Of a stretch of 64,000 nt of DNA, positions 1 to 64,000 are shown piece after piece. The position numbers and the translations under genes were made by a program. Positions within the stretch are counted from its first letter, which is position 1, and each line of letters opens with the position of its first letter. Source of the stretch: Minisyncoccota bacterium (GTDB taxonomy: Bacteria > Patescibacteriota > Minisyncoccia > Phycocordibacterales > GWA1-40-21); assembly GCA_041663045.1 (NCBI GenBank), contig JBAZRH010000002.1, forward strand, positions 7,179 to 71,178, given 5' to 3'. Below the pieces are notes generated by a model. The model made no database searches, was not told the origin of the DNA, and saw nothing but the letters and a program-made list of their open reading frames with translations.

Positions 1-16
1 CAAAAGAGAAGATAAA

Positions 17-40
17 CGCCCGCCGTAAGAACGGCGGGCG
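17..40 (-). terminator. Perfect GC hairpin (cgcccgccg / taagaa / cggcgggcg) followed by an A/T run; DGR VR-flanking hairpin and/or intrinsic terminator of target gene 1
   Basis: 9-bp all-GC stem with a 6-nt loop. An identical copy at 2810-2833 sits downstream of the second VR. The flanking sequence (aaacgcccgccgtaagaacggcgggcgcaaaaatcaa) is shared by both copies. Confidence 0.7.
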
Positions 41-50
41 CAAAAATCAA

Positions 51-119
51 ACCCCGTCAGAAGTCTTCAATGTTTTAATTTATCTTTAATCACTAAGCGC
101 GTTGGACTTCTGACGGGGT
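51..119. repeat. 69-bp palindromic insertion (15-16-bp perfect terminal inverted repeats accccgtcagaagtc ... gacttctgacggggt) between the VR1 stop codon and the conserved GC hairpin
   Basis: It is absent from the otherwise identical VR2 3' flank (2836-2842 joins caaaaatcaa directly to atctcgagg). It forms a long hairpin and creates the TAA stop of gene 119..970. Confidence 0.7.
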
Positions 120-970
120 TAAATCTCGAGGAGGACAACACGATAAGCGGCAAGCCATGAATCGCCTAGCCAGTCCGCACTGCGAAGCCAACCCGACCCG
201 TCCCAACGCGCAGACGGAACAAACCAGTCGCCGCCGGAACTGCGAACGAGGGAACCGGGAAAATAGAACCATACATCCGTATCTTTCAAAGAGGGTGGTG
301 TCTTGGTCGGGTTTTCAGTAAGCCATTTCCAATATTCCAAACCGGGGATGTGGTGGGTACCAGAGTAAGTATCCGCTAGATGCTTAAAGACATCACAGAG
401 TGGTCTGCCGACAAAGGAGGACAGGTCTGGGATAAAGATTTTGGATTCCTGAATATTTTCGAAATCTATATTCTGCATGTCTGGATTCAACATGTATTCG
501 CCGAATTTATCAGTATCGGTATCATCTTTTAGAGCGGTGTAGTCTTGGTCTTCTGGCTTGATTAGGGTGGGAACAAACCCTTTTTCTGGTTTTCCAAAAA
601 GTCCTTCCAAAATAGCTTTGTTTTGAGAATTGAGAGAAGTAATATCTGGGACAGATTCTTGAGGCAGATCTTTATCGCTTGATAGCATTTCTTTTATTTT
701 ATCTATTTGCTTGTCTGCCCGCAAAAGATCCTTTTGCATCTCTAATTTTCTTTTTTCTCCACTTCCTTCTGGTTCACCCTCTTTGTCATCAAAATCGCCT
801 TTCTCCAGCATGTCTTCATAAATATCTATCTGTTCCAAAGCATAAAGGCGAATATTCTCCATCCGTTCCGAAAGAGCTTGGCGAAGCTCTTCTTGAGTTT
901 TCTCTGGTCTTTGGGATTTTTCTGGAGATTTACGGCCTTTAGCCATCTGGTTTATAGCTTCAAAATTCAT
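119..970 (-). CDS. DGR target protein 1: coiled-coil/charged N-terminus plus C-terminal C-type-lectin/FGE-like variable domain (ends AAYRVVLLEI); no signal peptide
   Basis: The C-terminal roughly 150 aa is homologous to the C-terminus of the 2840..5218 product. The last about 45 codons form VR1 (122-258). Confidence 0.8.
   Translation of the reverse strand: MNFEAINQMAKGRKSPEKSQRPEKTQEELRQALSERMENIRLYALEQIDIYEDMLEKGDFDDKEGEPEGSGEKRKLEMQKDLLRADKQIDKIKEMLSSDKDLPQESVPDITSLNSQNKAILEGLFGKPEKGFVPTLIKPEDQDYTALKDDTDTDKFGEYMLNPDMQNIDFENIQESKIFIPDLSSFVGRPLCDVFKHLADTYSGTHHIPGLEYWKWLTENPTKTPPSLKDTDVWFYFPGSLVRSSGGDWFVPSARWDGSGWLRSADWLGDSWLAAYRVVLLEI
122..258 (-). repeat. DGR variable region VR1
   Basis: Differs from TR (2341-2468) at about 25 positions. 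Essentially all of them are positions where TR has A on the coding strand (AAT/AAC Asn codons in TR become S, D, F, R, L, G codons here). Confidence 0.85.
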
Positions 971-1039
971 ACTAATATGATAACAAATTTAAATATAATT
1001 TAACAGGGTATGATTATAATCTTATAACTCATGGTCTTA

Positions 1040-1899
1040 GATTGCCAATCTTTTCTAGCAAATCTGTCTTGATCTTGTGGGTATTTCCATAACTCAATAA
1101 CCCTAAATATGATAAAACCACTTCCTCCTTTGTATCGGGGAAAATGGCTTGATACATTCTTATTTTTGTCCTCGTCCGTAAGACTCAATATTTCTCAAAA
1201 TGTACCCAACCGAGAAAATCTATTCCAGAGCTCGCGGTTTTTATAAATACCTTGTCCGGATGTAATTCTAATTTTAAATTCTCTGCTAGAAATAATTTCA
1301 CCTTAGGTATCAAACCTTCAAGCCACAACTTATCTCTGCGGTATACCCTTGAGAAAACTGTCTATGACCGTATGAATGACCTGAATAAATCTCGGACATA
1401 CTATATGCCGATCGATTATCTTTTTTAAAATCTGATGGTCAATAGAAGCAAAACATTTTCTAATATCACCCTTCAATATCCAGACGGTTTTGGTATTATT
1501 TAAGCCTTCTTTTCTGACAAAAGACTTAAACCTAGCCAGTGCCCGATGCGTCCCCTTTTCCAGACGACAAGAATATGAATCAAAAATAAAAAATCGGTCA
1601 AAATATGGATATACTGCCCGATAAATAGCGTGATGGACTATTCTGTCTTTGACTGTCGCTTTATGAATATCCCGCAGTTTTGGCTCTCTGATTTGAAAAA
1701 ACTTATATCCTCCGTGGCGATAGGTGCCATTCATAATTTCCTCTTTTAAATCAAAGATACTTCCTGATAGGTTAAGAAAGAAATCCGCAACATCTGCCTT
1801 TTTCTTTTTGCCGTTTCTGAATTCTAACCAACTTCTCATCAGAGATTGATAAGAGAAAATCTCTTCAAACTTGCCAGTGTATGTTTTATCTTTATGCAT
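1040..1899 (-). pseudogene. DGR-type reverse transcriptase, disrupted (frameshifts plus internal deletion removing the motif 4/5 YxDD region)
   Basis: ORF 1330..1899 encodes RT motifs 1-3 (YRHGGYKFFQIREPKLRDI, DRIVHHAIY, FIFDSYSCRLEKGTHRALARF, LKGDIRKCFASIDH) and then stops at GIPQR. A second frame continues DKLWLEGL..LKLELHPDKVFIKTASSGIDFLGWVHF (motifs 6/7). A third frame gives SYLGLLSYGNTHKI (DGR RT C-terminal motif). No YxDD can be found. Confidence 0.7.
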
Positions 1900-1914
1900 T
1901 ATAATAGCTAAATT

Positions 1915-2340
1915 ATGAATATTAAAAAGAAATCATTTTTACCGCCAAAAAAATTATCAGGGATAACATCAAATCTACTGGAAGCTTATGTCTTCTGGCA
2001 AAGTAAGACCAAACATATCCCCAAGATGCTCCGCTATTCCATGGGTGTGCGGATTGATTCTATTTTTGCGGAAATGATAGAGACAGTTTACATCGCAATA
2101 TTTACTTCTCCAGAAAAGAGAGCCCTCTTGATAGATAAGGCTAATACCAGAAATGATTTACTCAAATTCATGCTCAATGTCTTGTTTGAACTAAAAGGTC
2201 TGAAAGAAGACGCCTTCAGTGAAATCTCATTGAAAATGGAAGAGATCGGCCGAGTGCTATACGGTTGGAGAAATCAAGTGGAAAGACAAAACCAAAACGG
2301 TTCGACAAAAGCCGAACCTATTGGAAATGATAAAAAGTAA
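1915..2340 (+). CDS. avd: Avd-like accessory variability determinant (four-helix-bundle protein)
   Basis: 141 aa. The pattern IPKMLRYSMGVRIDSIFAEMIETVYIAIF ... KFMLNVLFEL ... EEIGRVLYGWRNQV matches the Avd / 23S-IVS four-helix-bundle family. Its stop codon abuts the TR. Confidence 0.65.
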   Translation: MNIKKKSFLPPKKLSGITSNLLEAYVFWQSKTKHIPKMLRYSMGVRIDSIFAEMIETVYIAIFTSPEKRALLIDKANTRNDLLKFMLNVLFELKGLKEDAFSEISLKMEEIGRVLYGWRNQVERQNQNGSTKAEPIGNDKK

Positions 2341-2468
2341 CGAGGAGGACAACGCGATATTCGGCATTCCACGAATTGTCTAGCCAGTTCGCATTGCGAT
2401 TCCAATCCGACCCGTCCCAATTCGCATACGGCACATTCCAGTTGCCGTCGGAATTGCGAACGAGGGAA
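2341..2468 (-). repeat. DGR template repeat (TR)
   Basis: Coding-sense translation is SLVRNSDGNWNVPYANWDGSDWNRNANWLDNSWNAEYRVVLL, with 10 AAT/AAC codons. Both VRs differ from it only at its adenines. It is not in a credible gene (ORFs 2318..2548 and 2274..2504 are spurious readings of it). Confidence 0.85.
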
Positions 2469-2809
2469 CGATAGTGCAAAGGCCATCGAGTCCACTGCCA
2501 GCAAGAGGCCTTACCCAATTGTACCGGCTGAATATAATTTGGTATCATAATGCCCCAGTCTTTGCACAGATTTTTTATCTTTTTTCAGAATATGGAACAC
2601 ACTTTTCTTTGAAATTTCGCAGAAAATCCTGGCACCATATATCTCGACACTGCATCGTGAAAGATTCACTCCGTTAAAAGCTTTAGCAGGGTTAATCCCG
2701 CACGCATATTTGCAAGTGCCTAAACAATATAACATTATATCCCCACAATCCAAAAAAATTCGCAAAAACAAGAGAAATCAAAAAACAGAAAGGCAGAAGA
2801 GAAGACAAA

Positions 2810-2833
2810 CGCCCGCCGTAAGAACGGCGGGCG
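2810..2833 (-). terminator. GC hairpin identical to 17-40, immediately downstream of the VR2 stop codon; DGR homing-associated hairpin and/or terminator
   Basis: cgcccgccg taagaa cggcgggcg, placed 7 nt past the TGA of 2840..5218. Confidence 0.7.
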
Positions 2834-2839
2834 CAAAAA

Positions 2840-5218
2840 TCAAATCTCGAGGAGGACAACGCGATACGCGGCACTCCACGAATCGCCTAGCCAGCGCGCA
2901 CTGCGATACCAACCCGACCCGTCCCAAGACGCACACGGCACAATCCAGTAGCCGCCGGAATTGCGAACGAGGGAACCAAAGTTGAAGTAGTATTTGCCGT
3001 CTTTTAAATTCACTCCTTTTGCATCAGCTGGCACTTTGTCCGGATTTTCCAATATAAATTTCCAGTATTCAATGCCTGGTAGTCGGTATTTGTCTGAATA
3101 ATTGTCAATCAGGTGTTTTGCTACTTCCGAAAGTGGTTTACCGTTGAGAGCAGAAAGGTCGGGGACGAAGATTTTGTCTTTTAGAGACTCCCAGTCCAGA
3201 TTTTGAGTATCGGGATTTACAGTAAACTCACCAAATTTAGAGGTATCAATATCAGCTTTTCTGGCTTGATAGTCTTCGGTCTTCGGATCCATGATTATTG
3301 GTTCTATGGTAGTGTCTTTTATTTTCTCATCTGAAATACCCCACATTTTATATGTCTGCTCAAGGAAAGAGGTGAATTCGGTCTTGAGGGATTCGGAATC
3401 AAGAGTCTCCTGTTTTTTGTCTGGCTTGCCTTTTAATTTTCTCCTCATAGATTTACTGAAATTATCTCCCTTTTCGGCATTTTCATCTCCCAAAAGAGCT
3501 TCAGCTTTACCCTTCAATAATTCGGCTCGTTTATGAAACGGGTCAAGCTCGGCGACTTCTTTTAAGCTTAAGTGCTTAATGTCTCCTGATTTTTCTTTCA
3601 ATTCTTCAACCGCTTCTTCACCGCGCATTGCCTTGATAGTATTGAATTTAAAGACATCATCCGGCAAATCAAGCTCTTTTGCGGTGAGAGTGAGTAGGAA
3701 ACCTTTTGAGGCTAGAATCTTGGCAACTAAAATTCTATCTTCTTTGGTGTATTCTTTGAATGTGAGAGCTGTCTTGAATCTTTCGTCCAAAAACTCGGCA
3801 AATGTCCTGCCGTTTTTACCGGTCTGCTTTTCTACAAGCCAAGAAGAGAGGATCGCTTCCACCGAACCTTGAGTCATTACGAATTTCTTGAGTGAATACA
3901 CTTTCCCTGAAGCATCCATCGCACCGGCTTTTCTTGCCACTTCTTTGTCGGTTTCATTGGTATAAGACTCTTGTATATCTGCCATCGCCTTACAAAGGTT
4001 CGGCAAGGTGGTATTCAAATCATAATATGACATATCTAAAGAGCCATCTCTATTCAAAAGGCGAGCAAGCATAATATCATAAGCTTCGTCAGCTGGAGTA
4101 TATTTGACTTCTAAGTTGTTTTGCTCAAATTCGCGAGCGATTTCTGGCGGGAGATCTTGCCTTTCAGGATTCTTCTCGGATTTTAGGTTGGCTGTAAAGA
4201 CCATCTGAAAGCCTGGCTTGATTTCTACGACACCGTTTCCCACAATATTTATCCTATCACCGACTTTTGCATTAAAAACACCTTTGATAAAGACCATTTG
4301 CTCTTTTGGCAAAGCCGTGAATTCATCAAATATAACTGTCCTGCCTTCCATCATTGCTCTTGCAAGAGGTCCGTATATTTCGACGGTTTCTATCGCACCG
4401 TCTTTGGCTGGTCTTATACCTGTCTTGCCCCAGACATTGGATTCTTTTGTCTGTGGATTACAAAAGACCATCTCCGAATCTTTGCCAGTAAAATGCGATG
4501 ATGCAAACCTTGCAAGAGATGTCTTGCCTGTCCCCGTTGGCCCATGTAAGAATATCGGCTTTCCAGTAAGCATTCTGTCCCCTATTGCCTCCAAGGCTTT
4601 TTCTACTGTTGGAGTAACACAAATATGCCCGCTTTGACCAAGATCTTCTTTATATTCTATGAGCTCTGCCTTGCGAAGAGTAATCTGATCAGATTGTTCT
4701 AATCTGGCCTCACTGGCTTCAAGCTCTTCTTTGATTGTCTTGAGCACCGCTTCATTTCTCTTTCTTGTCGGCAAAGAAATCCTTTTATCCAAAATCTCCA
4801 ACATTCTTCGCATTCTAAAATCTTTTAAATCAGAAATATTCTCTACGGTCTTTAGGACATCTGCGATTTCTGGATTTTCCCCAAGTATCGCCTCTTGATC
4901 GATTTGTGAAGAGTTTTCTGCAAGGTTTCCTTCGTATTCTGTTTTCTGTTTTCTAAGGGCTTCTTTGGCACCCTTTAAACCACTATCTTCTGGGTTTGGA
5001 TTTTTCTTATCTTTAAAATCAGCAATCTTAAAAGCAGACGCCTTTTTATCTAAAGCTTCTTTTTCTCCTTTATAGTGCTTCTCAAAGATTTCAGTTTCAG
5101 GACTGCTTTCATCACCCTCTTTTATATCAAGTTCTTGAATTGCTTTCCTCAATTCTTTTCTTCCTTCAGAAATCTCATGAAAATTAGGTATCTTTTCCAT
5201 ATTTAGATTATAAAACAA
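2840..5218 (-). CDS. DGR target protein 2: AAA+ ATPase (AAA_5, MoxR/McrB-like) with C-terminal C-type-lectin/FGE-like variable domain; no signal peptide
   Basis: Walker A FLHGPTGTGKTSLARF, Walker B VIFDEFTAL, then QMVFTANL. N-terminal coiled coil. The C-terminal 150 aa is paralogous to the 119..970 product and ends ...SWDGSGWYRSARWLGDSWSAAYRVVLLEI. Confidence 0.85.
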   Translation of the reverse strand: MFYNLNMEKIPNFHEISEGRKELRKAIQELDIKEGDESSPETEIFEKHYKGEKEALDKKASAFKIADFKDKKNPNPEDSGLKGAKEALRKQKTEYEGNLAENSSQIDQEAILGENPEIADVLKTVENISDLKDFRMRRMLEILDKRISLPTRKRNEAVLKTIKEELEASEARLEQSDQITLRKAELIEYKEDLGQSGHICVTPTVEKALEAIGDRMLTGKPIFLHGPTGTGKTSLARFASSHFTGKDSEMVFCNPQTKESNVWGKTGIRPAKDGAIETVEIYGPLARAMMEGRTVIFDEFTALPKEQMVFIKGVFNAKVGDRINIVGNGVVEIKPGFQMVFTANLKSEKNPERQDLPPEIAREFEQNNLEVKYTPADEAYDIMLARLLNRDGSLDMSYYDLNTTLPNLCKAMADIQESYTNETDKEVARKAGAMDASGKVYSLKKFVMTQGSVEAILSSWLVEKQTGKNGRTFAEFLDERFKTALTFKEYTKEDRILVAKILASKGFLLTLTAKELDLPDDVFKFNTIKAMRGEEAVEELKEKSGDIKHLSLKEVAELDPFHKRAELLKGKAEALLGDENAEKGDNFSKSMRRKLKGKPDKKQETLDSESLKTEFTSFLEQTYKMWGISDEKIKDTTIEPIIMDPKTEDYQARKADIDTSKFGEFTVNPDTQNLDWESLKDKIFVPDLSALNGKPLSEVAKHLIDNYSDKYRLPGIEYWKFILENPDKVPADAKGVNLKDGKYYFNFGSLVRNSGGYWIVPCASWDGSGWYRSARWLGDSWSAAYRVVLLEI
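2843..2977 (-). repeat. DGR variable region VR2
   Basis: About 85% identical to TR, with mismatches confined to TR-adenine positions. It is the 3' end of the AAA+ ATPase gene. Confidence 0.85.
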
Positions 5219-5236
5219 ATCAAACTAATTTACCAT

Positions 5237-6307
5237 CTACTTAACATACTTGGAATATCTGCCCAAAATTTTTGAGAATGCTTCAAGAGATGGATATTTG
5301 TATTGATAGCCGTAAGCCCTCGTGATCTTTGAACCATCTACTGCTATGGGGTATGAGTAAGATTTCCAACCACCTTTTGAGGTTGGCACCTTTCCACGAC
5401 TCAAATGCCAGAAAATAAAGAATACGATTCTCACCATCCAAGGATAAACTGTAATACTTTTTTTATTTACAGCTTTTGCCATATCTTTTCCTAGCACCGG
5501 GTCGCCAGGCGGGCAAATATTGAAAACATCATAATCTTTTTTTAAATCTGAAAAAGTGAGAAGCGAGATAATATCCACGACATCATCTTCATGAATAAAC
5601 TGTCGAAGCCACTTTGGTGTAACAGGCACAAAAGACACCATCTTGGCGATTATCCTGTGAAGCATATTTTCTTTGAGCTGTCCTGAAAGGGCGGACTGCA
5701 AACCAAAACGCACTTTCATATATCTGCCCCTTGGGCCAGTGATGGCGGCGGGTCTGACAACAGCGACTTTTATATCTTTATTTGCTTTCTTTGCCTCTTT
5801 GAATTTCTCCTCCAGATGTTCCTCGCTTATCCTTTTTTCTTCGGCATAAAGATAATCGCTCTTTCTAAAAGGTTCGGCTTCTGTGAAGCGGTGCTCTAAA
5901 GTATTTGTAGAATATGCGGAATATGAAGCGACTGTAGAAAAATGTATCAGCTTTTTGACGCTATTATTTAGAAATGCAAAATCAAAAACATTGTCAGACC
6001 CAGTAATATTCCATTTCCACTGCAAAGCTTTCTGCCCATACATCTCTCGTATCTGCCACGCACTGTGGATGACGATGTCTGGAGCATAAGAGCGGGCATT
6101 GTTCTGCCAGCTGTCGTCCCCGAGATTCGCCTGTATAAAAACTATTTTATTTTTATTTGGATTTTCTTTCAAGAATTCAGGAAGTGGATCTTTGTCTACG
6201 CCGATAATAGTCTCCACATCTTCCCTGCCGGAGAAAATATCAAGAAGCATTGCGCCGACATATCCAGAAGCGCCTGTTATAAGTATTTTGTGTTTCATTG
6301 CCGACAT
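5237..6307 (-). CDS. NAD-dependent epimerase/dehydratase family protein (SDR Rossmann fold)
   Basis: N-terminal [16 protein letters not shown] glycine-rich NAD-binding motif; the size fits the sugar-epimerase family. Confidence 0.6.
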
Positions 6308-6324
6308 AATAGCATTTTCGTAAA

Positions 6325-7632
6325 CTACATTCCACTCCTTGAAATGATCGTCTTTATGGTTCGTAGAAATATTTTTAAATCTATTATCACTCCCCTGTTT
6401 TTGATATAAAACATATCATAGGCAAATCTATCGTGAGTTTCTTCTACGGACTGTGGGGGTTTCTCCTGACTTATCTGCGCCCAGCCGGTAAGACCTGGTT
6501 TTACAATATATCTGAATTTATAATATGGTATGCCATCTATGAGTCTATCCACAAGACCTGCGATATCTGGCCTTGGGCCGATGAGGGAAATATCCCCAAC
6601 AAGAACATTCCAAAGTTGGGGGAATTCATCTATACGAGTTTTCCTCAAGAAATATCCGACTCGTGTAACTTTGTTTACCGACTCATTGACCCAAACACCG
6701 TGCTCATTTCCACCCATCGTCCTAAACTTACGTAATCTTATTATCTTTCCATTAAGACCAACTCTATCTTGTGAAATAAATACAGGGCCTTTATCTTCAA
6801 TCTTTATTGCAACATAAACAAATGGATATAGAATCAAAGACAAAACACCGAGAACAAAAGACCAAAATATATCTGAGATTCTTTTAAGAAGATCATAAAT
6901 TCTCCTGGATAAAGATGAAACATTTTCTATAAACCATGAATAATCTATAATAGTAATAGGGATTTTATGAAAGACATTCTCATATATATTTTCAAGACTA
7001 ATAAAAGAAAAACCAGCAAAAAATCCATCACAAAGCAGTGGTATTATATTTTTAATAACAGGATCATTAAAATCAGCGACAATTACTTTAGCACCACTTT
7101 CTTTTATCTTGGTTAAGAGGTTTTCAATATTATCTATTTTTGAAACAAAAGAAACACCGAGCGCTGGATTGTCTTTGGCTAAATTAAAGACCTCGTCTAT
7201 CTCTTTCCCATTGCCGATAATAACCGCCTTTTGCACTACTGACTTTGAAAACCAAAAATAAATATAAGAGCGCCACAAGAAAGTAATGACAAATAAAAGA
7301 AAGATAAATAGAAACAAATTTGTCTTCGGTGCAACTTCAAAATTCGGTAAGAAATAAAACATCAACACAGAAAAGATCAAATTCGTAAGCATTGTCCATC
7401 CTAAAGCCTCCGGTATCTTTTTCCTAAAAGCCATAAGTTTATTATCATACAATCCGGCTATATACATTGATATTGCCCAAAAAACGAATATAATAGAGAA
7501 AGGATAAAGATGGGAACTAATCACATTTTTATCTATAGGATAACCATATCTAAAAGCTAATATTAGGAATAGTGTCCCGAAAAATAGAATCAAATCTGCA
7601 ACAAAAATACTTAGATATCTAATCTTATTCAT
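6325..7632 (-). CDS. Polyprenyl-phosphate glycosyl-1-phosphate transferase (bacterial sugar transferase, WbaP/EpsE-like)
   Basis: N-terminal TM helices and a C-terminal sugar-transferase domain ([21 protein letters not shown] ... [21 protein letters not shown]). Confidence 0.8.
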
Positions 7633-7646
7633 ACTAAAATATAATC

Positions 7647-8810
7647 ATGTTTCCGCAAAAAAGTAAAGTCTTGTTGGGGATTACAAAATCAAACTGGGGG
7701 GGTGCTCAAAAATATGTCTTTGATTTGGCGACATCTTTACCAAAAGATGATTTTGATATTACCGTAGTTTTCGGCGGAAATGGATTGATGCAGGAGAAAT
7801 TGGAGAGAGCTGGTGTAAAGATAGAGAGGTTAAATCTTGAAAATAAAATAGGGCTTTTAAAGAACGTTGCTGAATTTTTTGCAATACTGAAGATCATTTA
7901 TAAAAATAATCCTGATATATTACATCTCAATAGTTCAAAAATGGGGATTATGGCTGCGCTTGCAAGCAGAATCTGTAATATGATTCCGAGGCACAATACT
8001 AAGATAATCTTCACCGCACATGGATGGGCGTTTAATGAGGATAGACCAATCTGGCAAAGATCACTCATAAAAATAATACACTGGAAAACTGTGTTTATGA
8101 GTCATATGACAATCTGCGTATCGTCCAGTGTAAAAAAACAAATAGAGTCTTTGCCTTTAATAAGGAACAGACTGGTTTTAATAAATAACGGTATATCCGA
8201 TATTCAATTCATCGACAAATCTTCTGCAAGAGAAAAGATCTTTGAAAAAATAGGTGCTGGAAACAAAGACATGTTAAATAACAGATGGATCGGCACTATA
8301 TCCGAGCTACATAAAAATAAAGGTTTGAAATACGCTATAGAGGCCTTCTCCAAAATAGAGAAAAACTTGGCAGAAAATATTTCTTTTATAATAATCGGCG
8401 AAGGGGACGAAAGAGGTCGGCTCGATAAATTAATATCAGAACTCAACCTTTCAGGAAAAGTCTTCCTTGTCGGTAAAATCGATGAGGCAGGAAAATATTT
8501 AAAAGCCTTTGACATCTTTACTCTCACATCGATTACGGAAGCACTCGGTTATGTAATACTCGAAGCCGGAAAAGCAGAGCTACCGGTAGTGGCAAGTGCT
8601 GTGGGGGGTATACCGGAAATTATTGAAAATAACATAAACGGTATTTTGGTGAAAGTAGAAAATATTGAAGAAATCTCAAGGGCTATTGAGATATTAATAA
8701 AGAATAAGGATTTGAGAGAAAAATATGGAAAAGCCTTGAAGAATAAGGTCAATCTTAAATTTAGTATACCGAGAATGATTCAAGAAACTGTTCAAGTTTA
8801 CAATAAGTGA
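7647..8810 (+). CDS. Glycosyltransferase family 4 (GT-B fold)
   Basis: C-terminal EALGYVILEAGKAELPVVASAVGGIPEIIENNINGILV matches the GT4 E-x7-E region. Confidence 0.75.
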   Translation: MFPQKSKVLLGITKSNWGGAQKYVFDLATSLPKDDFDITVVFGGNGLMQEKLERAGVKIERLNLENKIGLLKNVAEFFAILKIIYKNNPDILHLNSSKMGIMAALASRICNMIPRHNTKIIFTAHGWAFNEDRPIWQRSLIKIIHWKTVFMSHMTICVSSSVKKQIESLPLIRNRLVLINNGISDIQFIDKSSAREKIFEKIGAGNKDMLNNRWIGTISELHKNKGLKYAIEAFSKIEKNLAENISFIIIGEGDERGRLDKLISELNLSGKVFLVGKIDEAGKYLKAFDIFTLTSITEALGYVILEAGKAELPVVASAVGGIPEIIENNINGILVKVENIEEISRAIEILIKNKDLREKYGKALKNKVNLKFSIPRMIQETVQVYNK

Positions 8811-9067
8811 TATAATGTAAATGGTTTTATTATTAATTTTCTATAAAAAATATGTCTGTAGAATTCGATAACAATAACAATTTCAATAGGAGCTTTAATC
8901 AATCCGCAAACGTACCGGGTTTGACTGGCTGGATTATAGCAAAAGGCTGGGCCAAAGATGAAAAAACCGCAAAATTATACATGGTTATTTTCTCGTTGGT
9001 TTGTTATGCAATAACTGGCTATCTATTTTTCAAATAAGAAAACTCTTAAAGATAGACGGAAATATTT

Positions 9068-10225
9068 TTATAACCCCAAAAACTCATTTTTTATCGTGTC
9101 TTTGTGGGCATCTCTTTTATAGTGACTCATACCAGTAAGAAGACCGAGTGCAATAAAAGATGAGAGTAAATTCGTCCCTCCATAACTCATAAACGGGAAA
9201 TTAATACCAGTAACAGGCATGAGACCGAGACACATACCAACATTTACAAGGAAATGACTCATTAGAAGTATTGCAATACCAAGCCCAAACAATATCTCAA
9301 AGTTTGTTGCACCATAATACGAAAGTCTCACAATTCTCCAAATTAAAATACCAAATAAAAAAAATAAAATTAAAACACCCACAAGTCCCCACTCCTCGGC
9401 ATATGCAGCAAAGATAAAATCTGTTTTATATTCCGGTAGGAATTGTAATTTTGATTGTGTCCCATAACCGATTCCCTTACCCAATACCTGTCCCGATCCA
9501 ATCGCTATTGTGGACTGATATGCATTGTATCCGGCACCACGAATATCAGCAAGAGGATGTAAGAAGTTTATCACCCTATTTTTTTGGTAATCTTTCAAGA
9601 CATAACCCCAGAGTCCGCCAAATGCCACCACCCCTATCAAAAAGACCAGTGCCAAGTGTTTTTTTGATACTCCTGAGACCAAAATCATACCAAGCCATAT
9701 TAAAAATATAATCAGTGCGGAGCCGAAATCCGGTTGAAGTAAAACTGGCAAAAAAACAATTAGTGTATAAAAACCAGACACAAAAATATGTCTAATATTC
9801 GCTATTTCTACATGTCTTCTGGAAAAATATTTAGCAAGAAGAATTACCAAGACGAGCTTAATAGTATCCGATGGTTGGAAAGCAAAAGCACCAAAATCAA
9901 ACCAGCTTTGTGCTCCTTTAGATATTTTACCTATTGCAAAAAGTATCAGAAGTAGGAAAAGAAAGAAAACAAAAAGAGACATTATCACTTTTGTTTTTTT
10001 GAGGAATCTATAATCGCCAAAACCGAGCAGAAAAAATATAACAATAGAAATCACTAGCCATATTACCTGTTTATGAAAGAAAGTATCAATACCGGTAAAA
10101 GAGTTCATGGTAAAAAGACCAAGAATAGAAATCGTCAAAGTAGAGAAAAACATTATCCAATCTATTCTTAACCTAGACCAAAAATACTTCCCCCCTTCAT
10201 TCCTGATTTCGGCAATTTCTGTCAT
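9068..10225 (-). CDS. SEDS-family peptidoglycan polymerase FtsW/RodA
   Basis: Polytopic membrane protein with the conserved SEDS motifs PSDTIKLVLVILLAKY, GSALIIF, QSTIAIGSGQVLGKGIGYGTQSKLQFLPE, DFIFAAYAEEWGLVG. Confidence 0.8.
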   Translation of the reverse strand: MTEIAEIRNEGGKYFWSRLRIDWIMFFSTLTISILGLFTMNSFTGIDTFFHKQVIWLVISIVIFFLLGFGDYRFLKKTKVIMSLFVFFLFLLLILFAIGKISKGAQSWFDFGAFAFQPSDTIKLVLVILLAKYFSRRHVEIANIRHIFVSGFYTLIVFLPVLLQPDFGSALIIFLIWLGMILVSGVSKKHLALVFLIGVVAFGGLWGYVLKDYQKNRVINFLHPLADIRGAGYNAYQSTIAIGSGQVLGKGIGYGTQSKLQFLPEYKTDFIFAAYAEEWGLVGVLILFFLFGILIWRIVRLSYYGATNFEILFGLGIAILLMSHFLVNVGMCLGLMPVTGINFPFMSYGGTNLLSSFIALGLLTGMSHYKRDAHKDTIKNEFLGL

Positions 10226-10226
10226 A

Positions 10227-10988
10227 TTATTTACCTAAGATTTTTGATATTGTCTCTATTCTATAAACCTTTCCAGAAAATGGCTCTGGCCAAGTGAAGA
10301 CAATATTTTGAGTGGATTCTTTATCTAGTAGATCTATCTTCGTCCTAGAAAAGGCAACGGCATTGTTATTTGAATCATATAGTATTGCAATAACTTCTAT
10401 ATCTTTTATATCTCTCAGTGTTTTATTCCTAATTACTGAATCCAATCTGGGCTTAAGACTTTCTTTTGACAATATATTTGAATCAGACACTATTCCTAGT
10501 TCCCTGTTGTCCATTTTCTGCCACACCGCCCCAGTAGTAAATGTAAAATTGATTCTTGATGGTGTTTTATCCAAAAGATTTATGCCGTCTTCAAATATAG
10601 CAAACTTTTTATTTGGTGGTATATATGCATTGCCGTACTTTTCAAAGAGCAAGACTCCGTCTTTGTCATAGATCTTAAAATTGTATGGAGCGTCGTACGC
10701 ACCGGACCCTATATTTGGATTCTCAATGTAAGCTAAAACATTGTAAGTACCTGAACTCGTAACTTTTGCCCATCTCACCCATTGCACAATAGGATCACTA
10801 TACTCGGCTCTACATATAATCTGACATGGTCCGCCGCAATCTATACCGATCTCACTCTGATTCTTTATTCCATCAAAACAAGTTGCCGTCTTAAATAATC
10901 TTGGGACGACAATAATCAAAATTATTATTATAAAAAATAAAATAATCCCACTAAGATATGTCGCTTTCCTTCTTTGTGCCCAACTCAT
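10227..10988 (-). CDS. Hypothetical membrane-anchored protein (N-terminal TM helix)
   Basis: The ORF is annotated to 11045. The 5' 57 nt overlap the 5S terminator hairpin, so the start is more likely the ATG at 10986-10988 (MSWAQRRK...). Confidence 0.5.
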   Translation of the reverse strand: MSWAQRRKATYLSGIILFFIIIILIIVVPRLFKTATCFDGIKNQSEIGIDCGGPCQIICRAEYSDPIVQWVRWAKVTSSGTYNVLAYIENPNIGSGAYDAPYNFKIYDKDGVLLFEKYGNAYIPPNKKFAIFEDGINLLDKTPSRINFTFTTGAVWQKMDNRELGIVSDSNILSKESLKPRLDSVIRNKTLRDIKDIEVIAILYDSNNNAVAFSRTKIDLLDKESTQNIVFTWPEPFSGKVYRIETISKILGK

Positions 10989-11002
10989 AATACAATTATT
11001 AT

Positions 11003-11034
11003 AACAAAAACCGCCAGATTTTGCATTGGCGGTT
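11003..11034 (-). terminator. Intrinsic terminator after 5S rRNA (aaaaccgccaa...ttggcggttttt)
   Basis: 6-bp GC stem (ccgcca/tggcgg) followed by a U-run on the minus strand, directly 3' of the 5S gene. Confidence 0.55.
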
Positions 11035-11049
11035 TTCTTTTTCAAATAC

Positions 11050-11165
11050 TTTGTTCCGGCGACTAGCTACTTTTCCCACCGAAGTGAGTATCATTGCCTC
11101 AACAGGGCTTAACTTCTGAGTTCGGAATGAGATCAGGTGTGACCCCTGCGACGAATCACCAGAAC
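11050..11165 (-). rRNA. rrf: 5S ribosomal RNA
   Basis: The reverse complement contains cacctgatctcattccgaactcagaagttaagccc, matching the universal 5S CCGAACTCAGAAGTGAAAC region. Length is about 115 nt. Confidence 0.85.
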
Positions 11166-11254
11166 AAAATATTCGAATATTGTGAAAAATTAATCTCACA
11201 TAACAGGTTAAAACAATTGTGTATTTCTAAATTTCCTAATAAGAATCGGATAAT

Positions 11255-14800
<3,546 letters not shown>

Positions 14801-15113
14801 TAGGAAATTTAAAAACCACAATTATTCATCCGCCTACAAGACGGACAAATTTGTTTTAACCTGTTATGTAAAATCAATCGCGCAAAATGAATTATAAATA
14901 ATTCATCGCCCGACTCGTCACATAAACAGTATTTATATCTAACTATTTTCTTCAAGAAAAATAATTAGACTTACCTGCCTGTCTATAATATCTATAAAAG
15001 ACCCAAATCACCCTCTGGTGATAAATTGGTGATATTACGACAGCATGTGTCTCGATTAGAATGGTTATTTTATAACCTTTTTCTAACGAGAGTTATTTGT
15101 CAATTTACAATCT

Positions 15114-15145
15114 TTCCGTAAAAAAAACCGCTTTTTCGCGGTGAT
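15114..15145 (-). terminator. Intrinsic terminator downstream of ndk
   Basis: The minus strand reads accgcgaaaaagcggt followed by an 8-nt U-run. Confidence 0.55.
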
Positions 15146-15391
15146 TTGAGACAACATCTAAATGACGCTGACTTAAACTTTCCGCTTTAAAAATGGGTTT
15201 TTTATCAACATAATCTGTGTAAGGAGTAGTATATACGAAACAAAATAATTTGCAAGGCCTTTTTACACTTTCTCTTGTGTATTTCTCTATCTTCTATTTC
15301 CCCATTAAAAATAGCCCTATTTTAAGGGTTATTTTTAAATCTAAATTATTTTGAGAGATATATTATCTTTATCTAGTCTGTAAAAGAGTCT

Positions 15392-15988
15392 TTATTCAAG
15401 TATTCCATCTAAATTCACATCATAGAGAATAGCATCCTGAATATGTTTATATTTAATTATTTCACTGTCTTTAAACCACAGATTTATCTCCCCTTTAGCT
15501 TCTTCTACATTTCCAGATGCATGGATCAGATTTCTTATCGCCCTGTCGTCTATGTCAGCTATCTGATATGAATCCAAGACAAAATCTCCCCTTATTGTAC
15601 CGACATCTGATGTGAGTGGCTCTGTCCCACCAACTATTTTTCGGACAATGCCCACAGCATGTGCTCCCTGCCAGACCATAGTGATAATTGGACCACTGGT
15701 AAAATACCTTACTAATCTTTCAAGAACCTTCTCTCCAATTACAATAGGATCAGTTGAAGGAGGAGTTATCCCCTTTTTAATATAGCCGGCAATAGATTTC
15801 TCTCCGACTTTTCTGATCCATTCCGGATCTAATGTATAATGTTTTCTGGCTAGATCTTTTGTCGGAACAAGCATCTTCACAGCGACGAGCTTAAGGCCTA
15901 TTCTTTCGAATCTTCCTACAATCTCTCCAACTAATGTCCTCTGGATTCCATCTGGTTTTATAATAACGAAAGTTTTTTCTGTTCTCAT
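15392..15988 (-). CDS. ndk: Nucleoside diphosphate kinase
   Basis: TFVIIKPDGIQRTLVGEIVGRFE..GLKLVAVKML, NLIHASG and the active-site His region. Slightly longer than canonical NDK. Confidence 0.8.
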   Translation of the reverse strand: MRTEKTFVIIKPDGIQRTLVGEIVGRFERIGLKLVAVKMLVPTKDLARKHYTLDPEWIRKVGEKSIAGYIKKGITPPSTDPIVIGEKVLERLVRYFTSGPIITMVWQGAHAVGIVRKIVGGTEPLTSDVGTIRGDFVLDSYQIADIDDRAIRNLIHASGNVEEAKGEINLWFKDSEIIKYKHIQDAILYDVNLDGILE

Positions 15989-16008
15989 GATTATTTTATT
16001 TTAATTAA

Positions 16009-18807
16009 TTAAATTTTCGGCATGATAGGCGTTTCAATCTTAATTTCCGGTTTTCTATATTTCTGCATAATCTCCTCTTCTACAGAAACTCTGTCTTTAC
16101 CATATTTAAGATATGAAAGCTCTTTGACCTTGTCCAGTAAAATCTTGTTGCCTCTTGGCGGCATATTTGTCTCCATACTAAATGGTTTTACTGGTCTACC
16201 ATTTGCAAGTATCTTAACATAAGAATTATGATTATCAACATTCATTAAATCTTTTGCTGTGATAGTCGGTGTAAATTGTTTTTCCAAATACTCTGCGTCT
16301 TCCGAAGAAACACGGAATGCTGCCATAGAGCCAACGTTTCCAAATACAGAATTTTTAATCTTTTCTTCAAGCTGGGCGATGAATTGATGTGCCACAGTAA
16401 GAGAAAGTTTATATTTTCTAGCTTCAGACAAAATAGTAGATATAGAATCTGTCGTTACATTTTGAAACTCGTCTATGTAAAGATAAAAAGGTGGAAGATC
16501 TTCGCCGAATGTATCAGTACGAGAAAGTGCCGCCATTAAAATCTTTCCTACAATAATAAGACCGATAAGATTTGAATTAATATCTCCCAAGCGACCCTTG
16601 GCTAGATTAACAAGAAGGATTTTTTTATTATCCATGATCTCTCTAAAGTTGAAAGCGGATTTCTCTTGAGAAACTATCGGACGCATAATTTCATTTGAAA
16701 GGAAAATATCAAATTTGCTTGTGATATAAGGCACAATATTTGCAAGTGATGATTCCCCCCCTGCCTTCTCGGCGATCTCTTTCCAAAATTGGACGACTAT
16801 AGGATTTTTACATTTTGAAAGTTTGAGTTGTCTATATGTTTTATCTGCAAGCACTCTTGAAACATCAAGAAGAGTACAGCCTGTCTCTGGGTCTTCTATA
16901 ACAAGCATAACGGCATTTCTGAAATATTGTTCAAACATCGGACCTCCGGCCGTCTTCATATCAAAAAGTTTATTAAAAATAGACATCATTTCGTTTACAA
17001 CAAATGTCTTTTGTTCTGGGAATCTTAGATCGTATTCGAGCATATTAAGACCCATCGGCCTTGCCGTGTAACTTGGATCAAAATAGATTACATCTTCATA
17101 TCTTTCAGGTGGAATGTAAGAAAGAACTTCCTGAATGTCGGAACCATGTGGATCTATCATACAGACTCCTTCCCCAGCCAAAATATCCTGACGAATCATT
17201 GTCTTTAAAAGAGTCGTCTTACCTGTACCTGTTTGACCTATAACATAGAAATGTCTAAGGCGATCCTCTGGTGTTATATGTACTTCTGTATTTATATTTC
17301 TGTGTTTATTTACACCCAACAAAATACCATTCTCTGGCAAATCAAGTGGAGCTGGTGCGGTGCCAGCTTTTGTCTGTTTTAATTGTGTTGAACCCCTAAG
17401 CTCCGACTCTGGTAAATGCATTATTGTAGTAAGCTCTTTTAAATTTAAATCTTGTGAATAACTGTCTTTGAAAATTCTGAAAGAAAAATCTTGGCTCATT
17501 CTTGCCAGATCTCTCCCTAAGACTCTATTAAATCTAAATTTATTTCCGTTTGTATTCTCAAATTGATTGAAGGCAGACTCAATATCAGCAATAATAGCCC
17601 CTGCCTCCTCAGTCGTCCTAGCCGAAGCCAAAATCCTTATATTTACACTTGCAAGTTGGCTACTAATCTTATTTTTTATATTATCTATCGCTGTTTGATC
17701 TGGAATCTTCGGTTTGTTTTCACCATCTTTCTTTTCATCGCTCTTTCCAAAAAGCTCTTTCCCGACAGATTTAACACTAGCCCACAAAGAACTGTCCGAT
17801 TTCTCCAAAGCTATTTTAAACTTTTCCCCTTTTTCCATCTCCTTCAACACTCGTTTATAAAAACCTGCCTTAGAAGGATCAGCTGGCTTTACAATAATCT
17901 GTACTGAGGCTCCCTCGCCATCTTTGTCTACTTTAGAAAAGCTATTTATGAGAACGTTCAGTGGATCATAATCATACTGCTCATAAGTCTTTAGTGGGAA
18001 AATATCATTGGTGGAGAGTTCGGCGTATGAACCGACAAAGCTGCCCTGTTCATTAAAAATATTATAATCGTCTTTCTTTTCTAGAATCTTTGCTTCCGGG
18101 AAAATCGAGAGAATCTGCTTTTCAAATAAAGTAATCTTCTGATCTGGAACCGCCATATAGAATATTATTTCATTACTATGATTTGCATTTGTAAGCTCCA
18201 ACACAAAATAGCCAGAATTCGTTGTGTCTATATCTCTTACTGAAAACATACCTGAGAAGAATTGTTCCATCTTTGAGACAAGTTCCTTCAGATTCTTCGC
18301 TTTCTGATTTTCTTCTTTATCAGTATTCGGCAAAGATACTTCAAAGAGAGTCATCTTCAAAGCCTTAAATACTGGGCTTTTTTCGTCCTTATTATTTGAA
18401 AGAAGTCCAGCTTTTATATATTGAACCAGGAATCTGTGGAAATCATCTTCAATATGTGGGTCTTTCATGCGATCGACTACAGACAACGTATTCAAAATCC
18501 CTTTTTCTTGGAGTAAGACAACGAGTTCTTCCATTTTTGAGTCATGCACTTCTGGTGTAAGGTTTAAGACAATAGACTCTACTTCTTTCGGCTTAAGAAC
18601 ATAATCAGGATGTAAAATATCTTCTGGACTTCTATCTTTATGCTCATCAAGCTCTCCTCTTACAACCTCTTCTCTCGTAGTTAATTCACCATTTTCGGCT
18701 ATCTCTTTCTCCTTTTTCAAGACTTCTGAACGCAGAAAGACTAATTCTTCTTGCGGATTAGTAAACTTTTTCTGAGGATTTTCAATTTGGCCGTAATTTT
18801 CTGACAT
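16009..18807 (-). CDS. HerA/DUF87-like P-loop ATPase (FtsK/HerA superfamily) with about 470-aa N-terminal extension
   Basis: Walker A VIGQTGTGKTTLL, an IDPHGS motif, Walker B LYIDEFQN, and a HerA-like EARKYKLSLTVAHQ segment. No TM helices. Confidence 0.55.
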   Translation of the reverse strand: MSENYGQIENPQKKFTNPQEELVFLRSEVLKKEKEIAENGELTTREEVVRGELDEHKDRSPEDILHPDYVLKPKEVESIVLNLTPEVHDSKMEELVVLLQEKGILNTLSVVDRMKDPHIEDDFHRFLVQYIKAGLLSNNKDEKSPVFKALKMTLFEVSLPNTDKEENQKAKNLKELVSKMEQFFSGMFSVRDIDTTNSGYFVLELTNANHSNEIIFYMAVPDQKITLFEKQILSIFPEAKILEKKDDYNIFNEQGSFVGSYAELSTNDIFPLKTYEQYDYDPLNVLINSFSKVDKDGEGASVQIIVKPADPSKAGFYKRVLKEMEKGEKFKIALEKSDSSLWASVKSVGKELFGKSDEKKDGENKPKIPDQTAIDNIKNKISSQLASVNIRILASARTTEEAGAIIADIESAFNQFENTNGNKFRFNRVLGRDLARMSQDFSFRIFKDSYSQDLNLKELTTIMHLPESELRGSTQLKQTKAGTAPAPLDLPENGILLGVNKHRNINTEVHITPEDRLRHFYVIGQTGTGKTTLLKTMIRQDILAGEGVCMIDPHGSDIQEVLSYIPPERYEDVIYFDPSYTARPMGLNMLEYDLRFPEQKTFVVNEMMSIFNKLFDMKTAGGPMFEQYFRNAVMLVIEDPETGCTLLDVSRVLADKTYRQLKLSKCKNPIVVQFWKEIAEKAGGESSLANIVPYITSKFDIFLSNEIMRPIVSQEKSAFNFREIMDNKKILLVNLAKGRLGDINSNLIGLIIVGKILMAALSRTDTFGEDLPPFYLYIDEFQNVTTDSISTILSEARKYKLSLTVAHQFIAQLEEKIKNSVFGNVGSMAAFRVSSEDAEYLEKQFTPTITAKDLMNVDNHNSYVKILANGRPVKPFSMETNMPPRGNKILLDKVKELSYLKYGKDRVSVEEEIMQKYRKPEIKIETPIMPKI

Positions 18808-18844
18808 ATTCTTATATTTATCACAATATTATATCAAATCTAAA

Positions 18845-18892
18845 ACAAAAGTCGCCCCCCTAATCACAGCCAATGTGAGGCGACTTTTATCT
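18845..18892 (-). terminator. Putative intrinsic terminator downstream of 18896..19618
   Basis: 9-bp stem (aaagtcgcc/ggcgacttt) with a long loop, then a U-run on the minus strand. Confidence 0.35.
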
Positions 18893-18895
18893 TGA

Positions 18896-19618
18896 TTAAA
18901 TACCAAGCAATTTTCTCCAACGGGACTTGCCACTATCAGATTTGATTGGTTTTACTTCTTTAACCTCTTTAGTCACAGTGTCTGAAGTATGGCTTTCAAT
19001 CGGAGTGTGTCCAATAATTTCAATGCCATCTTCTGGAATCAATGGGCCATCTGGAGGTATTTCTTCTTCTGGTTTTAATTCTGATTTCGGCATTTTCTCG
19101 AGGATTTCTTTAACTCTATCCCTCAAACCGAATTTATTTGTTATCATCTTTAAAGCTTCTTTGAGGAATCTTGTCCCGTTTAAAGATATGGCTTCATCCA
19201 TATGCTTACACATATCTTTAGTGTTATGTTTATTTATTTCATCTACTTCTGTTATTATAGACTTCAAGTCGTCAATGCTATTTGCAAGACTTATTCTATA
19301 TTCAAATTGTAATTCTTCGATCTTTATTCTTATCTTCTCGTCATCTATATATTGTAAATTTAGTTTATCTTGCCAGTGTCCCTTTTTAATCAAGTCTATT
19401 AAAGCTGCACAATAAACAGAATCTTTATAAGATTCGCTTCCAACTTCACTCTCACTCTTTAATAGAGAAAGGGATAGCAAAAGTTCATTAAAATTATTTG
19501 ATGCTATTACTGCAGACATTGCCTCTTTTGTATTTTCTACATTATTACTCAATCCTGTAATGGGTGTTTCTACCGGATTCTGTTGTCCACTATTGATATT
19601 TAATTTCTCTAAATTCAT
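18896..19618 (-). CDS. Hypothetical acidic protein
   Basis: A 240-aa ORF with coherent low-GC coding composition. No recognisable domain. Confidence 0.4.
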   Translation of the reverse strand: MNLEKLNINSGQQNPVETPITGLSNNVENTKEAMSAVIASNNFNELLLSLSLLKSESEVGSESYKDSVYCAALIDLIKKGHWQDKLNLQYIDDEKIRIKIEELQFEYRISLANSIDDLKSIITEVDEINKHNTKDMCKHMDEAISLNGTRFLKEALKMITNKFGLRDRVKEILEKMPKSELKPEEEIPPDGPLIPEDGIEIIGHTPIESHTSDTVTKEVKEVKPIKSDSGKSRWRKLLGI

Positions 19619-19627
19619 CCTATTAAA

Positions 19628-20395
19628 TTATAGTTTTGTAATTATTTCCGCACCCTTGCTTGTCACTACTACAGTATGTTCAAAGTGGGCGCTCCTACTC
19701 CCATCTTTTGTTTTATATGTCCATCCGTCGTCCGCAAGAATAATCTCTTTTCCTCCCATATTAAACATCGGCTCTATTGCTATCACCATACCTGATTTGA
19801 GCTTGTCACCAGAACCTCTTTCTCCGTAATTCGGAATGTATGGATCCTCGTGAACCTCATAACCAACACCGTGCCCACACAAATCTTCTACCACTCCATA
19901 TCCATTTGCTTTTGCTATCCTTTCTACTGTAAAACCAATATCACCAGTGTATTTGTCCGCCTTGATAGTCTTGATACCAGCATAAAGTGCTAATTTCGTA
20001 GCATCTAAAAGTTTTTGAGATTCAACGTCAATCTTTCCAACCGGCACAGTTATAGCTGAGTCCGTAATAAGACCTTTGTGAGTAAGTCCCATATCAAGAG
20101 ATACAATATCTCCTTCTTTTAAAATTCTAGGGTTTTCATTTGGTATACCATGTACAATCTCGTCATTTATGGAGACACAAATAGACGCTGGATACGGCCG
20201 CATACCCTTTGGTTTGTAATTTAAAAAAGCAGCCTTATCGCCATTATCAGAAACCAATTTTTCAGCCAAAGTATTTAGCTCGGCTGTAGAAACGCCTGGT
20301 TTTACTATCTTAGCAACTTCTTGCAATATCAAAGCCAAACGCCTACCACCCTCGCGTAATATCTCTATTTCATCCTTGGTTTTGATTGTTACCAT
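19628..20395 (-). CDS. map: Methionine aminopeptidase type I
   Basis: Metal-ligand motifs: DIVSLDMG, HGIPNE, CGHGVGYEVHEDP, VIAIEPM. Confidence 0.85.
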   Translation of the reverse strand: MVTIKTKDEIEILREGGRRLALILQEVAKIVKPGVSTAELNTLAEKLVSDNGDKAAFLNYKPKGMRPYPASICVSINDEIVHGIPNENPRILKEGDIVSLDMGLTHKGLITDSAITVPVGKIDVESQKLLDATKLALYAGIKTIKADKYTGDIGFTVERIAKANGYGVVEDLCGHGVGYEVHEDPYIPNYGERGSGDKLKSGMVIAIEPMFNMGGKEIILADDGWTYKTKDGSRSAHFEHTVVVTSKGAEIITKL

Positions 20396-20476
20396 TAGCC
20401 TAACTATACCCCAAAATAGGCTTTTTTCAACCCAAAAATACCCAGTCTTTCTGGAAAGACTGGGTATTTTTGTTCT

Positions 20477-23140
20477 TTATATTTTCTTACTTTTTTCTCT
20501 CACTACCGCTTGTGCTGCAGCAAGTCTTGCAATCGGCACTCTGAAAGGTGAGCAAGAAACATATGAGAATCCTTCTCTATGACAGAATTCTACCGTCCTT
20601 GGTTCACCACCGTGTTCTCCACAAATTCCAATTTTCAAATCTTTCTTCACTCCGCGTCCTTTCTTTATGGCTATGCGGATAAGTTCGCCAATACCTTCTT
20701 GGTCGAGGACTTCAAAAGGATCATAGGCAAAAATATCTTGAGCAACATATTCTTTCAAAAACTTTCCGGCATCATCTCTTGAAAGTCCGGCTCCCATTTG
20801 CGTAAGATCATTTGTTCCAAATGAGAAGAACTCTGCTCCAGATTCCACTATCTTGTCGGCAATAAGGGCAGCTCTTGGAACTTCTATCATTGTTCCAACT
20901 TTATAATCTATCTTAATTTTTGCCTCTTTAATCTTGCTCTCAACAATATTTACTATTCTATCTCTCAAAATAGTATATTCTTTTGTTGTCGCAACTATCG
21001 GAATCATTATCTCCGGAATAACGGATTTCACTTTCTTACCATTTATACCTTTCTTAACCTCTATTGCGGCATCGATGATCGCTGTCGCTTGCATATCATA
21101 AATTTCTGGATATGTAATAGCAAGTCTGCAACCTCTGTGCCCAAGCATTGGGTTGAATTCGTGCAAGTCTTCTATCTTTGCTTCCAATGTCTTCACATCG
21201 ACTTTCATTTCTTTTGAAAGCTCTTCAATATCTTTCTTTTCTTTCGGTAGGAATTCGTGAAGTGGTGCATCTAGAAGTCTAATTGTGACAGAATATCCAT
21301 CCATAGCGCGAAATAGTCCGGCGAAATCTCCTTTTTGATATGGAGCGAGTTTTGCCAAAGCTTTTTGCCTCGCCGGTAGATCTGAAGCCAAAATCATTTC
21401 TCTGACTGCTTTGATACGGGCACCTTCAAAAAACATATGCTCTGTTCTGCAAAGACCGATGCCTTCTGCACCGAATTTTCTCGCGACTTCTGCGTCGTGC
21501 GGAGTGTCGGCATTTGTCCTCACACCTATTTTTCTGAACTTATCCGACCATGACATGAGCGTTCCAAAATTTCCGGAAAGTGATGGGTCTTGTGTGCCGA
21601 GCTTACCCGCATAAACCTTTCCTGTGGAACCATCAAGGGAAATAAATCCTCCTTCTTTTATAACAATCCCTTTATTTTTTATCGTCAGAGTTTTTGCTTT
21701 TTCATTAATAATGATATCCGAGCAACCAGCCACACAGCATGTGCCCATACCTCTTGCGACGACAGCTGCGTGAGATGTCATACCGCCTCTTGCTGTCAAG
21801 ATACCTTTTGAAGAATGCATACCGTCTATATCTTCCGGTGATGTTTCTGTACGAACCAAAATAACATCAAGTCCGGATTTAGCTTTTGCAAATGCTTCCG
21901 AAGCTGTAAAAACAACTTCTCCGACAGCCGCGCCAGGAGATGCAGGAAGACCTTGTGCAATCACTTCCGCTTTGTCTCTTGCAATAGGATCGAGCTGTTT
22001 GTGCAGAAGCTGATTTAGCTGATTTGGATCAATTCTTAATATCGCTTGTTCTAGAGTAATGAGCTTTTCTTTTACCAAATCAACGGCGATACGGACAGAA
22101 GCGGCGGCGGTTCTCTTACCATTTCTCGCTTGCAGTATGTAAAGCTTGCCTTGCTGTATAGTGAATTCCATATCCTGCATATCTTTATAATGCTTTTCAA
22201 CTTTATTGCAGACATTTACAAGCTCTTTGTAAATCGCCGGGTTTTGTTTTGCCAAAGCTGAAACAGGAAGCGGTGTCCTTATACCAGCGACCACATCTTC
22301 GCCTTGCGCATTCATCAGATATTCTCCGTAGAATTTTGCTTCTCCTGTAGAAGGATTTCTCGTGAAGCAGACACCTGTGCCTGAATCATCACCCAAGTTT
22401 CCGAAGACCATGGCTTGTATATTTACAGCAGTTCCGATAAGGCCTTTGATATTATTTATTTCTCTGTATCTTATAGCTCTATAGTTATTCCATGAATTAA
22501 AAACAGCATTTATAGATAGATACATTTGCTTAATAGGATCTTGTGGAAAATCGACACCTTTCACTGCTTTGATTTTAGCTTTGTATTTTTTGACGATTTC
22601 TTTCAAGTCTTCGGCCGTCAAATCTGTGTCGTATTTGGCACCCTTTGTGTCTTTTACATTTTCTAAAATGTGCTCAAAATCGGAATGTTCCATTTCCATA
22701 ACAACGCTTCCAAACATTTGCATAAGTCTTCTGTATGAATCCCAAGCAAAACGGGCATTGCCGGTCTTTTTTACCAAACCTTCAACAGATTTGTCATTCA
22801 AACCAAGGTTTAAAATAGTGTCCATCATACCAGGCATGGAAGATGCTGCTCCCGAACGAACGGATACGAGAAGAGGATCGCTGGCGTCCCCAAGCTTCTT
22901 GCCCATTTTCTTTTCCAACTCTGCAAGCTTGATATCTGTCTGCTTCTTTATTTCATTGTTTATCTTCTTGCCGTCTTCATAATAAAGTCTGCATGATTCG
23001 GTTGTAATAGTAAAACCCGGAGGGACATTGATACCCAAACTTTTCATCTCTGCTAAGTTTGCTCCCTTACCACCCAGAATCTCTTTCATATCCCTATTTC
23101 CCTCTTCAAACGAATAAACGAATTTTTTGTTCTTTGCCAT
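20477..23140 (-). CDS. ppdK: Pyruvate, phosphate dikinase
   Basis: 887 aa. N-terminal ATP-grasp (LGGKGANLAEM), central phospho-His region GGMTSHAAVVARGMG, and C-terminal PEP-utilising TIM barrel. Confidence 0.85.
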   Translation of the reverse strand: MAKNKKFVYSFEEGNRDMKEILGGKGANLAEMKSLGINVPPGFTITTESCRLYYEDGKKINNEIKKQTDIKLAELEKKMGKKLGDASDPLLVSVRSGAASSMPGMMDTILNLGLNDKSVEGLVKKTGNARFAWDSYRRLMQMFGSVVMEMEHSDFEHILENVKDTKGAKYDTDLTAEDLKEIVKKYKAKIKAVKGVDFPQDPIKQMYLSINAVFNSWNNYRAIRYREINNIKGLIGTAVNIQAMVFGNLGDDSGTGVCFTRNPSTGEAKFYGEYLMNAQGEDVVAGIRTPLPVSALAKQNPAIYKELVNVCNKVEKHYKDMQDMEFTIQQGKLYILQARNGKRTAAASVRIAVDLVKEKLITLEQAILRIDPNQLNQLLHKQLDPIARDKAEVIAQGLPASPGAAVGEVVFTASEAFAKAKSGLDVILVRTETSPEDIDGMHSSKGILTARGGMTSHAAVVARGMGTCCVAGCSDIIINEKAKTLTIKNKGIVIKEGGFISLDGSTGKVYAGKLGTQDPSLSGNFGTLMSWSDKFRKIGVRTNADTPHDAEVARKFGAEGIGLCRTEHMFFEGARIKAVREMILASDLPARQKALAKLAPYQKGDFAGLFRAMDGYSVTIRLLDAPLHEFLPKEKKDIEELSKEMKVDVKTLEAKIEDLHEFNPMLGHRGCRLAITYPEIYDMQATAIIDAAIEVKKGINGKKVKSVIPEIMIPIVATTKEYTILRDRIVNIVESKIKEAKIKIDYKVGTMIEVPRAALIADKIVESGAEFFSFGTNDLTQMGAGLSRDDAGKFLKEYVAQDIFAYDPFEVLDQEGIGELIRIAIKKGRGVKKDLKIGICGEHGGEPRTVEFCHREGFSYVSCSPFRVPIARLAAAQAVVREKSKKI

Positions 23141-23316
23141 AATAAATTAAATTACTAATAAAATTAACTCTTAAAACATTAAAAAACATCCTTGCTGGGT
23201 GTTTTGTTCTAAAAACAAATCTAAGACTAAATTATACAAAAAACTCTCCCAAAATACATCTTGACTTAGTCGCCAAAATATATGAGAAATTTTCTCAATA
23301 ATGACTAAAATATATC

Positions 23317-23940
23317 TTATCCCAAAACCTTCTCTATCAACTCTTTGTGAACTGCTTCTATAGTCTGCTCGCCATTTATGTCGAACACTTGGCAATCTTT
23401 ATCCTTATTGAAGAAATCTATGCAAGGTAAGACATCTTTCTCAAACCAAGACATTCTCTTATCAATACCCTCTGCAGTATCATCTTTTCTTCCTCTTGCT
23501 GTAAGTCTATCTGTACACCATTTCCTGCTTGTATTTATATAAATTACTTTATAATTTGGAATACCATAAAACTTCAACATAGCGTCAAGCAACTCTGCTT
23601 CATAAACTATTCTTGGTGCTCCATCAAAAAGCAAATTTTCTTTGCCGGAAAAATTCTTGACAAGATAATTTACCCAGAGGTCTAGAGCCATAGCTCCTGG
23701 CATAAGACCTCCTGATTCTACAACCTTTTTTGACAGAGATTGAGTATAAGAGTCTCCTTTTATAAACTCTCTGAAAAAAGCCCCCGTTTCAATATGTAGT
23801 ATTTTTGAGCCAGTTCTTTCTCCGAGAGACTTCTTAAATAACTCAACCTGTGTACCCTTACCACAACCTGATCTACCAATAAAAATAAAAGCCATCGGCT
23901 CGGCTTTTTTATCTTCCTTATTTTTAAATATATTCAACAT
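23317..23940 (-). CDS. adk: Adenylate kinase (divergent P-loop GRSGCGKGTQ)
   Basis: P-loop, LID-like RLTARGRKDDTAEGI segment, and conserved position after secY in the ribosomal cluster. Confidence 0.65.
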   Translation of the reverse strand: MLNIFKNKEDKKAEPMAFIFIGRSGCGKGTQVELFKKSLGERTGSKILHIETGAFFREFIKGDSYTQSLSKKVVESGGLMPGAMALDLWVNYLVKNFSGKENLLFDGAPRIVYEAELLDAMLKFYGIPNYKVIYINTSRKWCTDRLTARGRKDDTAEGIDKRMSWFEKDVLPCIDFFNKDKDCQVFDINGEQTIEAVHKELIEKVLG

Positions 23941-23989
23941 GAGAAGATTATAGCAATTTAAATTATAAATTCAAAGTTGGGGTTTCTGC

Positions 23990-24168
23990 TCTTCCGTAAG
24001 CGAATGAACATCCCCGCTTTTCTGTGTCCGCAGGCGAGCTTGCACGGTGCGATGTGGTGTAATTTTGCGAAGTGTATTCACGAGCAAAAGTATACCACAG
24101 CGCAAGCCGCCGAGGATTAGGAAATTTTCCGGCTGGGGAAAATTTCTGCACAGAAAAGCGGGGATGTG
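23990..24168. ncRNA. Unclassified structured-RNA-like element, copy 1 (19-bp closing stem acatccccgcttttctgtg / cacagaaaagcggggatgt around a conserved core)
   Basis: The core TCCGCAGGCGAG..GGCACGATGTGGTGTAATT..CACAGCG..CCGCCGAGGATTAGGAAA is shared with 43355-43535. All three helices differ between copies by compensatory changes. It fills the secY-adk intergenic gap. Confidence 0.45.
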
Positions 24169-24177
24169 AGTGAGCCT

Positions 24178-25449
24178 CTAATATTCCCTCATCGTTATCT
24201 GTGCCTCTATTTTTTTAATCAAATCAATAACGACAGATACTACGATAAGCAGGGCAGTACCACCGATAGCGATAGAAGTAATGCCCGTGATTCCTTTTAC
24301 AATAAGTGGCAAGACAGCGATAAAACCAAGGAATAATGCGCCTACGAGGGTGATCCTTGTGAGAACTTTTCCAAGATATTCTGATGTGGATTGACCGGGT
24401 CTTACACCTGGGATAAATGCTCCATTTTGCTGAAGATTCTTTGAAATCTGATCTGGATCAAAGGTGACTGCGGTGTAGAAATATGTAAACAAGAATACAA
24501 GAATAAAATATGATATGGCATATACCCAAGAATTTGATACAAAGTCATTCAATGTTCCGGCAACACCTCTTACTGTTGCATTGCTAGCCGCTGTGGCTAA
24601 AAAATTGAATATCATTTGCGGAAAGAGAAGAATAGACATCGCAAAGATAATCGGAATGACACCTGCCTGATTTACTCTCAAAGGTAGATATGTAGAAACT
24701 CCGCCATAAACTTTCGAACCCCTTATTCTCTTCGCATAAGTCACGGGTACGGGCCTTTCCGCTTCCGAGACAACCACAACTCCATAAATTACTAGAAGTG
24801 CTCCTACAATGAAAAGTATATACATCGGTATTTGGGAAATATCAAAAGATAAAGTCATCTGACTTATCTGCGTAGGCAAACTCGCCACAATACCTGCAAA
24901 AATAATCATTGATGTACCGTTTCCGATACCAAATTCAGTCATAAGCTCACCGATCCATGTAAGAAGCACAGAGCCGGCTGTTATAACCATAATATTTGTA
25001 AGCATACTCATAAAATCTAGGTTTGTTATAACTCCAGATTTTGCAAGAAGGGTCAAAAAACCAAAACCTTGCATGAAAGCGATAGGTACGGTAAGCAACC
25101 TTGAATATTGTGTGAATTTCTTTCTGCCGGCCTCACCTTCTTCCTGATACATTGCCTTGAGTTTCGGAACCATCATGGTCAAAAGCTGCATAATAATAGA
25201 TGAGGTGATGTATGGACCAACTCCGAGCATCATTATGGAAAGATTGCTCATTCCTCCGCCTGAAAATATGTTCAAAAATCCTAAAAATTGATTTCCAGAA
25301 AATAGCGTAGAAAGCTTAGCCGCATCTATACCCGGTATAGGAATAGTAGCCAAAAGTCTAAAAATCACTAATGCGCCCGCGACAAATAAGATCCTGTTTC
25401 TTAGGGTTTTATCCGAAAAAATCATTTTTATTTTATTCCAAAAGTTCAT
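24178..25449 (-). CDS. secY: Preprotein translocase subunit SecY
   Basis: 423 aa with 10 TM segments and typical SecY N-terminus; sits after rplO. Confidence 0.9.
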   Translation of the reverse strand: MNFWNKIKMIFSDKTLRNRILFVAGALVIFRLLATIPIPGIDAAKLSTLFSGNQFLGFLNIFSGGGMSNLSIMMLGVGPYITSSIIMQLLTMMVPKLKAMYQEEGEAGRKKFTQYSRLLTVPIAFMQGFGFLTLLAKSGVITNLDFMSMLTNIMVITAGSVLLTWIGELMTEFGIGNGTSMIIFAGIVASLPTQISQMTLSFDISQIPMYILFIVGALLVIYGVVVVSEAERPVPVTYAKRIRGSKVYGGVSTYLPLRVNQAGVIPIIFAMSILLFPQMIFNFLATAASNATVRGVAGTLNDFVSNSWVYAISYFILVFLFTYFYTAVTFDPDQISKNLQQNGAFIPGVRPGQSTSEYLGKVLTRITLVGALFLGFIAVLPLIVKGITGITSIAIGGTALLIVVSVVIDLIKKIEAQITMREY

Positions 25450-25453
25450 TGGA

Positions 25454-25885
25454 TTATTTTACTTGTCCTCCAGCTTTTTCTATTTTCGCTTTGGCATCTA
25501 CGGAGACTTTGCAATTTGAGATAATTAACTTCTTATCTATTTCACCACCTGCAAGAATCTTTATTGTTGGGTTCTTTCCTGCACCGAGCTCTGCCAGACC
25601 AGCTCTAACAATTGATTTTGGATTAACAGCATCGCCGCTTGAAAAGACAGAACTCAAATCACCAACGTTTATAGCGATAGGTCTTACTCCAAAGCCTTTG
25701 AAAGCATAGCCTCTAAGCTTAGGGATTCTCTTTATCAAATCTCTAATTTCTGGTCTGACTTTGTGCCCGGCTCTTGCGGTCTGACCCTTGCCTCCTCTGC
25801 CAGAAGTCTTGCCTCTTCTACCACCTCTCCCTACGATGGCAACAGATCTATTTGCTGTCTTTCTTTTTAAATTATGTGCCTGCAT
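25454..25885 (-). CDS. rplO: 50S ribosomal protein L15
   Basis: Gly/Arg-rich N-terminus GRGGRRGKTSGRGGKGQTARAG. Confidence 0.85.
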   Translation of the reverse strand: MQAHNLKRKTANRSVAIVGRGGRRGKTSGRGGKGQTARAGHKVRPEIRDLIKRIPKLRGYAFKGFGVRPIAINVGDLSSVFSSGDAVNPKSIVRAGLAELGAGKNPTIKILAGGEIDKKLIISNCKVSVDAKAKIEKAGGQVK

Positions 25886-25886
25886 A

Positions 25887-26615
25887 TTATTTCTTTATTT
25901 CTTTTTTAACTTCAACCTTATTCACAAAAGGTACTTTTACTTGGGTTGTAACAGGCTGTACTGCACCACCTTTTCTGCTAAAAATCTTCAGTGCTTCTAT
26001 AGAAGCTCTCGCAATATTTAGCTTATTTTTTGATGGAGAAATAATCTTTGCTGTAACATCTTTGATACCAGCAAGTTCAAGAATACTTCTGACAGCGCTT
26101 CCTGCGGAAACTCCTCTTCCTGGAGCCGGCATTATCAAAACTCTTCCACTACAATATTTTGCCGAAACATCGTGAGGAATAGACATAGTCTTTGTAAGAG
26201 CGAGGTGCATCATGTTTTTCTTGGCACTTCTATATGCCTTGTCTATAGCGAGCGATGTATCTCCTGCTTTTCCAGTACCAACGCCGATAGAACCCTTTCT
26301 GTTCCCAGCGACAGTAGCTACGCTAAAACTCAATCTCTTACCTCCCTTTGTAACTCTAGTAACTCTTCTGATATTTAAAATTTTCTGATCGAATTCTGGC
26401 TTAACTCTCTCGCCTCTTCCACCAAAGCTCTTCCTAGGATTCTTTGATCTATCTCCGCCTGGGCTTCTACCAAAAGTGCCAAAAGGTCTTGGACCTCTTA
26501 CACCTGGGTTAAAAGCTGGTTTCCCCGCAATAGGAGCGACAGGTTTTGCATCCGCCCTTACTGGAGCTCCCGCAACTGCTATATTATTTGTTTTGTTTTC
26601 TACTGCTGTATCCAT
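25887..26615 (-). CDS. rpsE: 30S ribosomal protein S5 (with N-terminal extension)
   Basis: RVTRVTKGGKRLSFSVATVAGNRKGSIGVGTGKAGD...AIDKAYRSAKKN. No L30 gene lies between S5 and L15. Confidence 0.85.
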   Translation of the reverse strand: MDTAVENKTNNIAVAGAPVRADAKPVAPIAGKPAFNPGVRGPRPFGTFGRSPGGDRSKNPRKSFGGRGERVKPEFDQKILNIRRVTRVTKGGKRLSFSVATVAGNRKGSIGVGTGKAGDTSLAIDKAYRSAKKNMMHLALTKTMSIPHDVSAKYCSGRVLIMPAPGRGVSAGSAVRSILELAGIKDVTAKIISPSKNKLNIARASIEALKIFSRKGGAVQPVTTQVKVPFVNKVEVKKEIKK

Positions 26616-26623
26616 AATCTTTA

Positions 26624-26974
26624 TTAAAATTTAAGTCCACCTTCTCTTGCACCATCAGCTACTGCTTTTATCTTTCCTGTGTATAGAAAGCCTCCTCTGT
26701 CAAAAACAACCTTTTTAATACCCTTCTCCATAGCAAGTTTGGCGATCTCTTTACCAACATTTCCTGCTCTTTCCATCGAACCCTTGCCTTTTACTTTTTC
26801 TGAAGAAAGTCCGACAATAGTAATCCCCTTATCATCATTTATTATCTGGGCATAAACATTTTTATTTGATCTAAAAACAGAAAGTCTAGGCATGAGAAGT
26901 GTGCCAGAAACCTTCGCTCTGATTCTCTTATGTCTTACTTTTATATTTAAACTTTTTGTATTTGAATTACTCAT
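26624..26974 (-). CDS. rplR: 50S ribosomal protein L18
   Basis: [36 protein letters not shown]. Confidence 0.85.
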
Positions 26975-26978
26975 GTTT

Positions 26979-27512
26979 TTATGCGGTCTTCTTACCTTCT
27001 TTTCTCCTTATAACCTCATTTTCAAATCTTATACCTTTACCTTTGTATGGCTCTGGTTTTTTCACAGCTTTGACTGATGCTGCAAATTGACCGACAAGCT
27101 CTTTGTCTATGCCCGACACTGAAATAATGCCTTTATCTGAAGTCACCTTTAGACCTTTTGGAATAGGCATTTTAACCTGGTGAGAAAGGCCTACTTTAAA
27201 AGTCATCTCTGTGGGAGTAACATCTGCTTTGAAACCAATACCCTCTATTATAAGCCTCTTTTCATATGGCTTATTCACACCATCCACCATATTTGAAATA
27301 TGTGATGTATATGTTCCCCAAAGAGCGTTGTTTTCCAAGCTTTCTTTGATTGGCTTAAGTGTTACTTTTCCGTCAACGATTTCTATTGAAATATTCTTTT
27401 TAAATGTTCTTTTCAATTCACCGAGAGGACCTTTCACAGTAACAACACCACCCTCATTTTTGACTTCGGTTTTTGCAGGGATAACTATTCCTTTTTTTCC
27501 AATTCTTGACAT
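26979..27512 (-). CDS. rplF: 50S ribosomal protein L6
   Basis: [20 protein letters not shown]..; two-domain L6. Confidence 0.85.
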
Positions 27513-27516
27513 ATTA

Positions 27517-27912
27517 TTACCAAATCTTAAACATTACTTCTCCGCCGACTTTTTCTTTCTTTGCTTCTTTATCAGAAAGTATGCCTTTTGGCGTTGAAAG
27601 AATGGTGGCACCGAAACCGTTTTTAAATACTTTTATATCTTTTGAACCCTGATAGACTCTCCTCGATGGTTTTGAAATTCTTTGTACTCCGACAATCTTT
27701 GGAGCTTTTTCAACACCGTAAGCAAGTGCGATTTCCAAAAATCTTGAATCTTTACCTTTTTTTGAAACAGCACTGACAAAACCAGCCCTCTTGAGTGCGT
27801 TTGCGACAGCTTCTTTTAGTTTTGATGCTGAAATAGAAACAGACTCTTTGCCTACTCTGTTTGCATTTTTCAATCTTATTATTAAATCTCCTATTGAATC
27901 TGTAATTACCAT
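27517..27912 (-). CDS. rpsH: 30S ribosomal protein S8
   Basis: [20 protein letters not shown]...; 131 aa. Confidence 0.85.
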
Positions 27913-28091
27913 GATGATTTTTTAATTCCAGGAATCTTTCCTTGATTGGCGAATTCTCTAAAGCAAATTCTGCAAAGGTCAAAATCTCTCATATAGCCGT
28001 TTTTCCTTCCGCAACGAAAACATCTCCTCACTACTCGTGAAGCGAATTTTGGTTTCTTTTGCGATCTTGCTACTACTGATGTTTTTGCCAT
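27906..28091 (-). CDS. rpsZ: 30S ribosomal protein S14 type Z (zinc-binding)
   Basis: [16 protein letters not shown]...CFRCGR...CRICFRE...IPGIKKSSW. The ORF as listed (to 28154) is 5'-extended. Confidence 0.8.
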
Positions 28092-28303
28092 AATTAAATA
28101 AAAGCTTCGTAAAGCTCGTCTGTGAATATTAGCAAGAAGTACTAAAAAAGTCAAACAAAGCAGAAGCGTGCGTAGTACCGCGCGTTTTTTACACTTTTAT
28201 TAAGGCGTCAGAAACACCATTACTGGAACTATCTACTTTAGTAATAAAAAATAGAGATCGTTTACTTATGCGGAAATTCCACCTCCACAAACTCTTCTAC
28301 TAA

Positions 28304-29782
28304 CTATGGAGATACCGCACACTGACTAGTACCCGAGTCACAAAAGTTAGAAGCACAACTTGCATTATTGAAACAATAAGCACCTATAGCTCCATCAGTA
28401 CATACGTAATCGGCACTACCTCCGCAATATAGATTTGATTGACAATCGCTTGTCTGTGTACATACACCTCCTAAGGGTACGAGGGCTGCGGCACAAACGC
28501 TACCACTACAGTTTTCTGATTGACATTGATTATTGGCAGAGCAGGAACCTCCGACTGGTTTGAATCCTCGGGTATAAATATCTAATATCTCGTCTGCGGT
28601 GAGGGCGCGGGACCAGATGGCAATATCGGCCATACTACCGGTGAGATACCCACTGAAACTCCCTGGATTTCCAGCAACTCCAAAATGGATTACTCCAGTA
28701 TAAGTCGTGGCTACTGTTTGATTTACTGTCTCTATAAATACTCCGTCAAGATAAACATCCATGTGTTGGTTGTCTCGATAATTTACTGAAATAAGGTGCC
28801 ATGTATTATCCGACATATTTGGATGCGTGCTTATTGCAGAACACGAAACCCACACTTTACAAATCACTGCTTGGAGAGTACTGCCCGTGTAAGATATACC
28901 AGATTGAAGACTCCCGCTACTGGCTGGATTGTAAAAACCGAGCAAATTAGTGTTAGCGACAGAAAGACTGCTTTTATTGAACCAAAAACTAACGGAGTGA
29001 CTGTTAGCTGAAGAAAGAGATACCTGGCTTGAATCAAAAACACTTGTCCCATCAAAACTCCCCGCCTGTGCACCATTGAAACCGTTTGTATATGTCCCTG
29101 TCCACGTCCCATCATTGCCATTCCCCGATGAATCTGTGGAATCTCCATTTAGCTTCCACCAACCTACAAGAGCAGGATCGGTGTAGGGATCAATATATGT
29201 CCCTGCCACTCCCATATATGTTGTCCCTGAGTTGATATTGGCTGCATTTAGAGTTGCTTTGAATGCTACCAGGGCATCATAGATTTCTGTAATGGAGTAC
29301 ATAGTAGCGTTGACTGCATTACTTGTGGTAAGGGTATGGGAGGAGGAAAGGACTCTGGTATAGGGTGATACTGCAAGGTTGTAAATGTCTGCTAGAGAGT
29401 AGCCTGTGGCTGTACCTTGGTCTGTGGTGGGGTAGAGAGAAGAGGAGGAAGCAGAGACTGTCGTAGGAACAGCATCGCCTGATGTTATACCTAAGTAAGT
29501 AGTGCCTGATTTAATATTGTTGGGATTTATGAGATTGGCTAAGAGAGCGTAGATTTCTCCAATAGAGTGGGAGGTAGTAGCTGTAGCTTCTGTAGTAGTA
29601 GAGAGTGTGTGATTACCTGCTGTGGCTTCAGTACCTGCGGTTAATATATTGTAGAGGTCGTTGAGAGTGTAAGATGTGGGAAGGGGGGTGGCAGAAGGGG
29701 TGAGAGAGCCAGCTATAACTACGACAGTGAGAATACCGAGGGAGAAGAGAGTATAAAGAAGTGTACGTTTAAATTTAGGCAT
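28304..29782 (-). CDS. Secreted/membrane-anchored LamG (concanavalin-A-like lectin) domain protein with Cys-rich C-terminal repeats, inserted inside the ribosomal-protein operon
   Basis: N-terminal hydrophobic anchor, three IY-repeat motifs, and a LamG signature LVGWWKLNGDSTDSSGNGNDGTWTG...FDGTS...SFWF...MADIAIWSRALTADEI. The C-terminus carries 14 Cys in C-x5-C-x3-C-type spacing. Confidence 0.7.
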   Translation of the reverse strand: MPKFKRTLLYTLFSLGILTVVVIAGSLTPSATPLPTSYTLNDLYNILTAGTEATAGNHTLSTTTEATATTSHSIGEIYALLANLINPNNIKSGTTYLGITSGDAVPTTVSASSSSLYPTTDQGTATGYSLADIYNLAVSPYTRVLSSSHTLTTSNAVNATMYSITEIYDALVAFKATLNAANINSGTTYMGVAGTYIDPYTDPALVGWWKLNGDSTDSSGNGNDGTWTGTYTNGFNGAQAGSFDGTSVFDSSQVSLSSANSHSVSFWFNKSSLSVANTNLLGFYNPASSGSLQSGISYTGSTLQAVICKVWVSCSAISTHPNMSDNTWHLISVNYRDNQHMDVYLDGVFIETVNQTVATTYTGVIHFGVAGNPGSFSGYLTGSMADIAIWSRALTADEILDIYTRGFKPVGGSCSANNQCQSENCSGSVCAAALVPLGGVCTQTSDCQSNLYCGGSADYVCTDGAIGAYCFNNASCASNFCDSGTSQCAVSP

Positions 29783-29852
29783 TGGTATTATTATATCGTA
29801 ATTTGTAGAGTAAAGAAATATGTGAGGGAAATGTGGATAACTAAATACAAAA

Positions 29853-29877
29853 AGCCGTCCGCCAAAGGCGGACGGCT
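29853..29877. terminator. Bidirectional GC hairpin (agccgtccgcc aaa ggcggacggct) flanked by A/T runs, between rplE and the LamG gene
   Basis: Perfect 11-bp stem, with a T-run on the plus strand and an A-run (U-run on minus) on the other side. Confidence 0.6.
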
Positions 29878-29897
29878 TTTCTATTGTTTCCTTTAAA

Positions 29898-30464
29898 TTA
29901 CTTCTTTACTTCCTCTTTCTTAAACGGAAAACCTAGATAATCAAAGTAGGCTTTGGCTTCTTTCTTACTTTTAGCTGTAGTAACTATAGTAGCTGAAAGA
30001 CCAAAGACATCTTTTAGTTCTTCATCGGAAGTCTCCGGAAAAACTGTGTTCTCTTTGAAACCGATCGTGAAGTTTCCCATTTCGTCAATTCCCTTTGCTG
30101 AAAGCCCGCGAAAATCTTTTGTTCTTGGGAAAGCGATAAATACAAGTTTGTCCAGAAAATCGAACATTCTCTTGCCTCGTAATGTAATCTGATATCCCAC
30201 AGGATCCCCTTCTCTTACCTTAAATGTCGCAATGGATTTCTTAGCAACTTTTAAGACAGCTTTCTGGCCAGTGATTTTTGCAAGTCTGTCGGCAATGATT
30301 TTGTTTTTATTTTTGTCTTTGAGCGAACCGGTACCCGAACTGACAACAATCTTTGTAACCTTAGGCACCTGCATAACACTTGTGTATCCAAAAACTGCCT
30401 TCATGGCATCAAATGCTTTTTTTTGTTTTTCTTTTAGTGAAACGTTTTTCATATCTTTTAACAT
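29898..30464 (-). CDS. rplE: 50S ribosomal protein L5
   Basis: MQVPKVTKIVVSSGTGS...; 188 aa. Confidence 0.85.
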   Translation of the reverse strand: MLKDMKNVSLKEKQKKAFDAMKAVFGYTSVMQVPKVTKIVVSSGTGSLKDKNKNKIIADRLAKITGQKAVLKVAKKSIATFKVREGDPVGYQITLRGKRMFDFLDKLVFIAFPRTKDFRGLSAKGIDEMGNFTIGFKENTVFPETSDEELKDVFGLSATIVTTAKSKKEAKAYFDYLGFPFKKEEVKK

Positions 30465-30763
30465 TAAATTTCCTTATCAGACTTTCTGCTTATCCTAACA
30501 TTTTTCCCGCCTATTTCTTTCTTGCCTATTCTCACACCTTTTCCGCCCTCTACTATCATGACATTTGAAACATTCATAGGCATAGATTTTTCTATAACCT
30601 GACCTTTTGCTCCAGATTTTGTCGGTCTTTGGTGTTTCTTTATTTTATTTATACCTTCAACGATAACAAGATTCTCTTTTGGAAAAGCTTTTACAACTTT
30701 GCCGGTTTTACCATTGTCTTTACCAGCTATCACTATTACACTGTCTCCTTTTTTAATTTTCAT
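30464..30763 (-). CDS. rplX: 50S ribosomal protein L24
   Basis: MKIKKGDSVIVIAGKDNGKTGKV; KOW motif. Confidence 0.85.
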   Translation of the reverse strand: MKIKKGDSVIVIAGKDNGKTGKVVKAFPKENLVIVEGINKIKKHQRPTKSGAKGQVIEKSMPMNVSNVMIVEGGKGVRIGKKEIGGKNVRISRKSDKEI

Positions 30764-30770
30764 ATTGTTT

Positions 30771-31142
30771 TTATACGATTTCTGGCGCTAAAGAAGCGAT
30801 CTTTTGGAAACCTAAGTCTGCCAATTCTCTTGGAATAGGACCGAAAATTCTTCCTGCTATTGGGTCTTTCTTGCCTTTCTCTATTATAACAACAGAGTTT
30901 TCGTCAAATCTGATATAAGAGCCGTCTGCTCTTCTGAATGGTTGTCTTTGTCTTACTACAACAGCATAAAGCACATCTTTTTTCTTAACCTGCTTTCTTG
31001 GCTCAGCTTTCTGCACAGAAAGGACGACAATCTCCCCTATCTTTGCCCATCTCTTCTTCGCACTTCCGAGTACCTTGAAGATACGGCCGAGCTTGGCGCC
31101 TGAATTGTCTGATATTTTAACTATTGATCTTGGTTGTATCAT
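30771..31142 (-). CDS. rplN: 50S ribosomal protein L14
   Basis: MIQPRSIVKISDNSGAK... Confidence 0.9.
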   Translation of the reverse strand: MIQPRSIVKISDNSGAKLGRIFKVLGSAKKRWAKIGEIVVLSVQKAEPRKQVKKKDVLYAVVVRQRQPFRRADGSYIRFDENSVVIIEKGKKDPIAGRIFGPIPRELADLGFQKIASLAPEIV

Positions 31143-31151
31143 ATTGGTGTT

Positions 31152-31406
31152 TTATTTTTCCAAAATTGCAAATCTCTTATTCTTTGAAATTGGTCTTGTC
31201 TCTATTACTTCCACGATTTCACCTTCTTTGTGTTTATTGCCGGCATCGTGAGCCATGAGCTTCTTTTGTTTCTTGATGAATTTGCCATATTTTGGATGTT
31301 TTTTGAAAGAATCTATTGAAATAACAACAGTGTCTTTCATCTTGGTAGAGACAATCTTCCCCTTCAAAACTTTCCCTTTATTATTTTTTACTGAAATATT
31401 TTCCAT
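31152..31406 (-). CDS. rpsQ: 30S ribosomal protein S17
   Basis: KVLKGKIVSTKMKDTVVISIDSFKKHPKYGK. Confidence 0.85.
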   Translation of the reverse strand: MENISVKNNKGKVLKGKIVSTKMKDTVVISIDSFKKHPKYGKFIKKQKKLMAHDAGNKHKEGEIVEVIETRPISKNKRFAILEK

Positions 31407-31415
31407 ATTATTAAA

Positions 31416-31601
31416 TTACTTTGTCTCTTTAGTGATAGTCAAAATCTGAGCGATTTCTCTTTTTAAATTTTTGCCTTCTTTTACATCTTTTATTTTGCTT
31501 CCGGCAATACCAAATCTAAATTTACTCAAAGCCTCTCTTTTTTCTGTAAGCATTTTGGTCAAGTCGCTGGCTGTCTTTTTCCTTAATTCTTTGGTATCCA
31601 T
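31416..31601 (-). CDS. rpmC: 50S ribosomal protein L29
   Basis: 61 aa; KELRKKTASDLTKMLTEKREALSKFRF. Confidence 0.8.
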   Translation of the reverse strand: MDTKELRKKTASDLTKMLTEKREALSKFRFGIAGSKIKDVKEGKNLKREIAQILTITKETK

Positions 31602-31611
31602 ATATTTTAAA

Positions 31612-32031
31612 TTAAATTCTAGCTATCACTTTTGTTCTGACGCACAATTTTGTACCTCCTTTTCTAAGCATCTCTCTGGCCGAGATTTCATCTACACCAT
31701 CTACTTCAAAAAGCACCCTTCCTGGCTTTACAATGGCCTCATAGCCCTGAAGATCTCCCTTGCCTTTTCCCATTTTCACCTCGGCAGGCTTCTGTGTAAA
31801 AGGATGGTCTGGGAAAATTCTCGTCCAAATCTTTCCGCTCTTACTCATTGAGTGAGCAATGGCTTTTCTTGCAGCTTCTATCTGATTTGATCTAATCCTT
31901 CCTGGAGTCGTAGCCTTCAAACCGAAAGAGCCAAAAGAGATCTTTGTCCCTCTTGTTGCAACACCAATCTTGTCAGGGTGTTCCCTGAATGTGTGTGCCT
32001 TTCTAAATTTTACTTTTTTAGGATATAACAT
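31612..32031 (-). CDS. rplP: 50S ribosomal protein L16
   Basis: MLYPKKVKFRKAHTF...KISFGSFGLKA. Confidence 0.9.
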   Translation of the reverse strand: MLYPKKVKFRKAHTFREHPDKIGVATRGTKISFGSFGLKATTPGRIRSNQIEAARKAIAHSMSKSGKIWTRIFPDHPFTQKPAEVKMGKGKGDLQGYEAIVKPGRVLFEVDGVDEISAREMLRKGGTKLCVRTKVIARI

Positions 32032-32036
32032 GGCTT

Positions 32037-32714
32037 TTATGATTGTTTAGGTTTATTATCTTTCTCAAAGATATCGCCCTTGTATATCCAGACTTTTATA
32101 CCAATATCACCGTATGTCATATGGGCTTTCTCTTGGGCGTAGTCTATATCTGCTCTAAGCGTCTGAAGTGGAATTCTTCCTTTTTTTAATTCTTCTGATC
32201 TTGCAATTTCAGCACCACCCAATCTACCTCCAAGATAAATTCTTATACCTTTGACGTCACGATTTGCCATAGCTTTTTCTACTGTCTGCTTCATAACCCT
32301 TCTGAAGGGTAATCTCTTTTCCAAACTCTCGGCTATCATATAAGCAACTATCGCAGCGTTTGATTCTGGTGATCTGATCTCTTCTATATCAAGTTTAAAA
32401 TCAAGAGGGATAGATATCTTGCTTCTCTTGGCGAATTTTAATATTTCTGCTCTTAACTTTACAGAACCTTCTCCGCTTCTACCAATGATAACACCTGGTC
32501 TTGTCGTCTTTATTATAAGTCTAAAGGTTTTGTCATTTCTCTCCATTTCAATAGAGCCAACATACTGACCCCTCATCTTCTTTTCAAGATATTCTCTAAG
32601 TTTTATATCACTCTTCAAAAATTCTTTGTAATTTTTGCCAGTAGAAAACCAGCGAGATTTCCAATCTCTAAGTATTCCCAATCTATGTGCATATGGATGT
32701 ACTGAATGTGACAT
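32037..32714 (-). CDS. rpsC: 30S ribosomal protein S3
   Basis: KH domain VHPYAHRLGILRDWKSRWF plus C-terminal domain. Confidence 0.9.
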   Translation of the reverse strand: MSHSVHPYAHRLGILRDWKSRWFSTGKNYKEFLKSDIKLREYLEKKMRGQYVGSIEMERNDKTFRLIIKTTRPGVIIGRSGEGSVKLRAEILKFAKRSKISIPLDFKLDIEEIRSPESNAAIVAYMIAESLEKRLPFRRVMKQTVEKAMANRDVKGIRIYLGGRLGGAEIARSEELKKGRIPLQTLRADIDYAQEKAHMTYGDIGIKVWIYKGDIFEKDNKPKQS

Positions 32715-32719
32715 AATAA

Positions 32720-33112
32720 TTATTTTGTTTTAGCAATTTTCTTTGGCTTTTCTTCTACTTTTTTGCCTTTCTTTGGCATATTGTCTATTGTGTCTAATTT
32801 TATGAAAACGTGACTTGTTCTCTTGTTTATAGGATATGCCATACCCCTTGCTCTTGGCATTCTCCTTTTCAAGGTGGCACCAGCATCTACTCTAAATTCT
32901 TTTACAAAAAGTTTGTCTGCATCAATACTAAAATTGTTTTTTGCGTTGGCAATAGCGGAATCAAGTAAATCAGCAAGGGGTTTAGATGCTCTCTTTATGA
33001 GAAGTCTGAGATTATTTCTCGCATCATCGACTGTCTTACCAACAATAAGCGAGGCTACCAACCTTACCTTTCTCGGTGACTGTCTATAATCATTTAGTCT
33101 TGCTGTTATCAT
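32720..33112 (-). CDS. rplV: 50S ribosomal protein L22
   Basis: MITARLNDYRQSPRKVRLVASLIVGKTVDDA. Confidence 0.85.
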   Translation of the reverse strand: MITARLNDYRQSPRKVRLVASLIVGKTVDDARNNLRLLIKRASKPLADLLDSAIANAKNNFSIDADKLFVKEFRVDAGATLKRRMPRARGMAYPINKRTSHVFIKLDTIDNMPKKGKKVEEKPKKIAKTK

Positions 33113-33117
33113 GGTGA

Positions 33118-33468
33118 TTATTTTTTGACTGGCTTAGCTTCTGTTGTGGCTTTGGCTGCCTGTGCTGCTGAAACTTCGGCTTCTTTGGCTTTCATATCAA
33201 GTTCCTTCTGCATCTTACCGCCGTGTCTTGTAAACTTCCTCGTAGGAGAAAATTCACCAAGTCTATGACCTACCATGTCTTCTGTAACAAGAACTTCTGT
33301 ATGTTGTCTGCCATTGTGTACGCCAAAATTAAATCCAACCATTTCAGGTGAGATCTGACTTCTTCTTGACCATGTTTTAATAACCCCTGTCTCCACGGGT
33401 TTCTTTCCTGCGATTTTCTTCAATAGATTTTCATCTACGTAAGGTCCTTTCTTTAGTGATCTCGCCAT
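33118..33468 (-). CDS. rpsS: 30S ribosomal protein S19 (C-terminally extended)
   Basis: [18 protein letters not shown]...[13 protein letters not shown]. The L2/L23/L4/L3/S10 genes expected upstream are absent. Confidence 0.85.
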
Positions 33469-33722
33469 TTTTTTATATAATCAAAACAAATAAGCTCTCC
33501 TGAGCTCGAGCCTGTATACTAGCAAAAACAAAAATAAAGTCAACTGGCGAAAAGTTGGCTTAATTTATATATAATAAATCTTGATTAGAGATTAAGATTT
33601 TAATATTTTATGTTACTGACGAAACCCATAATCAAAAAGCTTACTAAAATAAAGACAACAAAGGTGATGAGAAATTTTAGAAAAGTATTATTAAACATAT
33701 TGTTTACTCGTTAATTATAACA

Positions 33723-35276
33723 TTATTCAATATCATAAAAAACTTTTGCCAACACCTTTACACCCCAGACTGGCAAACCAAAAAACTTCCTCCAAAAACC
33801 ACCGGTTGAGCTCGCTTCGTCAAAAGTAGACACCGCCTCGGCAACAGAAGCCACTTGGATATTCTTTATTGAAGGAATGTCCCCGTCCGGCTTAGATGGT
33901 GATTTAGGCCCTGTATTGATATCTTTATTAACAGCCATTTGAGATGCAAAAACTCTCTTAAACTCTGTAATAAAATCATCCGCTTGTGCTTTTGTTATTT
34001 CAACGTCATCAGACTTGGTCTTAGTATCAATCGATATTTGTGATGAGGTTGCAACCGTAATCGATGAACTAATTTTAGAGATTAAGGAGCCAGATGGATC
34101 AAAAAGTGATATAACAATATTTCCAGAATCCACTCTTGAATAATCTTTTGAAATTACCACCTCCTTCCCTGCTCCTATAATAGTATCTTCTGGTATTTCA
34201 AAACTTCCCGAATCTCCGCGTACCTTCCAGTCACCAAGATTTATCTCTGTCTTGCCCATATTTGAAAATCTTAAATCACCAGATGGGAGATAAGAAAAGG
34301 CGATTTCTGGTCTTAATATCTTAACAACCGTCCTAGAAACAGAATTCCTTGTCCCACAAGAGCCGTTTAAGACAATATTATATTCACCGGGGTATATATA
34401 TGTATGATTCACTTCTGAACCAATATTTTTGGTCCCATCTCCGAAAGACCAAGAAAAGGTTGGCGTTCCACATTCTGAGACTTTAGAAGTCTTATATTTT
34501 GCCAAGAATTTTATAGGCGTACCGACATAGGACACTCTTTCTCTGCCTGCTGAAATATCGAATGTTGAATTTTCTTCATAATCACTCAATTCTTCTGGAC
34601 TTGAATGTACAGAAACATATCTTATAGCGGTCTTTGTGATTGTTTGTGTACTCTGATTTGTATTGCTTGTGCTCGTCGAAGTCTCTTTTTCAGTATTCTC
34701 TGTTGTAGTTGCAACATTTTCTGTGGTAGTAGCGTTTTCAGAAGCAGTATTTTCTGCGCCAGGAGTCGGGATAGCAGAAATCCATACGCCATTAACCTTT
34801 TGCAATGATTTACCGTCTCCTTTCGCCCCAATAGAGATATCATAATTTACAGAATCCACTATTGTCCCCGCTTCATTTTTCAACGACAATAACTCGCCTT
34901 CATTGCTAAGAGAAAAAGTACTATCAAAAAGTAAACCGTTATAATCTGGAAAGTTAGTTCTAAATTTTGAAGGATTATCCGCAATAACAGCATAACCTAT
35001 AGAACCTAAAATACTGTTGCCGTCTGAAGCAATTACTCCGTGATTAGTATTAGCCTCAGAAAGTTTAACTTTTGTAATATCTAAGTCCTCATTACTAGAG
35101 TTAAATACTTCTATCCATTCTCTGTCTGTATCTGACCCATCTACATCATACATAATTTCATTAATTTGAAGAGTGGCCGACACATGTCGGGCAAATGAAA
35201 AACCAGTCAATATTAAAATCATAATAATGAAGAATCTACTATATCTTTTGGGCATAATTGAGAAACATTTTACCAC
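33723..35276 (-). CDS. Secreted lamin-tail-domain (LTD) protein
   Basis: Signal anchor, then LQINEIMYDVDGSDTDREWIEVFNSSNEDLDI (LTD signature), a T/S/N-rich linker, and a beta-rich C-terminal domain. Confidence 0.65.
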   Translation of the reverse strand: MVKCFSIMPKRYSRFFIIMILILTGFSFARHVSATLQINEIMYDVDGSDTDREWIEVFNSSNEDLDITKVKLSEANTNHGVIASDGNSILGSIGYAVIADNPSKFRTNFPDYNGLLFDSTFSLSNEGELLSLKNEAGTIVDSVNYDISIGAKGDGKSLQKVNGVWISAIPTPGAENTASENATTTENVATTTENTEKETSTSTSNTNQSTQTITKTAIRYVSVHSSPEELSDYEENSTFDISAGRERVSYVGTPIKFLAKYKTSKVSECGTPTFSWSFGDGTKNIGSEVNHTYIYPGEYNIVLNGSCGTRNSVSRTVVKILRPEIAFSYLPSGDLRFSNMGKTEINLGDWKVRGDSGSFEIPEDTIIGAGKEVVISKDYSRVDSGNIVISLFDPSGSLISKISSSITVATSSQISIDTKTKSDDVEITKAQADDFITEFKRVFASQMAVNKDINTGPKSPSKPDGDIPSIKNIQVASVAEAVSTFDEASSTGGFWRKFFGLPVWGVKVLAKVFYDIE

Positions 35277-35367
35277 TCTATTCTATCGACTCGCAAACTG
35301 TGGATAACTTTTGCAAAGATTCTATTTCGAGAAAGTGTTTTATATAAAATCCTCACAAAATAAAACC

Positions 35368-35395
35368 TCCGGTTTACGCACGGAGGCTCTATTAT
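35368..35395 (-). terminator. Intrinsic terminator after 35429..35818 (cctccg gtttacgca cggagg then U-run on minus)
   Basis: 6-bp GC stem followed by ttttatttt on the minus strand. Confidence 0.45.
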
Positions 35396-35428
35396 TAAAG
35401 TTAAATACAGGTCGGCTAGTTATATTGA

Positions 35429-35818
35429 TTAGTCGATAAGTAATTTGTTTGTAAGAAGCTTCATAAGAGCCACCGCATTCTTCTGTGCCACCTTGCTGTC
35501 TTTGCTCCCTACGAAAGAATTCCATTGTGCTATAACTTCAGCGTCTTTAATCTGTCTTACATCGTTCTCTAGTTGAACACGATCATCATAAGAGATCTGT
35601 TGGCCTTCATTTGTGTTCAAAACAATGTCCACAAAGAGCTTAAGAAAACGGGACACCTGAATATTAGTACCGATTTTATCTTCTTTCTGTACCTGTTGCT
35701 GTTTAAGATTCTCTGTATATTGAATACTGAAAAAAATGTTCCCAGATACCAAGACTAACATGAGAAAGTTTGAGACTAAACGTGTTCTATCTAGAACACC
35801 TGACTGAAGCGTTATCAT
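35429..35818 (-). CDS. Hypothetical small membrane protein
   Basis: 129 aa with an N-terminal TM helix. No known domain. Confidence 0.4.
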   Translation of the reverse strand: MITLQSGVLDRTRLVSNFLMLVLVSGNIFFSIQYTENLKQQQVQKEDKIGTNIQVSRFLKLFVDIVLNTNEGQQISYDDRVQLENDVRQIKDAEVIAQWNSFVGSKDSKVAQKNAVALMKLLTNKLLID

Positions 35819-35864
35819 ATATTTAATAATAATTAATAATTTATAAATGTATTATATCACAATA

Positions 35865-37724
35865 CTACAAACCAAACCACCCTCGCACCCTCGACAACCA
35901 AGGTGTTACAGTTGGGGTTGTTTGTCTTAATACTGGTGCCTTTACTTCTATTATAAGGGTAAGGGGTGAAGCCGATGTTGTTATAATATTTCTACCTGGA
36001 ACTCCGGAAACAAAATTTGCCCTCACATAAGGTCCGTCTTGTGTGAATTTAATAATCTTATCATTCCAAACGGCTGTTACCTCGCCTTTTTTAGTAGGTA
36101 CAAGGGAAATTGTTACGGGAGTACCTGAAGCAATTCTAAAATTCTCATAGAGCTTTCTGTTTGAATCACTTGAAAGCGTTGCTCTCAATGTTGTACTTCC
36201 TGTTGTTAATATAAATAATCCTTCTGGCGGAATTCCTTGTGGCATAGGTAAAGATTTAGGATTTATACCTATTGATACAAGATCTTGTTCTCTGGAAATA
36301 CCAACCGATGCCAAATAATCTTTTAATTTAGGAAACTTATCTAATGTGCTTTTCAGTGGTTCGGGAAGAGGAGAGAAAAGGAATGTGGTTATTTGGGGAA
36401 TAAATGTGAAGGCACCTTTTCCTTTACCACTAAATACTGGTAAGTCTGGAAGTCTAAGAGATTGAGGGATCGTTACCGGCAAAGAGACTGTATTTATCGG
36501 TGCTAAAGGAACTGGTATATTTGGACTTTCTGTTGTGGTTGCTATAAATGGTATGGAAGGTTTTGGATCTACCTTCTTTCCGCCACTATTTATATACACC
36601 ACCCCTGAAAAACCACAATTTGCAGTATTGCTTGGGTCATATTTACCAGAACATACGGCTATTTTCCAACTTGCTCCAAGGACTTTTGGAAGATCTGCAT
36701 CTGAAGCAAAGTGTTTCAGATTAGCTACTGTACTACTACCAAAACCAATGGGTTGGGCATACTCTTCTCCGTAGCCTCCATTAATTAAATATACAAATGT
36801 ATCTGTGGAAGTAGAAATCGGCTCCCAATTTATATTATAATCATTACCTGTAGTCCATTGATCACCGCCCGTTGGATCATAAACAGTAATAACCGGAGCT
36901 AGCTCATCTGGATTCTCACTCTTGAGAGGAGTTCTCTCTATAGTATCTGTAAGTAAAGAACATCCTGGATCCCCTCCAACAGCAGAATAGTCTGTGATGC
37001 CATTACTATCATCATCTATACCATTATTACATTGCGGGCGGTCAGATTGATGTCTCCAGTTTGTAGATACTTTATAATCAACACCTCCACCATTTGCAGA
37101 ATTGAGAGAAATCCAGCCGACATTTTCTCCATAAGCATAACCTGTAAAATCCCCGCTTGAATCTATTGTAACTCCGTATGGTCTTGAACCTAAAGTTGAT
37201 GTACCAAAATCTATCCAGCCGACATTTTCTCCCCAAGCATATCCAGAAAGCCGACCCTCGCCATCATTGGCAACACCGTATTCATCACTTGTACAAGTCT
37301 GTTCATCATTATGACAATTTAGAGAAATCCAACCTATATTTTCTCCATAGACCCAACCCCAGAGACCGTCATCAGCAACATAAATACTACCGCCTGTTGG
37401 AGCAAAATCTATCCAGCCGACATTTTCTCCCCAAGCATAGTGTACTGCCGAGGAGGTGGTTGAAACTGTCCAGTTATTACCAGGAAGTCTTGCTCTTTCT
37501 GCCTCTACGGAATAGAAGATTGTAGCTACACCAAAAAAACGTTTAAGTGAATCACGAAAAGAATAGGCAACAGAAAATAAAATAACAATAGCAATAAAAG
37601 TCAACAAGATTCTAATTAAGGTTGGCTTGTTATTTTCTGGATCCATAATTGAGATAATTATACCATCCAATATCAAAGGAAAGCAAATATATTGAAAACT
37701 GTGGATAATAAAAGACCACCCCAT
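35865..37724 (-). CDS. Membrane-anchored protein with four tandem G(Y/W)x(Y/W)GENVGWI(S/D)(L/F) repeats and a large beta-rich C-terminal domain
   Basis: The repeats are YAWGENVGWIDF, WVYGENIGWISLN, GYAWGENVGWIDFG and GYAYGENVGWISLN. A TM helix is LIRILLTFIAIVILFSVAY. The true start may be the internal MDPENNK. Confidence 0.5.
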   Translation of the reverse strand: MGWSFIIHSFQYICFPLILDGIIISIMDPENNKPTLIRILLTFIAIVILFSVAYSFRDSLKRFFGVATIFYSVEAERARLPGNNWTVSTTSSAVHYAWGENVGWIDFAPTGGSIYVADDGLWGWVYGENIGWISLNCHNDEQTCTSDEYGVANDGEGRLSGYAWGENVGWIDFGTSTLGSRPYGVTIDSSGDFTGYAYGENVGWISLNSANGGGVDYKVSTNWRHQSDRPQCNNGIDDDSNGITDYSAVGGDPGCSLLTDTIERTPLKSENPDELAPVITVYDPTGGDQWTTGNDYNINWEPISTSTDTFVYLINGGYGEEYAQPIGFGSSTVANLKHFASDADLPKVLGASWKIAVCSGKYDPSNTANCGFSGVVYINSGGKKVDPKPSIPFIATTTESPNIPVPLAPINTVSLPVTIPQSLRLPDLPVFSGKGKGAFTFIPQITTFLFSPLPEPLKSTLDKFPKLKDYLASVGISREQDLVSIGINPKSLPMPQGIPPEGLFILTTGSTTLRATLSSDSNRKLYENFRIASGTPVTISLVPTKKGEVTAVWNDKIIKFTQDGPYVRANFVSGVPGRNIITTSASPLTLIIEVKAPVLRQTTPTVTPWLSRVRGWFGL

Positions 37725-37745
37725 GGGGTGGTCTTTTATTATCCA
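37705..37745. other. 20-bp perfect inverted repeat (ggataataaaagaccacccc atg gggtggtcttttattatcc) overlapping the 5' end of 35865..37724 and a TGTGGATAA box
   Basis: Direct palindrome visible in the sequence; probable bidirectional terminator or operator. Confidence 0.5.
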
Positions 37746-37774
37746 TATATTATGAATAAAACTACGCTAAATTA

Positions 37775-37805
37775 GACAAAGAAAAAATCCGCCTTTCGGC
37801 GGATT
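37775..37805 (-). terminator. Intrinsic terminator after the 1235-aa surface protein gene (aaaaaatccgcc tttc ggcggatttttt)
   Basis: 7-bp stem flanked by A and T runs; bidirectional. Confidence 0.6.
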
Positions 37806-37869
37806 TTTTCTTAACCTATTCTTCTATAGCGAATTCCTATAGATAGAACCACAAGAGGTTTTGTTAATT

Positions 37870-40800
37870 TTAGTTTGAGATGAAAGAAGTGTCTGTGGTT
37901 GAGTATGAAGGAATATATGTTCCTACACCTGTAGTGACATCTCCTTCTACATCATCCCATAGGAAGCTTGCGGCAGCACCGAGTTGTGTTGTAACAGCGT
38001 CTGTTCCAACACCAGCTGTAGCTCCGGTGATTGTAGCAAGAAGTCTAAAGGTCTTAGATGATGAAAGAACAAATCCTCCATCGTTAAGAACTATAGTTCC
38101 TGTTCCGTCAGCGTTCATGGCAGCAGTTGTTGAACCTACTTCTGTACTACCATCGTAGATTTGAACTGCTGTTGTTGTTGCTGTTGCACCGTATGAAAGC
38201 TTGATAGGAATTTCACGAATTCTTACAGGGCTTCCTGATACTGTGAATGCAACTCTTGCAATCTCAGTTGAACCGTTAGCCAAAGCGCTTGAGCTATCAA
38301 CAATATCAATTGTAGGAACACCGGCAACAGGATACATAGCGTTTGAAGAAACGGATACGTTGCTTGTTGTTTCAGTATTACCTGACTGATATTTGACTGT
38401 ACCAAGTTTTAGGATAGCTGATACGTTTGAAGGTATACCATTGTTACCAACTGTGTTGTAAGCAACTGTAACTGGAACATCTGTACCAGCATTTGTAACT
38501 GGAACATTAATGTTTAGACCAGAAACTGTTGTTGTAGCACTGAGGGCAACTGACTTTGTAACTCCACCAACTGTAATCGAAGTGATTGCAGGTGAAGCGG
38601 CTGGGTTCATAACGAAGCTCAACTCCTTGATTGTAGCAGCGCCAACTGTAGCCTTAAAGTTAAAGGTTGCAATTGAACTACCTGTTGTACCACCAAGAAC
38701 ATATCTAGCTGAAGGTGATGTAGCAACACGTGTTGGTGCACCTAGTGTACCTGATCCTACTGTAAGAGTCTGACCTCCTACAACTCCTGATGAAGCGTCC
38801 ACATTGCTTGTAACTCCAGCGGCAACGACTTCCAAAGCTGCTGCCAATGTGTTTGTTGTGCTATGTGTACCGTTTGTAGCTGCAGAAATAATAGCTGTAG
38901 CTGAGTTTGTAGTATCTGATGTAACTGTGACTGCTGTTGTAGCGTCAACTGCTGTTACGAGAGCTGCAACTGTTGCGTTAGCATTGATTGCGGCTGTCAA
39001 ACCGGCAGTAACATCTGCAACTGTAGCTGCAGCAGCTGTATAGCTAACTGAAGTACCAGCGACTGTTACTGTGAATACATCTCCTACTTCAACGTTTGCT
39101 GGTGTGACTGAAGCAATTTGTGCGACAGGAGCAATACCACCAACCAAAGTTGCATTGTTAGCTGAAACTGTACCCAAATGACCTGATTCTGAAGCGACCA
39201 AAGTATAGCTGTTTGCAGCTGTTCCTGCTGTTATCGCTGTAAGAAGGATAAGATCATTGGTTGTAGTTGCGGCTGTTACATAACTGCTTCCTGCATTTAT
39301 GTAAGTAACCAAAGCTGCAATCGATGTTGTTGCTGTTGTTGAAGCAACTGATGAAGTATATGTGAAGTTTTGACCCTGAACGTTTACAGAAACAGTATCA
39401 CCGATATCCAAATATCCTGTTGTGAATGTAACTGTACCCGTAGCTGCTCTACCAGCTGAAGATGGGGTCGATGTTGCTGTAACCAATGTCTGTGTATCAG
39501 CAGCATTTGCGACTGAAGCAATAGCGCCTACATCGGCATAGACATCAACTGTCTTTGAACCGTTGGCTGCGATTGTAAAGTCTGTTCCAAATGTTGTTGA
39601 AGCTTGAGGTGTAACTGTCTGTGAACTCTCAGAAATTCTCAAGTTTGACAAAGCGGTTGTAGGCATTGTACCTGACAAACCAACCTTTACACTTGTAACT
39701 CTAACGGCTTCTGAAGAATTTGATGACAAGATGAATGAACCAACTTTAACTGCATTTGTATTAGCAGTAAGAGTCTGGTTTGAATATCCTGCATTCTTAG
39801 AAACTGTCAATGTTCCACCAACAACTGTCATTGTAGGACCAACAAGAGCTGTTGTAGGGTATGAAGTCAATGCGGATGAATATGAACCCTGAGTGTTATT
39901 TGTATAGCTACTCAAAGTAACATAAACCGTAGAACTTGTAGCAATGCTTGTGCCTGCTGAGTTCTTTAGATCTCCTCTAACCTCAAGAGTTGTTGTCTGA
40001 CCTGCGTTGATTATCAATGATGAACCAAGGCTGAACAAAGTTGCTGAAGTTGATGCAACGTTCTGTGTGCTTGAAATTGAAGCACCGTTTGCATAAATCG
40101 CGACGTTTGTTAAATCTTGAGTTGAAGCAACGTTAAGGTAAGAAACTTTCATATTCTCACCAAAAGCTTTTGCTGTGTATCTTGCCAATGTAACACCTGT
40201 TGAACCGTAGACAACGTTTCCGGCTGACAATGTTGTGTCAAGTGACATAGACAATGTACCAGCTGAAATTGTTATTGTGTTGGTTGTAGGAAGTGTTCCC
40301 AAAGCAGCGATTCCAACATTGTAGTTTGAATCTATGATTGAGATATCGGCAACGTTCTGCATTGAAACGCTGAATGTTCTGTTTGAACCATTTACAACGT
40401 CTGCTCTGATTTCAAGACTTCTATTGCTATCAATCTTGTAAGGTGCTGATGTTAGATCAAAAGTGATCATACCATTTGCATCTATACCAGAAGCTGAAGC
40501 AACTTGTATTCCTGAAACGAACAATTTTATGTTTTGTAGTGAATCTGCAGGAACTGAACCGATTACCTTAACAGCTAAGCTTCTAAGATAAACTGCTTTT
40601 CCTGAGAGTGAGAATGATGAACCCCAGATTGTTTGACCCAATGTTCCAGCTTGTACTGATGTAGAAACTGAAGTTGAAGCCAAAGTAACTGTGGAAATAT
40701 CAGATGCAGTGAAAATGTTCATTGAAGCACCTGCGATTGGGTATGAAGCTGAAACAGCTACATTACCAGCTGTAACTCCTGAAAGAGCTACTGCAACCAA

Positions 40801-41577
40801 TTGTCCTGATGTACCAGTTAGAATATTTGATCTAACTGAAATTGTCTTTGAAGTACCAGGGGCAACTGTGAACAAACCTGCACCTGAATTGAATGAAATC
40901 TTACCAGATGAAACTGTGGCTGAATCTGTCAATCTAACAGCTCCTTCAAACAAATAAACATTTGAAAGTGTTGTATCGGCTGAAACGCCAAGTCTCTGTA
41001 GAGTTACATTTGTAACAACGGCTGGTGCAGCTGAGTTGTTTCTAAATGTGTACTCGGCAAGATTTGCTGCAGCTTGTCCGGCAACTATTGAACCAGCAGC
41101 TGGTGATGTGGCAGCCAATGTGACTGACAAATCTGTTCCAGATGGGATAGTTGTTGTGGTTGTGGTTGTCGTAACAGAAGCATTCAATACTGCTCTTGTC
41201 TTAGGACCAACATAACCAGCTGGGGGTGTAATACCCTTTGACAACTGATACTGAATGACGGCGGCTTTGGTCAATGAACCAAAGTAACCTGTTGCTGGAG
41301 AAACTCCGAGCAAGTTCTGCAATGCTGTGACATCTGCACCTCTGCTTCCGACTGTAAGGTCCTTAGCAAATGTGTAAGATGATGAAGCTGGAGCTGAAAC
41401 TGCATTCAATGCAGCTGTAGCAGCGGCGGCTTTGTCAGGAGCGATAACTCCGGCTGCGATAAGCAACTGAAGCATCTCTTGAGCTGTCAAAGCTGAAGCT
41501 GATGTAGCACCAACCAATGATAGAACCATTGTCAAAGCGACAATGCCTGCTACCAATTTTGATTTTGTAATTATCAT
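37870..41577 (-). CDS. Giant cell-surface protein: signal peptide, peptidoglycan-binding (PG_binding_1-like) domain, long T/S/A/V-rich Ig-like repeat array (S-layer-like)
   Basis: N-terminal MIITKSKLVAGIVALTMVLSLVGATSASA. The PG-binding motif is GSRGADVTALQNLL..GYFGSLTKAAVIQYQ..GYVGPKT. The remaining about 1100 aa are a low-complexity beta-repeat. Confidence 0.6.
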   Translation of the reverse strand: MIITKSKLVAGIVALTMVLSLVGATSASALTAQEMLQLLIAAGVIAPDKAAAATAALNAVSAPASSSYTFAKDLTVGSRGADVTALQNLLGVSPATGYFGSLTKAAVIQYQLSKGITPPAGYVGPKTRAVLNASVTTTTTTTTIPSGTDLSVTLAATSPAAGSIVAGQAAANLAEYTFRNNSAAPAVVTNVTLQRLGVSADTTLSNVYLFEGAVRLTDSATVSSGKISFNSGAGLFTVAPGTSKTISVRSNILTGTSGQLVAVALSGVTAGNVAVSASYPIAGASMNIFTASDISTVTLASTSVSTSVQAGTLGQTIWGSSFSLSGKAVYLRSLAVKVIGSVPADSLQNIKLFVSGIQVASASGIDANGMITFDLTSAPYKIDSNRSLEIRADVVNGSNRTFSVSMQNVADISIIDSNYNVGIAALGTLPTTNTITISAGTLSMSLDTTLSAGNVVYGSTGVTLARYTAKAFGENMKVSYLNVASTQDLTNVAIYANGASISSTQNVASTSATLFSLGSSLIINAGQTTTLEVRGDLKNSAGTSIATSSTVYVTLSSYTNNTQGSYSSALTSYPTTALVGPTMTVVGGTLTVSKNAGYSNQTLTANTNAVKVGSFILSSNSSEAVRVTSVKVGLSGTMPTTALSNLRISESSQTVTPQASTTFGTDFTIAANGSKTVDVYADVGAIASVANAADTQTLVTATSTPSSAGRAATGTVTFTTGYLDIGDTVSVNVQGQNFTYTSSVASTTATTSIAALVTYINAGSSYVTAATTTNDLILLTAITAGTAANSYTLVASESGHLGTVSANNATLVGGIAPVAQIASVTPANVEVGDVFTVTVAGTSVSYTAAAATVADVTAGLTAAINANATVAALVTAVDATTAVTVTSDTTNSATAIISAATNGTHSTTNTLAAALEVVAAGVTSNVDASSGVVGGQTLTVGSGTLGAPTRVATSPSARYVLGGTTGSSIATFNFKATVGAATIKELSFVMNPAASPAITSITVGGVTKSVALSATTTVSGLNINVPVTNAGTDVPVTVAYNTVGNNGIPSNVSAILKLGTVKYQSGNTETTSNVSVSSNAMYPVAGVPTIDIVDSSSALANGSTEIARVAFTVSGSPVRIREIPIKLSYGATATTTAVQIYDGSTEVGSTTAAMNADGTGTIVLNDGGFVLSSSKTFRLLATITGATAGVGTDAVTTQLGAAASFLWDDVEGDVTTGVGTYIPSYSTTDTSFISN

Positions 41578-42389
41578 AAACTAATTAATTTTTTCAAAAA
41601 AAATCTTTTCCTAAGTTAACTAATAATAAAGGACTGTGTCCTCCGCTAATAATTTGGAAAGAATTATTTCTTGAAGTATCACGTCAATATTATCTGATTT
41701 GATCCGAAGATCTCCGCAGACTAGAAAAAATGTTTCGACTAAAAACAAATCTTCTAAAACTGACGATAGCCTTTGTGCTTCCAGTTTCGGGACTGACCTT
41801 CCCTAAACTCTCTGCTAACATTTGCACCGGCAAAAATGCAAACGACTTTCTTTCTACTATTCCGACTCTTTTATATTTCCACTCACACAACTACCTTGAG
41901 CAGATAGAAGTTTTTTCGTGAATGGCTCGACACAAAAAAGTTGGATTAGTTTGCGTAAACTAAACTGACTTTCTGTAATCCTGAATATTCTGTTGTCAAA
42001 GTTCTCGACCACTGACAACCGAGCTTGAGCGAGCTCGATGAAAGCGTTTCTGAAAATCAGACATCCCTCTCGGGTCGCCTGAGTAAGCTAGCTTTTGAGC
42101 CAACTTACATAAGGTTTAGTATAGCGCTTTTGGCGCCATGCATAAACCTCAAGCTATATTATATATCCTGCTAGAATATCTAGCAAAATTATAGCTGTGG
42201 ATAACTCAAAATGGGCTTTTTCGGCCCGTTTTTGATACATAATCCACAGGGTGCATTGTCGCATATTTGGGGTCAAAATGCAAGAAAGCACAGAACCTCT
42301 CACAAAAATCATCTGATGTATTTCACCTAAGTATGGACAAGGCTTATATTTGGGATGATTTTTGTGGGGGAATCTAAAATATTGATCTT

Positions 42390-43220
42390 CTAGGACAAGT
42401 AATATTTAGACCATCTACGCTCACCCTCTTTCTTTAAGACACCTTTTAAGACTAGGGCCAAAAGTTCTCTCTGAATTGTCTTTTCACTGCAATCTTTTAT
42501 GTTTTGAGCAAAATCCTTTATAGTTAGGTGCAATCCACTCTTTAGCATTGAAACTATAATGTTTTGTCTGTTATCTTTGTCCTTTATATTCTTTTCTGTG
42601 GGACTCTTTTTCATATCGGTCATTTTGTTAAAGACAGAGCTATTATGGTTGTCCTTTATGTCCTTCTGTCCTTTATAAAAATCTCCTGAATTTCCCGCCA
42701 ACCCTTTCTGTCCATCTAATGTCCTGCCCTGATAAGTCTGAGTCGGGATAAAATTATAGTCTCCGTCAAAGAGATTGCTACCAAAAGCAATCTTGGCGGA
42801 GGACATATTCTTGGACGAACTAGATATAAATTCAGCCAGTTTATCAAATTCATTTGTAATAATTACATAATTGACTTCGGAAATCATACTGCTTATTTTT
42901 GTAATATTTAACATTGAAAACATCTCCCCGATTGAGACTAGGATCTCTTTATTAATACCATCTTCACCCCACACCCTATCGGACAATGCTAGGACTTTAA
43001 AAAGAAGGGTGTTCGCTGACTCTCGGAGATTCCATTTTAGAGCTTCCCTATCGGACAAATAATTGGTCAGGAGATAGATACCAGCAACAAGTCTCTCTGT
43101 CTTTTTATATATAAAAAGGCCATAAGAATCATCACCAAAGATTAAACTGGCATCAACCTTTTTTATAGCCGTCTTTTGATTATTTGGATCTATTTGATTA
43201 TTGTTATTTTGATTATCCAT
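42390..43220 (-). CDS. Hypothetical protein with C-terminal winged-helix-like segment
   Basis: 276 aa with an Asn-rich N-terminus; C-terminal EKTIQRELLALVLKGVLKKEGERRWSKY. Confidence 0.4.
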   Translation of the reverse strand: MDNQNNNNQIDPNNQKTAIKKVDASLIFGDDSYGLFIYKKTERLVAGIYLLTNYLSDREALKWNLRESANTLLFKVLALSDRVWGEDGINKEILVSIGEMFSMLNITKISSMISEVNYVIITNEFDKLAEFISSSSKNMSSAKIAFGSNLFDGDYNFIPTQTYQGRTLDGQKGLAGNSGDFYKGQKDIKDNHNSSVFNKMTDMKKSPTEKNIKDKDNRQNIIVSMLKSGLHLTIKDFAQNIKDCSEKTIQRELLALVLKGVLKKEGERRWSKYYLS

Positions 43221-43354
43221 AAAGTTTGGCTGATTACAATGACTTTTAATAAAATGTCCTTAAAACAAAAGTGTCTTTTAAGTAATGTCTCTTAAAAAAT
43301 CTTTAAGGACGAGCAAATATTTGTGTCCATTATATATGGGACAAAAAAAGATGC

Positions 43355-43535
43355 AAGTTGACAGTAAGTGTATAACTACTTTTGTTGTGTCCGCAGGCGA
43401 GTTTGCTTGGCACGATGTGGTGTAATTATGCCGAGTGTAATCACAAGGCATAATTATGCCACAGCGGAAACCGCCGAGGATTAGGAAACTCTCCGCAGGA
43501 GAGAGTTTCCGCACAACAAAAGTAGTTATACACTT
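43355..43535. ncRNA. Unclassified structured-RNA-like element, copy 2 (26-bp closing stem caagtgtataactacttttgttgtg / cacaacaaaagtagttatacacttg)
   Basis: Same conserved core as 23990-24168. The closing stem, central hairpin and 3' hairpin have different sequences but preserved pairing. Confidence 0.45.
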
Positions 43536-43612
43536 GCTTGAAAATTATTAAAGGGCTGTGATGTGAAGAGAAGGGAGAAAAAAGTTAAAAAATTTGTTAT
43601 AATTTAAGTATC

Positions 43613-45883
43613 ATGGCTATCAAACAAAAAGAAAAAAATGAAAAGAGAACCGGCCTATGGCACGGTGTAAAAAATGAAACAAAACAAGGAATCTGGGCGG
43701 TAACCTTTTTTGTCCTTGCGGCAATTTTTACCCTAGCATCTCTTTCTAAAGCAGGAGTCGTGGGTGATAAGATTTATTATATACTTTCTGTTTTATTGGG
43801 TATTGGATATTTCCTAATTCCCCTTTTCTTTTTTCTTCTATCTGTCTCATTCCTGAAAGCTGAGGAAAGAGAATTTAATAAACTAAAAGTCACTGGTGGA
43901 ATATTTTTCTTTATTTCTGGACTTGGTCTCATAGATCTCGTCTCAAAGACGTACTGGATAGCACAAGGTGGAAAGATCGGTTGGCTCATCTCCACTCCCC
44001 TTCTAAAACTATTCGGTTTCTATGCTAGCACCATTATCCTTGTCGCTGTACTTATTATCTCCTGCCTTGTACTTTTTGAGACAAAGTTAACTGTCGAATC
44101 GATATTGTTCTGGAGAAAATGGAAGAAAACTGAGAAAGAAGGAGTAGAGAATAAAATGGATATGAAAAAGCTCCGAGTCACAAAAGGAGAAGATAACTCT
44201 GAAGAAGAGACGGAGGACGTAGAAAGAGTCGAGAAAGCAAAAAGGCAAGTTAGGGCTGTTGTTGTAAGAAAGTCTGAAGAAGAGGAAGAATTTAAAATGA
44301 CCCCAAGAGCTGTGGGCAACACACAATACACTCCCCCTCCACTATCCCTGCTTGAAAATGACAAAGGCAAGCCAGGAGTTGGTGACATAAAAGCAAATGC
44401 AAATATTATAAAACGTACACTACAGAATTTCGGTATTGATGTAGAAATGGATGAAGTCTCTATCGGCCCATCTATCACAAGATATGCATTTAAACCCGCA
44501 GAGGGCATGAAACTTTCAAGAATAGTCGGCTTACAAAATGACCTCGCCCTTGCTTTAGCAGCTCATCCACTTAGAATCGAAGCTCCTATACCAGGTAAAT
44601 CACTCGTAGGTATTGAAATACCAAATACAGTAAAATCTATCGTAGGCCTTGCCTCTCTTATCGGTACTGAAGAATTCCAGAAATCGGAAAAGCCCCTTAT
44701 GATCACCCTAGGAAAAGGTATTTCCGGTAAATCACATTATGCAAACTTGGCTAAAATGCCCCATGTTCTTGTGGCAGGATCGACCGGTTCCGGTAAATCT
44801 GTCACAATTCACACTATCATCACTTCCCTACTTTATAGGAATTCCCCAGAGAATCTTAAATTCATAATGATAGACCCAAAGCGTGTGGAACTTACCTTGT
44901 ACAATAAAATCCCTCATCTTTTAACACCAGTTATCACAGAAGCCAAGAAAACTATCCTCGCTTTGAAATGGGCGACAAAAGAAATGGATCGCAGATATGA
45001 TATTTTAGAAGCAGAAGCATGTAAAGATATAGATTCATATCATAAAAACATTCTCTCTCCGGAGTTGAAGAAAATAGAGGAACTCAAGAAAAAGGGACAA
45101 TATGACCCAGAGAAACATACAGCACCAGAGCTTATGCCTTACATCATTGTCGTTATAGACGAGCTTGCTGATATTATGATGTCTTACCCGAGAGAACTTG
45201 AATCTGCCATAGTTCGTCTCGCACAAATGTCACGTGCCGTCGGTATTCACCTCATACTCTCAACACAAAGACCTTCCGTAAATGTTATTACAGGGCTTAT
45301 TAAAGCAAATGTTCCTGCAAGAATAGCCCTTCAGGTGGTATCGCAGGTTGATTCAAGAACTATTCTAGACACAAGCGGTGCAGAAAAACTCCTTGGTGCC
45401 GGAGACATGCTTTATCTCGGTGGAGAAATGTCAAAGCCCGTAAGAATCCAGTCAGCCTTTATCTCTGAAGCAGAAGTCAAGGGGGTTGTAAAATATTTAG
45501 TAAATGCATATAGGGATGAGCTTATTGGCGGAGAATTAAACCTTACACCTGAATCTGTCGGCGGAGAAAACAGCGACGCCCTCGGCTCCATGCTTGAGGC
45601 CGGAGAGATGGGTGAAGACGACGACATGTATGAACAAGCGAAAGATGAGGTTATAAAAGCTGGCAAGGCTTCCACTTCATATATTCAAAGAAAGTTGCGC
45701 CTAGGATACGCTAGGGCAGCAAGAATTATGGATATGCTTGAACAAAGGGGTATTATAGGTCCGGGCGATGGTGCCAAGCCAAGGGATGTACTCGTAGGAA
45801 GTGCAGCCGAAGCAGAAGAAAATAAGTTGAAAGAGCAAATAGCAGAAGCTGGAGTGGAACATAAAGATGGAGATTATCTATGA
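43613..45883 (+). CDS. ftsK: DNA translocase FtsK/SpoIIIE
   Basis: N-terminal TM helices; motor domain VLVAGSTGSGKSVTIHTII, IIVVIDELADIM, LILSTQRPSV; C-terminal gamma winged helix YIQRKLRLGYARAARIMDMLEQRGII. Confidence 0.9.
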   Translation: MAIKQKEKNEKRTGLWHGVKNETKQGIWAVTFFVLAAIFTLASLSKAGVVGDKIYYILSVLLGIGYFLIPLFFFLLSVSFLKAEEREFNKLKVTGGIFFFISGLGLIDLVSKTYWIAQGGKIGWLISTPLLKLFGFYASTIILVAVLIISCLVLFETKLTVESILFWRKWKKTEKEGVENKMDMKKLRVTKGEDNSEEETEDVERVEKAKRQVRAVVVRKSEEEEEFKMTPRAVGNTQYTPPPLSLLENDKGKPGVGDIKANANIIKRTLQNFGIDVEMDEVSIGPSITRYAFKPAEGMKLSRIVGLQNDLALALAAHPLRIEAPIPGKSLVGIEIPNTVKSIVGLASLIGTEEFQKSEKPLMITLGKGISGKSHYANLAKMPHVLVAGSTGSGKSVTIHTIITSLLYRNSPENLKFIMIDPKRVELTLYNKIPHLLTPVITEAKKTILALKWATKEMDRRYDILEAEACKDIDSYHKNILSPELKKIEELKKKGQYDPEKHTAPELMPYIIVVIDELADIMMSYPRELESAIVRLAQMSRAVGIHLILSTQRPSVNVITGLIKANVPARIALQVVSQVDSRTILDTSGAEKLLGAGDMLYLGGEMSKPVRIQSAFISEAEVKGVVKYLVNAYRDELIGGELNLTPESVGGENSDALGSMLEAGEMGEDDDMYEQAKDEVIKAGKASTSYIQRKLRLGYARAARIMDMLEQRGIIGPGDGAKPRDVLVGSAAEAEENKLKEQIAEAGVEHKDGDYL

Positions 45884-46233
45884 CCGATAGGCATAAAACA
45901 AGAAAATGGATAAAGATAATTTCAATAAGTACTTTTACTCTGTTCGTAGTTTGCTATGCTCTTTATGAGGTACAGAGAATAGCCTATGGACCAAGAATAA
46001 CAATTCTTACACCAAAAAATGGTTCCCTTGTATCTGAATCTTTTGTTAATATATTGGGTAAAGCAGAAAATATTAAGGATATAAGTATGAATGACAGGAA
46101 AATCTTTATAGATGAAACTGGTAATTTCGATGAAAAAATCCTTCTATCTTATGGGTATAATCTTATAACACTAAAAGCAAGCGATAAGTTTAATAGAAAG
46201 ACAGAAAAAACGCTTGAAATCGTTTACAAGTGA
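45880..46233 (+). CDS. Hypothetical membrane-anchored protein
   Basis: 117 aa, overlapping the ftsK stop (ATGA), with one TM helix. Confidence 0.4.
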   Translation: MTDRHKTRKWIKIISISTFTLFVVCYALYEVQRIAYGPRITILTPKNGSLVSESFVNILGKAENIKDISMNDRKIFIDETGNFDEKILLSYGYNLITLKASDKFNRKTEKTLEIVYK

Positions 46234-46276
46234 TTTGTAAGTGTGATAAAATGAAGACAATTATAATTTTAAAAAA

Positions 46277-47350
46277 ATGGCAAAAAAAATAAAAGAAAAA
46301 AAGATTGAAGAAGAAGTAAGAGAAGACGTTACTACTGAAGGAAAAAGCACAGAAAATAAACCTAGCAAAGCTAGTATGAGTAAGATTGAAGATGCGATGC
46401 AGGCTATCAAGACAAAATTTGGTGATGAAGCGATAATGATGCTTGGAGAAAAACCAAAAGTAAATGTAAATTCCATTCCAACTGGCTCTATCGGCCTTGA
46501 TGCGGCACTTGGTGTTGGTGGGCTTCCCCGTGGAAGAATAGTTGAGATATTTGGCCCAGAATCTTCAGGAAAGACCACTTTGGCACTTCATGTAGTAGCT
46601 GAAGCACAAAAGATAGGAGGTATTTGCGCTTATATAGACGCAGAACATGCTATGGACCCAGAGTATGCAAAGAAACTTGGCGTAAAGCTCGATGAGCTTT
46701 TGATTTCCCAGCCAGATACAGGCGAGCAAGGACTTGATATTGTGGACAGCTTGGTTCGCTCCGGCAAAATGGATGTCATTGTCATAGACTCTGTGGCTGC
46801 ACTTACACCGAAAGATGAAATCGAAGGCGATATGGGAGCGTATCATGTCGGTAAGCAAGCAAGGCTTATGTCGCAAGCACTTAGAAAGCTCACCGCGATA
46901 GTGGCGAAGTCAAAGACAATAGTAATATTCATAAATCAAATCAGAATGCAGATAGGTGTAATGTTTGGCAATCCGGAGACAACTCCAGGTGGAAAAGCTT
47001 TGAAGTTTTATACTTCGGTAAGGCTTGATATCAGGAGAATCGCACAGATAAAGAAAGGCGAAGAAATAATGGGCGGACGAGTGAGAGTGAAAGTTGTGAA
47101 AAATAAAGTGGCAGCACCTTTCAAACAAACAGAATTTGACCTTATGTATAACGAAGGTATTTCAAAAGAAGGTGAAATGCTCGCCCTCGGTGAGAAGATG
47201 GGCATAGTCAAAAAATCCGGCTCTTCTTATGAATACAATGGTGAGAAGATCGGCCGTGGTTATGATTCTGCAAGAACATTCTTAAAAGAGAGTCCAAAAG
47301 TCGCAGATAATATATTGAAAGTGATAAGAGAGAAATTGAAAGAGATATAA
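46277..47350 (+). CDS. recA: Recombinase RecA
   Basis: [20 protein letters not shown], loops L1/L2 and [25 protein letters not shown]. Confidence 0.95.
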
Positions 47351-47354
47351 AAAA

Positions 47355-47440
47355 ATACAAAAAGGGCGGGCGTTTCGCACCCGCCTCTTGTATAAGAATT
47401 TACAAAAAGAAAACTGCCGCTCGTAATGACACGGCAGTTT
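47355..47440 (+). terminator. Two tandem intrinsic terminators after recA (gggcgggcg tttcgcac ccgcc; ctgccg ...cggcag tttt)
   Basis: GC hairpins followed by T-runs on the plus strand. Confidence 0.55.
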
Positions 47441-47468
47441 TCCGTTGTCATTCGAGTCGGCAGTGTAT

Positions 47469-48014
47469 TCAGCACTTGAAGCCGTCGGACCGATCGTGCC
47501 ACCCACTCATAAAGAAGTACGTGACATTTTCGAGTTGTCCATCTATTTTGTCCAGGTCTACTGCGATATCACATATACCACCAGTCTGTTCGACGGTCGG
47601 CTTGCATATGCGAATCTTCCCAGATTTAATGTAAGGAAACGCGACCCAATAGTATAAATACCCGGCCGCGAGCTCACATAGGTGTTTAGCCTGTTCTTCA
47701 TTCAGAAGTGAGTATTTCCTCTCATAAGCTTCTTTAAGAAGGTTTCTTACTGTCGGCGGGCTTGCACGCCACTCACAGTTGCGAACGCACGCCAATCTCC
47801 ACAAATCAGCTATTCCATTGGGTCTCAGGCGAGCGATCTCCCGCATCAGGAATATATAATCATCCTTGGCGACGGGGAGCAGAAGTTTCCGCAACTTCTC
47901 TGGATTCCCGATGAGCTCTTTCATCCGATCACAACTGATGTTCCGACTTAGTGCATTTGCAATGGCCGCTACGAATCCTGCAGTAACTCCGTCTAGGGTA
48001 TCGTTTGTTTTCAC
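47469..48014 (-). CDS. Hypothetical protein, GC-elevated (about 48-50% vs 36% background), Cys-containing
   Basis: 181 aa with no recognisable motif. Composition is atypical for this window. Confidence 0.4.
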   Translation of the reverse strand: MKTNDTLDGVTAGFVAAIANALSRNISCDRMKELIGNPEKLRKLLLPVAKDDYIFLMREIARLRPNGIADLWRLACVRNCEWRASPPTVRNLLKEAYERKYSLLNEEQAKHLCELAAGYLYYWVAFPYIKSGKIRICKPTVEQTGGICDIAVDLDKIDGQLENVTYFFMSGWHDRSDGFKC

Positions 48015-48267
48015 AACTTTCTCCTTCGACTTTCTTTTTTTGTTTACTGCTACAGCTTTTCACCACACGGTTTTGTGCTATAGCAGAAAGATGACTAAGA
48101 TATAATCAACTTTCTGCTATAGCTAAAACTCCAAGTGCTTATCAAAGAACTATCCTACTAGTATACACCTTTTGAACCCATTTGTCAAACTTTTTCGCAT
48201 TTTGTTATAGAAACAGCCCAAAAATGGCTTCGAGAAGCCCTTTTCTGGCGATTCCTCGTCATTGCAA

Positions 48268-48345
48268 TCCTCCCCGATTGTCATTCCGGCGTAGGCCGGA
48301 ATCCAGACTTTTCTGATTCCTGGATCCCATTCTTCAATGGGATGA
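48268..48345. repeat. Cloverleaf-like four-stem element, copy A (closing stem ttgtc/gacag; hairpins attccggc-gtag-gccggaat, ccag..ctgg, tccca..tggga)
   Basis: A second copy at 61712-61797 has the same closing stem and junctions but covarying hairpin stems. Confidence 0.5.
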
Positions 48346-48378
48346 CAGAAGAGGGGTTTCGCGAAGCGAAACCCCTCT
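48346..48378. terminator. GC hairpin gaggggtttcgc gaa gcgaaacccctc with a 3' T-run (plus strand); lies between efp stop and element A
   Basis: 12-bp stem visible in the sequence, followed by tttctttat. Confidence 0.5.
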
Positions 48379-48419
48379 TTCTTTATACTTTAAAAACTTT
48401 ATGAACTTTTAACTTCTGC

Positions 48420-48992
48420 CTAGCTATTGACCCTCCCCGCATAATCCCCCGTCTCTGTATTTACCGCGATCAATTCACCTTCTGTGATAAACAGTGGTGC
48501 CAAGATAATAGCTCCGGTCTCAAGAGTAATCTGTTTTGTGCCACCACTTGAAGTGTCCCCTTTCACTGCCGGAGGAGCATCTGTCACTTTCAGCTCTACT
48601 TTTATAGGTATCTTTACTCCGATAATCTTTTCTTCAAAAATCATTGTCTCAACTTCACTGTTTGGTTTCAAAAACTTTCCTGGAGTTCCGATAAGATCTT
48701 CACCAATCTCAAATCTATCCGCCGGATTTTTTGGATCACAGAAGAAAAATTTACCTTTATTTGTGTATAAAAACTTGGCATCCTTATAATCTATTTCCGC
48801 TTCCTCCACCCTTTCAGAGACATGATAAGAAACCTCAGTAACTTTACCTGTAATCATATTCTTCATCTTCACGGCATTTACTGGTTTTCTCTGTTGTTTT
48901 CTAAAAACATGGGAATTTAAAATTTCATAAGGCTGACCCTCATGAATTATAAACTTCTTCTCTACGACTTCATTATACTCAAGCATTCCCAT
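48420..48992 (-). CDS. efp: Elongation factor P
   Basis: C-terminal GDTSSGGTKQITLETGAIILAPLFITEGELIAVNTETGDYAGRV; three OB-like domains. Confidence 0.8.
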   Translation of the reverse strand: MGMLEYNEVVEKKFIIHEGQPYEILNSHVFRKQQRKPVNAVKMKNMITGKVTEVSYHVSERVEEAEIDYKDAKFLYTNKGKFFFCDPKNPADRFEIGEDLIGTPGKFLKPNSEVETMIFEEKIIGVKIPIKVELKVTDAPPAVKGDTSSGGTKQITLETGAIILAPLFITEGELIAVNTETGDYAGRVNS

Positions 48993-49055
48993 TTTAGTTA
49001 GGTATTAGGTGTTAGTTTCTAGCTGTTATAGAAAAAATTTCCTAAAAACTATTAA

Positions 49056-49256
49056 TTAGCGAGCTAGATAAGGTATAAGTGCCATAAATCTGGCTCTTTT
49101 TACTGCTTGAGCGAGCTGTCTTTGGCTTCTTGCAGAAACATAAGTCTTCTTTTTACCCTGCACTCTTGCATGGGGATTCAAGAACTTCTTAAGAAGCTCT
49201 ACATCTTTGTAGTCTATTTGTTTAATATTATTTTGTGAAAAAAAGCACTGCTTCAT
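49056..49256 (-). CDS. rpsR: 30S ribosomal protein S18
   Basis: IDYKDVELLKKFLNPHARVQGKKKTYVSARSQRQLAQAVKRARFMALIPY. Confidence 0.85.
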   Translation of the reverse strand: MKQCFFSQNNIKQIDYKDVELLKKFLNPHARVQGKKKTYVSARSQRQLAQAVKRARFMALIPYLAR

Positions 49257-49267
49257 ATATTTTATTT

Positions 49268-49723
49268 TTAAAATGGAATGTCTTCTGGATTAATCTCTTC
49301 TGTTGGATATTCTATGGTATCCATCTCTGGTGCTTTCGCCTTTGGAGCCGTTGAGCTTGCTTCTACTGGCTTACCTGACGGGATACCACCACCTCCACCA
49401 ACTCTTGGCCCAAACTGCACTCTGTCCGCTACTATCTCCGTCCTATAATTTTTCTTCCCTTCTGTCTCCCAACTTCTTGTCTGCATTCTACCTTCAACCA
49501 AAACATTGCTACCCTTCTTCAAATATTGAGCTGTGGTCTCTGCCTGTCTACCAAATACTACTATGTTGTGAAAATCTGCAGATTCTTGCTTAACACCATT
49601 TTTGTCTTTCCATACTCTATTTGTGGCGACAGAAAATGATGCTACCTGAATACCAGATGGAAGTGATTTGAGTTCTGGATCTCTTGTAAGATTCCCTATG
49701 ACAAATGCTTTGTTTAAATACAT
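49268..49723 (-). CDS. ssb: Single-stranded DNA-binding protein
   Basis: OB fold MYLNKAFVIGNLTRDPELK...; acidic C-terminal tail ending DIPF. Confidence 0.9.
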   Translation of the reverse strand: MYLNKAFVIGNLTRDPELKSLPSGIQVASFSVATNRVWKDKNGVKQESADFHNIVVFGRQAETTAQYLKKGSNVLVEGRMQTRSWETEGKKNYRTEIVADRVQFGPRVGGGGGIPSGKPVEASSTAPKAKAPEMDTIEYPTEEINPEDIPF

Positions 49724-49732
49724 ACTTATATA

Positions 49733-50275
49733 TTATACTTTTACCTCTTCTGACACAAGCTCATCTATTGATTTATCTATTTCTTCGATAGATGCTGGCT
49801 TTGCTTCTTTCGCTTCTTTTACTGCCATTGGTTTTATCTTTGCTTCTTTGTCAGAAAATACTGTAATCTTGGGAGAATACATTGTGTTTCCTCTAATAGT
49901 TTTTATTACCAAATATCTCAAAAGAGTATCACTTCCTTTTAACGCAGATTCTATCTTTGTTATATCTCCGCTAAGGGGAAGATTAAACTTAATCCAGCCA
50001 AAATATGCTTTATCAAAGGTCTTATACTGACCTCCGAAGGCTTTCTTTATTGAATATGCAAGAGGTCTTAGTTTAGGAATTTCTTCGGATATGATTTCGG
50101 CTTTCTCTTTGTTCAAGATGGCTTTTACTTTCTCTACTTCAGCGGGTATTCCCTCTTCTGCAACAGAAGAAATGACATGGTATCCGATTTCGTATACCTT
50201 TTCCTCGTTATTTTTGACTACTTTTTCCTTTTTACTCATGCGCGTAAGATTAGCACAATATTTTTTAAAAAGCAA
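49733..50275 (-). CDS. rpsF: 30S ribosomal protein S6 (C-terminally extended)
   Basis: KVYEIGYHV..., LAY motif, and the conserved rpsF-ssb-rpsR order. Confidence 0.65.
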   Translation of the reverse strand: MLFKKYCANLTRMSKKEKVVKNNEEKVYEIGYHVISSVAEEGIPAEVEKVKAILNKEKAEIISEEIPKLRPLAYSIKKAFGGQYKTFDKAYFGWIKFNLPLSGDITKIESALKGSDTLLRYLVIKTIRGNTMYSPKITVFSDKEAKIKPMAVKEAKEAKPASIEEIDKSIDELVSEEVKV

Positions 50276-50414
50276 CGGGAGAATATGATCCTTTGTAGGC
50301 GAGCGAAATAGTATCCTTTTTGGAGACTCTCGGAATGCGACGGCATGAGAGGGAGCAAATTTTCAGCAGAAAATTATGCGTGCTCCAAAAAGGATACTGT
50401 TGAGCGAGCCTATT

Positions 50415-51758
50415 CTAAAACTTCAAAATATTCTCAAACTCTTTTGTATCTTTGAACTTACCGACGATTGAAAGATTCAAACTTTCATTTTTGAAAATCC
50501 TTTCGGCAACATATTTTATGTCCTCTGCCTTTACAGACTTTATCTCTTTTATAATATCATCCGGATTTTTCATATCTTTTCTCAAAATTTCTTGAAAACC
50601 ATAAAAGTCAGCAATATCATCTGACGATTCAAGACCAAGATTGAGTCTGCCAATCAAGCACTGTTTAACCTTATTCAATTCATCTTGACCGACAAGCTCT
50701 GTCTTTACCTTCTTAAGCTCGGCGAGTATTGCTGTAATCCCCTCTTTTATTCTCTTACTATCAAGACCAGCAGAGACACCAAAAACACCGTGATCTGTAA
50801 GTGCATCGTTCTCCGCACGGACATAATAACAAATACCAAGATCTTCTCTCATTTTCTGAAAAAGTCTTGAGCTCATACCTCCTGAAAGCACAGCCGTAAG
50901 CACTCTCAAAATGCCGTTATATTTATTGTAAGTATCAAAAGTGCGAACACCAAGCACTATATGTGACTGATCGGTGTCTTTATAAAATACAGAAACTTGC
51001 GGAGCTTTTTGAGATTCAATCACTTTCTTCTTTTCTTCTTTCTTCCACTTGCCGACATTTTTGAAAGCGAGAGTTATTTTCTTGATAATATCTTTTTCAT
51101 TGAATCTACCCGCAACGATGACGGTGGTAGCCTTGGCGACATAGTGCTTGTTCCTGTAGTCTATAAAATCTGCGCGTTTTGTCTTCAAAATATTTTCTTT
51201 CGGGCCGGCTATACTCCATCCAGCGGGCTGATTACCATAGAGAAGTTTTAGAAATTCATATTGAACTTTGTGCTGTGGGATATCATTTATCATGTTTATC
51301 TCCTCCACAATCACACCCTTTTCCTTTTCCATTTCTTTTTCTGGAAAGACGGGATTTAAATAAATATCAGATACAACATCCAAAATCTTATCTATATTCT
51401 TATAGTCGGCCTTTGCATAATATCCTGTGTATTCTTGAGATGTAAAAGCATTGTAATGCGAGCCGATACCATCTAGCTCTTTTGAAATATCTGAAGCAGT
51501 GGGGCGCTTCACTGTGCCTTTGAAACACATATGCTCAAGAAAATGGGAAATGCCGTTATTTTCTTTATTTTCATATTTTGAACCGGCTTCGACAAGGACA
51601 AGCACTGTCGCTGTCGGATTCTCCTTCATCGGAATAGTGATAATCCTCAAACCATTTTTTAGAATTTTCTTTGTGTATAACATACGAATAATTATGCGAA
51701 TATTACGAATGGCTACGAATAAAAATCGGAGACCAATACGATGTAATAAATATATCAC
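50415..51758 (-). CDS. M16-family zinc metallopeptidase (insulinase/pitrilysin-like)
   Basis: Inverted zinc motif HFLEHMCFKGT and a downstream E; about 430-aa two-lobe architecture. Confidence 0.75.
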   Translation of the reverse strand: MIYLLHRIGLRFLFVAIRNIRIIIRMLYTKKILKNGLRIITIPMKENPTATVLVLVEAGSKYENKENNGISHFLEHMCFKGTVKRPTASDISKELDGIGSHYNAFTSQEYTGYYAKADYKNIDKILDVVSDIYLNPVFPEKEMEKEKGVIVEEINMINDIPQHKVQYEFLKLLYGNQPAGWSIAGPKENILKTKRADFIDYRNKHYVAKATTVIVAGRFNEKDIIKKITLAFKNVGKWKKEEKKKVIESQKAPQVSVFYKDTDQSHIVLGVRTFDTYNKYNGILRVLTAVLSGGMSSRLFQKMREDLGICYYVRAENDALTDHGVFGVSAGLDSKRIKEGITAILAELKKVKTELVGQDELNKVKQCLIGRLNLGLESSDDIADFYGFQEILRKDMKNPDDIIKEIKSVKAEDIKYVAERIFKNESLNLSIVGKFKDTKEFENILKF

Positions 51759-51828
51759 AGATTGGGGGAAATAATAAATAAAAAAAGCGACCGGTCACTC
51801 GACCGATCGCTATTGAATCGCCACAGAA

Positions 51829-52299
51829 TCACGTAGCCAGACTGATTGATTCTTCGGCAGCTATACGCTCCAATTTACTCAATGTCCGCTTATTGGCAGA
51901 TTCCTTGGAGATAAGACTGTGGTATTGTTTCCTTATTTCAGGAATGAACAATTTACCACGCCTGCAGACCTTAAAAATCAAGCCTTCACGAGAGCCGTCG
52001 TATAGCTTAAACCACATGTCCTTAACTTTGGAATGGTCAAGAACCTCCAGACGACCACCAGCCAGAACTTTTGCATACCGAACCAAGACACACAGGCTGT
52101 GCAGATTCAGTACATCGCAGATGTCTAGGGAACACCCTTGCTTTTGAACGCCTCTTTCTGTCTGGTTTCGTTTAAGCCCGCCGTGCTCATGTACGGCCCA
52201 GACACCGCCGAAGATTTCTTTTGCGAGCTCCATTCCCTCTTTCAAATCCGGGTTACCGGAATGAATTTCGACTACCAACACTGACAATATCCTGCTCAT
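51829..52299 (-). CDS. Hypothetical protein, GC-elevated (about 47%)
   Basis: 156 aa with an HEHGG segment. No family recognised. Confidence 0.35.
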   Translation of the reverse strand: MSRILSVLVVEIHSGNPDLKEGMELAKEIFGGVWAVHEHGGLKRNQTERGVQKQGCSLDICDVLNLHSLCVLVRYAKVLAGGRLEVLDHSKVKDMWFKLYDGSREGLIFKVCRRGKLFIPEIRKQYHSLISKESANKRTLSKLERIAAEESISLAT

Positions 52300-52379
52300 A
52301 TATTCCTCCTGTTTTGTCTGTTTCCTTACAATGTTCTTCTAATAATCAAACTACCAGAGAATCAAAATATGTCAAATCA

Positions 52380-52412
52380 AAGTGGCGGGCGACCGAAGGT
52401 CGTCCGCCACTT
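52380..52412 (-). terminator. Intrinsic terminator after glyQS (agtggcgggcgacc gaag gtcgtccgccact)
   Basis: Long GC stem right after the glyQS stop codon. Confidence 0.55.
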
Positions 52413-52418
52413 TGATTT

Positions 52419-53774
52419 TTATACTAATTTCTCTTTCAAAAATTCAATTAAGTTTTTTATATCTATTCTCTCCTGTTTTCCTGTATCTCTATCTCTCACC
52501 GTCACGGAATTATCTTTTTCAATAGTGTCAAAATCTATCGTTACGCAAAACGGCGTGCCTATTTCATCTTGCCTTCTATATCTTTTGCCGATATTGCCGT
52601 TATCATCAAACTCCACTGCTCCGAATTCTTTTTTCAAATCTTTATAAATTTCTCTCGCTTTCTCCACAAGTTGCGGTTTATTCTTCAGAAGCGGAAATAC
52701 CGCAACTTTCACCGGCGCAATATTAGGGACGATTTTCAGATAAATTCTCTTTTCTCCACCGAGCTCATCTTCTGTATAAGCATCGGAAAGCACAGCAAGC
52801 ACAGATCTATCAAGGCCTAGTGAGGGTTCTATGCAGTGAGGCGTGATTTTCTCTTTTTTCTCTTCATCAAGATATATCAAATCGACTCCGCTACTCTTCG
52901 AATGCCTACCGAGATCATAATCTGTCCTGTATGCAAGACCATAAAGCTCGCTTGTGCCAAAAGGAAAATCAAATTCAAAATCTATAGTGCGTTTGGAATA
53001 AAAAGCTCTGTCTGCATCTGGTATTTCATGTTCATGCACATGCTCTGCTCTCAAACCTATCTCTTTTGTCCAATCAAGCATTTCTTTTCTAAAATGCTCA
53101 AAGGTCTCCTGCCATGCTTCTGGCTTTATCAAATATTCTATCTCCATCTGTTCAAACTCTCTTGAGCGGAAAGTAAAATCTCTTGGAGCTATTTCATTTC
53201 TAAATGCTTTACCAACCTGCGCCATACCAAAAGGAAGCTTTGGATGAAAAGAATCTACAATATTTTTATAATTTACAAACATGCCTTGAGCCGTTTCTGG
53301 TCTCAAATATGACACTGAATTCTCATCTTGAAGTGCGCCGACATTGGTCTTGAAAAGCATATTAAACTGCCTCTCCTCACCCATCTCCCCGCCACAGTCA
53401 GGGCATTTTCCGCCTGAGGCGGACCCGCCTTTGGTGGGCTTTTCTAACTGGTCTGTACGAAATCTCTTCTTGCATTTCTTGCACTCAGAAAGCGGGTCAG
53501 AAAAGTTGCCCACGTGGCCGGTGGCTTTCCAGACATTTTGATTCATAAGGATAGAAGCATCTACACCATACATATCTTCTCTATCAGTAACAAACTTCTT
53601 CCACCAGGCATCGCGGATATTATTTTTCAAAGCTACACCAAGTGGCCCATAGTCCCAAGTACCGGCAAGTCCGCCGTATATTTCTGAGCCCTGAAAAATA
53701 AAACCTCTTCTTTTACAAAGAGAAATAATATTTTCCATCTTTACACCTCCTTCTGTTTTTTCTTTTTTTGCCAT
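52419..53774 (-). CDS. glyQS: Glycyl-tRNA synthetase, dimeric (alpha2) type
   Basis: N-terminal RRGFIFQGSEIYGGLAGTWDYGPLG GlyRS signature; class II core and anticodon-binding domain. Confidence 0.85.
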   Translation of the reverse strand: MAKKEKTEGGVKMENIISLCKRRGFIFQGSEIYGGLAGTWDYGPLGVALKNNIRDAWWKKFVTDREDMYGVDASILMNQNVWKATGHVGNFSDPLSECKKCKKRFRTDQLEKPTKGGSASGGKCPDCGGEMGEERQFNMLFKTNVGALQDENSVSYLRPETAQGMFVNYKNIVDSFHPKLPFGMAQVGKAFRNEIAPRDFTFRSREFEQMEIEYLIKPEAWQETFEHFRKEMLDWTKEIGLRAEHVHEHEIPDADRAFYSKRTIDFEFDFPFGTSELYGLAYRTDYDLGRHSKSSGVDLIYLDEEKKEKITPHCIEPSLGLDRSVLAVLSDAYTEDELGGEKRIYLKIVPNIAPVKVAVFPLLKNKPQLVEKAREIYKDLKKEFGAVEFDDNGNIGKRYRRQDEIGTPFCVTIDFDTIEKDNSVTVRDRDTGKQERIDIKNLIEFLKEKLV

Positions 53775-53812
53775 ATTGTTTCTATAATAACCAAAAATGT
53801 ATTTTTCGCAAA

Positions 53813-55732
53813 TTATTTCACCACCTTACCAGAATCTGAAGAATATTCCGGGTCACTCTTTGTGCCTGTCGTAACTGTCGCTCCATCTGCCCCAACTATA
53901 GTATTCGTAAATGTGTCAGTACCACTAAGCTCCACATTTTCTATAAGAGAAGGTTCACTTCCTACCTGACTCAAGCTTGGCGTTATAGAAACATTAAACG
54001 AAACTTCTCGTGAAGGAGATGTAAATCCCGCCCCAGCACCAATGTTTCCTATATTCCATATCACTCGCCCACTCTCTTGATCAAAAGATATATCTTCAGA
54101 AGATGGACTCGTCAGATTGTTCCATTTGATATAGTTTGGAAGTTGTCCTGTTACTTTCACACCACCAACGTCATTCAAAGAGTCCGTAACTGTCCAAATA
54201 ATAGTATAAGTTGTCTCTTGTTCAGCTTTCGGCGGGATAGGACCACTGTTTTCAAAAGGCCCCATCGATCTATACCCATTTGATACGATTCTTATGTCTG
54301 AGATTATTTTTACCCTCTTTGAATCAGAATACAGGAGCTCTTGTGGGACGCTCGCCCCCTGCACTCTCTTGCCTATTACACTTACATCCATGTAAATATC
54401 TGGGTTGGTAAAAGCAGATCCTGTCTTTGTCTGAGAGCTAAAAGAAGAGAAATTAAAAGATAATTCCCCCCCTGCCCCAGGAGCAATAGACGCCAGTGAT
54501 TCATTTGATGTTTTATCAAAAGTAATTAAATTATCAAGAGAATTATAAAAACCGTTTTGAACTTGAATGCTCGATTTATTCAATATGCCCCCTCTTAGCT
54601 TTATCTGAACAGAGACATCATATACTTGGCTTGGAAGATTGTTCTGCCAATAGATGTCTGCACGTGTTTGCTGACCGCTTTGTATTGCTACTTCTCGAGC
54701 ATTGTTTCCATTTATGGCAAGATTTATACCAATAAACGGTTTCTTGATTGAAACAGTACTTGAATACGCAGAAAATATAGTACCTATACTTCTCGTATCC
54801 AACTTGTCTGGCGTCCCTACAGTAAACTTAAATACTCTCTGTTCACCATCTTGGCCCTGAACCTTTCCAGATATCTTTACTATCCTTTTTTCACCTGGAG
54901 AAAGATCGCCAATATTCCAAACACTACTATCAAGTGAAGATGCTTGTGGAGAAGCAGATATAAAATCAAAACCAAAAGGATAGTCTGCCTTGAGCATCAA
55001 GTTTTTTATCACACTGAGAGAATTTGAGGAAATTTCAACATTAAAATCAAGCTTTTGATTTGAATTTATCTCATCAACACCGGTAACTTTCAAATTTACA
55101 GGAGCAGAACTTACGAGCACTGTGTATGTCTTTTCTTTATAGAAAATCGCATTTGAACCAGGGACTCTGTATTCAACAGTAAGTTTTATATCTCTTTGTG
55201 TATTTTCTTCACCAAAAATAACAGCTTTTATCAACCGCCTCTCGCTCTTACCGACATTTATATCGCCGAGAACTTCGCTGTATCTTGTGAGTGGAGTTGA
55301 AAGATCATCGGGGCTTCTCGTACCGTCTGGATATGCGATTTTTAAATCGACAACCTGAAGATTTACATTATTTTTGTTTTGAACTTCAATATCAAGAGGT
55401 AAGGTATCACCACCGGCGACAGAGACAGGGCCTCTTATCAGAATATCTATATTGTCCCCAGATATTAGATTACCACCAGCAAAAAATTTAAATGTGGCAA
55501 AACCAGCCGCCAGTACAAAGAAAATAAAGGTACCGAGAAGAATCTTAGTAAAAGGAAATTTAAAGTCTGACTCTTTATTCAGATCAGTGTTAGACCAATC
55601 AGTACTGACTCTTTCTATTCTTGGCTTCAAATCATGCCTTCTCTTGGCGACTACAGCGTCTACGTTTTGAGAATAAAGAGCTTCTTTTACCTCCTCTATC
55701 TTGTCTTTTTTATTTTCATCTTGCTCAAACAT
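53813..55732 (-). CDS. Hypothetical large membrane-anchored extracytoplasmic protein
   Basis: 639 aa with one TM helix near residue 65 and a beta-rich remainder. Confidence 0.4.
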   Translation of the reverse strand: MFEQDENKKDKIEEVKEALYSQNVDAVVAKRRHDLKPRIERVSTDWSNTDLNKESDFKFPFTKILLGTFIFFVLAAGFATFKFFAGGNLISGDNIDILIRGPVSVAGGDTLPLDIEVQNKNNVNLQVVDLKIAYPDGTRSPDDLSTPLTRYSEVLGDINVGKSERRLIKAVIFGEENTQRDIKLTVEYRVPGSNAIFYKEKTYTVLVSSAPVNLKVTGVDEINSNQKLDFNVEISSNSLSVIKNLMLKADYPFGFDFISASPQASSLDSSVWNIGDLSPGEKRIVKISGKVQGQDGEQRVFKFTVGTPDKLDTRSIGTIFSAYSSTVSIKKPFIGINLAINGNNAREVAIQSGQQTRADIYWQNNLPSQVYDVSVQIKLRGGILNKSSIQVQNGFYNSLDNLITFDKTSNESLASIAPGAGGELSFNFSSFSSQTKTGSAFTNPDIYMDVSVIGKRVQGASVPQELLYSDSKRVKIISDIRIVSNGYRSMGPFENSGPIPPKAEQETTYTIIWTVTDSLNDVGGVKVTGQLPNYIKWNNLTSPSSEDISFDQESGRVIWNIGNIGAGAGFTSPSREVSFNVSITPSLSQVGSEPSLIENVELSGTDTFTNTIVGADGATVTTGTKSDPEYSSDSGKVVK

Positions 55733-55764
55733 AAAGAAAATTGTTCACTTAATATTATACCATA

Positions 55765-56349
55765 TCAAAGGTGGGTTTCCTTGAGTGCCCTGTTTATTTC
55801 TGACACAGCTATTTTGTTCTTGGATGAAAAGTCAGAAAGTATTTCAGGAGTTAAATTCGTACCTTCTGCAAAACTAGTCAACCCTTCGGCTTTTTTTATG
55901 TATCCAAGGAAATGCATTATCCTCAAAACTGTCAGAGTTTCGACACTCTTCAACTCATCTGGAGAAAGGTCGGCATCTCGGCATAAAATATAAGCAGATT
56001 CTACACATTCAAAAAGTCTTTCATTTTTTTCTTCACCGTGAACGAGGCGTAAGAGTAGAGCAGATGCATTGAAAAGCACAGTGAGCTTGCCTTTATTTTT
56101 TATAACACCATTTTGCACTATCGCCTCGGCGTTTGTAATACGCCAAAGGTCTTTGCCTTTTACCACAGAAACTTTCGTCAGTGAAAAGACCTGCAAATGC
56201 CCCTTAAGTTTTGATTTTGCTAGTCGTACGCCTTGAGCCGTCGCTTTTATAAAACCCAAATCTCGTGTAAGCAAAAAATACAAGCGATTCGCCTCCCCCA
56301 TCGGTATACTTCGGACGATTATGGCCTCGGTGGTGTAGATATGGTGCAT
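55765..56349 (-). CDS. recO: DNA repair protein RecO (short form)
   Basis: N-terminal OB fold TEAIIVRSIPMGEANRLYFLLTRDLGFIKATAQGVRLAKSKLKGHLQVFS. Confidence 0.55.
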   Translation of the reverse strand: MHHIYTTEAIIVRSIPMGEANRLYFLLTRDLGFIKATAQGVRLAKSKLKGHLQVFSLTKVSVVKGKDLWRITNAEAIVQNGVIKNKGKLTVLFNASALLLRLVHGEEKNERLFECVESAYILCRDADLSPDELKSVETLTVLRIMHFLGYIKKAEGLTSFAEGTNLTPEILSDFSSKNKIAVSEINRALKETHL

Positions 56350-56512
56350 GATTGATTTTTAAGGAATGATAATGACTATATAAAATCATCACCCCGTGAA
56401 ATGCCGACATTGACGGCGTATTTCACTGGGGTTGTATAAATAATAACACAACAAAAAGAAAAGGCGTTGCCATGCATATAGCACAGCAACGCCTGTAATC
56501 ATATGACCGATC

Positions 56513-57274
56513 TCAAACCTTCTTCACCGCAAGGAATGAATGAGTTAGACCAATACCCAGTTTAGTTGCGACAAAATCAATTGGATACAGGCTAGGGCTC
56601 ATATCTGGGTTATTCCCCACAACCGCAGTAACAACATTAATAGGGCTTACCGTGTTCTCAGGAGGAAGCACAATGACTCTCCTCCCGACGCCATCGATTT
56701 TGGGGAAGTGGTACCTCATCAGATCGGTGCTATTTAACCAAATCCCAAAAGAACAAAACTGTCTCAACGATGGTGCCTTGTATCCCATACTTCGAATCGT
56801 GCTAAGTGTGAGTCCAAATGGCATGTCTTTCCAGAAGCGAATAATCCCAAATGTCGCCTCTTTACTACCATCATCAGATTCTTCGCAAAGAATCTTTCTT
56901 ACCCCAGAAACATTCATACAGTGCATACTAACACTCATACTAGTGTTCCGTCCCACAGCGAACAGTGCATCCACATCATATTCGGGAGTGTCAATTTGCA
57001 CAGTCTCAATAGACGGTGGGGTTTTCTCAACCATCTGAAGGGCAATACTGCTGAAGATTTCGTCCTGTTGATCCTGTGTTAAAGATCCAACAAGGAGTAA
57101 AACCTCTGGTGGAAGATTATTTCTCTCAAATGCTCTGACAAGGCAAGAGATGACATCTGCTCCACAACCATTTCCAAGCCTCATGGCTTCAAACAATGCC
57201 CTCTGACCACCGATTCTGATTATTTTCTGATACGTGGACATAGCTCGCTCCTTTCTTATGTACCAACCCCTCAC
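56513..57274 (-). CDS. Hypothetical protein, GC-elevated
   Basis: The probable start is the internal MSTYQKI. No recognised domain. Confidence 0.35.
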   Translation of the reverse strand: MRGWYIRKERAMSTYQKIIRIGGQRALFEAMRLGNGCGADVISCLVRAFERNNLPPEVLLLVGSLTQDQQDEIFSSIALQMVEKTPPSIETVQIDTPEYDVDALFAVGRNTSMSVSMHCMNVSGVRKILCEESDDGSKEATFGIIRFWKDMPFGLTLSTIRSMGYKAPSLRQFCSFGIWLNSTDLMRYHFPKIDGVGRRVIVLPPENTVSPINVVTAVVGNNPDMSPSLYPIDFVATKLGIGLTHSFLAVKKV

Positions 57275-57366
57275 CCAAGCGTCGTGCTCGAGCCCCAGGT
57301 CGGATTTGTAGTGAACTTGCCCAAAGAAACATTACTCCCGAAGAGTTTCAAAGTCAAACACAAAAG

Positions 57367-57405
57367 GGCGTCCCCCACCCGTGCACAGGTGGTGGACGCC
57401 TCTTT
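57367..57405 (-). terminator. Strong GC hairpin downstream of ileS (ggcgtccccca...ggtggtggacgcc)
   Basis: The inverted repeat ggcgtcc / ggacgcc with inner ccacc/ggtgg pairing lies 45 nt past the ileS stop. Confidence 0.5.
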
Positions 57406-57449
57406 GCTTTGTATTTGTTCTGTACTTGGCTATACGATAGCCAAGTAGA

Positions 57450-60400
57450 TTAATTTATCTTAATCGTCATCTTCATTCCCTCTATCACCACTTCCTTTCC
57501 ATCTTTTACTTCCCCAAATTTTATATCTTTCAGCCCTGTGACTTTTTTTATTTCAGCCGAATATTTTTCCAAAATCTTCTTGCCAACTTCATCTGTATCT
57601 ACAACAAGCCCGACAATATCATTAGGATTCAATTTACTTTCTTTTCTCAATTCTTGTATCGAGCGGACAATATCTCTCATCATTCCTTCTTCTTTTAGCT
57701 CTGGGGTAATATTCGTATCAAGTTCGAAGGGTGCTCCATCTTGTGATATGTTTTCATCTAGAACAACTTCTTTAACATTTACTTCGTCTCTTATTATAGG
57801 AGATACTTCATCCCAGAAATTAGGTTTTTTTAAAGAGTGTTTAATTGTTAGTCTAGCCAGAGGCTGGCGAACTTTTATTCCAAGCTCTGCACGTTTCATT
57901 AATGCCATATTGACATAGCTTCTCGCCAGGCTCATCGTGGCGAGAATATCTTTCTCTTCTTGAGAAAGCTCCACCACATACTCCTCCGGCCAGCTGTCCA
58001 AATGCACACTGAGCTTTTCACCGCCGATTTTTTTATACAAATCTTCCGCCAAAAACGGCATCGATGGTGCAATAAGCTTCGACAATGTAAGTATCACTTC
58101 TTTCGTGGTCGCTATTGCCGAATCTCGGTCTGCTAAATCATCTGACTTGAATCTATCGCGTGATCTCCTCAAATACCACGTCGAAAGGTCTTCCACAAAA
58201 TCATTTATCGGCCAAGTGGCTCTATCAAGCTCGTATTTTTCGGTAGAATTCGTCATTTGCAAAGCTGTCTCTTTCAATCTCGCCAAAACCCATTTATCCA
58301 AGATATTTTTTGTCTCTTGTTTTTCGCTTTTCGTTTTTCGTTTTTCGTTTTCTGTGTACATCTCATAGAAAGAATAAACATTTTGCAATCTCATTATCAC
58401 TTTCTTCACCACTTCATCCACGCCTTTGTCCGAAAAATACAAATCCTGCGCCTTTATAACCGGCGAGGAAAGTAAATAATATCTCATGGCATCGGCACTG
58501 TATTTGTCCACAAGAAGCATCGGAGCTGTATAATTCTTTAATCTCTTGGCCATCTTTTGACCATCCTCTGCAAGCACAATACCGTTTACCACCACATTTT
58601 TATATGAAGCTTCGCCAAAAAGCGCGACAGAAAGCACGAGCATAGAGTAAAACCATCCTCTTGTCTGATCAAGACCTTCAGCGATGAAATCTGCTGGATA
58701 TCCAATACCCTTTTCCGGATTAAACTTTTTCAAATCACCAAATGGATAATGCGATTCTGCATAAGGCATCGAGCCCGACTCAAACCAGCAATCAAAAACT
58801 TCCGGTATGCGACGCATTTTGTCTCCGCAAGCGCAAGCCATTTCCAATTCATCTATAAACGGTCTGTGCAAATCCAATTCATGATTCCTATTGTGCGGAA
58901 TCGGGGCAAATTGCAATTCTTTCACTTCACCATTGTATACAAAAGGCTTGCCTGCTTCTCTTACCGCCATCAATTCTTTTGGTGTCATACCCACCGCTCC
59001 ACCAAACATAAGCCAAATAGGAGTATTATGGGAAACTATCAAGATTTTCTTTCCTTCATGCTTCTGATTTATTTCATATAAGAAATCCGTCATCCTCTTT
59101 TTGACTGCCATATAATTCTCTCCCCCTTCCGGTGTTTTCCAAAACTTCGCTTCACGCGATTCGAAAAATGCCTGATATTCCGCATCCGGTTTACCGTCAA
59201 GCACTCCCACAAATATTTCATGTAGACGAGAGTCATAAACAATTTTATCTTTTGAATATCCAATACCGTCGGCGATGATCTCTGCAGTTTCTTTTGTTCT
59301 CAAAAATGGAGAGCAATATATAATATCGATATCGGTCTTAGATTTCTTCAGATTTTCTCCCGCTTCCTTCGCCTGTTCTCTGCCATTGTCCGTAAGATGA
59401 TGCTGGGTCTTTGGATTTGAACTCAAAATTCCCAAGACATTGCTTTCCGCCTCGCCGTGTCTTACAACAAAAAATCTATTATCTCTTGTCGTTTTCTTTT
59501 TTATATCATCTATCGAGCCGACAAATATTTTACCTTCGCATTTATTACATCTCCATACAGGGAGCGGTGCGCCCCAGAATCTTGAACGAGAGATTGCCCA
59601 GTCGCGAGCGCCTTCAAGCCATTTGCCGAATCTCCCCTCACCGATTTCGGGTGGAACCCACTTTATTTCCTGATTAGCTTTTATCAAATCACTTTTTATC
59701 TTTGTAACTTCCACAAACCAAGAGCTCGAAGCGTAATTTATGAGCGGAGTGTCGCATCTATAGCAATGCGGATATGAATGCGTGAATTTTTCTTTCGAGA
59801 AAATCGTCCCCGCTTTTGCAAGATATTTTATAATTTCAATATCGGCTTTTTGCGGATCTTCTTTTGGTTTCACTTGTCCGGAAAAATCTTTGACTTCATG
59901 CTTAAATGCACCGTCCATACCAACATGCTGAATAAAGGGAAGTTTCTTTTCCCTACCAAGATTCATATCGTCTTCACCAAAAGCTGGAGCAATGTGCACG
60001 ATACCCGTGCCGTCTTCTGTCGTCACAAAATCCGCTCCGTAAACTTTGAAACCGTTTTCTTTATTTTTTAATTTATCATTATTGTAATAATCAAAAAGAG
60101 GTTTGTAAGATTTGCCGACAAGTTTTTTACCAGAAACTTTTTCTAGTATCTCGTAAGGTTCTTTGATTATTCCAAGCCTGGATTCCGCGAGAATATAATT
60201 CTCCTCACCCATTTTTATCTTCACATATTCTATATCTGGATTCACCGCCAAAGCGACATTTCCCGGCAAAGTCCAAGGGGTGGTCGTCCAAGCCAAAAAG
60301 AAGGTTTGGGGCTCGTCTAGAAGCTCAAATTTGGCCGTCACAGAGATGTCGGTGATATCCTTGTATCCTTGACTGACTTCAAAATTCGACAGTGTTGTAC

Positions 60401-60986
60401 CGCATTGTGGGCAGAGATGCATAGATTTAAAACCCTCGTAAACTAGCCCTTTTTCTTGTAGTTTTTTGAAAGCCCACCAAACACTTTCTGTGTATGAAGA
60501 ATCCATCGTCCTGTAATCATTTTCCATATCCACAAAACGCCCCATTCTCGGAACAATTTTCTTCCAATCATTTACATAAGTAAAAACTTTTGATCGCGCA
60601 AGATCATTAAATTTCTCCAAACCAAAATCTTCAATATCTTTTCTTGATTTGAGGCCGATTTCTTCCTGAACAATATTTTCCACCGGCAATCCGTGGCAAT
60701 CCCAACCCCAACGCCTCGGCACGTGGTATCCGCGCATAGTTTTATATCTACCGACAAAGTCTTTCATCGTGCCGGCAAGAATATGTCCAAAATGTGGAAG
60801 ACCTGTGGCAAATGGAGGTCCGTCATAGAAAACATACTCGCCTTTCGGCGCTTCTTTTTCCAGAGTCTTTTCGAAAATTTTATTTTCCTGCCAGAATTTC
60901 AGGACTTCTTCTTCTTTCAATGCGAGCTTAGATTTATCACTAGCCTTTTGAGCTTTATCTTCGCCCATCGCTTTATTCACTTTCAT
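57450..60986 (-). CDS. ileS: Isoleucyl-tRNA synthetase with an inserted histidine-phosphatase (RHG / PGM-like) domain
   Basis: HIGH motif (PHFGH), KMSKS, editing domain, and Zn knuckles (CYRC, CNKC, CAC). Between CNKC and the DVWFDSG-equivalent (EVFDCWFESG) lie about 210 aa. This insert carries FVVRHGEAESN near its start and LIVSHNTPI near its end, the two catalytic-His motifs of the histidine phosphatase superfamily. Confidence 0.8.
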   Translation of the reverse strand: MKVNKAMGEDKAQKASDKSKLALKEEEVLKFWQENKIFEKTLEKEAPKGEYVFYDGPPFATGLPHFGHILAGTMKDFVGRYKTMRGYHVPRRWGWDCHGLPVENIVQEEIGLKSRKDIEDFGLEKFNDLARSKVFTYVNDWKKIVPRMGRFVDMENDYRTMDSSYTESVWWAFKKLQEKGLVYEGFKSMHLCPQCGTTLSNFEVSQGYKDITDISVTAKFELLDEPQTFFLAWTTTPWTLPGNVALAVNPDIEYVKIKMGEENYILAESRLGIIKEPYEILEKVSGKKLVGKSYKPLFDYYNNDKLKNKENGFKVYGADFVTTEDGTGIVHIAPAFGEDDMNLGREKKLPFIQHVGMDGAFKHEVKDFSGQVKPKEDPQKADIEIIKYLAKAGTIFSKEKFTHSYPHCYRCDTPLINYASSSWFVEVTKIKSDLIKANQEIKWVPPEIGEGRFGKWLEGARDWAISRSRFWGAPLPVWRCNKCEGKIFVGSIDDIKKKTTRDNRFFVVRHGEAESNVLGILSSNPKTQHHLTDNGREQAKEAGENLKKSKTDIDIIYCSPFLRTKETAEIIADGIGYSKDKIVYDSRLHEIFVGVLDGKPDAEYQAFFESREAKFWKTPEGGENYMAVKKRMTDFLYEINQKHEGKKILIVSHNTPIWLMFGGAVGMTPKELMAVREAGKPFVYNGEVKELQFAPIPHNRNHELDLHRPFIDELEMACACGDKMRRIPEVFDCWFESGSMPYAESHYPFGDLKKFNPEKGIGYPADFIAEGLDQTRGWFYSMLVLSVALFGEASYKNVVVNGIVLAEDGQKMAKRLKNYTAPMLLVDKYSADAMRYYLLSSPVIKAQDLYFSDKGVDEVVKKVIMRLQNVYSFYEMYTENEKRKTKSEKQETKNILDKWVLARLKETALQMTNSTEKYELDRATWPINDFVEDLSTWYLRRSRDRFKSDDLADRDSAIATTKEVILTLSKLIAPSMPFLAEDLYKKIGGEKLSVHLDSWPEEYVVELSQEEKDILATMSLARSYVNMALMKRAELGIKVRQPLARLTIKHSLKKPNFWDEVSPIIRDEVNVKEVVLDENISQDGAPFELDTNITPELKEEGMMRDIVRSIQELRKESKLNPNDIVGLVVDTDEVGKKILEKYSAEIKKVTGLKDIKFGEVKDGKEVVIEGMKMTIKIN

Positions 60987-61020
60987 GAATAAGATTGTAG
61001 CAGATTTTTATATAAAAAAA

Positions 61021-61047
61021 CAGCGCTTCCCTGGCGGGAAGCGCTTT
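61021..61047 (-). terminator. Intrinsic terminator (cagcgcttccc tggc gggaagcgctg + U7 on the minus strand)
   Basis: 11-bp stem followed by ttttttt, at the downstream end of the GC-rich segment. Confidence 0.65.
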
Positions 61048-61077
61048 GAAGGTAGATATTACTCTATCTTCTGATCT

Positions 61078-61580
61078 TTCTTTGGCGGAACACCCCAGTG
61101 GATGTGGCACCAAGAGAAATGTCTCTGCAGACTGCTCCTTTACCAATACGTTCTTGGAGTTGCCTCTTGAGAACACCTCTTTCTTTAAGAGACATAAATG
61201 TCGATTTCCGTCTTTTCCCTATACCCTTCATTTTCACCTCCTTATTCCGAGATACACTGACGAGGGATTTTATGAACACTCGGCGATTCCAGATGCTGGC
61301 ACTTACCTGCACGCTGGCTGGTCGTCCTAGGATTCAGTGGATGTGGTCGGAAAAAAGCATTTACAAATCCAGACCCTTTCCTGGCTTTCACCCACTTTCT
61401 GAATTCCTTGGTTCCACCGGGTGGAAACGGCTTTCGTCGCTTATTCACTCCCACTCTCCTCCAAGACAGGATTCTTCGGCATCGGAAACGCCCCTCCAGC
61501 GACCACGCCCAAATGAGGGTGGTCTTCTGGGGAATCTGCGACTTCCTCACAGACCGGCTCTTTCCCCAAGCCAAGCAATT
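61078..61580 (-). ncRNA. Candidate RNase P RNA (rnpB) or other structured RNA; GC-rich (about 50%) segment with no convincing ORF
   Basis: The minus-strand transcript contains GAGGAAGUCGCAGAUUCC (resembling P4/CR-I AGGAAAGUCCGGGCUCC) and CAGAAAGUGGGUGAAAGCCAG (resembling CR-II CAGGUAAGGGUGAAAGGGUG). The ends pair (UUGGC / GCCAA), and a strong terminator follows. Both strands carry only short overlapping ORFs. Confidence 0.35.
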
Positions 61581-61711
61581 TCATTAGCCTGTTCGTTGTA
61601 GGTCCATATTGTTTCGGCATTATTTCTCCTATTGTTTGGTTGTTTTTGTACAAATCTGTTCCTAAAAGATATTAACCCGAGAAGATATTTGTGTCAATAG
61701 TTCCGTAATAT

Positions 61712-61797
61712 TTCAATAGCTTGTCATTCCCGTGGAAACGGGAATCCAGTTCTGGCTTCTGGATCCCAGATCTAGTCTGGGATGACAGAAAAGAAAT
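61712..61797. repeat. Cloverleaf-like four-stem element, copy B
   Basis: ttgtcattcccgtggaaacgggaatccagttctggcttctggatcccagatctagtctgggatgacag has the same architecture as 48268-48345. It lies between the argS stop and the GC-rich segment. Confidence 0.5.
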
Positions 61798-61801
61798 ATG
61801 A

Positions 61802-63565
61802 CTACATCTTCTCCGGTGCCTTTATACCTAGCAGATTAAGACCATTTTTCAAAACCACAGTAAACGCTTCCGTAAGCGCCACTTTATAAGAAGAGTTTTT
61901 GTCTTCTTTATCTACTATCTTCCCTTTCGCATAAAAACCATTGAAAGACGAAGCAAGCTGTATCAAATATGTAGCAATATGATTTGGCGCATAGTCCTTC
62001 CCCGCCCTTTCCACTATTTCAGGAAATCTATAAAGCATTTTTTCTAACTCAAATATTTCGTGTCCCCTTTCTTTCGTATTTCCGGAAATTCTTTCATCCT
62101 TCGCTTTTCTCAAAACAGATTTCGCTCTGGCATATGAATATTGCAAGTATGGCCCGGAGTCCCCTTCAAAAGAAATCGATTTATCGAAATCAAAAATAAT
62201 ATCTTTTCCGGTCACCTGTTTTAATATTGAATATTTGAGAGCTCCAACCGAGACTTCTTCAGAGACTTTCTCTCTTTCTTTCTCTGACATTTCTCTCCCT
62301 TTCATCTTTTCTTTGATTGTATCCTTGATTTTATCAATCAGAGATACTGCAGTCACAACCTGACCCGTCCTTGAAGACATCTTGCCGGTCGGTAGTCTAA
62401 GCATGCCGTGAGACAAATGTACTGTCTTTACGGCCAATTCTGGGAAGACAAGACTCATTGCTTTCAATAAGACTTTGAAATATTCATTAATCTCATTGCC
62501 TGTTATGACAATTGATTTATCGTATTTAGTTTTATCATATTTAATCTTTGCAAGGCCCAACTCTTTTGCCTCATAAGTTGGAAGTCCTTCTTTGTTTATA
62601 AATACACGAGTATGTAAACCGTAATTCTCCCCTCTAAAAATTATCGCTCCGTCGCTCTTTTCAAAAACTTTCCCTATATTTTTTTCGACGATTTCTTTCC
62701 CAAAAGGACCAGTCTCACTTTCGAAGAATTTATTATCAAAACTTGTCCCTAGAATTTTATATATGTCTTCAAAGTATTCTAAACTAATCTTTCTACCCCA
62801 TTTATATACTTTATTTGCTAAAGGGTCAGATCCATCATAGATATTCTTGTTTATCTTTAAAATATCTGCTTTCGCAGCTAAGTCCCCTTCGTAAGCTTCT
62901 GCACCATACACATACGCCTCACCTAGAGATGAGGCTGAGTATTTTTTATCTGAGAATAATTTATCGATGTCTGGTTGCAAGACAATGATTCCATAAATAG
63001 CTTTGGCCACATGCAAACCCACATCACCCTGATAACAGGCACGCTTTACGTTTGCCCCGTTTGCTTCAATTATTCTTGAGACAGCCTCACCGATAGAATT
63101 ACTCATCAAGTGACCAATATGAAATTCTTTAAAGGGGTTTGGGTCAGTATACTCAACTACGATTTTCTGACTTCTCAGATCTTTATTTTTTCCGAACTTC
63201 TCACCAGATTTCAAAATCTCTTTCACACTATCCGTAAAAAAGTTTTTGGAGAGATAGAAATTTATAAAGCCCGGGTCGGCAACTTCTATTTTTTCTATTT
63301 CGGCGGGTTTCCTTTCCAAAATCTCGGCTTTGATCTTTTCGGCAAACTCACGCGGATTTTCTGCCACAGCTTTGGCAAGTATCATGGCAATATTTGAAGA
63401 ATAATCCCCATGCGAAATATCTTCCGGATGTTCCAGGTTAATTTTTGGTATCTTGCTTTCCTCTATTTGAAGCTCCCAAAGAGCCGTCTTTATAGCATTT
63501 TCCAATATATCGCGAATCATATGGGTTAATAATACGCTATTTTCCATAAAAATCCAGAATATCAT
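61802..63565 (-). CDS. argS: Arginyl-tRNA synthetase
   Basis: Class I HIGH-like FHIGHLMSN, KMSSRTG (KMSKS variant), and a DALR anticodon-binding C-terminus. Confidence 0.85.
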   Translation of the reverse strand: MIFWIFMENSVLLTHMIRDILENAIKTALWELQIEESKIPKINLEHPEDISHGDYSSNIAMILAKAVAENPREFAEKIKAEILERKPAEIEKIEVADPGFINFYLSKNFFTDSVKEILKSGEKFGKNKDLRSQKIVVEYTDPNPFKEFHIGHLMSNSIGEAVSRIIEANGANVKRACYQGDVGLHVAKAIYGIIVLQPDIDKLFSDKKYSASSLGEAYVYGAEAYEGDLAAKADILKINKNIYDGSDPLANKVYKWGRKISLEYFEDIYKILGTSFDNKFFESETGPFGKEIVEKNIGKVFEKSDGAIIFRGENYGLHTRVFINKEGLPTYEAKELGLAKIKYDKTKYDKSIVITGNEINEYFKVLLKAMSLVFPELAVKTVHLSHGMLRLPTGKMSSRTGQVVTAVSLIDKIKDTIKEKMKGREMSEKEREKVSEEVSVGALKYSILKQVTGKDIIFDFDKSISFEGDSGPYLQYSYARAKSVLRKAKDERISGNTKERGHEIFELEKMLYRFPEIVERAGKDYAPNHIATYLIQLASSFNGFYAKGKIVDKEDKNSSYKVALTEAFTVVLKNGLNLLGIKAPEKM

Positions 63566-63616
63566 CGTCGGGGCTGTTGTAGTATAATTGTAGTATTAAT
63601 AACTAATCAAAATACT

Positions 63617-64000
63617 ATGCAAACAAAAACAACAGCAAAGGATTTTTTCTTATATTTGGGAATTATGATCGGACTTTATGTCAGCTCTGTAACATTTATT
63701 ATGCTAATGTTTCAAATTATCAACAAACTCTTCCCTATTGCCGGAGACTATACTGGTGGAATAGAGGGATCGATACGAGTAGCGATGGCAGCACTTATAA
63801 TATTCTTTCCGGCATTCTTGTACTTATTGAGACTTGCAAATAAAGATTTGGTTAAGCTTTCAGAAAAAAAAGATTTGTGGGTAAGGAAGTGGCTTATATT
63901 TCTAACACTCTTCGTCTCTGGCTTGGCTATAGCGATAGACCTCGTCACTTTGATTTACAGATTTCTCGGTGCGGAAGACTTGTCTTTGAGATTCTTCTTG
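63617..64000 (+). CDS. Hypothetical polytopic membrane protein (partial, runs off the window)
   Basis: ATG at 63617 followed by 128 sense codons with no stop; hydrophobic helices. It is absent from the ORF track, presumably because no stop is reached. Confidence 0.45.
   Translation, partial: MQTKTTAKDFFLYLGIMIGLYVSSVTFIMLMFQIINKLFPIAGDYTGGIEGSIRVAMAALIIFFPAFLYLLRLANKDLVKLSEKKDLWVRKWLIFLTLFVSGLAIAIDLVTLIYRFLGAEDLSLRFFL

What the first reader, a model, noticed from the sequence alone, without database searches (positions are those of the whole stretch)
1..5218. Diversity-generating retroelement with adenine-specific TR/VR pattern and two target genes
Three copies of an about 130-bp sequence are 80-90% identical. 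The copy at 2341-2468 is non-genic and lies beside an Avd-like gene and an RT gene. Essentially every difference from the two genic copies (122-258, 2843-2977) sits where the 2341-2468 copy has A on the coding strand. Ten AAT/AAC Asn codons in it become S/D/Y/F/I/R/L codons in the targets; gat becomes ggt, tat becomes tct/tgt, gaa becomes gca. This is the defining signature of DGR mutagenic retrohoming. The diversified peptide ends in the classic C-type-lectin/FGE-fold motif (...W.DGSGW.RSA.WLGDSW.AAYRVVLL). Both VRs are followed by the same 9-bp GC hairpin, like the cruciform that supports homing in characterised DGRs.
Basis: partly seen in the sequence, partly recalled or inferred. Interest (0 to 1): 0.9.

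Follow-up and report, generated by a model that had tools for sequence, protein, structure and literature searches.

The report
Patescibacterial DGR with a broken reverse transcriptase
This is a real diversity-generating retroelement of the type already known to be common in Candidate Phyla Radiation bacteria, but its reverse transcriptase gene has lost its catalytic core, so the adenine-specific variation in its target genes records past activity and cannot be renewed by this locus alone.

Summary
A 129-nt template repeat (TR, 2341-2469, sense on the minus strand) is copied at the 3' ends of two genes: VR1 at 127-255 and VR2 at 2848-2976. VR2 differs from the TR at 16 sites, all TR adenines. 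VR1 differs at 22 sites, 19 of them adenines (p about 1e-13 each). An Avd gene, a stem-loop just 3' of the TR, an A-free IMH-like end and GC hairpins after the VRs complete a DGR. Its layout is target-TR-(avd, opposite strand)-RT, the "B3" architecture typical of CPR DGRs.

- The RT gene is a pseudogene. A clean 122-nt deletion at 1337|1338 removes motif 4 (LGNLTSQ) and the catalytic YADD box and shifts the frame. A TGA stop follows at 1185-1187. Relatives about 83% identical encode intact 331-aa RTs, and an independent assembly of the same run shows the same deletion.
- There is a third target (VWA-adjacent, 285 aa) just left of window position 1.
- The AAA-ATPase/C-type-lectin target is the commonest CPR DGR target already described.

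Verdict: an ordinary member of a known DGR clade, recently inactivated. Interest is low to moderate.

The parts
16..41 (-). GC-rich hairpin (10-11 bp stem, 4-nt loop) followed by a T-rich tail, downstream of the VR1 gene. It is part of a 56-nt repeat (1-56) shared with 2794-2849.
   Evidence: (D2, I3)
49..120 (-). 72-nt element with perfect 16-nt inverted-repeat arms (50-65 / 105-120), inserted between the VR1 stop codon and the GC hairpin. It is absent after VR2 and VR3. Relatives carry a hairpin at the same place with a different but still complementary stem.
   Evidence: I11; z = -7.4
119..970 (-). Target gene 1 (283 aa; WC631_02260). It has an N-terminal helical hairpin and a C-terminal C-type-lectin-like domain that carries VR1.
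127..255 (-). VR1: 22 mismatches to the TR, 19 at TR adenines and 3 synonymous non-A changes.
1032..1899 (-). DGR reverse transcriptase pseudogene. The N-terminal fragment (1330-1899, 189 aa) ends ...KGIPQR*. A 122-nt deletion at 1337|1338 removes LGNLTSQ (motif 4) and YADD (motif 5) and shifts the frame. The C-terminal 102 codons (1032-1337) remain readable in another frame, interrupted by TGA at 1185-1187.
1915..2340 (+). avd accessory gene (141 aa), intact. It lies on the strand opposite to the TR, RT and targets, between the TR and the RT.
   Evidence: PF22296 bAvd, E 3.7e-7, 31 bits, below the 40-bit cut-off; NF033474 DivGenRetAVD, E 2.6e-9, below cut-off; opposite strand in 76 of 77 loci
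2299..2318 (-). Stem-loop (8 bp, UUUU loop) followed by GUUUUGGUUUUG, 22 nt 3' of the TR and antisense within the avd 3' end. It is a candidate Avd-binding stem-loop and/or the 3' end of the TR RNA.
   Evidence: 65 of 67 related loci have one, with 64 different stem sequences; bioRxiv 10.1101/2023.10.23.563531, section 10
2341..2469 (-). Template repeat (TR). It has 27 adenines and 9 AAY codons. It ends in an A-free stretch, CGCGTTGTCCTCCTCG, after which the TR (TTACTTTT) and the VRs (AGATTTRA) diverge, as IMH*/IMH sequences do.
2470..2808 (-). Non-coding leader between the VR2 terminator hairpin and the TR. It is conserved at about 79% with relatives, like the flanking genes. It presumably holds the TR-RNA promoter and upstream RNA elements, which were not mapped.
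   Evidence: no consensus promoter found by the scan
2809..2834 (-). GC-rich hairpin with T tail, 14 nt after the end of VR2 homology (same sequence as 16-41).
   Evidence: z = -6.9
2840..5200 (-). Target gene 2 (786 aa from the ATG at 5200; 792 aa from the upstream TTG at 5218). It combines a MoxR/dynein-type AAA_5 ATPase (residues about 222-347, Walker A GPTGTGKT) with a C-terminal lectin-like domain that carries VR2.
2848..2976 (-). VR2: 16 mismatches to the TR, all at TR adenines.

Best explanation
The locus is a chromosomal diversity-generating retroelement (DGR) of a Candidatus Paceibacterota (CPR/Patescibacteria) bacterium. It belongs to the CPR-typical layout target - TR - (avd, reverse strand) - RT - target.

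Inferred mechanism when the element was intact. A TR RNA was transcribed on the minus strand. It comprised a leader, the 129-nt TR and the 3' stem-loop. An RT-Avd complex bound this RNA and reverse-transcribed it with random misincorporation opposite adenines. The cDNA then replaced the homologous 3' ends of three genes: the AAA_5 ATPase-lectin fusion, the 283-aa protein, and a 285-aa protein next to a vWA gene just outside the window. This rewrote up to 27 positions (9 AAY codons) in the ligand-binding face of a C-type-lectin-like domain.

Present state. The RT has lost motif 4 and the YADD catalytic box through a 122-nt frameshifting deletion, and it carries an additional in-frame stop. The element is therefore no longer autonomous and the three VRs are frozen variants. 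The inactivation is probably recent. Avd, the TR, the stem-loop and all three target ORFs are intact. The out-of-frame RT remnant has no further indels and is as similar to intact relatives as they are to each other.

Shown: repeat anatomy, A-bias, the RT lesions, homologies and conserved synteny. Inferred: the transcription unit, the homing mechanism, the roles of the hairpins and the timing of inactivation.
For: A-specific TR/VR mismatches: VR2 16/16, VR1 19/22, and VR3 (in L005) 16/18, with p of 1e-11 to 1e-13.

RT homology. The N-terminal RT fragment hits RVT_1. Its homologues at 72-84% identity are 327-331-aa RTs. One of them, P0003, aligns end to end with PDB 8ub7_A (E 2.6e-37). That chain shows IGSLTSQ aligned to LGNLTSQ and YMDD aligned to YADD, and from my own knowledge its sequence is Bordetella phage bRT.

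RT lesions. tblastn and DNA alignment show that P0003 residues 188 to about 227 are missing through a 122-nt gap, and that CGC has become TGA. The identical sequence occurs in an independent Logan contig of run SRR18595301 (L004, 100% over window 22-2779). No other RT lies in the window.

Avd. HMM hits. avd is on the opposite strand between the TR and the RT in 76 of 77 related loci. This is architecture B3 of Wu et al. (PMC5758913).

Activity in relatives. Relatives have the same gene order with an intact RT. L001 and L003 share an identical TR and RT but differ in the VR of the same gene at A sites, so the family is active elsewhere.

RNA element. A stem-loop lies 3' of the TR in 65 of 67 loci. 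This matches the 'Avd-binding stem-loop' reported for 207 of 278 DGRs (bioRxiv 10.1101/2023.10.23.563531).

Against: Only 64 kb of a contig of at least 295 kb is visible, so a second DGR RT elsewhere in the genome that could act in trans is not excluded. Several CPR genomes carry two RTs.

No read data were available. An intact-RT subpopulation cannot be excluded.

The non-A mismatch counts (3, 0 and 2) fall within the range seen in relatives with an intact RT, so they give no independent evidence of long inactivity.

No promoter for the TR RNA was identified.
Confidence: 0.85

Rival explanations
1. The DGR is still active because the RT deletion is not fixed. In this reading the assembled sequence is one haplotype (or a consensus artefact), and other cells of the population keep an intact RT.
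For: Inactivation looks very recent. Avd, the TR, the stem-loop and all targets are intact, and the out-of-frame RT remnant has only one additional lesion. Metagenome assemblies report a single haplotype.
Against: Two different assemblies, the MAG and Logan contig L004, give the identical deleted sequence. There are two independent lesions, the deletion and the TGA stop. All three VR-bearing genes assemble uninterrupted in the k-mer-based single-run Logan contigs L004, L005 and L086. That would be unexpected if the VRs were hypervariable in that sample, though this is weak evidence. No repeat flanks the deletion that could cause an assembly collapse.
Confidence: 0.08
2. The locus is a non-autonomous TR/VR/Avd set served in trans by an intact RT of another DGR elsewhere in the same genome.
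For: Some CPR genomes in the related-locus set carry two DGR RTs, for example L025/L026, L030/L060 and L075/L076. Avd, the TR and its stem-loop are preserved here.
Against: No second RT lies in the 64-kb window. In the Bordetella system, RT-Avd recognises extensive cognate RNA structure around the TR (bioRxiv 10.1101/2023.10.23.563531), so only a close paralogue could substitute. The rest of the genome could not be fetched.
Confidence: 0.07
3. The locus is not a DGR. In this reading the three copies are ordinary paralogous 3' gene ends plus a pseudogene fragment, and the A-bias is coincidental.
For: The two small targets are paralogues, and the RT is non-functional.
Against: 35 of 38 differences within the window fall on the 21% of positions that are TR adenines (p about 1e-13 per VR). 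The TR copy is non-coding and sits exactly where TRs sit in 60 or more related DGR loci. Avd and an RT homologue adjoin it.
Confidence: 0.005

Closest known systems
CPR/Patescibacteria DGRs: architecture B3 'TR-(avd)-RT' of Wu et al. 2018 (PMC5758913); RT clade 2 of Roux et al. 2021 (PMC8144416); described first by Paul et al. 2017 as cited in those papers
   Same: Same gene order and avd inversion (76 of 77 relatives). The VR lies about 450 nt upstream of the TR, and the TR about 430 nt upstream of the RT. An AAA-ATPase fused to a C-terminal lectin-like VR domain is reported as the commonest CPR target (PMC10907252) and corresponds to the Midasin/AAA 'UVR4' class of Wu et al.. Multiple targets are served by one TR.
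   Different: The RT here is a deletion pseudogene. The published catalogues were built from intact RTs, so decayed copies like this one are not enumerated in them.
Bordetella phage BPP-1 DGR (mtd-avd-TR-brt)
   Same: Same adenine-specific TR-to-VR information flow. The RT family is homologous end to end to bRT (E 2.6e-37). Both have an Avd, an A-free GC-rich IMH-like end of homology followed by TR/VR divergence, a GC hairpin downstream of the VR, and a stem-loop just 3' of the TR.
   Different: Here avd is inverted and lies between the TR and the RT. The element is chromosomal, not phage-borne. It has three apparently cytoplasmic targets (no signal peptide evident by eye) instead of one tail-fibre protein. 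The hairpin also looks like an intrinsic terminator. The RT is inactive.
DGR-diversified MoxR-vWA 'ternary' conflict systems (Kaur et al. 2020, PMC7159879; Doré et al. 2024, PMC10907252)
   Same: A MoxR-like AAA_5 ATPase, a vWA-domain protein (L005, 685 aa) and DGR-diversified lectin/FGS domains are clustered. A PemK/MazF-type toxin gene is adjacent.
   Different: Here the lectin domain is fused to the ATPase and to two small coiled-coil proteins, not to the vWA protein. No VMAP, peptidase, TIR or adaptor domains were found. The bpMoxR HMM score is below threshold (21.8 against 27 bits). The RT belongs to the CPR clade, not clade 5.

Membership tests
Diversity-generating retroelement (DGR) | A TR/VR repeat pair whose mismatches are concentrated at TR adenines | tested here: met
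   VR2 16/16, VR1 19/22, VR3 16/18; p of 1e-11 to 1e-13
Diversity-generating retroelement (DGR) | An intact DGR-clade reverse transcriptase with motif 4 [I/L/V]GxxxSQ and catalytic YxDD | tested here: not met
   The gene is of the DGR clade: relatives align to 8ub7_A at E 2.6e-37 and carry LGNLTSQ and YADD. In the window a 122-nt deletion removes exactly these motifs and shifts the frame, and a TGA stop follows.
Diversity-generating retroelement (DGR) | An accessory variability determinant (Avd) gene next to the TR and RT | tested here: met
   PF22296 bAvd, E 3.7e-7 (31 bits, cut-off 40). NF033474 DivGenRetAVD, E 2.6e-9 (37 bits, cut-off 80). Orthologues in 77 related loci occupy the same position. 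Both scores are below the curated cut-offs, so membership rests on the HMM hits together with synteny.
Diversity-generating retroelement (DGR) | The VR lies at the 3' end of a target ORF, within a C-type-lectin (or Ig) fold | tested here: inconclusive
Diversity-generating retroelement (DGR) | IMH/IMH* boundary and an inverted repeat downstream of the VR | tested here: met
   An A-free 16-nt GC-rich end of homology is followed by divergent VR (AGATTTRA) and TR (TTACTTTT) sequence. A GC hairpin follows VR1, VR2 and VR3. Its function in homing is not testable here, and the hairpin also fits a terminator pattern.
Diversity-generating retroelement (DGR) | A structured RNA element (Avd-binding stem-loop) just 3' of the TR | tested here: met
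   An 8-bp stem with a tetraloop lies at 2299-2318, 22 nt after the TR. An equivalent hairpin occurs in 65 of 67 related loci with 64 different stem sequences. Compare bioRxiv 10.1101/2023.10.23.563531.
Diversity-generating retroelement (DGR) | Ongoing diversification (VR heterogeneity within the population) | not testable with these tools
   No reads are available. The only hint is weak: clean assembly of all three VRs in single-run Logan contigs argues against strong heterogeneity.
CPR DGR architecture B3 (Wu et al. 2018) | Core order TR - (avd on the reverse strand) - RT | tested here: met
   Window: TR 2341-2469 (-), avd 1915-2340 (+), RT 1899-1032 (-). The same order is seen in relatives. 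Definition taken from PMC5758913.
MoxR-vWA (VMAP) ternary conflict system (Kaur et al. 2020) | A MoxR ATPase, a vWA protein and a VMAP protein with effector or adaptor domains | tested here: not met
   AAA_5 is present, but bpMoxR scores below threshold. A vWA protein is present outside the window. No VMAP or effector domain was found in the neighbouring genes.

The most novel reading that the evidence does not exclude
RT loss could be more than decay. It could be a recurrent, selectable way of 'locking in' a favourable set of VR variants. This lineage keeps Avd, the TR, the TR stem-loop and three intact, purifying-selected targets while the RT alone is knocked out, so hypermutation could be re-enabled by recombination with, or trans-complementation from, a related DGR in the population.
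Probability: 0.08. Interest if true: 0.5.

Novelty: new member of a known kind. Interest (0 to 1): 0.25.

Why it matters
The locus adds one more example to the large, already catalogued clade of CPR DGRs, so it changes little. Its modest value is as a clean natural example of a just-inactivated DGR. Every component except the RT catalytic core is preserved, and close relatives with an intact RT are available for comparison. DGR surveys that start from intact RTs miss such loci. With read data, the locus could show how fast VRs drift once mutagenic homing stops.

Tried and rejected
1. Alternative genetic code (TGA sense, as in some CPR lineages) as an explanation for the broken RT. Rejected: the first break is a TAA stop after a frameshift, 122 nt are physically missing, and long ORFs elsewhere in the window read normally with table 11.

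2. Looking for the missing RT segment or a second RT elsewhere in the window. tblastn found nothing.

3. Fetching the left flank or the whole 295-kb contig. Exact-protein look-ups returned only short Logan contigs. The genome is not a GTDB representative. An exact 37-mer scan of JGI metagenome contigs found nothing.

4. Sequence-level detection of an FGE/CLec domain with Pfam at E up to 10, NCBIfam and PDB phmmer. No hits.

6. Using non-A mismatches as a clock for inactivity. Rejected, because relatives with an intact RT show similar fractions.

7. Searching for a 'cPRT Stop'-like duplex between sequences upstream and downstream of the TR with RNAduplex. It gave only diffuse global pairings and no conclusion.

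8. Treating the long inverted repeat after VR1 as a general feature of the clade. It occurs only in the closest relatives.

9. Rfam. No known RNA family lies in 1-5300.


Full report
**Observation**

The region holds three ungapped copies of a 129-nt sequence: 127-255, 2341-2469 and 2848-2976 (family D1, blastn E 4e-34 to 6e-46 within the window). I read them on the minus strand, which is the coding strand of the two genes that end in the outer copies.

- The middle copy differs from 2848-2976 at 16 positions. All 16 are adenines in the middle copy.
- It differs from 127-255 at 22 positions, 19 of them adenines.
- The middle copy has 27 A in 129 nt. The hypergeometric probability of each pattern is about 1e-13.
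- The three non-A differences in VR1 are synonymous third-position changes (GTG>GTT, TCG>TCA, CGC>CGT).
- The adenines sit almost entirely at codon positions 1 and 2 (25 of 27).

The middle copy is a template repeat (TR) and the outer ones are variable repeats (VR1, VR2).

**The other DGR parts**

- **Avd.** ORF 1915-2340 on the plus strand matches the Avd models (PF22296, E 3.7e-7; NF033474, E 2.6e-9). Both scores are below the curated cut-offs.
- **RT.** ORF 1330-1899 on the minus strand matches RVT_1. It has more than 1000 homologues, and the closest intact ones (72-84% identity) are 327-331 aa. One of them, P0003, aligns over its whole length with PDB chain 8ub7_A at E 2.6e-37. From my own knowledge, that chain's sequence is the Bordetella phage bRT. 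In the alignment IGSLTSQ matches LGNLTSQ and YMDD matches YADD. The next best structures are group II intron RTs at about 1e-16.
- **End of homology.** TR-VR homology ends in an A-free GC-rich stretch (CGCGTTGTCCTCCTCG). After it the VRs read AGATTTRA and the TR reads TTACTTTT, as expected for IMH and IMH*.
- **VR hairpin.** A GC hairpin with a T-rich tail follows each VR.
- **TR stem-loop.** An 8-bp stem with a tetraloop and a U-rich tail (2299-2318) lies 22 nt after the TR. I found an equivalent hairpin in 65 of 67 distinct related loci, with 64 different stem sequences. It was followed by a T-rich tail in 48. In a control segment the counts were 35 of 68 and 1 of 68. This matches the 'Avd-binding stem-loop just downstream of TR' reported for 207 of 278 Avd-containing DGRs, including CPR ones (bioRxiv 10.1101/2023.10.23.563531).

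**The twist: the RT is a pseudogene**

- The 189-aa ORF ends ...KGIPQR*.
- The continuation (RDKLWLEGLIPK...FLGWVHFEKY) is in another frame.
- tblastn with P0003 and a DNA alignment with the RT genes of L001 and L002 show a clean 122-nt deletion between window 1338 and 1337.
- The deletion removes P0003 residues 188 to about 227. These comprise the DGR-specific motif 4 (LGNLTSQ) and the catalytic YADD box.
- Further on, a conserved Arg/His codon has become TGA (1185-1187).
- This is not a recoding artefact. DNA is missing, the first stop is TAA, and other long ORFs in the window read normally with table 11.
- It is not an artefact of the MAG assembler. A Logan contig assembled independently from run SRR18595301 (L004) is 100% identical to window 22-2779, deletion included.
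- No other RT-like sequence exists in the 64 kb.

A reverse transcriptase without YxDD cannot polymerise. This follows from established knowledge of RT motif C. The locus therefore cannot perform mutagenic retrohoming by itself.

**How recent**

The rest of the element is intact: Avd, the TR, the stem-loop and all target ORFs. The out-of-frame 102-codon RT remnant has no indels. It is 71-81% identical to intact relatives, which is the range those relatives show among themselves. The inactivation therefore looks recent.

Non-A mismatches cannot be used as a clock. Many relatives with an intact RT show A fractions of 0.77-0.95.

**Context and relatives**

The source is a MAG annotated Candidatus Paceibacterota (locus tags WC631_02260 and WC631_02265, contig 295 kb).

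- Close relatives (L001-L003, L006, L007 and the P0004 contig) have the same order: a 782-792-aa AAA_5 protein (VR), TR, avd (reverse strand), RT (331 aa), a 285-aa protein (VR), PemK, optionally NYN, a vWA protein, and a 285-331-aa protein (VR).
- In 76 of 77 related loci avd lies on the strand opposite to the RT, between the TR and the RT.
- TR/VR pairs with A-bias occupy the same relative positions in about 60 of those loci.
- This is architecture B3, 'TR-(avd)-RT', which Wu et al. 2018 report for 90% of CPR DGRs (PMC5758913).
- L001 and L003 share an identical TR and RT but carry different A-site variants in the same target gene, so the family is active elsewhere.

**A third target**

P0125 (285 aa, WC631_02245) is 63% identical to the 283-aa target and comes from the same contig. 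Its Logan contig (L005) carries PemK, a 685-aa vWA protein and P0125. L005 ends in the same GC hairpin, and its other end resembles the sequence downstream of that hairpin. It therefore probably lies immediately left of window position 1. Its VR3 differs from the TR at 18 sites, 16 of them adenines. The DGR thus serves three targets, not two.

**Target proteins**

- No sequence method recognises the VR-bearing domain.
- An AlphaFold model of the C-terminal 158 residues is confident (pLDDT 91, pTM 0.86).
- I take this as support for a divergent CLec-type fold, not proof.
- The 786/792-aa target has an AAA_5 (MoxR/dynein-type) ATPase domain (E 3.5e-12).
- According to PMC10907252, citing Paul et al. 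2017, an AAA ATPase fused to a CLec domain is the commonest CPR DGR target. Wu et al. list a Midasin/AAA class, 'UVR4'.
- The AAA+/vWA/lectin combination resembles the DGR-linked MoxR-vWA conflict systems (PMC7159879, PMC10907252). No VMAP or effector component was found, so I do not file the locus there.
- By eye, the target N-termini are charged and lack signal peptides, so an intracellular ligand-sensing role is plausible. This is inference only.

**Hairpins after the VRs**

The 10-11-bp GC hairpin is identical after VR1, VR2 and VR3. It is followed by a T-rich tail, so it fits an intrinsic terminator as well as the homing cruciform of BPP-1.

At VR1 a 72-nt element with perfect 16-nt inverted arms sits between the stop codon and this hairpin. 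In the closest relatives every VR has a hairpin at that site with a different but complementary stem: CCCGTCACCAATTT/AAATTGGTGATGGG in the relatives against CCCCGTCAGAAGTC/GACTTCTGACGGGG here. This suggests a conserved structure. It is absent after VR2 and VR3 here and in more distant relatives.

**Rivals**

- **Polymorphic deletion with an intact-RT subpopulation (about 0.08).** Argued against by two concordant assemblies, two independent lesions, and clean assembly of all three VRs in single-run k-mer contigs. Only reads can settle it.
- **Trans-complementation by another DGR RT in the genome (about 0.07).** I could not fetch the rest of the genome.
- **Non-DGR origin of the repeats.** Excluded by the mismatch statistics.

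**Verdict**

This is a genuine DGR of the well-described CPR type. The architecture and target class are the most common ones known for this clade, and the element's RT is dead. Novelty: a new member of a known kind. Interest: about 0.25.

Noticed in passing
window 49-120 (arms 50-65 / 105-120), minus strand, between the VR1 stop codon and the GC hairpin: A 72-nt element with perfect 16-nt inverted-repeat arms (DNA fold z = -7.4). The closest relatives have a hairpin at the same place after every VR, with a different but still complementary stem, which looks like covariation. VR2 and VR3 of this genome lack it precisely. Its function is unknown. Candidates are a second homing or cruciform element, or an RNA-stability element.
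   Followed up: partly
L005 (Logan contig SRR18595301_308809), probably immediately left of window position 1: A third DGR target (285 aa; VR at L005 3414-3542, 16 of 18 mismatches at TR adenines) is preceded by a 685-aa vWA-domain gene and a PemK/MazF-type toxin gene. The DGR locus therefore extends beyond the window edge.
   Followed up: yes
window 2299-2318 (minus strand) and the equivalent position in L001-L085: A stem-loop plus U-tract lies 10-30 nt 3' of the TR in 65 of 67 related CPR DGR loci, with 64 different stem sequences. In the window it lies antisense inside the 3' end of the avd ORF. It matches the 'Avd-binding stem-loop' of Handa et al., but it also looks like an intrinsic terminator for the TR RNA.
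   Followed up: partly
window 11233-14804 (23S rRNA, minus strand), 11534-11767, and 11054-11163 (5S rRNA): The 23S rRNA gene spans 3572 nt against a 2925-position model. It contains a sub-threshold group I intron match (27.4 bits, E 4e-4). A 5S gene follows it, but no 16S gene or tRNA gene occurs anywhere in the 64-kb window. From my own knowledge, unlinked rRNA genes and rRNA insertions are known in CPR bacteria.
   Followed up: partly
L001 2957-3085 and 7551-7679: In relative L001 the VRs of two different target genes (285 aa and 331 aa), and about 200 nt downstream of them, are identical. This could reflect a very recent duplication or gene conversion, or an assembly collapse of the repeated 3' ends.
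   Followed up: no
VR1 (window 127-255) and VR3 (L005 3414-3542), TR core position 38 (1-based; index 37 in the output): VR1 and VR3 share the same non-adenine difference from the TR (GTG>GTT), while VR2 matches the TR. This may reflect an older TR state, exchange between the two small paralogous targets, or coincidence.
   Followed up: no

What the first reader, a model, noticed from the sequence alone, without database searches (positions are those of the whole stretch)
1040..1899. The DGR reverse transcriptase appears to be a decayed pseudogene lacking the YxDD region
Motifs 1-3 are intact in ORF 1330..1899, but the frame terminates at GIPQR (start of motif 4). Motifs 6/7 (LELHPDKV...GIDFLGW) resume in another frame about 20 codons later, and the C-terminal SYLGLLSYGNTHKI motif is in a third frame. 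About 35-45 codons that should contain LTSQ...Y(V/M)DD are missing. The element therefore looks immobilised, or dependent on a trans-acting RT elsewhere in the genome. The VRs are still strongly diverged, which records past activity.
Basis: seen in the sequence. Interest (0 to 1): 0.6.

Follow-up and report, generated by a model that had tools for sequence, protein, structure and literature searches.

The report
Recently broken DGR reverse transcriptase gene
The reverse transcriptase gene of a mutagenic "diversity-generating retroelement" in a Candidatus Paceibacterota genome has lost its catalytic centre through a 122-base deletion and also carries a premature stop, so the element is almost certainly dead; this kind of recent decay is common and already documented for these elements.

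Summary
On the minus strand, 1899..1029 is a DGR reverse transcriptase (RT) remnant. Alignment to an intact 331-aa relative (83% aa identity) shows one clean 122-nt deletion at 1338|1337. It removes 41 codons (LGNLTSQLF…YIRYADDFVIFS: the rest of motif 4 and the catalytic YADD) and shifts the frame. The C-terminal piece is not in a third frame. It is in the same frame as the LELHPDK piece, separated by an in-frame TGA (1187..1185) that replaces an invariant Arg. TGA is a genuine stop in this genome. An independent Logan assembly is 100% identical across the region.

The rest of the cassette is intact: TR 2469..2341, inverted avd 1915..2340, and two target genes. VR2 differs from TR at 16 positions, all adenines. 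VR1 differs at 19 adenines plus 3 other positions. The surviving RT codons show no relaxed constraint, so the inactivation is recent. There is no second RT in the 64 kb; the rest of the genome could not be checked.

The TR-(avd)-RT layout and the AAA/Midasin target are the standard CPR type, and truncated DGR RTs beside A-only VR/TR pairs are already described in the literature. Verdict: real, correctly interpreted, ordinary.

The parts
1330..1899 (-). RT remnant, frame A: 189-aa ORF with motifs 1-3 and the start of motif 4 (GIP), ending at TAA 1332..1330. Identical to database protein P0001 (WC631_02265, Ca. Paceibacterota MAG).
   Evidence: RVT_1 28.5 bits, just below the 29.6 cutoff; profile positions 4-181, E=3e-87
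1337..1338 (-). Deletion junction (...GGTATACCGC|AGAGATAAG...). 122 nt present in intact relatives are missing here, which removes 41 codons including LGNLTSQ and YADD and shifts the frame. Microhomology at the junction is at most 1 nt.
   Evidence: (134 nt vs 12 nt between BLAST blocks)
1188..1337 (-). RT remnant, frame B: RDKLWLEGLIPKVKLFLAENLKLELHPDKVFIKTASSGIDFLGWVHFEKY (motifs 6/7).
   Evidence: (profile 229-280, E=1e-19)
1185..1187 (-). In-frame TGA nonsense codon replacing an invariant Arg (CGC/CGT in four relatives).
   Evidence: R282 invariant; TGA ends 7 of 38 long ORFs
1029..1184 (-). RT remnant C-terminus, same frame as B: VLRTRTKIRMYQAIFPDTKEEVVLSYLGLLSYGNTHKIKTDLLEKIGNLRP*.
   Evidence: (profile 282-324, E=4e-11)
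1915..2340 (+). avd accessory gene (141 aa), intact, on the strand opposite to TR and RT.
   Evidence: bAvd 31 bits, below the cutoff of 40; orthologues in L001/L003/L006/L008 carry bAvd hits; alignment
2341..2469 (-). Template repeat (TR), 129 nt with 27 adenines, encoding ...NSDGNWNVPYANWDGSDWNRNANWLDNSWNAEYRVVLL. It lies inside a degenerate copy of the target C-terminal domain.
2840..5218 (-). Target gene 2 (792 aa, AAA_5/MoxR-type ATPase N-terminal part), intact. VR2 = 2976..2848 at its C-terminus: 16 mismatches to TR, all at TR adenines.
119..970 (-). Target gene 1 (283 aa, no Pfam match), intact. VR1 = 255..127 at its C-terminus: 22 mismatches to TR, 19 at adenines and 3 not (TR positions 38, 98, 116).
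2810..2834 (-). GC hairpin (10-bp stem, 4-nt loop, then a T-run) starting 14 nt after the VR2/TR homology ends. A terminator, and/or an analogue of the DGR target-recognition hairpin.
17..41 (-). The same GC hairpin downstream of VR1.
50..120 (-). Long inverted repeat (16-nt arms AACCCCGTCAGAAGTC / GACTTCTGACGGGGTT) between the VR1 stop codon and the GC hairpin. Absent after VR2, but present after every VR in relatives with an intact RT.

Best explanation
This is a chromosomal diversity-generating retroelement (DGR) of the usual Patescibacteria/CPR type. On the minus strand the order is: target 2 (VR2), TR, inverted avd, RT, target 1 (VR1). Its reverse transcriptase gene has recently become a pseudogene. 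In a working element, TR RNA is copied by the RT-Avd complex into cDNA with random bases opposite template adenines, and that cDNA overwrites the VRs. Here a single 122-nt deletion removed the rest of motif 4 (LGNLTSQ, with the DGR-typical SQ) and motif 5 (YADD, the catalytic aspartates) and shifted the frame. A separate mutation turned an invariant Arg codon into TGA. No polymerase can be made from this gene, so the two VRs are frozen in their last diversified state unless another RT acts in trans. Shown: the lesions, their reproducibility in a second assembly, the adenine-specific VR/TR pattern, the intact state of avd, TR and both targets, and the absence of another RT in 64 kb. Inferred: loss of activity (from the established requirement for YxDD in all RTs) and the recency of the event.
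For: One clean 122-nt gap against the intact RT of L001, with 78-79% nt identity on both sides. The same 41 codons are present in all four relatives with DNA and contain residues invariant across 24 relatives: L188 G189 N190 L191 T192 S193 Q194, Y220, D222, D223. Profile positions 182-228 are found nowhere in the six-frame translation of the window. The TGA sits at an invariant Arg, and TGA is a real stop here: it ends 7 of 38 long ORFs, including both target genes. The independent Logan assembly L004 (SRR18595301) is 100% identical over 2758 nt and runs straight through both lesions. There is no flanking direct repeat that could cause an assembler collapse. Past activity: 16/16 and 19/22 mismatches at TR adenines, P about 1e-13. 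Recency: VR2 has 0 non-adenine mismatches in 102 non-A positions; surviving RT codons give dN/dS of 0.04-0.06 against sister lineages and balanced relative-rate counts of 12:12 and 11:8; avd and both targets are full-length and conserved. Literature: truncated DGR RTs beside A-only VR/TR pairs are described and read as very recent inactivation (PMC3521204); over half of candidate DGRs were discarded for premature stops or truncations (PMC5758913).
Against: No raw reads could be examined, so a minority intact allele in the population cannot be excluded. L004 may derive from the same sample or reads as the MAG, which makes it an independent assembly but not independent data. The nearest intact relatives are only 81-84% identical, so the 'no relaxed constraint' test has coarse resolution. 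Intact avd, TR and targets, together with a perfect A-only VR2, would also be expected if a trans-acting RT kept the system running.
Confidence: 0.85

Rival explanations
1. The cassette is still functional because a second, intact DGR RT elsewhere in the same genome (or on a co-resident phage or plasmid) supplies reverse transcriptase in trans. The local Avd and TR would be used by that enzyme.
For: avd, TR, both target ORFs and the post-VR GC hairpins are all intact. VR2 shows no non-adenine mismatch. About 10% of DGR-bearing complete genomes carry several DGRs (PMC5758913).
Against: No second RT in the 64-kb window. Every intact feature is equally explained by a recent inactivation, which the RT codon analysis supports. 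From my own knowledge of the Bordetella phage system, DGR RTs work with their cognate Avd and with TR-flanking RNA, so cross-service by a diverged RT is not a given. VR1 already carries 3 non-adenine differences.
Confidence: 0.07
2. The lesions are not representative of the organism. They would be an assembly or sequencing artefact, or the consensus of a deletion-bearing subpopulation that coexists with cells carrying an intact RT.
For: This is a metagenome-assembled genome and no reads were inspected. Schillinger et al. note that apparent point lesions in DGR RTs could be sequencing errors (PMC3521204).
Against: There are two independent lesions of different kinds. A second assembler produced the identical sequence without a break at the junction, although it did break at the nearby terminator repeats. 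The junction has at most 1 nt of microhomology and no flanking repeat. No protein closer than 84% identity with an intact centre exists among 5.8 billion database proteins.
Confidence: 0.06
3. The 189-aa N-terminal fragment (fingers, motifs 1-3) is retained as a protein with a new, non-polymerase role, for example binding TR RNA or Avd.
For: The ORF is intact from its ATG and shows no excess of amino-acid replacements.
Against: The same lack of decay holds for the downstream out-of-frame pieces, which cannot be under selection as part of that protein. That points to recency, not retention. No shorter homologues of this form recur among relatives: the other short hits sit on short contigs.
Confidence: 0.02

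Closest known systems
CPR-type DGRs of architecture B3, TR-(avd)-RT (Wu et al. 2018, PMC5758913; set derived from Paul et al. 2017)
   Same: Same order and orientation: TR, then avd on the reverse strand, then RT, with target genes on both sides. The host is Patescibacteria. One target has an AAA/Midasin-type ATPase domain, like their UVR4 class. Relatives L001, L003, L006 and L007 have the identical layout with intact 327-331-aa RTs.
   Different: The RT here lacks motifs 4 (in part) and 5 and carries a nonsense codon, so it would fail their 'putatively functional' filter.
Inactivated DGRs with truncated RTs described by Schillinger et al. 2012 (DiGReF survey, PMC3521204, their Fig. 4A-C)
   Same: The RT is truncated by a frameshift or nonsense event while the VR/TR pair still shows (almost) only adenine substitutions. 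Those authors read this as very recent inactivation.
   Different: Here the frameshift comes from a 122-nt internal deletion that excises the catalytic motif itself, and two lesions coexist. The host is a CPR bacterium rather than a cultivated organism.
Bordetella phage BPP-1 DGR (brt-avd-TR-mtd), the mechanistic prototype
   Same: A TR/VR pair with adenine-specific mutagenesis, an Avd accessory protein, a VR at the C-terminus of the target, and a GC-rich hairpin with a 4-nt loop downstream of the VR (PMC3240598 listed).
   Different: avd is inverted, there are two targets, and the VR scaffold has no Pfam match. The RT is only distantly related and, here, dead. The function of the hairpin was not tested.

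Membership tests
Diversity-generating retroelement (DGR) | TR/VR repeat pair whose differences fall at TR adenines | tested here: met
   VR2 16/16 and VR1 19/22 mismatches at adenines; 27 A in the 129-nt TR; P about 1e-13
Diversity-generating retroelement (DGR) | Adjacent RT of the DGR clade | tested here: met
   The remnant is 72-84% identical to 327-331-aa RTs of intact cassettes that have their own A-biased TR/VR pairs
Diversity-generating retroelement (DGR) | RT carries motif 4 [I/L]GxxxSQ and catalytic motif 5 YxDD (needed for a functional member) | tested here: not met
   Both lie inside the 122-nt deletion and are found nowhere in the window
Diversity-generating retroelement (DGR) | VR at the 3' end of a protein-coding target gene | tested here: met
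   Both VRs end 2 codons before the stop of intact ORFs of 283 and 792 aa
Diversity-generating retroelement (DGR) | Accessory variability determinant (Avd) | tested here: inconclusive
   bAvd hit of 31 bits is below Pfam's cutoff of 40. Orthologues in relatives are recorded with bAvd hits, and the protein is conserved
Diversity-generating retroelement (DGR) | Ongoing diversification (VR polymorphism within the population) | not testable with these tools
   Needs raw reads or several samples of this lineage; none were retrievable
Architecture B3 of CPR DGRs (Wu et al. 2018) | Core order TR-(avd)-RT with avd on the reverse strand | tested here: met
   TR 2469..2341 (-), avd 1915..2340 (+), RT 1899..1029 (-); definition from PMC5758913
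Pseudogene | Disabling lesions relative to intact full-length homologues, reproducible in sequence data | tested here: met
   A 122-nt frameshifting deletion plus a nonsense codon, measured against four intact relatives, with an identical independent assembly. Read-level confirmation was not possible.
Pfam RVT_1 (PF00078) | Score at or above the gathering threshold | tested here: not met
   The 189-aa fragment scores 28.5 bits against a cutoff of 29.6 and covers profile positions 8-106 of 205 only

The most novel reading that the evidence does not exclude
An RT-less DGR cassette (TR, Avd and two targets, all intact) is kept diversifying by a reverse transcriptase encoded elsewhere in this small Paceibacterota genome or on a mobile element. 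That would be a natural case of trans-complemented mutagenic retrohoming.
Probability: 0.06. Interest if true: 0.45.

Novelty: new member of a known kind. Interest (0 to 1): 0.12.

Why it matters
It matters little beyond correct annotation. GenBank records the gene as a 'hypothetical protein' (WC631_02265); it should be flagged as a DGR RT pseudogene, and the two VR-bearing genes should not be counted as actively hypermutating. The locus is a clean, datable example of how DGRs die: a catalytic-core deletion comes first, while avd, TR and the targets are still pristine. It could serve as a negative control in read-based surveys of DGR activity in CPR bacteria.

Tried and rejected
(1) Alternative genetic code, with TGA read as sense as in some CPR lineages. 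Rejected: TGA ends 7 of 38 long ORFs including both targets, and table-11 ORFs cover about 75% of the window.

(2) Assembler collapse between direct repeats. Rejected: the junction has at most 1 nt of microhomology.

(3) A YADD-bearing fragment relocated elsewhere in the window. Rejected: no profile hit with E below 1 outside the three pieces.

(4) My own idea that the long inverted repeat after VR1 was a disabling insertion, which would explain VR1's 3 non-adenine mismatches. Rejected: relatives with an intact RT carry an equivalent inverted repeat after every VR, and it is VR2 in the window that lacks it.

(5) Search for the source genome and a second RT in species-representative genomes.

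(6) Search for an intact allele of this lineage using the exact 22-mer 5' of the junction in JGI metagenome contigs: 0 hits.

(7) DNA of the P0004 locus (81% identical RT, 49-kb contig) could not be fetched because the file was too large.

(8) One fold call failed on a length limit and was repeated.

Full report
**What is in the sequence.** On the minus strand of window 1..5218 lies a complete DGR cassette. Target gene 2 (5218..2840, 792 aa) has an AAA_5-type ATPase domain and carries VR2 at its C-terminus. It is followed by the template repeat (TR, 2469..2341), an avd-like gene on the opposite strand (1915..2340, weak bAvd hit), the RT region (1899..1029), and target gene 1 (970..119, 283 aa) carrying VR1.

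The RT region reads as the first-stage reader described. A 189-aa ORF (1899..1330) carries motifs 1-3 and stops at TAA immediately after GIPQR. LELHPDKV...GIDFLGW lies in another frame, and SYLGLLSYGNTHKI lies further on.

**Correction to the observation.** The three-frame translation shows that the last two pieces (1328..1185 and 1184..1029) are in one and the same frame. They are separated by an in-frame TGA at 1187..1185, not by a second frameshift. That codon aligns to Arg (CGC or CGT) in all four relatives for which I obtained DNA. The Arg is invariant in an alignment of 24 related RTs (R282). TGA is a real stop codon in this genome: it terminates 7 of 38 long ORFs, including both DGR targets, and standard-code ORFs cover about 75% of the window.

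**Nature of the main lesion.** A search with the 189-aa fragment found the identical protein already on record: P0001, 'hypothetical protein WC631_02265', from a Candidatus Paceibacterota MAG, on a 295-kb contig. It also found many full-length relatives of 327-331 aa, the closest at 81-84% identity. I retrieved loci encoding four different intact relatives (L001-L003, L005, L006/L007, L008).

The DNA alignment of window 1899..1029 with the intact RT gene of L001 shows 78-79% identity on both sides of a single clean 122-nt gap...GGTATACCGC|AGAGATAAG..., at window 1338|1337. The gap is 41 codons minus one base, so it both deletes LGNLTSQLFINLYLNEFDQYVKRVLKVSKYIRYADDFVIFS and shifts the frame. 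The deleted stretch holds the residues that are invariant across the family: LGNLTSQ of motif 4, and Y220, D222 and D223 of the YADD box.

A profile built from 105 full-length relatives matches the window only at the three remnant pieces (profile positions 4-181, 229-280, 282-324). Nothing matches positions 182-228, and there is no other RT-like sequence in the 64 kb. The junction shares at most one base of microhomology in the four relatives, so no repeat is present that could have misled an assembler.

**Is it real?** L004 is a 2758-nt contig assembled independently by the Logan project from run SRR18595301. It is 100% identical to window 22..2779 and runs through both lesions without a break. 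Its ends fall at the about 55-nt terminator repeat that follows both targets, which is where a de Bruijn assembler would be expected to stop. Two lesions of different kinds plus a concordant second assembly make an artefact unlikely. I could not inspect reads, however, so a minority intact allele cannot be excluded. No intact protein closer than 84% identity exists in the 5.8-billion-protein collection. An exact 22-mer from the 5' side of the junction has no match in the JGI metagenome contigs.

**State of the rest of the element.** TR (129 nt, 27 adenines) against VR2 gives 16 mismatches, all at TR adenines. TR against VR1 gives 22 mismatches, 19 at adenines and 3 elsewhere (TR positions 38, 98, 116). 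The hypergeometric probability of such a bias is about 1e-13 for each VR. TR adenines sit almost entirely at codon positions 1 and 2 (25 of 27), in AAY, GAY, AAT-type codons. This is the classic DGR signature and shows past mutagenic retrohoming.

avd is full-length and well conserved against its orthologues. Both targets are full-length compared with relatives: 792 vs 792 aa, and 283 vs 285 aa. Both VRs are followed by the same GC hairpin with a 10-bp stem and 4-nt loop.

**Timing.** In a codon alignment of the 285 surviving codons, the window's RT shows dN/dS of 0.04-0.06 against its two sister lineages (dS is saturated). Relative-rate counts of lineage-specific replacements are balanced: 12 vs 12 against L001, and 11 vs 8 against L005, with two outgroups. 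There are 9 window-unique replacements at positions where the other four sequences agree, against 10 and 6 in the intact sisters. So there is no measurable period of relaxed constraint.

Together with zero non-adenine differences between TR and VR2 over 102 non-A positions, this places the inactivation very recently on the scale these relatives can resolve. The resolution is coarse, because the nearest relative is about 17% divergent in protein.

**Mechanism.** Established knowledge of DGRs comes from the Bordetella phage BPP-1 system (papers listed). TR RNA is reverse-transcribed by the RT-Avd complex with misincorporation opposite adenines, and the cDNA replaces the VR. All RTs need the motif-5 aspartates for catalysis. 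With that motif deleted from the DNA, this gene cannot supply polymerase in any frame, whatever happens at the stop codons. The best-supported reading (confidence 0.85) is therefore a recently dead DGR whose VRs are frozen.

The rivals are as follows:
- **Trans-complementation by another RT elsewhere in the genome (0.07).** It is not excluded, because my scan of representative genomes did not retrieve the source MAG.
- **Artefact, or an unfixed deletion allele (0.06).**
- **A retained function for the 189-aa fragment (0.02).** This is disfavoured because the out-of-frame downstream pieces are equally undecayed.

**Comparison with what is known.** Wu et al. (PMC5758913) define architecture B3, TR-(avd)-RT with avd on the reverse strand, and report that it accounts for 90% of CPR DGRs. 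They describe a CPR VR class (UVR4) whose targets match the Midasin/AAA ATPase domain. [quoted passage not shown] Schillinger et al. (PMC3521204) describe DGR RTs truncated by nonsense, frameshift or transposon events whose VR/TR pairs still show only adenine changes, and conclude that the inactivation 'must have happened very recently'.

The window's element is thus a further member of a known kind (a B3-type CPR DGR) in a known state (recent RT pseudogenisation). The RT family itself is abundant, with at least 593 related loci among species-representative genomes, nearly all Patescibacteria.

**Verdict.** Novelty and interest are low (0.12). The only route to something more interesting is a trans-acting RT keeping an RT-less cassette active, which read-level VR polymorphism and a whole-assembly RT search would settle.

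Noticed in passing
window 50..120 (-); compare L001:3090..3200, L001:7690..7800, L003:4965..5075: Directly after the stop codon of VR-bearing genes there is a long inverted repeat with 16-19-bp arms. In the window it is AACCCCGTCAGAAGTC...GACTTCTGACGGGGTT; in relatives it is AACCCGTCACCAATTT...AAATTGGTGATGGGTT. It is followed by a GC hairpin. The stem sequence differs between lineages but pairing is kept (DNA fold z = -7.4 and -5.0). It follows every VR in the relatives with an intact RT. In the window it follows only VR1, and it looks precisely excised after VR2 (AGATTT|GATTTTTGCG). The arm occurs nowhere else in the window. It could be a DGR target-recognition structure or a small mobile insert; this is unresolved.
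   Followed up: partly
window 17..41 and 2810..2834 (-); repeat blocks 1..59 and about 2790..2844: An identical 25-nt GC hairpin (GCGCCCGCCGT TCTT ACGGCGGGCG, then a T-run) and about 55 nt of shared flank follow both target genes. It resembles both an intrinsic terminator and the GC hairpin with a 4-nt loop needed for target recognition in the Bordetella phage DGR. It starts 14 nt after the end of VR2/TR homology, but 86 nt after the corresponding point of VR1.
   Followed up: partly
L001:2236..3093 and L001:6692..7687: In a relative with an intact RT, two different target genes (285 aa and 331 aa) carry completely identical 129-nt VRs and identical downstream sequence. This is unexpected if each VR is diversified independently. 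It suggests a very recent duplication or gene conversion, or an assembly repeat issue.
   Followed up: no
window 2342..2647 (-): The TR sits inside a degenerate, non-coding copy of the target C-terminal domain (35% aa identity to residues 176-281 of target 1, extending about 180 nt upstream of the TR proper). This is consistent with the TR having arisen from a duplicated target 3' end.
   Followed up: no
window 127..255 (VR1), TR positions 38, 98, 116: VR1 has three non-adenine differences from TR, whereas VR2 has none. Position 116 lies in the adenine-free 3' 17 nt (IMH-like), and there VR1 matches the base found in the TR of relative L001. VR1 may have stopped being rewritten earlier than VR2, but an intact relative (L003) also shows 1 non-A mismatch in 21, so this is not decisive.
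   Followed up: partly
window 119..970 (-) and the C-terminal ~150 aa of 2840..5218 (-): The VR-bearing C-terminal domain shared by both targets (58% identity over about 150 aa) has no Pfam match, so the fold of this CPR VR scaffold (...WDGSGW.RSA.WLGDSW.AAYRVVLLEI) remains unassigned. Wu et al. likewise leave the UVR classes unassigned.
   Followed up: no
L001, L002, L003, L006, and the P0004 locus: The same cassette sits in different genomic neighbourhoods in different relatives: next to rpoB in L002, TspO/GIY-YIG in L003, rpmF/nusB/rnc at the P0004 locus. It is often accompanied by PemK-toxin and VWA-domain genes that are absent from the window's cassette. This hints that the cassette moves or that its surroundings are rearranged frequently.
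   Followed up: no

What the first reader, a model, noticed from the sequence alone, without database searches (positions are those of the whole stretch)
2840..5218. DGR-diversified lectin-fold sensor fused to a cytoplasmic AAA+ (MoxR/McrB-like) ATPase
The larger target is a 792-aa protein with no signal peptide. It has an N-terminal coiled coil and a canonical AAA_5 ATPase (GPTGTGKT, hhhhDEF, MVFTANL) before the variable C-type-lectin domain. The small paralog (119..970) shares only the variable C-terminal roughly 150 aa. A hypervariable ligand-binding module on an intracellular mechano-ATPase suggests a programmable intracellular recognition machine, for example defence or quality control. 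It is unlike the classic secreted DGR targets (phage tail fibres, adhesins).
Basis: partly seen in the sequence, partly recalled or inferred. Interest (0 to 1): 0.85.

Follow-up and report, generated by a model that had tools for sequence, protein, structure and literature searches.

The report
CPR retroelement target: ATPase with variable tip
This gene encodes a cytoplasmic motor ATPase with a retroelement-diversified binding domain on its tail; the type is already known to be common in ultra-small (CPR) bacteria, it is paired with a vWA/protease-like partner gene, and in this genome the diversifying enzyme is broken.

Summary
ORF 2840-5218 (-) has an AAA_5/MoxR ATPase core and ends in a DGR variable region (VR2, 2848-2976). 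All 16 differences from the template repeat (2341-2469) sit at template adenines. There is no signal peptide or membrane segment. A 283-aa paralogue shares only the C-terminal ~155 aa.

AAA-ATPase/C-type-lectin fusions are reported as the commonest DGR target architecture in CPR bacteria (Paul 2017, as cited by Doré 2024; Wu 2018). The protein belongs to a large Patescibacteria-only family.

What I add:
- In 23 of 25 informative family loci it sits beside a ~650-aa partner with an invariant HExxH motif and a vWA/MIDAS domain. In this genome that partner lies two genes beyond the window's left edge.
- No third conserved component exists.
- The local reverse transcriptase is a pseudogene: a 122-nt deletion removes YADD, and there is also a stop codon. 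The variable regions here are therefore frozen.

Best reading: the sensor and motor half of a MoxR-vWA pair. New member of a known kind; moderate interest.

The parts
2840..5218 (-). Large DGR target gene: MoxR-class AAA+ ATPase with a C-terminal variable domain. 792 aa from TTG 5218; the annotated start is Met7 at 5200, giving 786 aa.
   Evidence: ORF. Pfam AAA_5 at 47 bits. 100% match to NCBI MFA6227275.1, 'AAA family ATPase [Ca. Paceibacterota]'. AF2 model pLDDT 83.9.
4619..5218 (-). N-terminal ~200-aa all-helical extension of unknown role. It is conserved in the family (NFHE motif, R20, DLKDFRM).
   Evidence: Model helices H13-196. Family alignment A2. No Pfam match.
3839..4621 (-). AAA+ module, about aa 200-460. 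Walker A is at 4520-4543, Walker B at 4319-4339, and sensor-1 is N344. The model shows a helix-2 beta-hairpin insert (aa 264-282) and a pre-sensor-1 hairpin (aa 322-332).
3419..3838 (-). Strongly conserved helical domain after the AAA+ lid (about aa 460-600). Function unknown; it is a candidate partner-binding region.
   Evidence: Near-invariant columns across 55 homologues. Model helices H473-576.
2843..3400 (-). C-terminal module (aa 607-792): one helix followed by a divergent C-type-lectin-like domain that carries the VR.
2848..2976 (-). VR2, the variable region of the large target.
   Evidence: 16 of 16 mismatches to TR fall at TR adenines. There are 16 variable codons, about 1e15 possible variants.
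2809..2834 (-). GC hairpin (10-11 bp stem, 4-nt loop) 8 nt after the VR2 stop codon. It could be the DGR target-recognition hairpin, a terminator, or both.
   Evidence: Repeat D2. Fold z-score -6.5. Terminator-like by consensus scan.
2341..2469 (-). Template repeat (TR), rich in AAY (Asn) codons.
   Evidence: It is the only TR in the 64-kb window.
1915..2340 (+). Avd accessory gene, on the opposite strand between TR and RT. This is the arrangement Wu 2018 call B3, typical of CPR.
   Evidence: Pfam bAvd 31 bits (below the cut-off of 40) and NCBIfam DivGenRetAVD 37 bits (below 80). 76% identical to the Avd of L002. NCBI name: 'four helix bundle protein'.
1035..1899 (-). DGR reverse transcriptase pseudogene. 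A 189-aa N-terminal ORF (1330-1899) ends at GIPQR*. A 122-nt deletion between 1338 and 1337 removes LGNLTSQ...YIRYADDFV and shifts the frame. There is a further in-frame TGA at 1185-1187.
   Evidence: tblastn against intact RTs from L002 and L004. DNA alignment. The same truncated ORF appears in an independent Logan assembly.
119..970 (-). Small DGR target 1 (283 aa). Its own N-terminal ~130 aa are followed by the same CLec-like module.
   Evidence: The conserved small-target family is seen next to many family loci.
127..255 (-). VR1.
   Evidence: 19 A-site and 3 non-A mismatches to TR.
50..120 (-). ~71-nt perfect inverted-repeat insertion between the VR1 stop codon and its GC hairpin. It is absent at VR2.
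16..41 (-). Second copy of the GC hairpin, belonging to VR1.

Best explanation
**What it is (shown).**
- The 792-aa protein belongs to the known, Patescibacteria-wide family of cytoplasmic DGR targets in which a MoxR-class AAA+ ATPase carries a C-terminal, adenine-mutagenised, lectin-like ligand-binding domain.
- Its conserved functional partner is a ~650-aa protein with an N-terminal zincin-like HExxH domain and a C-terminal vWA domain with an intact MIDAS motif.
- In this genome the partner is encoded two genes beyond the window's left edge. The order is: AAA-CLec, TR, avd, RT pseudogene, small target 1, PemK toxin, HExxH-vWA, small target 2.
- No third conserved component exists.
- The local RT has lost its catalytic box, so the three VRs are frozen products of past diversification.

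**How it probably works (inferred from the MoxR-vWA paradigm: NorQ-NorD, CbbQ-CbbO, RavA-ViaA, midasin).**
- The ATPase forms a hexamer that displays six copies of one variable binding surface.
- A cytoplasmic ligand is captured by that surface.
- ATP hydrolysis is coupled through the vWA/MIDAS partner to remodelling of the bound ligand or its handover to the partner's metallopeptidase-like domain, or to activation of that domain.
- DGR activity, while present, retunes specificity. Free small CLec paralogues may act as soluble co-receptors or decoys.
- The biological role is most likely recognition of fast-evolving foreign or host-derived proteins (conflict or symbiosis), not housekeeping.
For: **Identity.**
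- AAA_5 at 47 bits.
- NorQ is the best PDB profile hit.
- Catalytic residues are invariant across 55 homologues.

**Family.**
- More than 286 homologues carry PF07728, all named ones from Patescibacteria MAGs.
- 175 clusters at 50% identity have E <= 1e-30.

**DGR.**
- A-specific TR/VR mismatches.
- In eight natural variants of homologue P0095, residues 1-708 are invariant and every difference lies in 709-741.

**Partner.**
- Of 25 loci with at least 6.5 kb downstream, 23 have the VWA protein, 21 an RT and 18 an Avd.
- Clustering of 40 loci finds only AAA/CLec, VWA, RT and Avd as recurrent components.
- The partner has invariant H79-E80-x-x-H83 and MIDAS D444/S446/S448/T532/D567.
- The only PDB sequence match of its N-terminal domain is the minimal metallopeptidase selecase MJ1213, E = 1.2e-3, with HExxH aligned.
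- In this genome the accessions are consecutive: MFA6227269 (small target 2), 270 (VWA), 271 (PemK), 272 (small target 1), 274 (Avd), 275 (AAA), 276 (epimerase). All lie on one 295,149-bp contig.

**Cytoplasmic location.** No TM or signal-like segment in either protein family.

**RT pseudogene.**

**Prior literature** proposing an ATPase-as-transducer role.
Against: - No experiment or expression data exist for any member.
- The zincin assignment rests on an invariant HExxH plus one marginal profile hit. No structure was predicted for the partner.
- PADLOC finds no defence family. Flanking genes are mostly housekeeping and vary between loci, so guilt by association does not support a defence role.
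- Several family loci keep AAA-CLec and VWA but have lost or truncated the RT (L018, L026, L030, L088). Continuous diversification is therefore not essential to whatever the pair does.
- Hexamer formation and a physical AAA-vWA interaction are assumed from homologues, not tested.
Confidence: 0.55

Rival explanations
1. Housekeeping MoxR chaperone. The pair matures or assembles one specific cellular complex, as NorQ/NorD, CbbQ/CbbO and RavA/ViaA do. The lectin-like domain is merely a substrate adaptor whose past diversification is incidental.
For: The closest structures are maturation chaperones. Neighbours are housekeeping genes. The pair persists after RT loss in several loci.
Against: DGR linkage is strong: 21 of 25 loci have an RT, and natural populations show VR-restricted variation. 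A fixed client would not select for about 1e15 binding variants. Two unrelated VR domain classes are swapped onto the same ATPase body. No conserved client gene is found nearby.
Confidence: 0.2
2. Decaying relic. In this particular genome the cassette is non-functional debris of a once-active element and the 792-aa protein no longer does anything.
For: The RT has a 122-nt deletion and a stop codon. VR1 has 3 non-A substitutions and a 71-nt insertion separating it from its hairpin. A PemK toxin gene is inserted in the cassette.
Against: The 792-aa ORF, both small targets, Avd and the 685-aa vWA partner are all intact. Every invariant catalytic residue is retained. VR2 has no non-A change, so the loss is recent. 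Relatives keep target and partner without an RT.
Confidence: 0.15
3. Surface or host-attachment protein. The variable domain acts outside the cell in episymbiotic attachment, exported by a non-classical route.
For: Classic DGR targets are surface or tail-fibre proteins. CPR bacteria are thought to be epibionts, and Paul 2017's abstract (recalled from memory; the paper could not be read) lists attachment among possible roles.
Against: There is no signal peptide or TM segment in this protein, in 54 of 55 homologues, or in any of 27 partners. An AAA+ motor needs cytoplasmic ATP. The N-terminus is highly charged.
Confidence: 0.06
4. McrBC-like restriction NTPase with a variable DNA or target reader.
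Against: NorQ and CbbQ score higher. The conserved neighbour is a vWA protein, not McrC or a nuclease. In McrB the reader domain is N-terminal (my knowledge). PADLOC gives no McrBC-type hit.
Confidence: 0.03

Closest known systems
CPR/Patescibacteria DGR variable proteins with an AAA ATPase fused to a CLec domain (Paul et al. 2017, as cited in Doré 2024; Wu et al. 2018 category g1 / UVR4 'Midasin' targets)
   Same: Same architecture, same phylum-level host range, and the same cassette layout with avd inverted between TR and RT. The window protein is one of more than 286 homologues.
   Different: Nothing essential. Here the RT is a pseudogene and there are three targets. The vWA partner described here is not mentioned in any paper I could read, and Paul 2017 itself could not be read.
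MoxR-vWA chaperone pairs: NorQ-NorD, CbbQ-CbbO, RavA-ViaA, CoxD-CoxE, midasin
   Different: Compared with the ~260-aa NorQ/CbbQ, this protein has an extra 200-aa helical N-terminus, an extra conserved helical domain, and a DGR-variable C-terminal domain. The partner carries an HExxH domain. No known client.
VMAP/MoxR-vWA ternary conflict systems with DGR-diversified FGS(CLec) domains (Kaur et al. 2020; Doré et al. 2024)
   Same: The same parts list: a MoxR ATPase, a vWA protein, a peptidase-type domain, a DGR and a CLec sensor. Often there is one long and one short CLec target.
   Different: There the CLec is fused to the vWA protein and a third VMAP component exists. Here the CLec is fused to the MoxR ATPase, the peptidase-like domain is on the vWA protein, and no third component is conserved. 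According to Doré 2024, most CPR DGR RTs form clade 2, distant from the clade 5 RTs of the ternary systems; the RT clade of this family was not tested here.
STAND NTPase-CLec DGR targets of multicellular bacteria (Doré et al. 2024)
   Same: A cytoplasmic NTPase with a C-terminal DGR-variable CLec, proposed to be an intracellular antigen sensor.
   Different: A different NTPase class: STAND (NACHT/nSTAND1) rather than a MoxR AAA+. There are no N-terminal effector domains here.
McrB (GTPase subunit of McrBC)
   Same: AAA_5 superfamily core.
   Different: Lower structural score. No McrC partner. The reader domain is at the opposite end of the protein.

Membership tests
Diversity-generating retroelement (DGR) cassette | TR/VR pair whose differences fall at TR adenines | tested here: met
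   VR2 16/16, VR1 19/22 and VR3 (L090) 16/18 mismatches at A. For VR2, P is about 1.4e-11.
Diversity-generating retroelement (DGR) cassette | Intact reverse transcriptase with a catalytic YxDD box | tested here: not met
   A 122-nt deletion removes LGNLTSQ...YADDFV, and there is also an in-frame TGA. The same lesion is seen in an independent assembly. Family relatives have intact 295-333-aa RTs. This locus is therefore an inactivated DGR unless an RT acts in trans.
Diversity-generating retroelement (DGR) cassette | Avd accessory protein | tested here: inconclusive
   bAvd scores 31 bits (cut-off 40) and DivGenRetAVD 37 bits (cut-off 80). Position and 76% identity to the Avd of an intact relative support it.
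Diversity-generating retroelement (DGR) cassette | GC-rich hairpin just 3' of the VR (target recognition element) | tested here: met
   A 10-11 bp GC stem with a 4-nt loop follows all three VRs. Function was not tested, and it could equally be a terminator.
MoxR-class AAA+ ATPase (Pfam AAA_5) | AAA_5 profile above the gathering score, with Walker A, Walker B, sensor-1 and a conserved lid Arg | tested here: met
   47 bits against 22. GPTGTGKT, VIFDEF and N344, R386 are invariant.
MoxR-class AAA+ ATPase (Pfam AAA_5) | Helix-2 insert and pre-sensor-1 beta-hairpin; closest fold is MoxR proteins | tested here: met
MoxR-class AAA+ ATPase (Pfam AAA_5) | Genomically coupled vWA (MIDAS) partner | tested here: met
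   23 of 25 informative loci. In this genome the accessions are consecutive, with the partner two genes beyond the window. MIDAS residues are invariant.
MoxR-class AAA+ ATPase (Pfam AAA_5) | Hexameric, ATP-hydrolysing | not testable with these tools
   Needs biochemistry or a multimer prediction.
C-type-lectin-fold DGR variable domain | CLec/FGE-sulfatase fold with the VR forming the binding face | tested here: inconclusive
VMAP ternary conflict system (Kaur 2020) | A third VMAP component alongside MoxR and vWA | tested here: not met
   Clustering of ORFs around 40 loci finds no recurrent family beyond AAA/CLec, VWA, RT and Avd; the next family occurs in only 6 loci.
McrBC restriction system | McrC-type nuclease partner | tested here: not met
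   The conserved neighbour is a vWA protein. There is no PADLOC McrBC hit.
Known anti-phage defence systems (PADLOC) | Match to a defence-system protein model | tested here: not met
   Only generic P-loop matches (mad8 at 21 bits), and nothing for the partner.

The most novel reading that the evidence does not exclude
The CPR AAA-CLec targets are not stand-alone sensors. They are the sensor and motor half of a previously undescribed binary machine. A MoxR ATPase carrying a DGR-programmable receptor works with an HExxH-peptidase-vWA partner, forming an ATP-driven, retargetable intracellular recognition-and-proteolysis (or remodelling) system. It is widespread in Patescibacteria, acquires extra free CLec paralogues, and stays in use after the RT is lost.
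Probability: 0.3. Interest if true: 0.7.

Novelty: new member of a known kind. Interest (0 to 1): 0.4.

Why it matters
DGR targets in CPR bacteria are abundant, yet their function is unknown. Roux 2021 explicitly leaves open whether they are genuine non-membrane-bound targets.

Three results turn a vague 'intracellular sensor' idea into a testable two-protein hypothesis:
- the ATPase is MoxR-class;
- it is almost always paired with an HExxH-vWA protein;
- there is no third conserved partner.

The hypothesis can be tested by co-expression, ATPase assays, binding assays and HExxH mutants. The results also link the CPR elements mechanistically to the MoxR-vWA conflict systems of multicellular bacteria.

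For this window specifically, the practical message is caution. The cassette looks like a live diversifier, but its RT is dead.

Tried and rejected
- **Reaching beyond the window's left edge by metagenome scans.** An exact 55-nt pattern found nothing, and neither did the small-target protein. The question was solved instead through the contig length of a partner homologue and consecutive NCBI accessions.
- **vWA homologue inside the window.** tblastn found none in 64 kb.
- **Sequence-level identification of the C-terminal domain.** Pfam, NCBIfam, PHROGs and a PDB profile search at E <= 10 all returned nothing. Foldseek against PDB returned nothing significant.
- **Defence annotation via PADLOC.** Only generic P-loop noise.
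- **Pfam on the partner's N-terminal 430 aa.** Nothing, even at E <= 1 across 27 members.
- **Reading Paul et al. 2017.** Not held under PMC id or PubMed id. The supplement of Wu 2018 is not held either. The prior-art statement therefore rests on how Doré 2024 and Wu 2018 describe it.
- **Alternative genetic code as the cause of the short RT ORF.** Rejected, because the alignment shows a clean 122-nt deletion and other ORFs are long under table 11.
- **Additional TR or VR copies in the window.** None found.
Full report

Yes. The minus strand of window 1-5218 carries a DGR cassette. Its parts are:
- a large target ORF (2840-5218);
- a GC hairpin (2809-2834);
- the template repeat (2341-2469);
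- an inverted avd gene (1915-2340, + strand);
- a reverse-transcriptase gene (about 1035-1899);
- a small target (119-970), with a second copy of the hairpin (16-41).

The TR has 27 adenines in 129 nt. VR2 (2848-2976) differs from it at 16 positions, all at TR adenines, giving P of about 1.4e-11. VR1 (127-255) has 19 A-site and 3 other differences. Sixteen codons are variable, about 1e15 possible proteins.

The quoted ATPase motifs are in the translation. Pfam AAA_5 matches aa 222-347 at 47 bits against a cut-off of 22. The small paralogue shares 58% identity over the last ~155 aa only.

Hydropathy shows no signal-like N-terminus and no TM segment. The same holds for 54 of 55 homologues. The true start is probably Met7, giving 786 aa as annotated by NCBI.

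**2. What kind of ATPase is it?**

An AlphaFold model built on 55 homologues (pLDDT 83.9) shows a classic AAA+ core with a beta-hairpin insert in helix 2 (aa 264-282) and a pre-sensor-1 hairpin (aa 322-332).

Walker A, Walker B, sensor-1 N344 and R386 are invariant in the family. The enzyme is therefore MoxR-class and looks catalytically competent. 'McrB-like' is not the best description.

Around the ~260-aa core lie a 200-aa helical N-terminus and a strongly conserved helical domain (aa 460-600). Neither has a detectable relative.

**3. The variable domain.**

No HMM library recognises it. A family profile finds nothing in the PDB even at E = 10.

I therefore call it lectin-like and very divergent, with moderate confidence.

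**4. The family, and whether it is actively diversified.**

The protein has more than 286 close homologues. All carry PF07728, and all named ones come from Patescibacteria MAGs. There are 175 clusters at 50% identity with E <= 1e-30.

Two unrelated VR-domain classes (ending ...RVVLLE or ...LGVRPSRCFF) are found on the same ATPase body. This shows modular exchange of the variable domain.

Eight natural variants of homologue P0095 from different samples are identical over residues 1-708. They differ only within 709-741, the VR. This is direct evidence that the family is diversified in nature.

**5. The conserved partner.**

I fetched 64 genomic loci for the family plus several metagenomic ones.
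- Of 25 loci with at least 6.5 kb of sequence downstream, 23 encode a 600-715-aa VWA-domain protein within about 3.6 kb. Twenty-one encode an RT and 18 a detectable Avd.
- An all-against-all clustering of ORFs around 40 loci finds only four recurrent families: AAA/CLec targets, the VWA protein, RT and Avd. There is no VMAP-like third component.

The partner has these features:
- an invariant H-E-x-x-H;
- further invariant residues D117, N118, D122 and H161;
- a complete MIDAS motif, DxSxS...T...D;
- no export signal.

The only PDB sequence match of its N-terminal domain is the minimal metallopeptidase selecase (MJ1213), at E = 1.2e-3 with the HExxH aligned. The zincin assignment is suggestive, not proven.

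**6. Is the partner present in this genome?**

It is not in the window. However, a 685-aa homologue (P0368) lies on a contig of exactly the same length (295,149 bp) and sources as the window protein.

A Logan contig from the same sample (L090) reads: PemK-like toxin, VWA, a 285-aa third small target with its own VR (16 A-site and 2 other mismatches to the window's TR), and the same GC hairpin. Its first 33 nt copy the sequence that follows the post-VR hairpin repeat.

NCBI protein accessions settle the matter:

| Accession | Product |
|---|---|
| MFA6227269 | small target 2 |
| MFA6227270 | VWA partner |
| MFA6227271 | PemK toxin |
| MFA6227272 | small target 1 (window 119-970) |
| MFA6227274 | Avd |
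| MFA6227275 | AAA ATPase |
| MFA6227276 | epimerase |

The numbers are consecutive. The partner therefore sits two genes beyond window position 1.

**7. The cassette here is no longer a diversifier.**

Compared with the intact RT of the closest relative (L002, 83% identical), the window's RT has a clean 122-nt deletion between positions 1338 and 1337. The deletion removes LGNLTSQ...YIRYADDFV, including the catalytic box, and shifts the frame. There is a further in-frame TGA at 1185-1187. An independent assembly of the same sample has the same 189-aa ORF.

VR2 carries no non-A change, so the loss is recent. VR1 has three non-A changes and a 71-nt inverted-repeat insertion between its stop codon and its hairpin.

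RT loss or truncation with retention of target and vWA recurs in the family: L018, L026, L030 and L088. One protein (P0006) is found both with and without the Avd-RT-NYN-VWA block in different samples.

**8. Mechanism.**

*Shown:*
- a cytoplasmic MoxR-class ATPase with a DGR-variable C-terminal domain;
- obligate genomic pairing with an HExxH-vWA(MIDAS) protein;
- extra free copies of the variable module.

*Inferred from the MoxR-vWA paradigm summarised by Kaur et al. 2020:*
- the ATPase forms a hexamer presenting six identical variable sites;
- the vWA/MIDAS partner docks on it and on an extended peptide;
- ATP hydrolysis remodels the captured ligand or hands it to the partner's peptidase-like domain, or activates that domain.

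A role in conflict (against phage, or with the host cell of an epibiont) is the most economical reason for hypervariability. It lacks independent support: PADLOC is negative and the neighbourhoods are mostly housekeeping and variable. TA/Abi genes (PemK here; AbiEii and NYN in L085) appear only sporadically.

**9. Comparison with what is known, and novelty.**

The fusion itself is prior art.
- Doré et al. [quoted passage not shown] They suggest the ATPase transduces signals sensed by the C-terminus.
- Wu et al. 2018 list CPR targets with P-loop NTPase/Midasin-AAA domains, and note the CPR-typical cassette layout.
- Roux et al. 2021 leave open whether CPR targets are genuinely non-membrane proteins.

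The system resembles the DGR-linked MoxR-vWA ternary conflict systems of cyanobacteria and gammaproteobacteria (Kaur 2020; Doré 2024), but it fails membership. Here the CLec is on the MoxR protein, not the vWA protein, and there is no VMAP. Doré 2024 also place most CPR DGR RTs in clade 2, distant from the clade 5 RTs of the ternary systems; I did not test the RT clade of this family.

I found no paper in the searchable library that describes the vWA/HExxH partner of the CPR family. I could not read Paul 2017, so I do not claim priority for it.

**10. Verdict.**
- Observation: confirmed.
- Interpretation: partly supported, but already published in outline.
- This locus: a new member of a known kind, with a dead RT.
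- The added family-level result (binary MoxR-CLec / HExxH-vWA pairing) gives a concrete, testable mechanism and justifies moderate interest (0.4).

Noticed in passing
window 1035-1899 (deletion between 1338 and 1337; TGA at 1185-1187): The DGR reverse transcriptase is a pseudogene. A clean 122-nt deletion removes the YADD catalytic box and shifts the frame, and there is a later nonsense codon. An independent Logan assembly (L084) shows the same lesion.
   Followed up: yes
window 50-120: A ~71-nt element with 15-19-bp perfect terminal inverted repeats sits between the VR1 stop codon and its GC hairpin, and supplies the TAA stop. It is absent at VR2 and has no other copy in the window. It may uncouple VR1 from its retrohoming hairpin.
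   Followed up: partly
just left of window position 1 (L090:115-3582; NCBI MFA6227269-271): The cassette continues outside the window: a PemK/MazF-family toxin gene, the 685-aa HExxH-vWA partner, and a third 285-aa CLec target. VR3 of that target shows 16 A-site mismatches to the window's TR and is followed by a third copy of the GC hairpin.
   Followed up: yes
L085 vs L087 (same 771-aa protein P0006): Presence/absence polymorphism. One sample has Avd-RT-NYN-VWA-AbiEii after the target gene. Another has the identical target gene followed directly by the downstream AbiEii genes, so about 5 kb of cassette is missing.
   Followed up: partly
family alignment A2 (e.g. P0018-P0030 vs the window protein); L003:14247-15269: Two unrelated C-terminal variable-domain classes (...RVVLLE and ...LGVRPSRCFF) occur on the same conserved ATPase body, and also on the small free targets. 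This implies recombinational swapping of VR modules.
   Followed up: partly
window 11233-14804: The 23S rRNA match spans 3572 nt against a 2925-position model. About 650 nt of insertion (an intron or expansion, as is common in CPR) must be present. A 5S rRNA follows at 11054-11163.
   Followed up: no
window 57450-60986: A class-I aminoacyl-tRNA synthetase (1178 aa; tRNA-synt_1 plus Anticodon_1) has a complete histidine-phosphatase (His_Phos_1) domain inserted at aa 506-672. This is an unusual fusion or insertion.
   Followed up: no
window 16009-18807; 28304-29782; 33723-35276; 53813-55732: A VirD4/TraG-like type IV coupling ATPase (932 aa) and several large putative surface proteins (Laminin_G_3, LTD+PKD, DUF11) lie in the same window. 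They may be relevant to an epibiotic lifestyle.
   Followed up: no
window 2299-2318: A further 8-bp hairpin followed by a T-run lies immediately 3' of the TR on the minus strand, overlapping the avd 3' end on the other strand. It could be part of the TR-RNA structure or a terminator.
   Followed up: no
L001 (ends at window 2815), L084 (window 2779-22), and many genome contigs: Independent assemblies break exactly at the VR/hairpin repeats. Many family contigs in public MAGs end at about residue 600-620 of the target, so the VR domain and the cassette are systematically lost from MAGs. This will bias DGR surveys of CPR genomes.
   Followed up: partly

Follow-up and report, generated by a model that had tools for sequence, protein, structure and literature searches.

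ERIC or IRU sequences of enterobacteria, imperfect palindromes about 127 bp long for which no transposase is known, are conserved across species more strongly than the genes beside them and occupy different locations. In the Correia repeat enclosed elements (CREE) of Neisseria the terminal repeats are conserved and 26 bp long, accompanied by duplication of TA. CREE and other bacterial MITEs form a long hairpin when transcribed, and their presence at a given site varies between strains (PMC2649163, PMC2229807, PMC10969869). REP sequences and REPINs are long extragenic hairpins with strand-specific features that a RAYT transposase encoded elsewhere moves in trans; they are long-lived and often lie just after stop codons (PMC3116915, PMC3337134). 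For CPR bacteria, our literature search found no earlier account of dispersed repeats or of structured RNAs. Their genomes are tiny and tightly packed, yet they carry foldback repeats that come and go, as described here for an element first seen in two copies in the window, which is the whole 64-kb stretch of DNA that was analysed. On balance, we read this element as a new family of non-coding dispersed foldback repeats, a small and probably non-autonomous mobile element resembling MITEs, REPINs and ERIC sequences, with hosts in Candidatus Paceibacterota and in a small number of CPR genomes besides.

Copies in the window and elsewhere

Copy 1 is antisense to its neighbours secY (stop codon at 24178-24180, -) and adk (23317-23940, -), and 2 nt separate its end from the secY stop codon. 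Copy 2 lies between two divergent genes, a 276-aa ORF (42390-43220, -) and ftsK (43613-45883, +). The positions given to the two elements in the original prediction were right to within a few bases (Table 1), and the gene context described there is backed by Pfam matches for SecY, Adk, FtsK and RecA. The common core that had been proposed is also real: by alignment the copies share about 80 % identity overall and about 80-85 % in the core, and the 18-mer CCGCCGAGGATTAGGAAA is found at two places in the window and no others, where chance predicts 0.02 occurrences. The element is no assembly artefact, because an independent Logan assembly reaches into copy 1, inside which it stops; a copy elsewhere (L099) is likewise present in an independent reassembly.

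Both copies fold into a common Y shape, with folding z-scores of -9.9 for copy 1 and -13.0 for copy 2. The order is a long closing stem (P1), two C-G pairs, GCA, a long irregular hairpin (P2), GA..AUUA and a hairpin P3, and in copy 2 the P3 loop CCGCAGG is a repeat of the 5' junction motif. The closing stems had been described as long and perfect, with 19 and 26 bp. This holds for copy 1, with a perfect 19 bp (24008-24026/24149-24167), whereas the stem of copy 2 has 27 bp including one G·U (43363-43389/43512-43538). P1 of copy 1 extends further outward, to 24000-24001/24174-24175, via the end motif, which consists of two tandem G·A pairs with 2 bp between them. The covariation of inner helices that had been noted between the two copies is present.

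Table 1. Positions of the elements, their parts and other features of the window
Feature	Positions	Strand	Remarks
Copy 1 (win1), whole element	24000-24175	+	176 nt; 149 bits with CM R1
Copy 1, 5' end motif	24000-24007	+	GC-GA-AU-GA; pairs with 24168-24175 (GA-GU-GA-GC)
Copy 1, P1 5' arm	24008-24027	+	Perfect 19 bp plus a U·G pair; partner 24148-24167
Copy 1, core	24028-24147	+	CC (24028-29)/GG (24114-15), junction GCA, P2, junction GA..AUUA, P3
Copy 1, P2 (long hairpin)	24033-24111	+	
Copy 1, P3 (hairpin)	24120-24147	+	
Copy 2 (win2), whole element	43363-43538	+	176 nt; 152 bits with CM R1
Copy 2, core	43391-43510	+	P2 43396-43475; P3 43484-43510
win3, shorter element of the same design	50296-50412	+	30-bp stem, 57-nt three-way core
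adk promoter-like site	23947-23974	-	TTGAAT, 16 nt, TG-n-TATAAT; conserved in relatives lacking the element
Plain hairpin terminator after recA	47355-47400 (approximate)	+	GGGCGGGCG..CGCACCCGCC
REP-like paired hairpins	48279-48347, 61722-61787		TGTCATTCC..GGAATCCAG .. CTGGATCCC..GGGATGACA
Perfect 22-bp palindrome without loop	37702-37745		TGGATAATAAAAGACCACCCCA / TGGGGTGGTCTTTTATTATCCA
Further long perfect palindromic terminators	20433-20472, 37779-37812, 52374-52418		
DGR-like locus	119-2340		Weak reverse-transcriptase ORF (1330-1899, -) next to a bAvd-like gene (1915-2340, +)
Hairpin at the DGR-like locus	50-120		Perfect, 16 bp
23S rRNA gene	11233-14804	-	3572 nt against a 2925-position model; several large insertions
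Palindrome among the 23S rRNA insertions	14477-14527		25-bp arms
Two large surface-protein-type ORFs	28304-29782, 33723-35276	-	Inside the ribosomal-protein gene cluster; one LamG-like, the other Lamin-tail + PKD
Class I aminoacyl-tRNA synthetase	57450-60986	-	1178 aa; histidine-phosphatase domain within the catalytic domain (residues 506-672)

The shorter element win3 has a stem that starts GGC-GA-GC-GA / GA-GC-GA-GCC, hence with the doubled tandem G·A and GAGCGA on both arms. An M16 peptidase gene has its stop codon 2 nt away from win3, which lies upstream of rpsF and has the same orientation as copies 1 and 2. The P3 and 3' junction of win3 share 85 % identity with L099 over 34 nt; with filters off it scores only 6.9 bits against our covariance model, so that it is no more than a putative member of the family.

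The further homologs that the original prediction called for were found: there are 13 copies in six CPR assemblies, two of them in the window (L-numbers denote loci that carry copies, or the counterpart loci of relatives). When species-representative genomes were scanned with a two-block pattern, nine of the 51 matches proved true. The remaining 42 were due to chance, in GC-rich genomes, one being an alphaproteobacterial leader upstream of a gene starting MALPEF, which we take to be rpsB. A single MAG, bin-744, holds five copies (L089, L090, L107, L109, L124); a MAG labelled Saccharibacteria holds three (L100, L101, L123) and a second MAG so labelled holds one with a quite different P2 (L099). 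A metagenome scan added L135, together with an identical re-assembly of L099, and a protein search led, via a spurious ORF, to a degenerate copy (L138). All copies are non-coding and intergenic, with sizes from 176 to 260 bp; these 13 form a small sample, in which several copies from one genome are closely related. A covariance model built from 11 of them (CM R1) recovered only the two copies when run on the window with filters off, and no further copies in about 170 kb of CPR sequence. A 14-mer search of viral contigs returned 83 matches, all of them chance, and BLAST against plasmids and phages gave no match to the element. The family is real but rare, very rare indeed across 596 Gb of genomes and a metagenome collection.

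Minus-strand ORFs of 62 and 78 aa cross both copies and might encode a small protein. We give this next to no credence, as the frames and stop codons differ between the copies, the substitutions follow base pairing and not codons, and a profile of the translated minus strand searched against 5.8 billion proteins returned one spurious ORF, over copy L138.

Known RNA classes fare no better. Rfam at its gathering threshold, applied to the window and nine loci, returned nothing relevant (the window passes only for 23S and 5S rRNA), relaxing it to E ≤ 1-10 for four element regions gave only sub-threshold microRNA noise, and ARAGORN found no tRNA or tmRNA; the earlier statement that the element matches no tRNA, 6S, SRP, tmRNA or riboswitch is thus upheld. 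The same searches bear on a mobile RNA (a self-cleaving ribozyme, an intron-like RNA or a retroelement RNA) that would spread by an RNA intermediate, possibly with a resident reverse transcriptase. The three-way junction, its conserved nucleotides and the variable stems would suit such an RNA, as would the genes for bAvd and for a reverse transcriptase like those of diversity-generating retroelements (DGR) in the same window. However, no Rfam ribozyme or intron matched at E ≤ 1-10, no reverse transcriptase is linked to any copy, and nothing needs splicing since the elements are intergenic, which together make this a very improbable explanation.

Fold, strand and evolution of the arms

Across the family, a conserved three-way-junction core is combined with a fast-evolving closing stem and a tandem-G·A end motif. 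The core reads ...CCGCAGGCGA, long hairpin P2, CGCCGAGGAUUA(A)GGAAA, hairpin P3, and P1 ranges from 19 to about 65 bp. The covariation claimed from two copies is also seen in a larger alignment: among 12 copies, in an alignment that was itself fitted to the model, standard pairs fill 97.2 % of the cells and 25 of the 46 pairs show double-sided changes. None of 500 shuffles did as well, and sliding the partners lowered pairing to 36-55 %. All three helices show covariation. In the same alignment G·U occupies 34 cells and C·A 6, and 11 of the 12 copies retain one particular G·U in P2.

The plus-strand fold is more stable than that of the minus strand in all 13 elements, by 1.7 to 17.7 kcal/mol. 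At the base of P1 the tandem G·A is doubled in copy 1 (GAAUGA/GAGUGA), L109 (GAAUGA/GAAUGA) and win3 (GAGCGA/GAGCGA), and single in L089, L107 and L135 (CGAG/CGAG); in L090 and L124 Watson-Crick pairs take its place. The folded strand is the plus strand, because on the opposite strand the tandem G·A would become pyrimidine-pyrimidine mismatches. The folded molecule could be RNA or single-stranded DNA, between which G·A pairs do not distinguish. The GA-NN-GA end motif is a direct repeat on one strand and not an inverted one, and neither GNRA nor UNCG loops occur in the elements. The plus strand of the window has a negative GC skew, which by itself gives no rule linking the element to a replication strand.

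These properties raise the question of a structured non-coding RNA family with several gene copies, whose plus-strand transcript would be released from the stem, for instance by RNase III, and would act via the junction, perhaps as a binding site for a protein. Pairing would be all that is required of the stem, which would then drift with compensation. The covariation in every helix, the retained P2 G·U, the excess of G·U over C·A, the constant strand preference and the tandem G·A kept at the stem base all speak for an RNA of this kind, and so do the core, which is better conserved than protein genes, and the recurrence of CCGCAGG in the junction and the P3 loop. By the same token the conserved G·U, the retained tandem G·A and the strong covariation, being functional-RNA traits, count against a mobile repeat. 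We nevertheless regard a non-coding RNA gene as rather unlikely, in view of its absence from the same sites in close relatives, positions that differ between genomes, its rarity in the 596 Gb of genomes and the metagenome collection, the lack of both a conserved upstream promoter and GNRA or UNCG loops, and signatures of template switching in the stems.

The same asymmetric fold may instead be a single-stranded DNA substrate similar to REPINs, IS200/IS605 ends or attC sites, for cleavage by an HUH or tyrosine enzyme whose gene lies in another part of the genome; the fixed mismatches and the same-strand GA..GA would be recognised by it, and the core would be conserved as a result. We hold this to be unlikely. 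The 5'-GA-NN-GA direct repeats on both arms have the geometry of same-strand cleavage, the structure is strand-asymmetric, the three window elements share one orientation, and REPINs are long hairpins too and owe their movement to a single-copy gene acting in trans (PMC3116915). On the other side, no HUH or tyrosine enzyme was seen in the DNA examined, REP arms are conserved while their spacers vary, which is the opposite pattern, and neither consensus boxes of attC type nor arrays of cassettes are present. Moreover, with a stem of varying length, the core has no means of gauging how far away the ends lie.

How the arms evolve affects the weight that covariation can carry. The closing stems of the two window copies had been called unrelated in sequence. 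This does not hold, for all copies have one layout of the P1 5' arm, namely end motif, variable block, T-run and short inner block, and on this basis the P1 stems are to be seen as diverged homologues. Old, diverged copies still pair almost perfectly. In L090, whose sisters L089 and L107 are near-identical, a GA→TC double change gives Watson-Crick pairs in place of G·A and a perfect stem, and L124 carries a similar multi-base conversion. The inverted repeat of L107 measures 52 nt, and its 3' arm is an inverted copy of the last recA codons and stop (GAGATTTAA / TTAAATCTC), a sequence for which copying from the side of recA is the only possible origin. The inverted repeats of L089 and L090 reach 66-68 nt, and their outermost arms are copy-specific yet self-complementary.

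Template switching is known to homogenise and expand the arms of inverted repeats and can mimic compensatory change (PMC7202029, PMC13100816, PMC8794818). Some of the stem covariation looks like the product of such switching in DNA, and since template switching creates apparent compensatory changes, covariation is weaker evidence for an RNA function than it would otherwise be. The original prediction had taken conserved structure with changing stem sequence for the hallmark of a functional RNA; that argument loses force where part of the arm complementarity bears template-switching signatures.

The arm of copy 1 at 24149-24167 reads AGAAAAGCGGGG and resembles the A-run and first arm (AGAAAAGGCGGG) of the terminators of relatives (L139:2239-2256 and the 3' end of L140), and a possible remnant of the second terminator arm (GCAGAAACCCC) lies just beyond copy 1. 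This likeness to a native terminator could be chance or captured host sequence. Capture of the arms from host terminators is at odds with the relatives that have no hairpin at the win3 site, and with the arm layout common to the copies.

Gain at intergenic sites and relation to genes

The secY-adk spacers of relatives, 97 nt in L139 (SecY 91 % identical) and 75 nt in L141 and L142 (84 %), lack the element. They contain a perfect palindromic terminator (AAAAAAGGCGGGTTTTGC / GCAAAACCCGCCTTTTTT) together with the same TG-n-TATAAT promoter of adk; in the window this terminator is gone, copy 1 stands in its position, and the adk promoter-like site follows just downstream in the direction of transcription. 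Similarly, win3 is absent from the M16-rpsF spacers, of 64 and 72 nt, of relatives whose M16 peptidases are 89 % and 83 % identical. After recA the situation is reversed, with a copy directly behind the gene in bin-744 (L107) and a simple hairpin in the window. Upstream of ftsK, the window has copy 2 and bin-744 a different long-stem element. CM R1 found no copy in short stretches of relatives' DNA amounting to about 31.7 kb. Window and bin-744 share 95.7 % identity in the core, as compared with 79 % in recA and 70 % in ftsK at the DNA level.

The long-stem element upstream of ftsK in bin-744 (L107:5326-5504, -), in the same place as copy 2 in the window, belongs with L124:997-1075 to a second, unrelated family, in which the two copies have a 79-nt core with 94 % identity and arms that differ.

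From these comparisons the element is a gained insertion and not a resident gene. Being multi-copy, variable in site and better conserved than host genes, it behaves as a mobile or horizontally moving repeat. The contention that it is a functional RNA rather than a MITE is not supported, the element being missing at the same sites in relatives and placed at different sites between genomes. The contrary possibility, a mobile element with terminal inverted repeats, is borne out in large part as regards mobility, without classical conserved terminal repeats. Other observations weigh against a mobile repeat. No transposase, reverse transcriptase or recombinase adjoins any copy among the ORFs scanned, and conserved terminal inverted repeats and a clear target-site duplication were not found. 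The candidates for target duplication read off the flanks of copies 1 and 2 are short and AT-rich (TAA, TTGA), with empty sites too diverged for comparison, as are the flanks in relatives for fixing an exact insertion point.

For ten of the 12 tabulated elements a stop codon is no more than 25 nt away, and the gene it ends is a housekeeping gene wherever Pfam gave a match. Six elements overlap or abut their gene by -9 to +2 nt, namely those at secY (copy 1), the M16 peptidase gene (win3), mreB (L109), ftsZ (L100), fusA (L123) and a glycosyltransferase gene (L124). All six genes are antisense to the element, and those at L107 (recA) and L099 are in sense. Overall, 6-7 of the 9 abutting genes run antisense to their element, a trend of 6-7 to 2 that is not statistically significant. 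No neighbouring protein recurs, and the unannotated neighbours are unrelated to each other.

In many copies an A-run precedes the stem and a T-run follows it, as in native bidirectional terminators, which in these genomes are long perfect palindromes. On the plus strand, a T-run follows the stem in about 6-7 of 13 copies, and at copy 1 and win3 the mRNA strand has no U-tract. A role as terminator is plausible at some sites and is not general. REP-like paired hairpins recur between genes in the genome of the window and in bin-744 (L090:1620-1686 and 1972-2000), where they flank the element of L090 on both sides.

Copy 2 lies outside any obvious transcript, upstream of a likely -10 box of ftsK, recognised in the sequence some 8 nt ahead of the ATG; a promoter search there gave only a weaker overlapping site (TTAAAA-18-TATCAT). 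No conserved promoter motif was found upstream of the copies. As a separate observation, extended -10 boxes (TG-n-TATAAT or TGTGCTAAT) occur about 7-10 nt before the ATG of adk, ftsK and rpsF (in the window at 23947-23952 and about 43597-43605) and are kept in relatives (L139, L141, L144, L145), which suggests that these mRNAs are leaderless or near-leaderless.

Copies are thus gained at new intergenic sites, mostly a few bases from a stop codon and upstream of the next promoter. If the element is a mobile repeat, its spread would be rare and brought about by an enzyme that recognises the folded plus strand as single-stranded DNA or RNA, with the three-way-junction core and the G·A motif of the ends as presumed recognition features. 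Once inserted, the giant hairpin may be tolerated, or may take on a function at transcript ends, as an insulator or in processing. Arm complementarity would be kept both by selection for the fold and by template switching during replication, which homogenises and extends inverted repeats; the arm conversions described above go some way towards showing this. The non-coding RNA and the single-stranded DNA recombination substrate are less probable but live readings and overlap with a mobile repeat; a structured recombination site was also the alternative offered in the original prediction. It is also conceivable, if doubtful, that junction and G·A motif mark out structured mobile elements of a type not described before, here in CPR bacteria, recognised through the folded strand (RNA or single-stranded DNA) and not through terminal DNA repeats, homing to the gap between stop codon and promoter and taking terminator positions, or else a new RNase III-processed non-coding RNA that spreads as a gene cassette.

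Should the junction turn out to be the recognition site of a new mobilising enzyme or RNA-binding protein, the mechanism would be new. These repeats land beside essential genes (secY, recA, ftsZ, mreB, fusA) and can replace a terminator. They also call for caution in genome scans, as compensatory stem changes here coexist with signs of mobility and template switching.

Comparison with known systems

The element fails the defining tests for MITEs, REPINs, attC sites, retrons and every Rfam family. As in MITEs, it is small, non-coding, multi-copy and intergenic, and present or absent at a given site between related genomes; conserved terminal inverted repeats were not found, the arms differing between copies. 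A conserved REP pair around a variable spacer, as in REPIN/RAYT systems, is not seen either, the pattern being reversed, and no RAYT gene (Y1 HUH type) was present in the DNA examined (the 64-kb window plus loci of 1.5-8 kb). The attC boxes R''/R' (RYYYAAC / GTTRRRY) are absent from the element, which ends in GCGAAUGA / GAGUGAGC, and in place of cassette arrays there are single copies amid housekeeping genes. The reverse transcriptase directly downstream that marks a retron is missing, the neighbours being secY, adk, ftsK, mreB, ftsZ, fusA and recA. As to a non-coding RNA gene, covariation supports the fold, though the alignment was model-fitted and template switching can mimic compensation, and syntenic presence in related genomes was not observed. 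A search of the window for the empty target motif GCGA-NN-GAGC and similar motifs gave only chance matches in coding sequence.

Likeness to known systems is nonetheless considerable. Rfam RNAs, retrons and attC sites also have a closing stem formed by the ends around internal hairpins, and a structure conserved above sequence; the element differs from retrons in having no adjacent reverse transcriptase, and from attC sites in having neither R/L boxes nor arrays. With palindromic intrinsic terminators it shares the terminator position after secY and recA and, in many copies, the flanking A-run and T-run, but it holds a 120-nt structured core in the 'loop' and has no mRNA-strand U-tract at copy 1 and win3. 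ERIC/IRU sequences resemble it in a core better conserved than host genes and in sites that differ, whereas no sequence relationship is known, the phylum is different, and ERIC is a simple hairpin where the element has a three-way junction. CREE and bacterial MITEs are alike in their size of ~100-200 bp, their non-coding, multi-copy and intergenic nature, and the combination of an inverted repeat with a conserved core; in contrast to CREE, the arms of the element differ between copies, only the short G·A end motif is common to them and no target duplication is evident. In REPINs it is the arms that are conserved and the spacer that varies; the element shows the reverse, a conserved centre between variable arms. 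Set against the Correia and MITE pattern as well, the most conserved part of the element is its centre and not its ends, the reverse of a classical MITE or REPIN.
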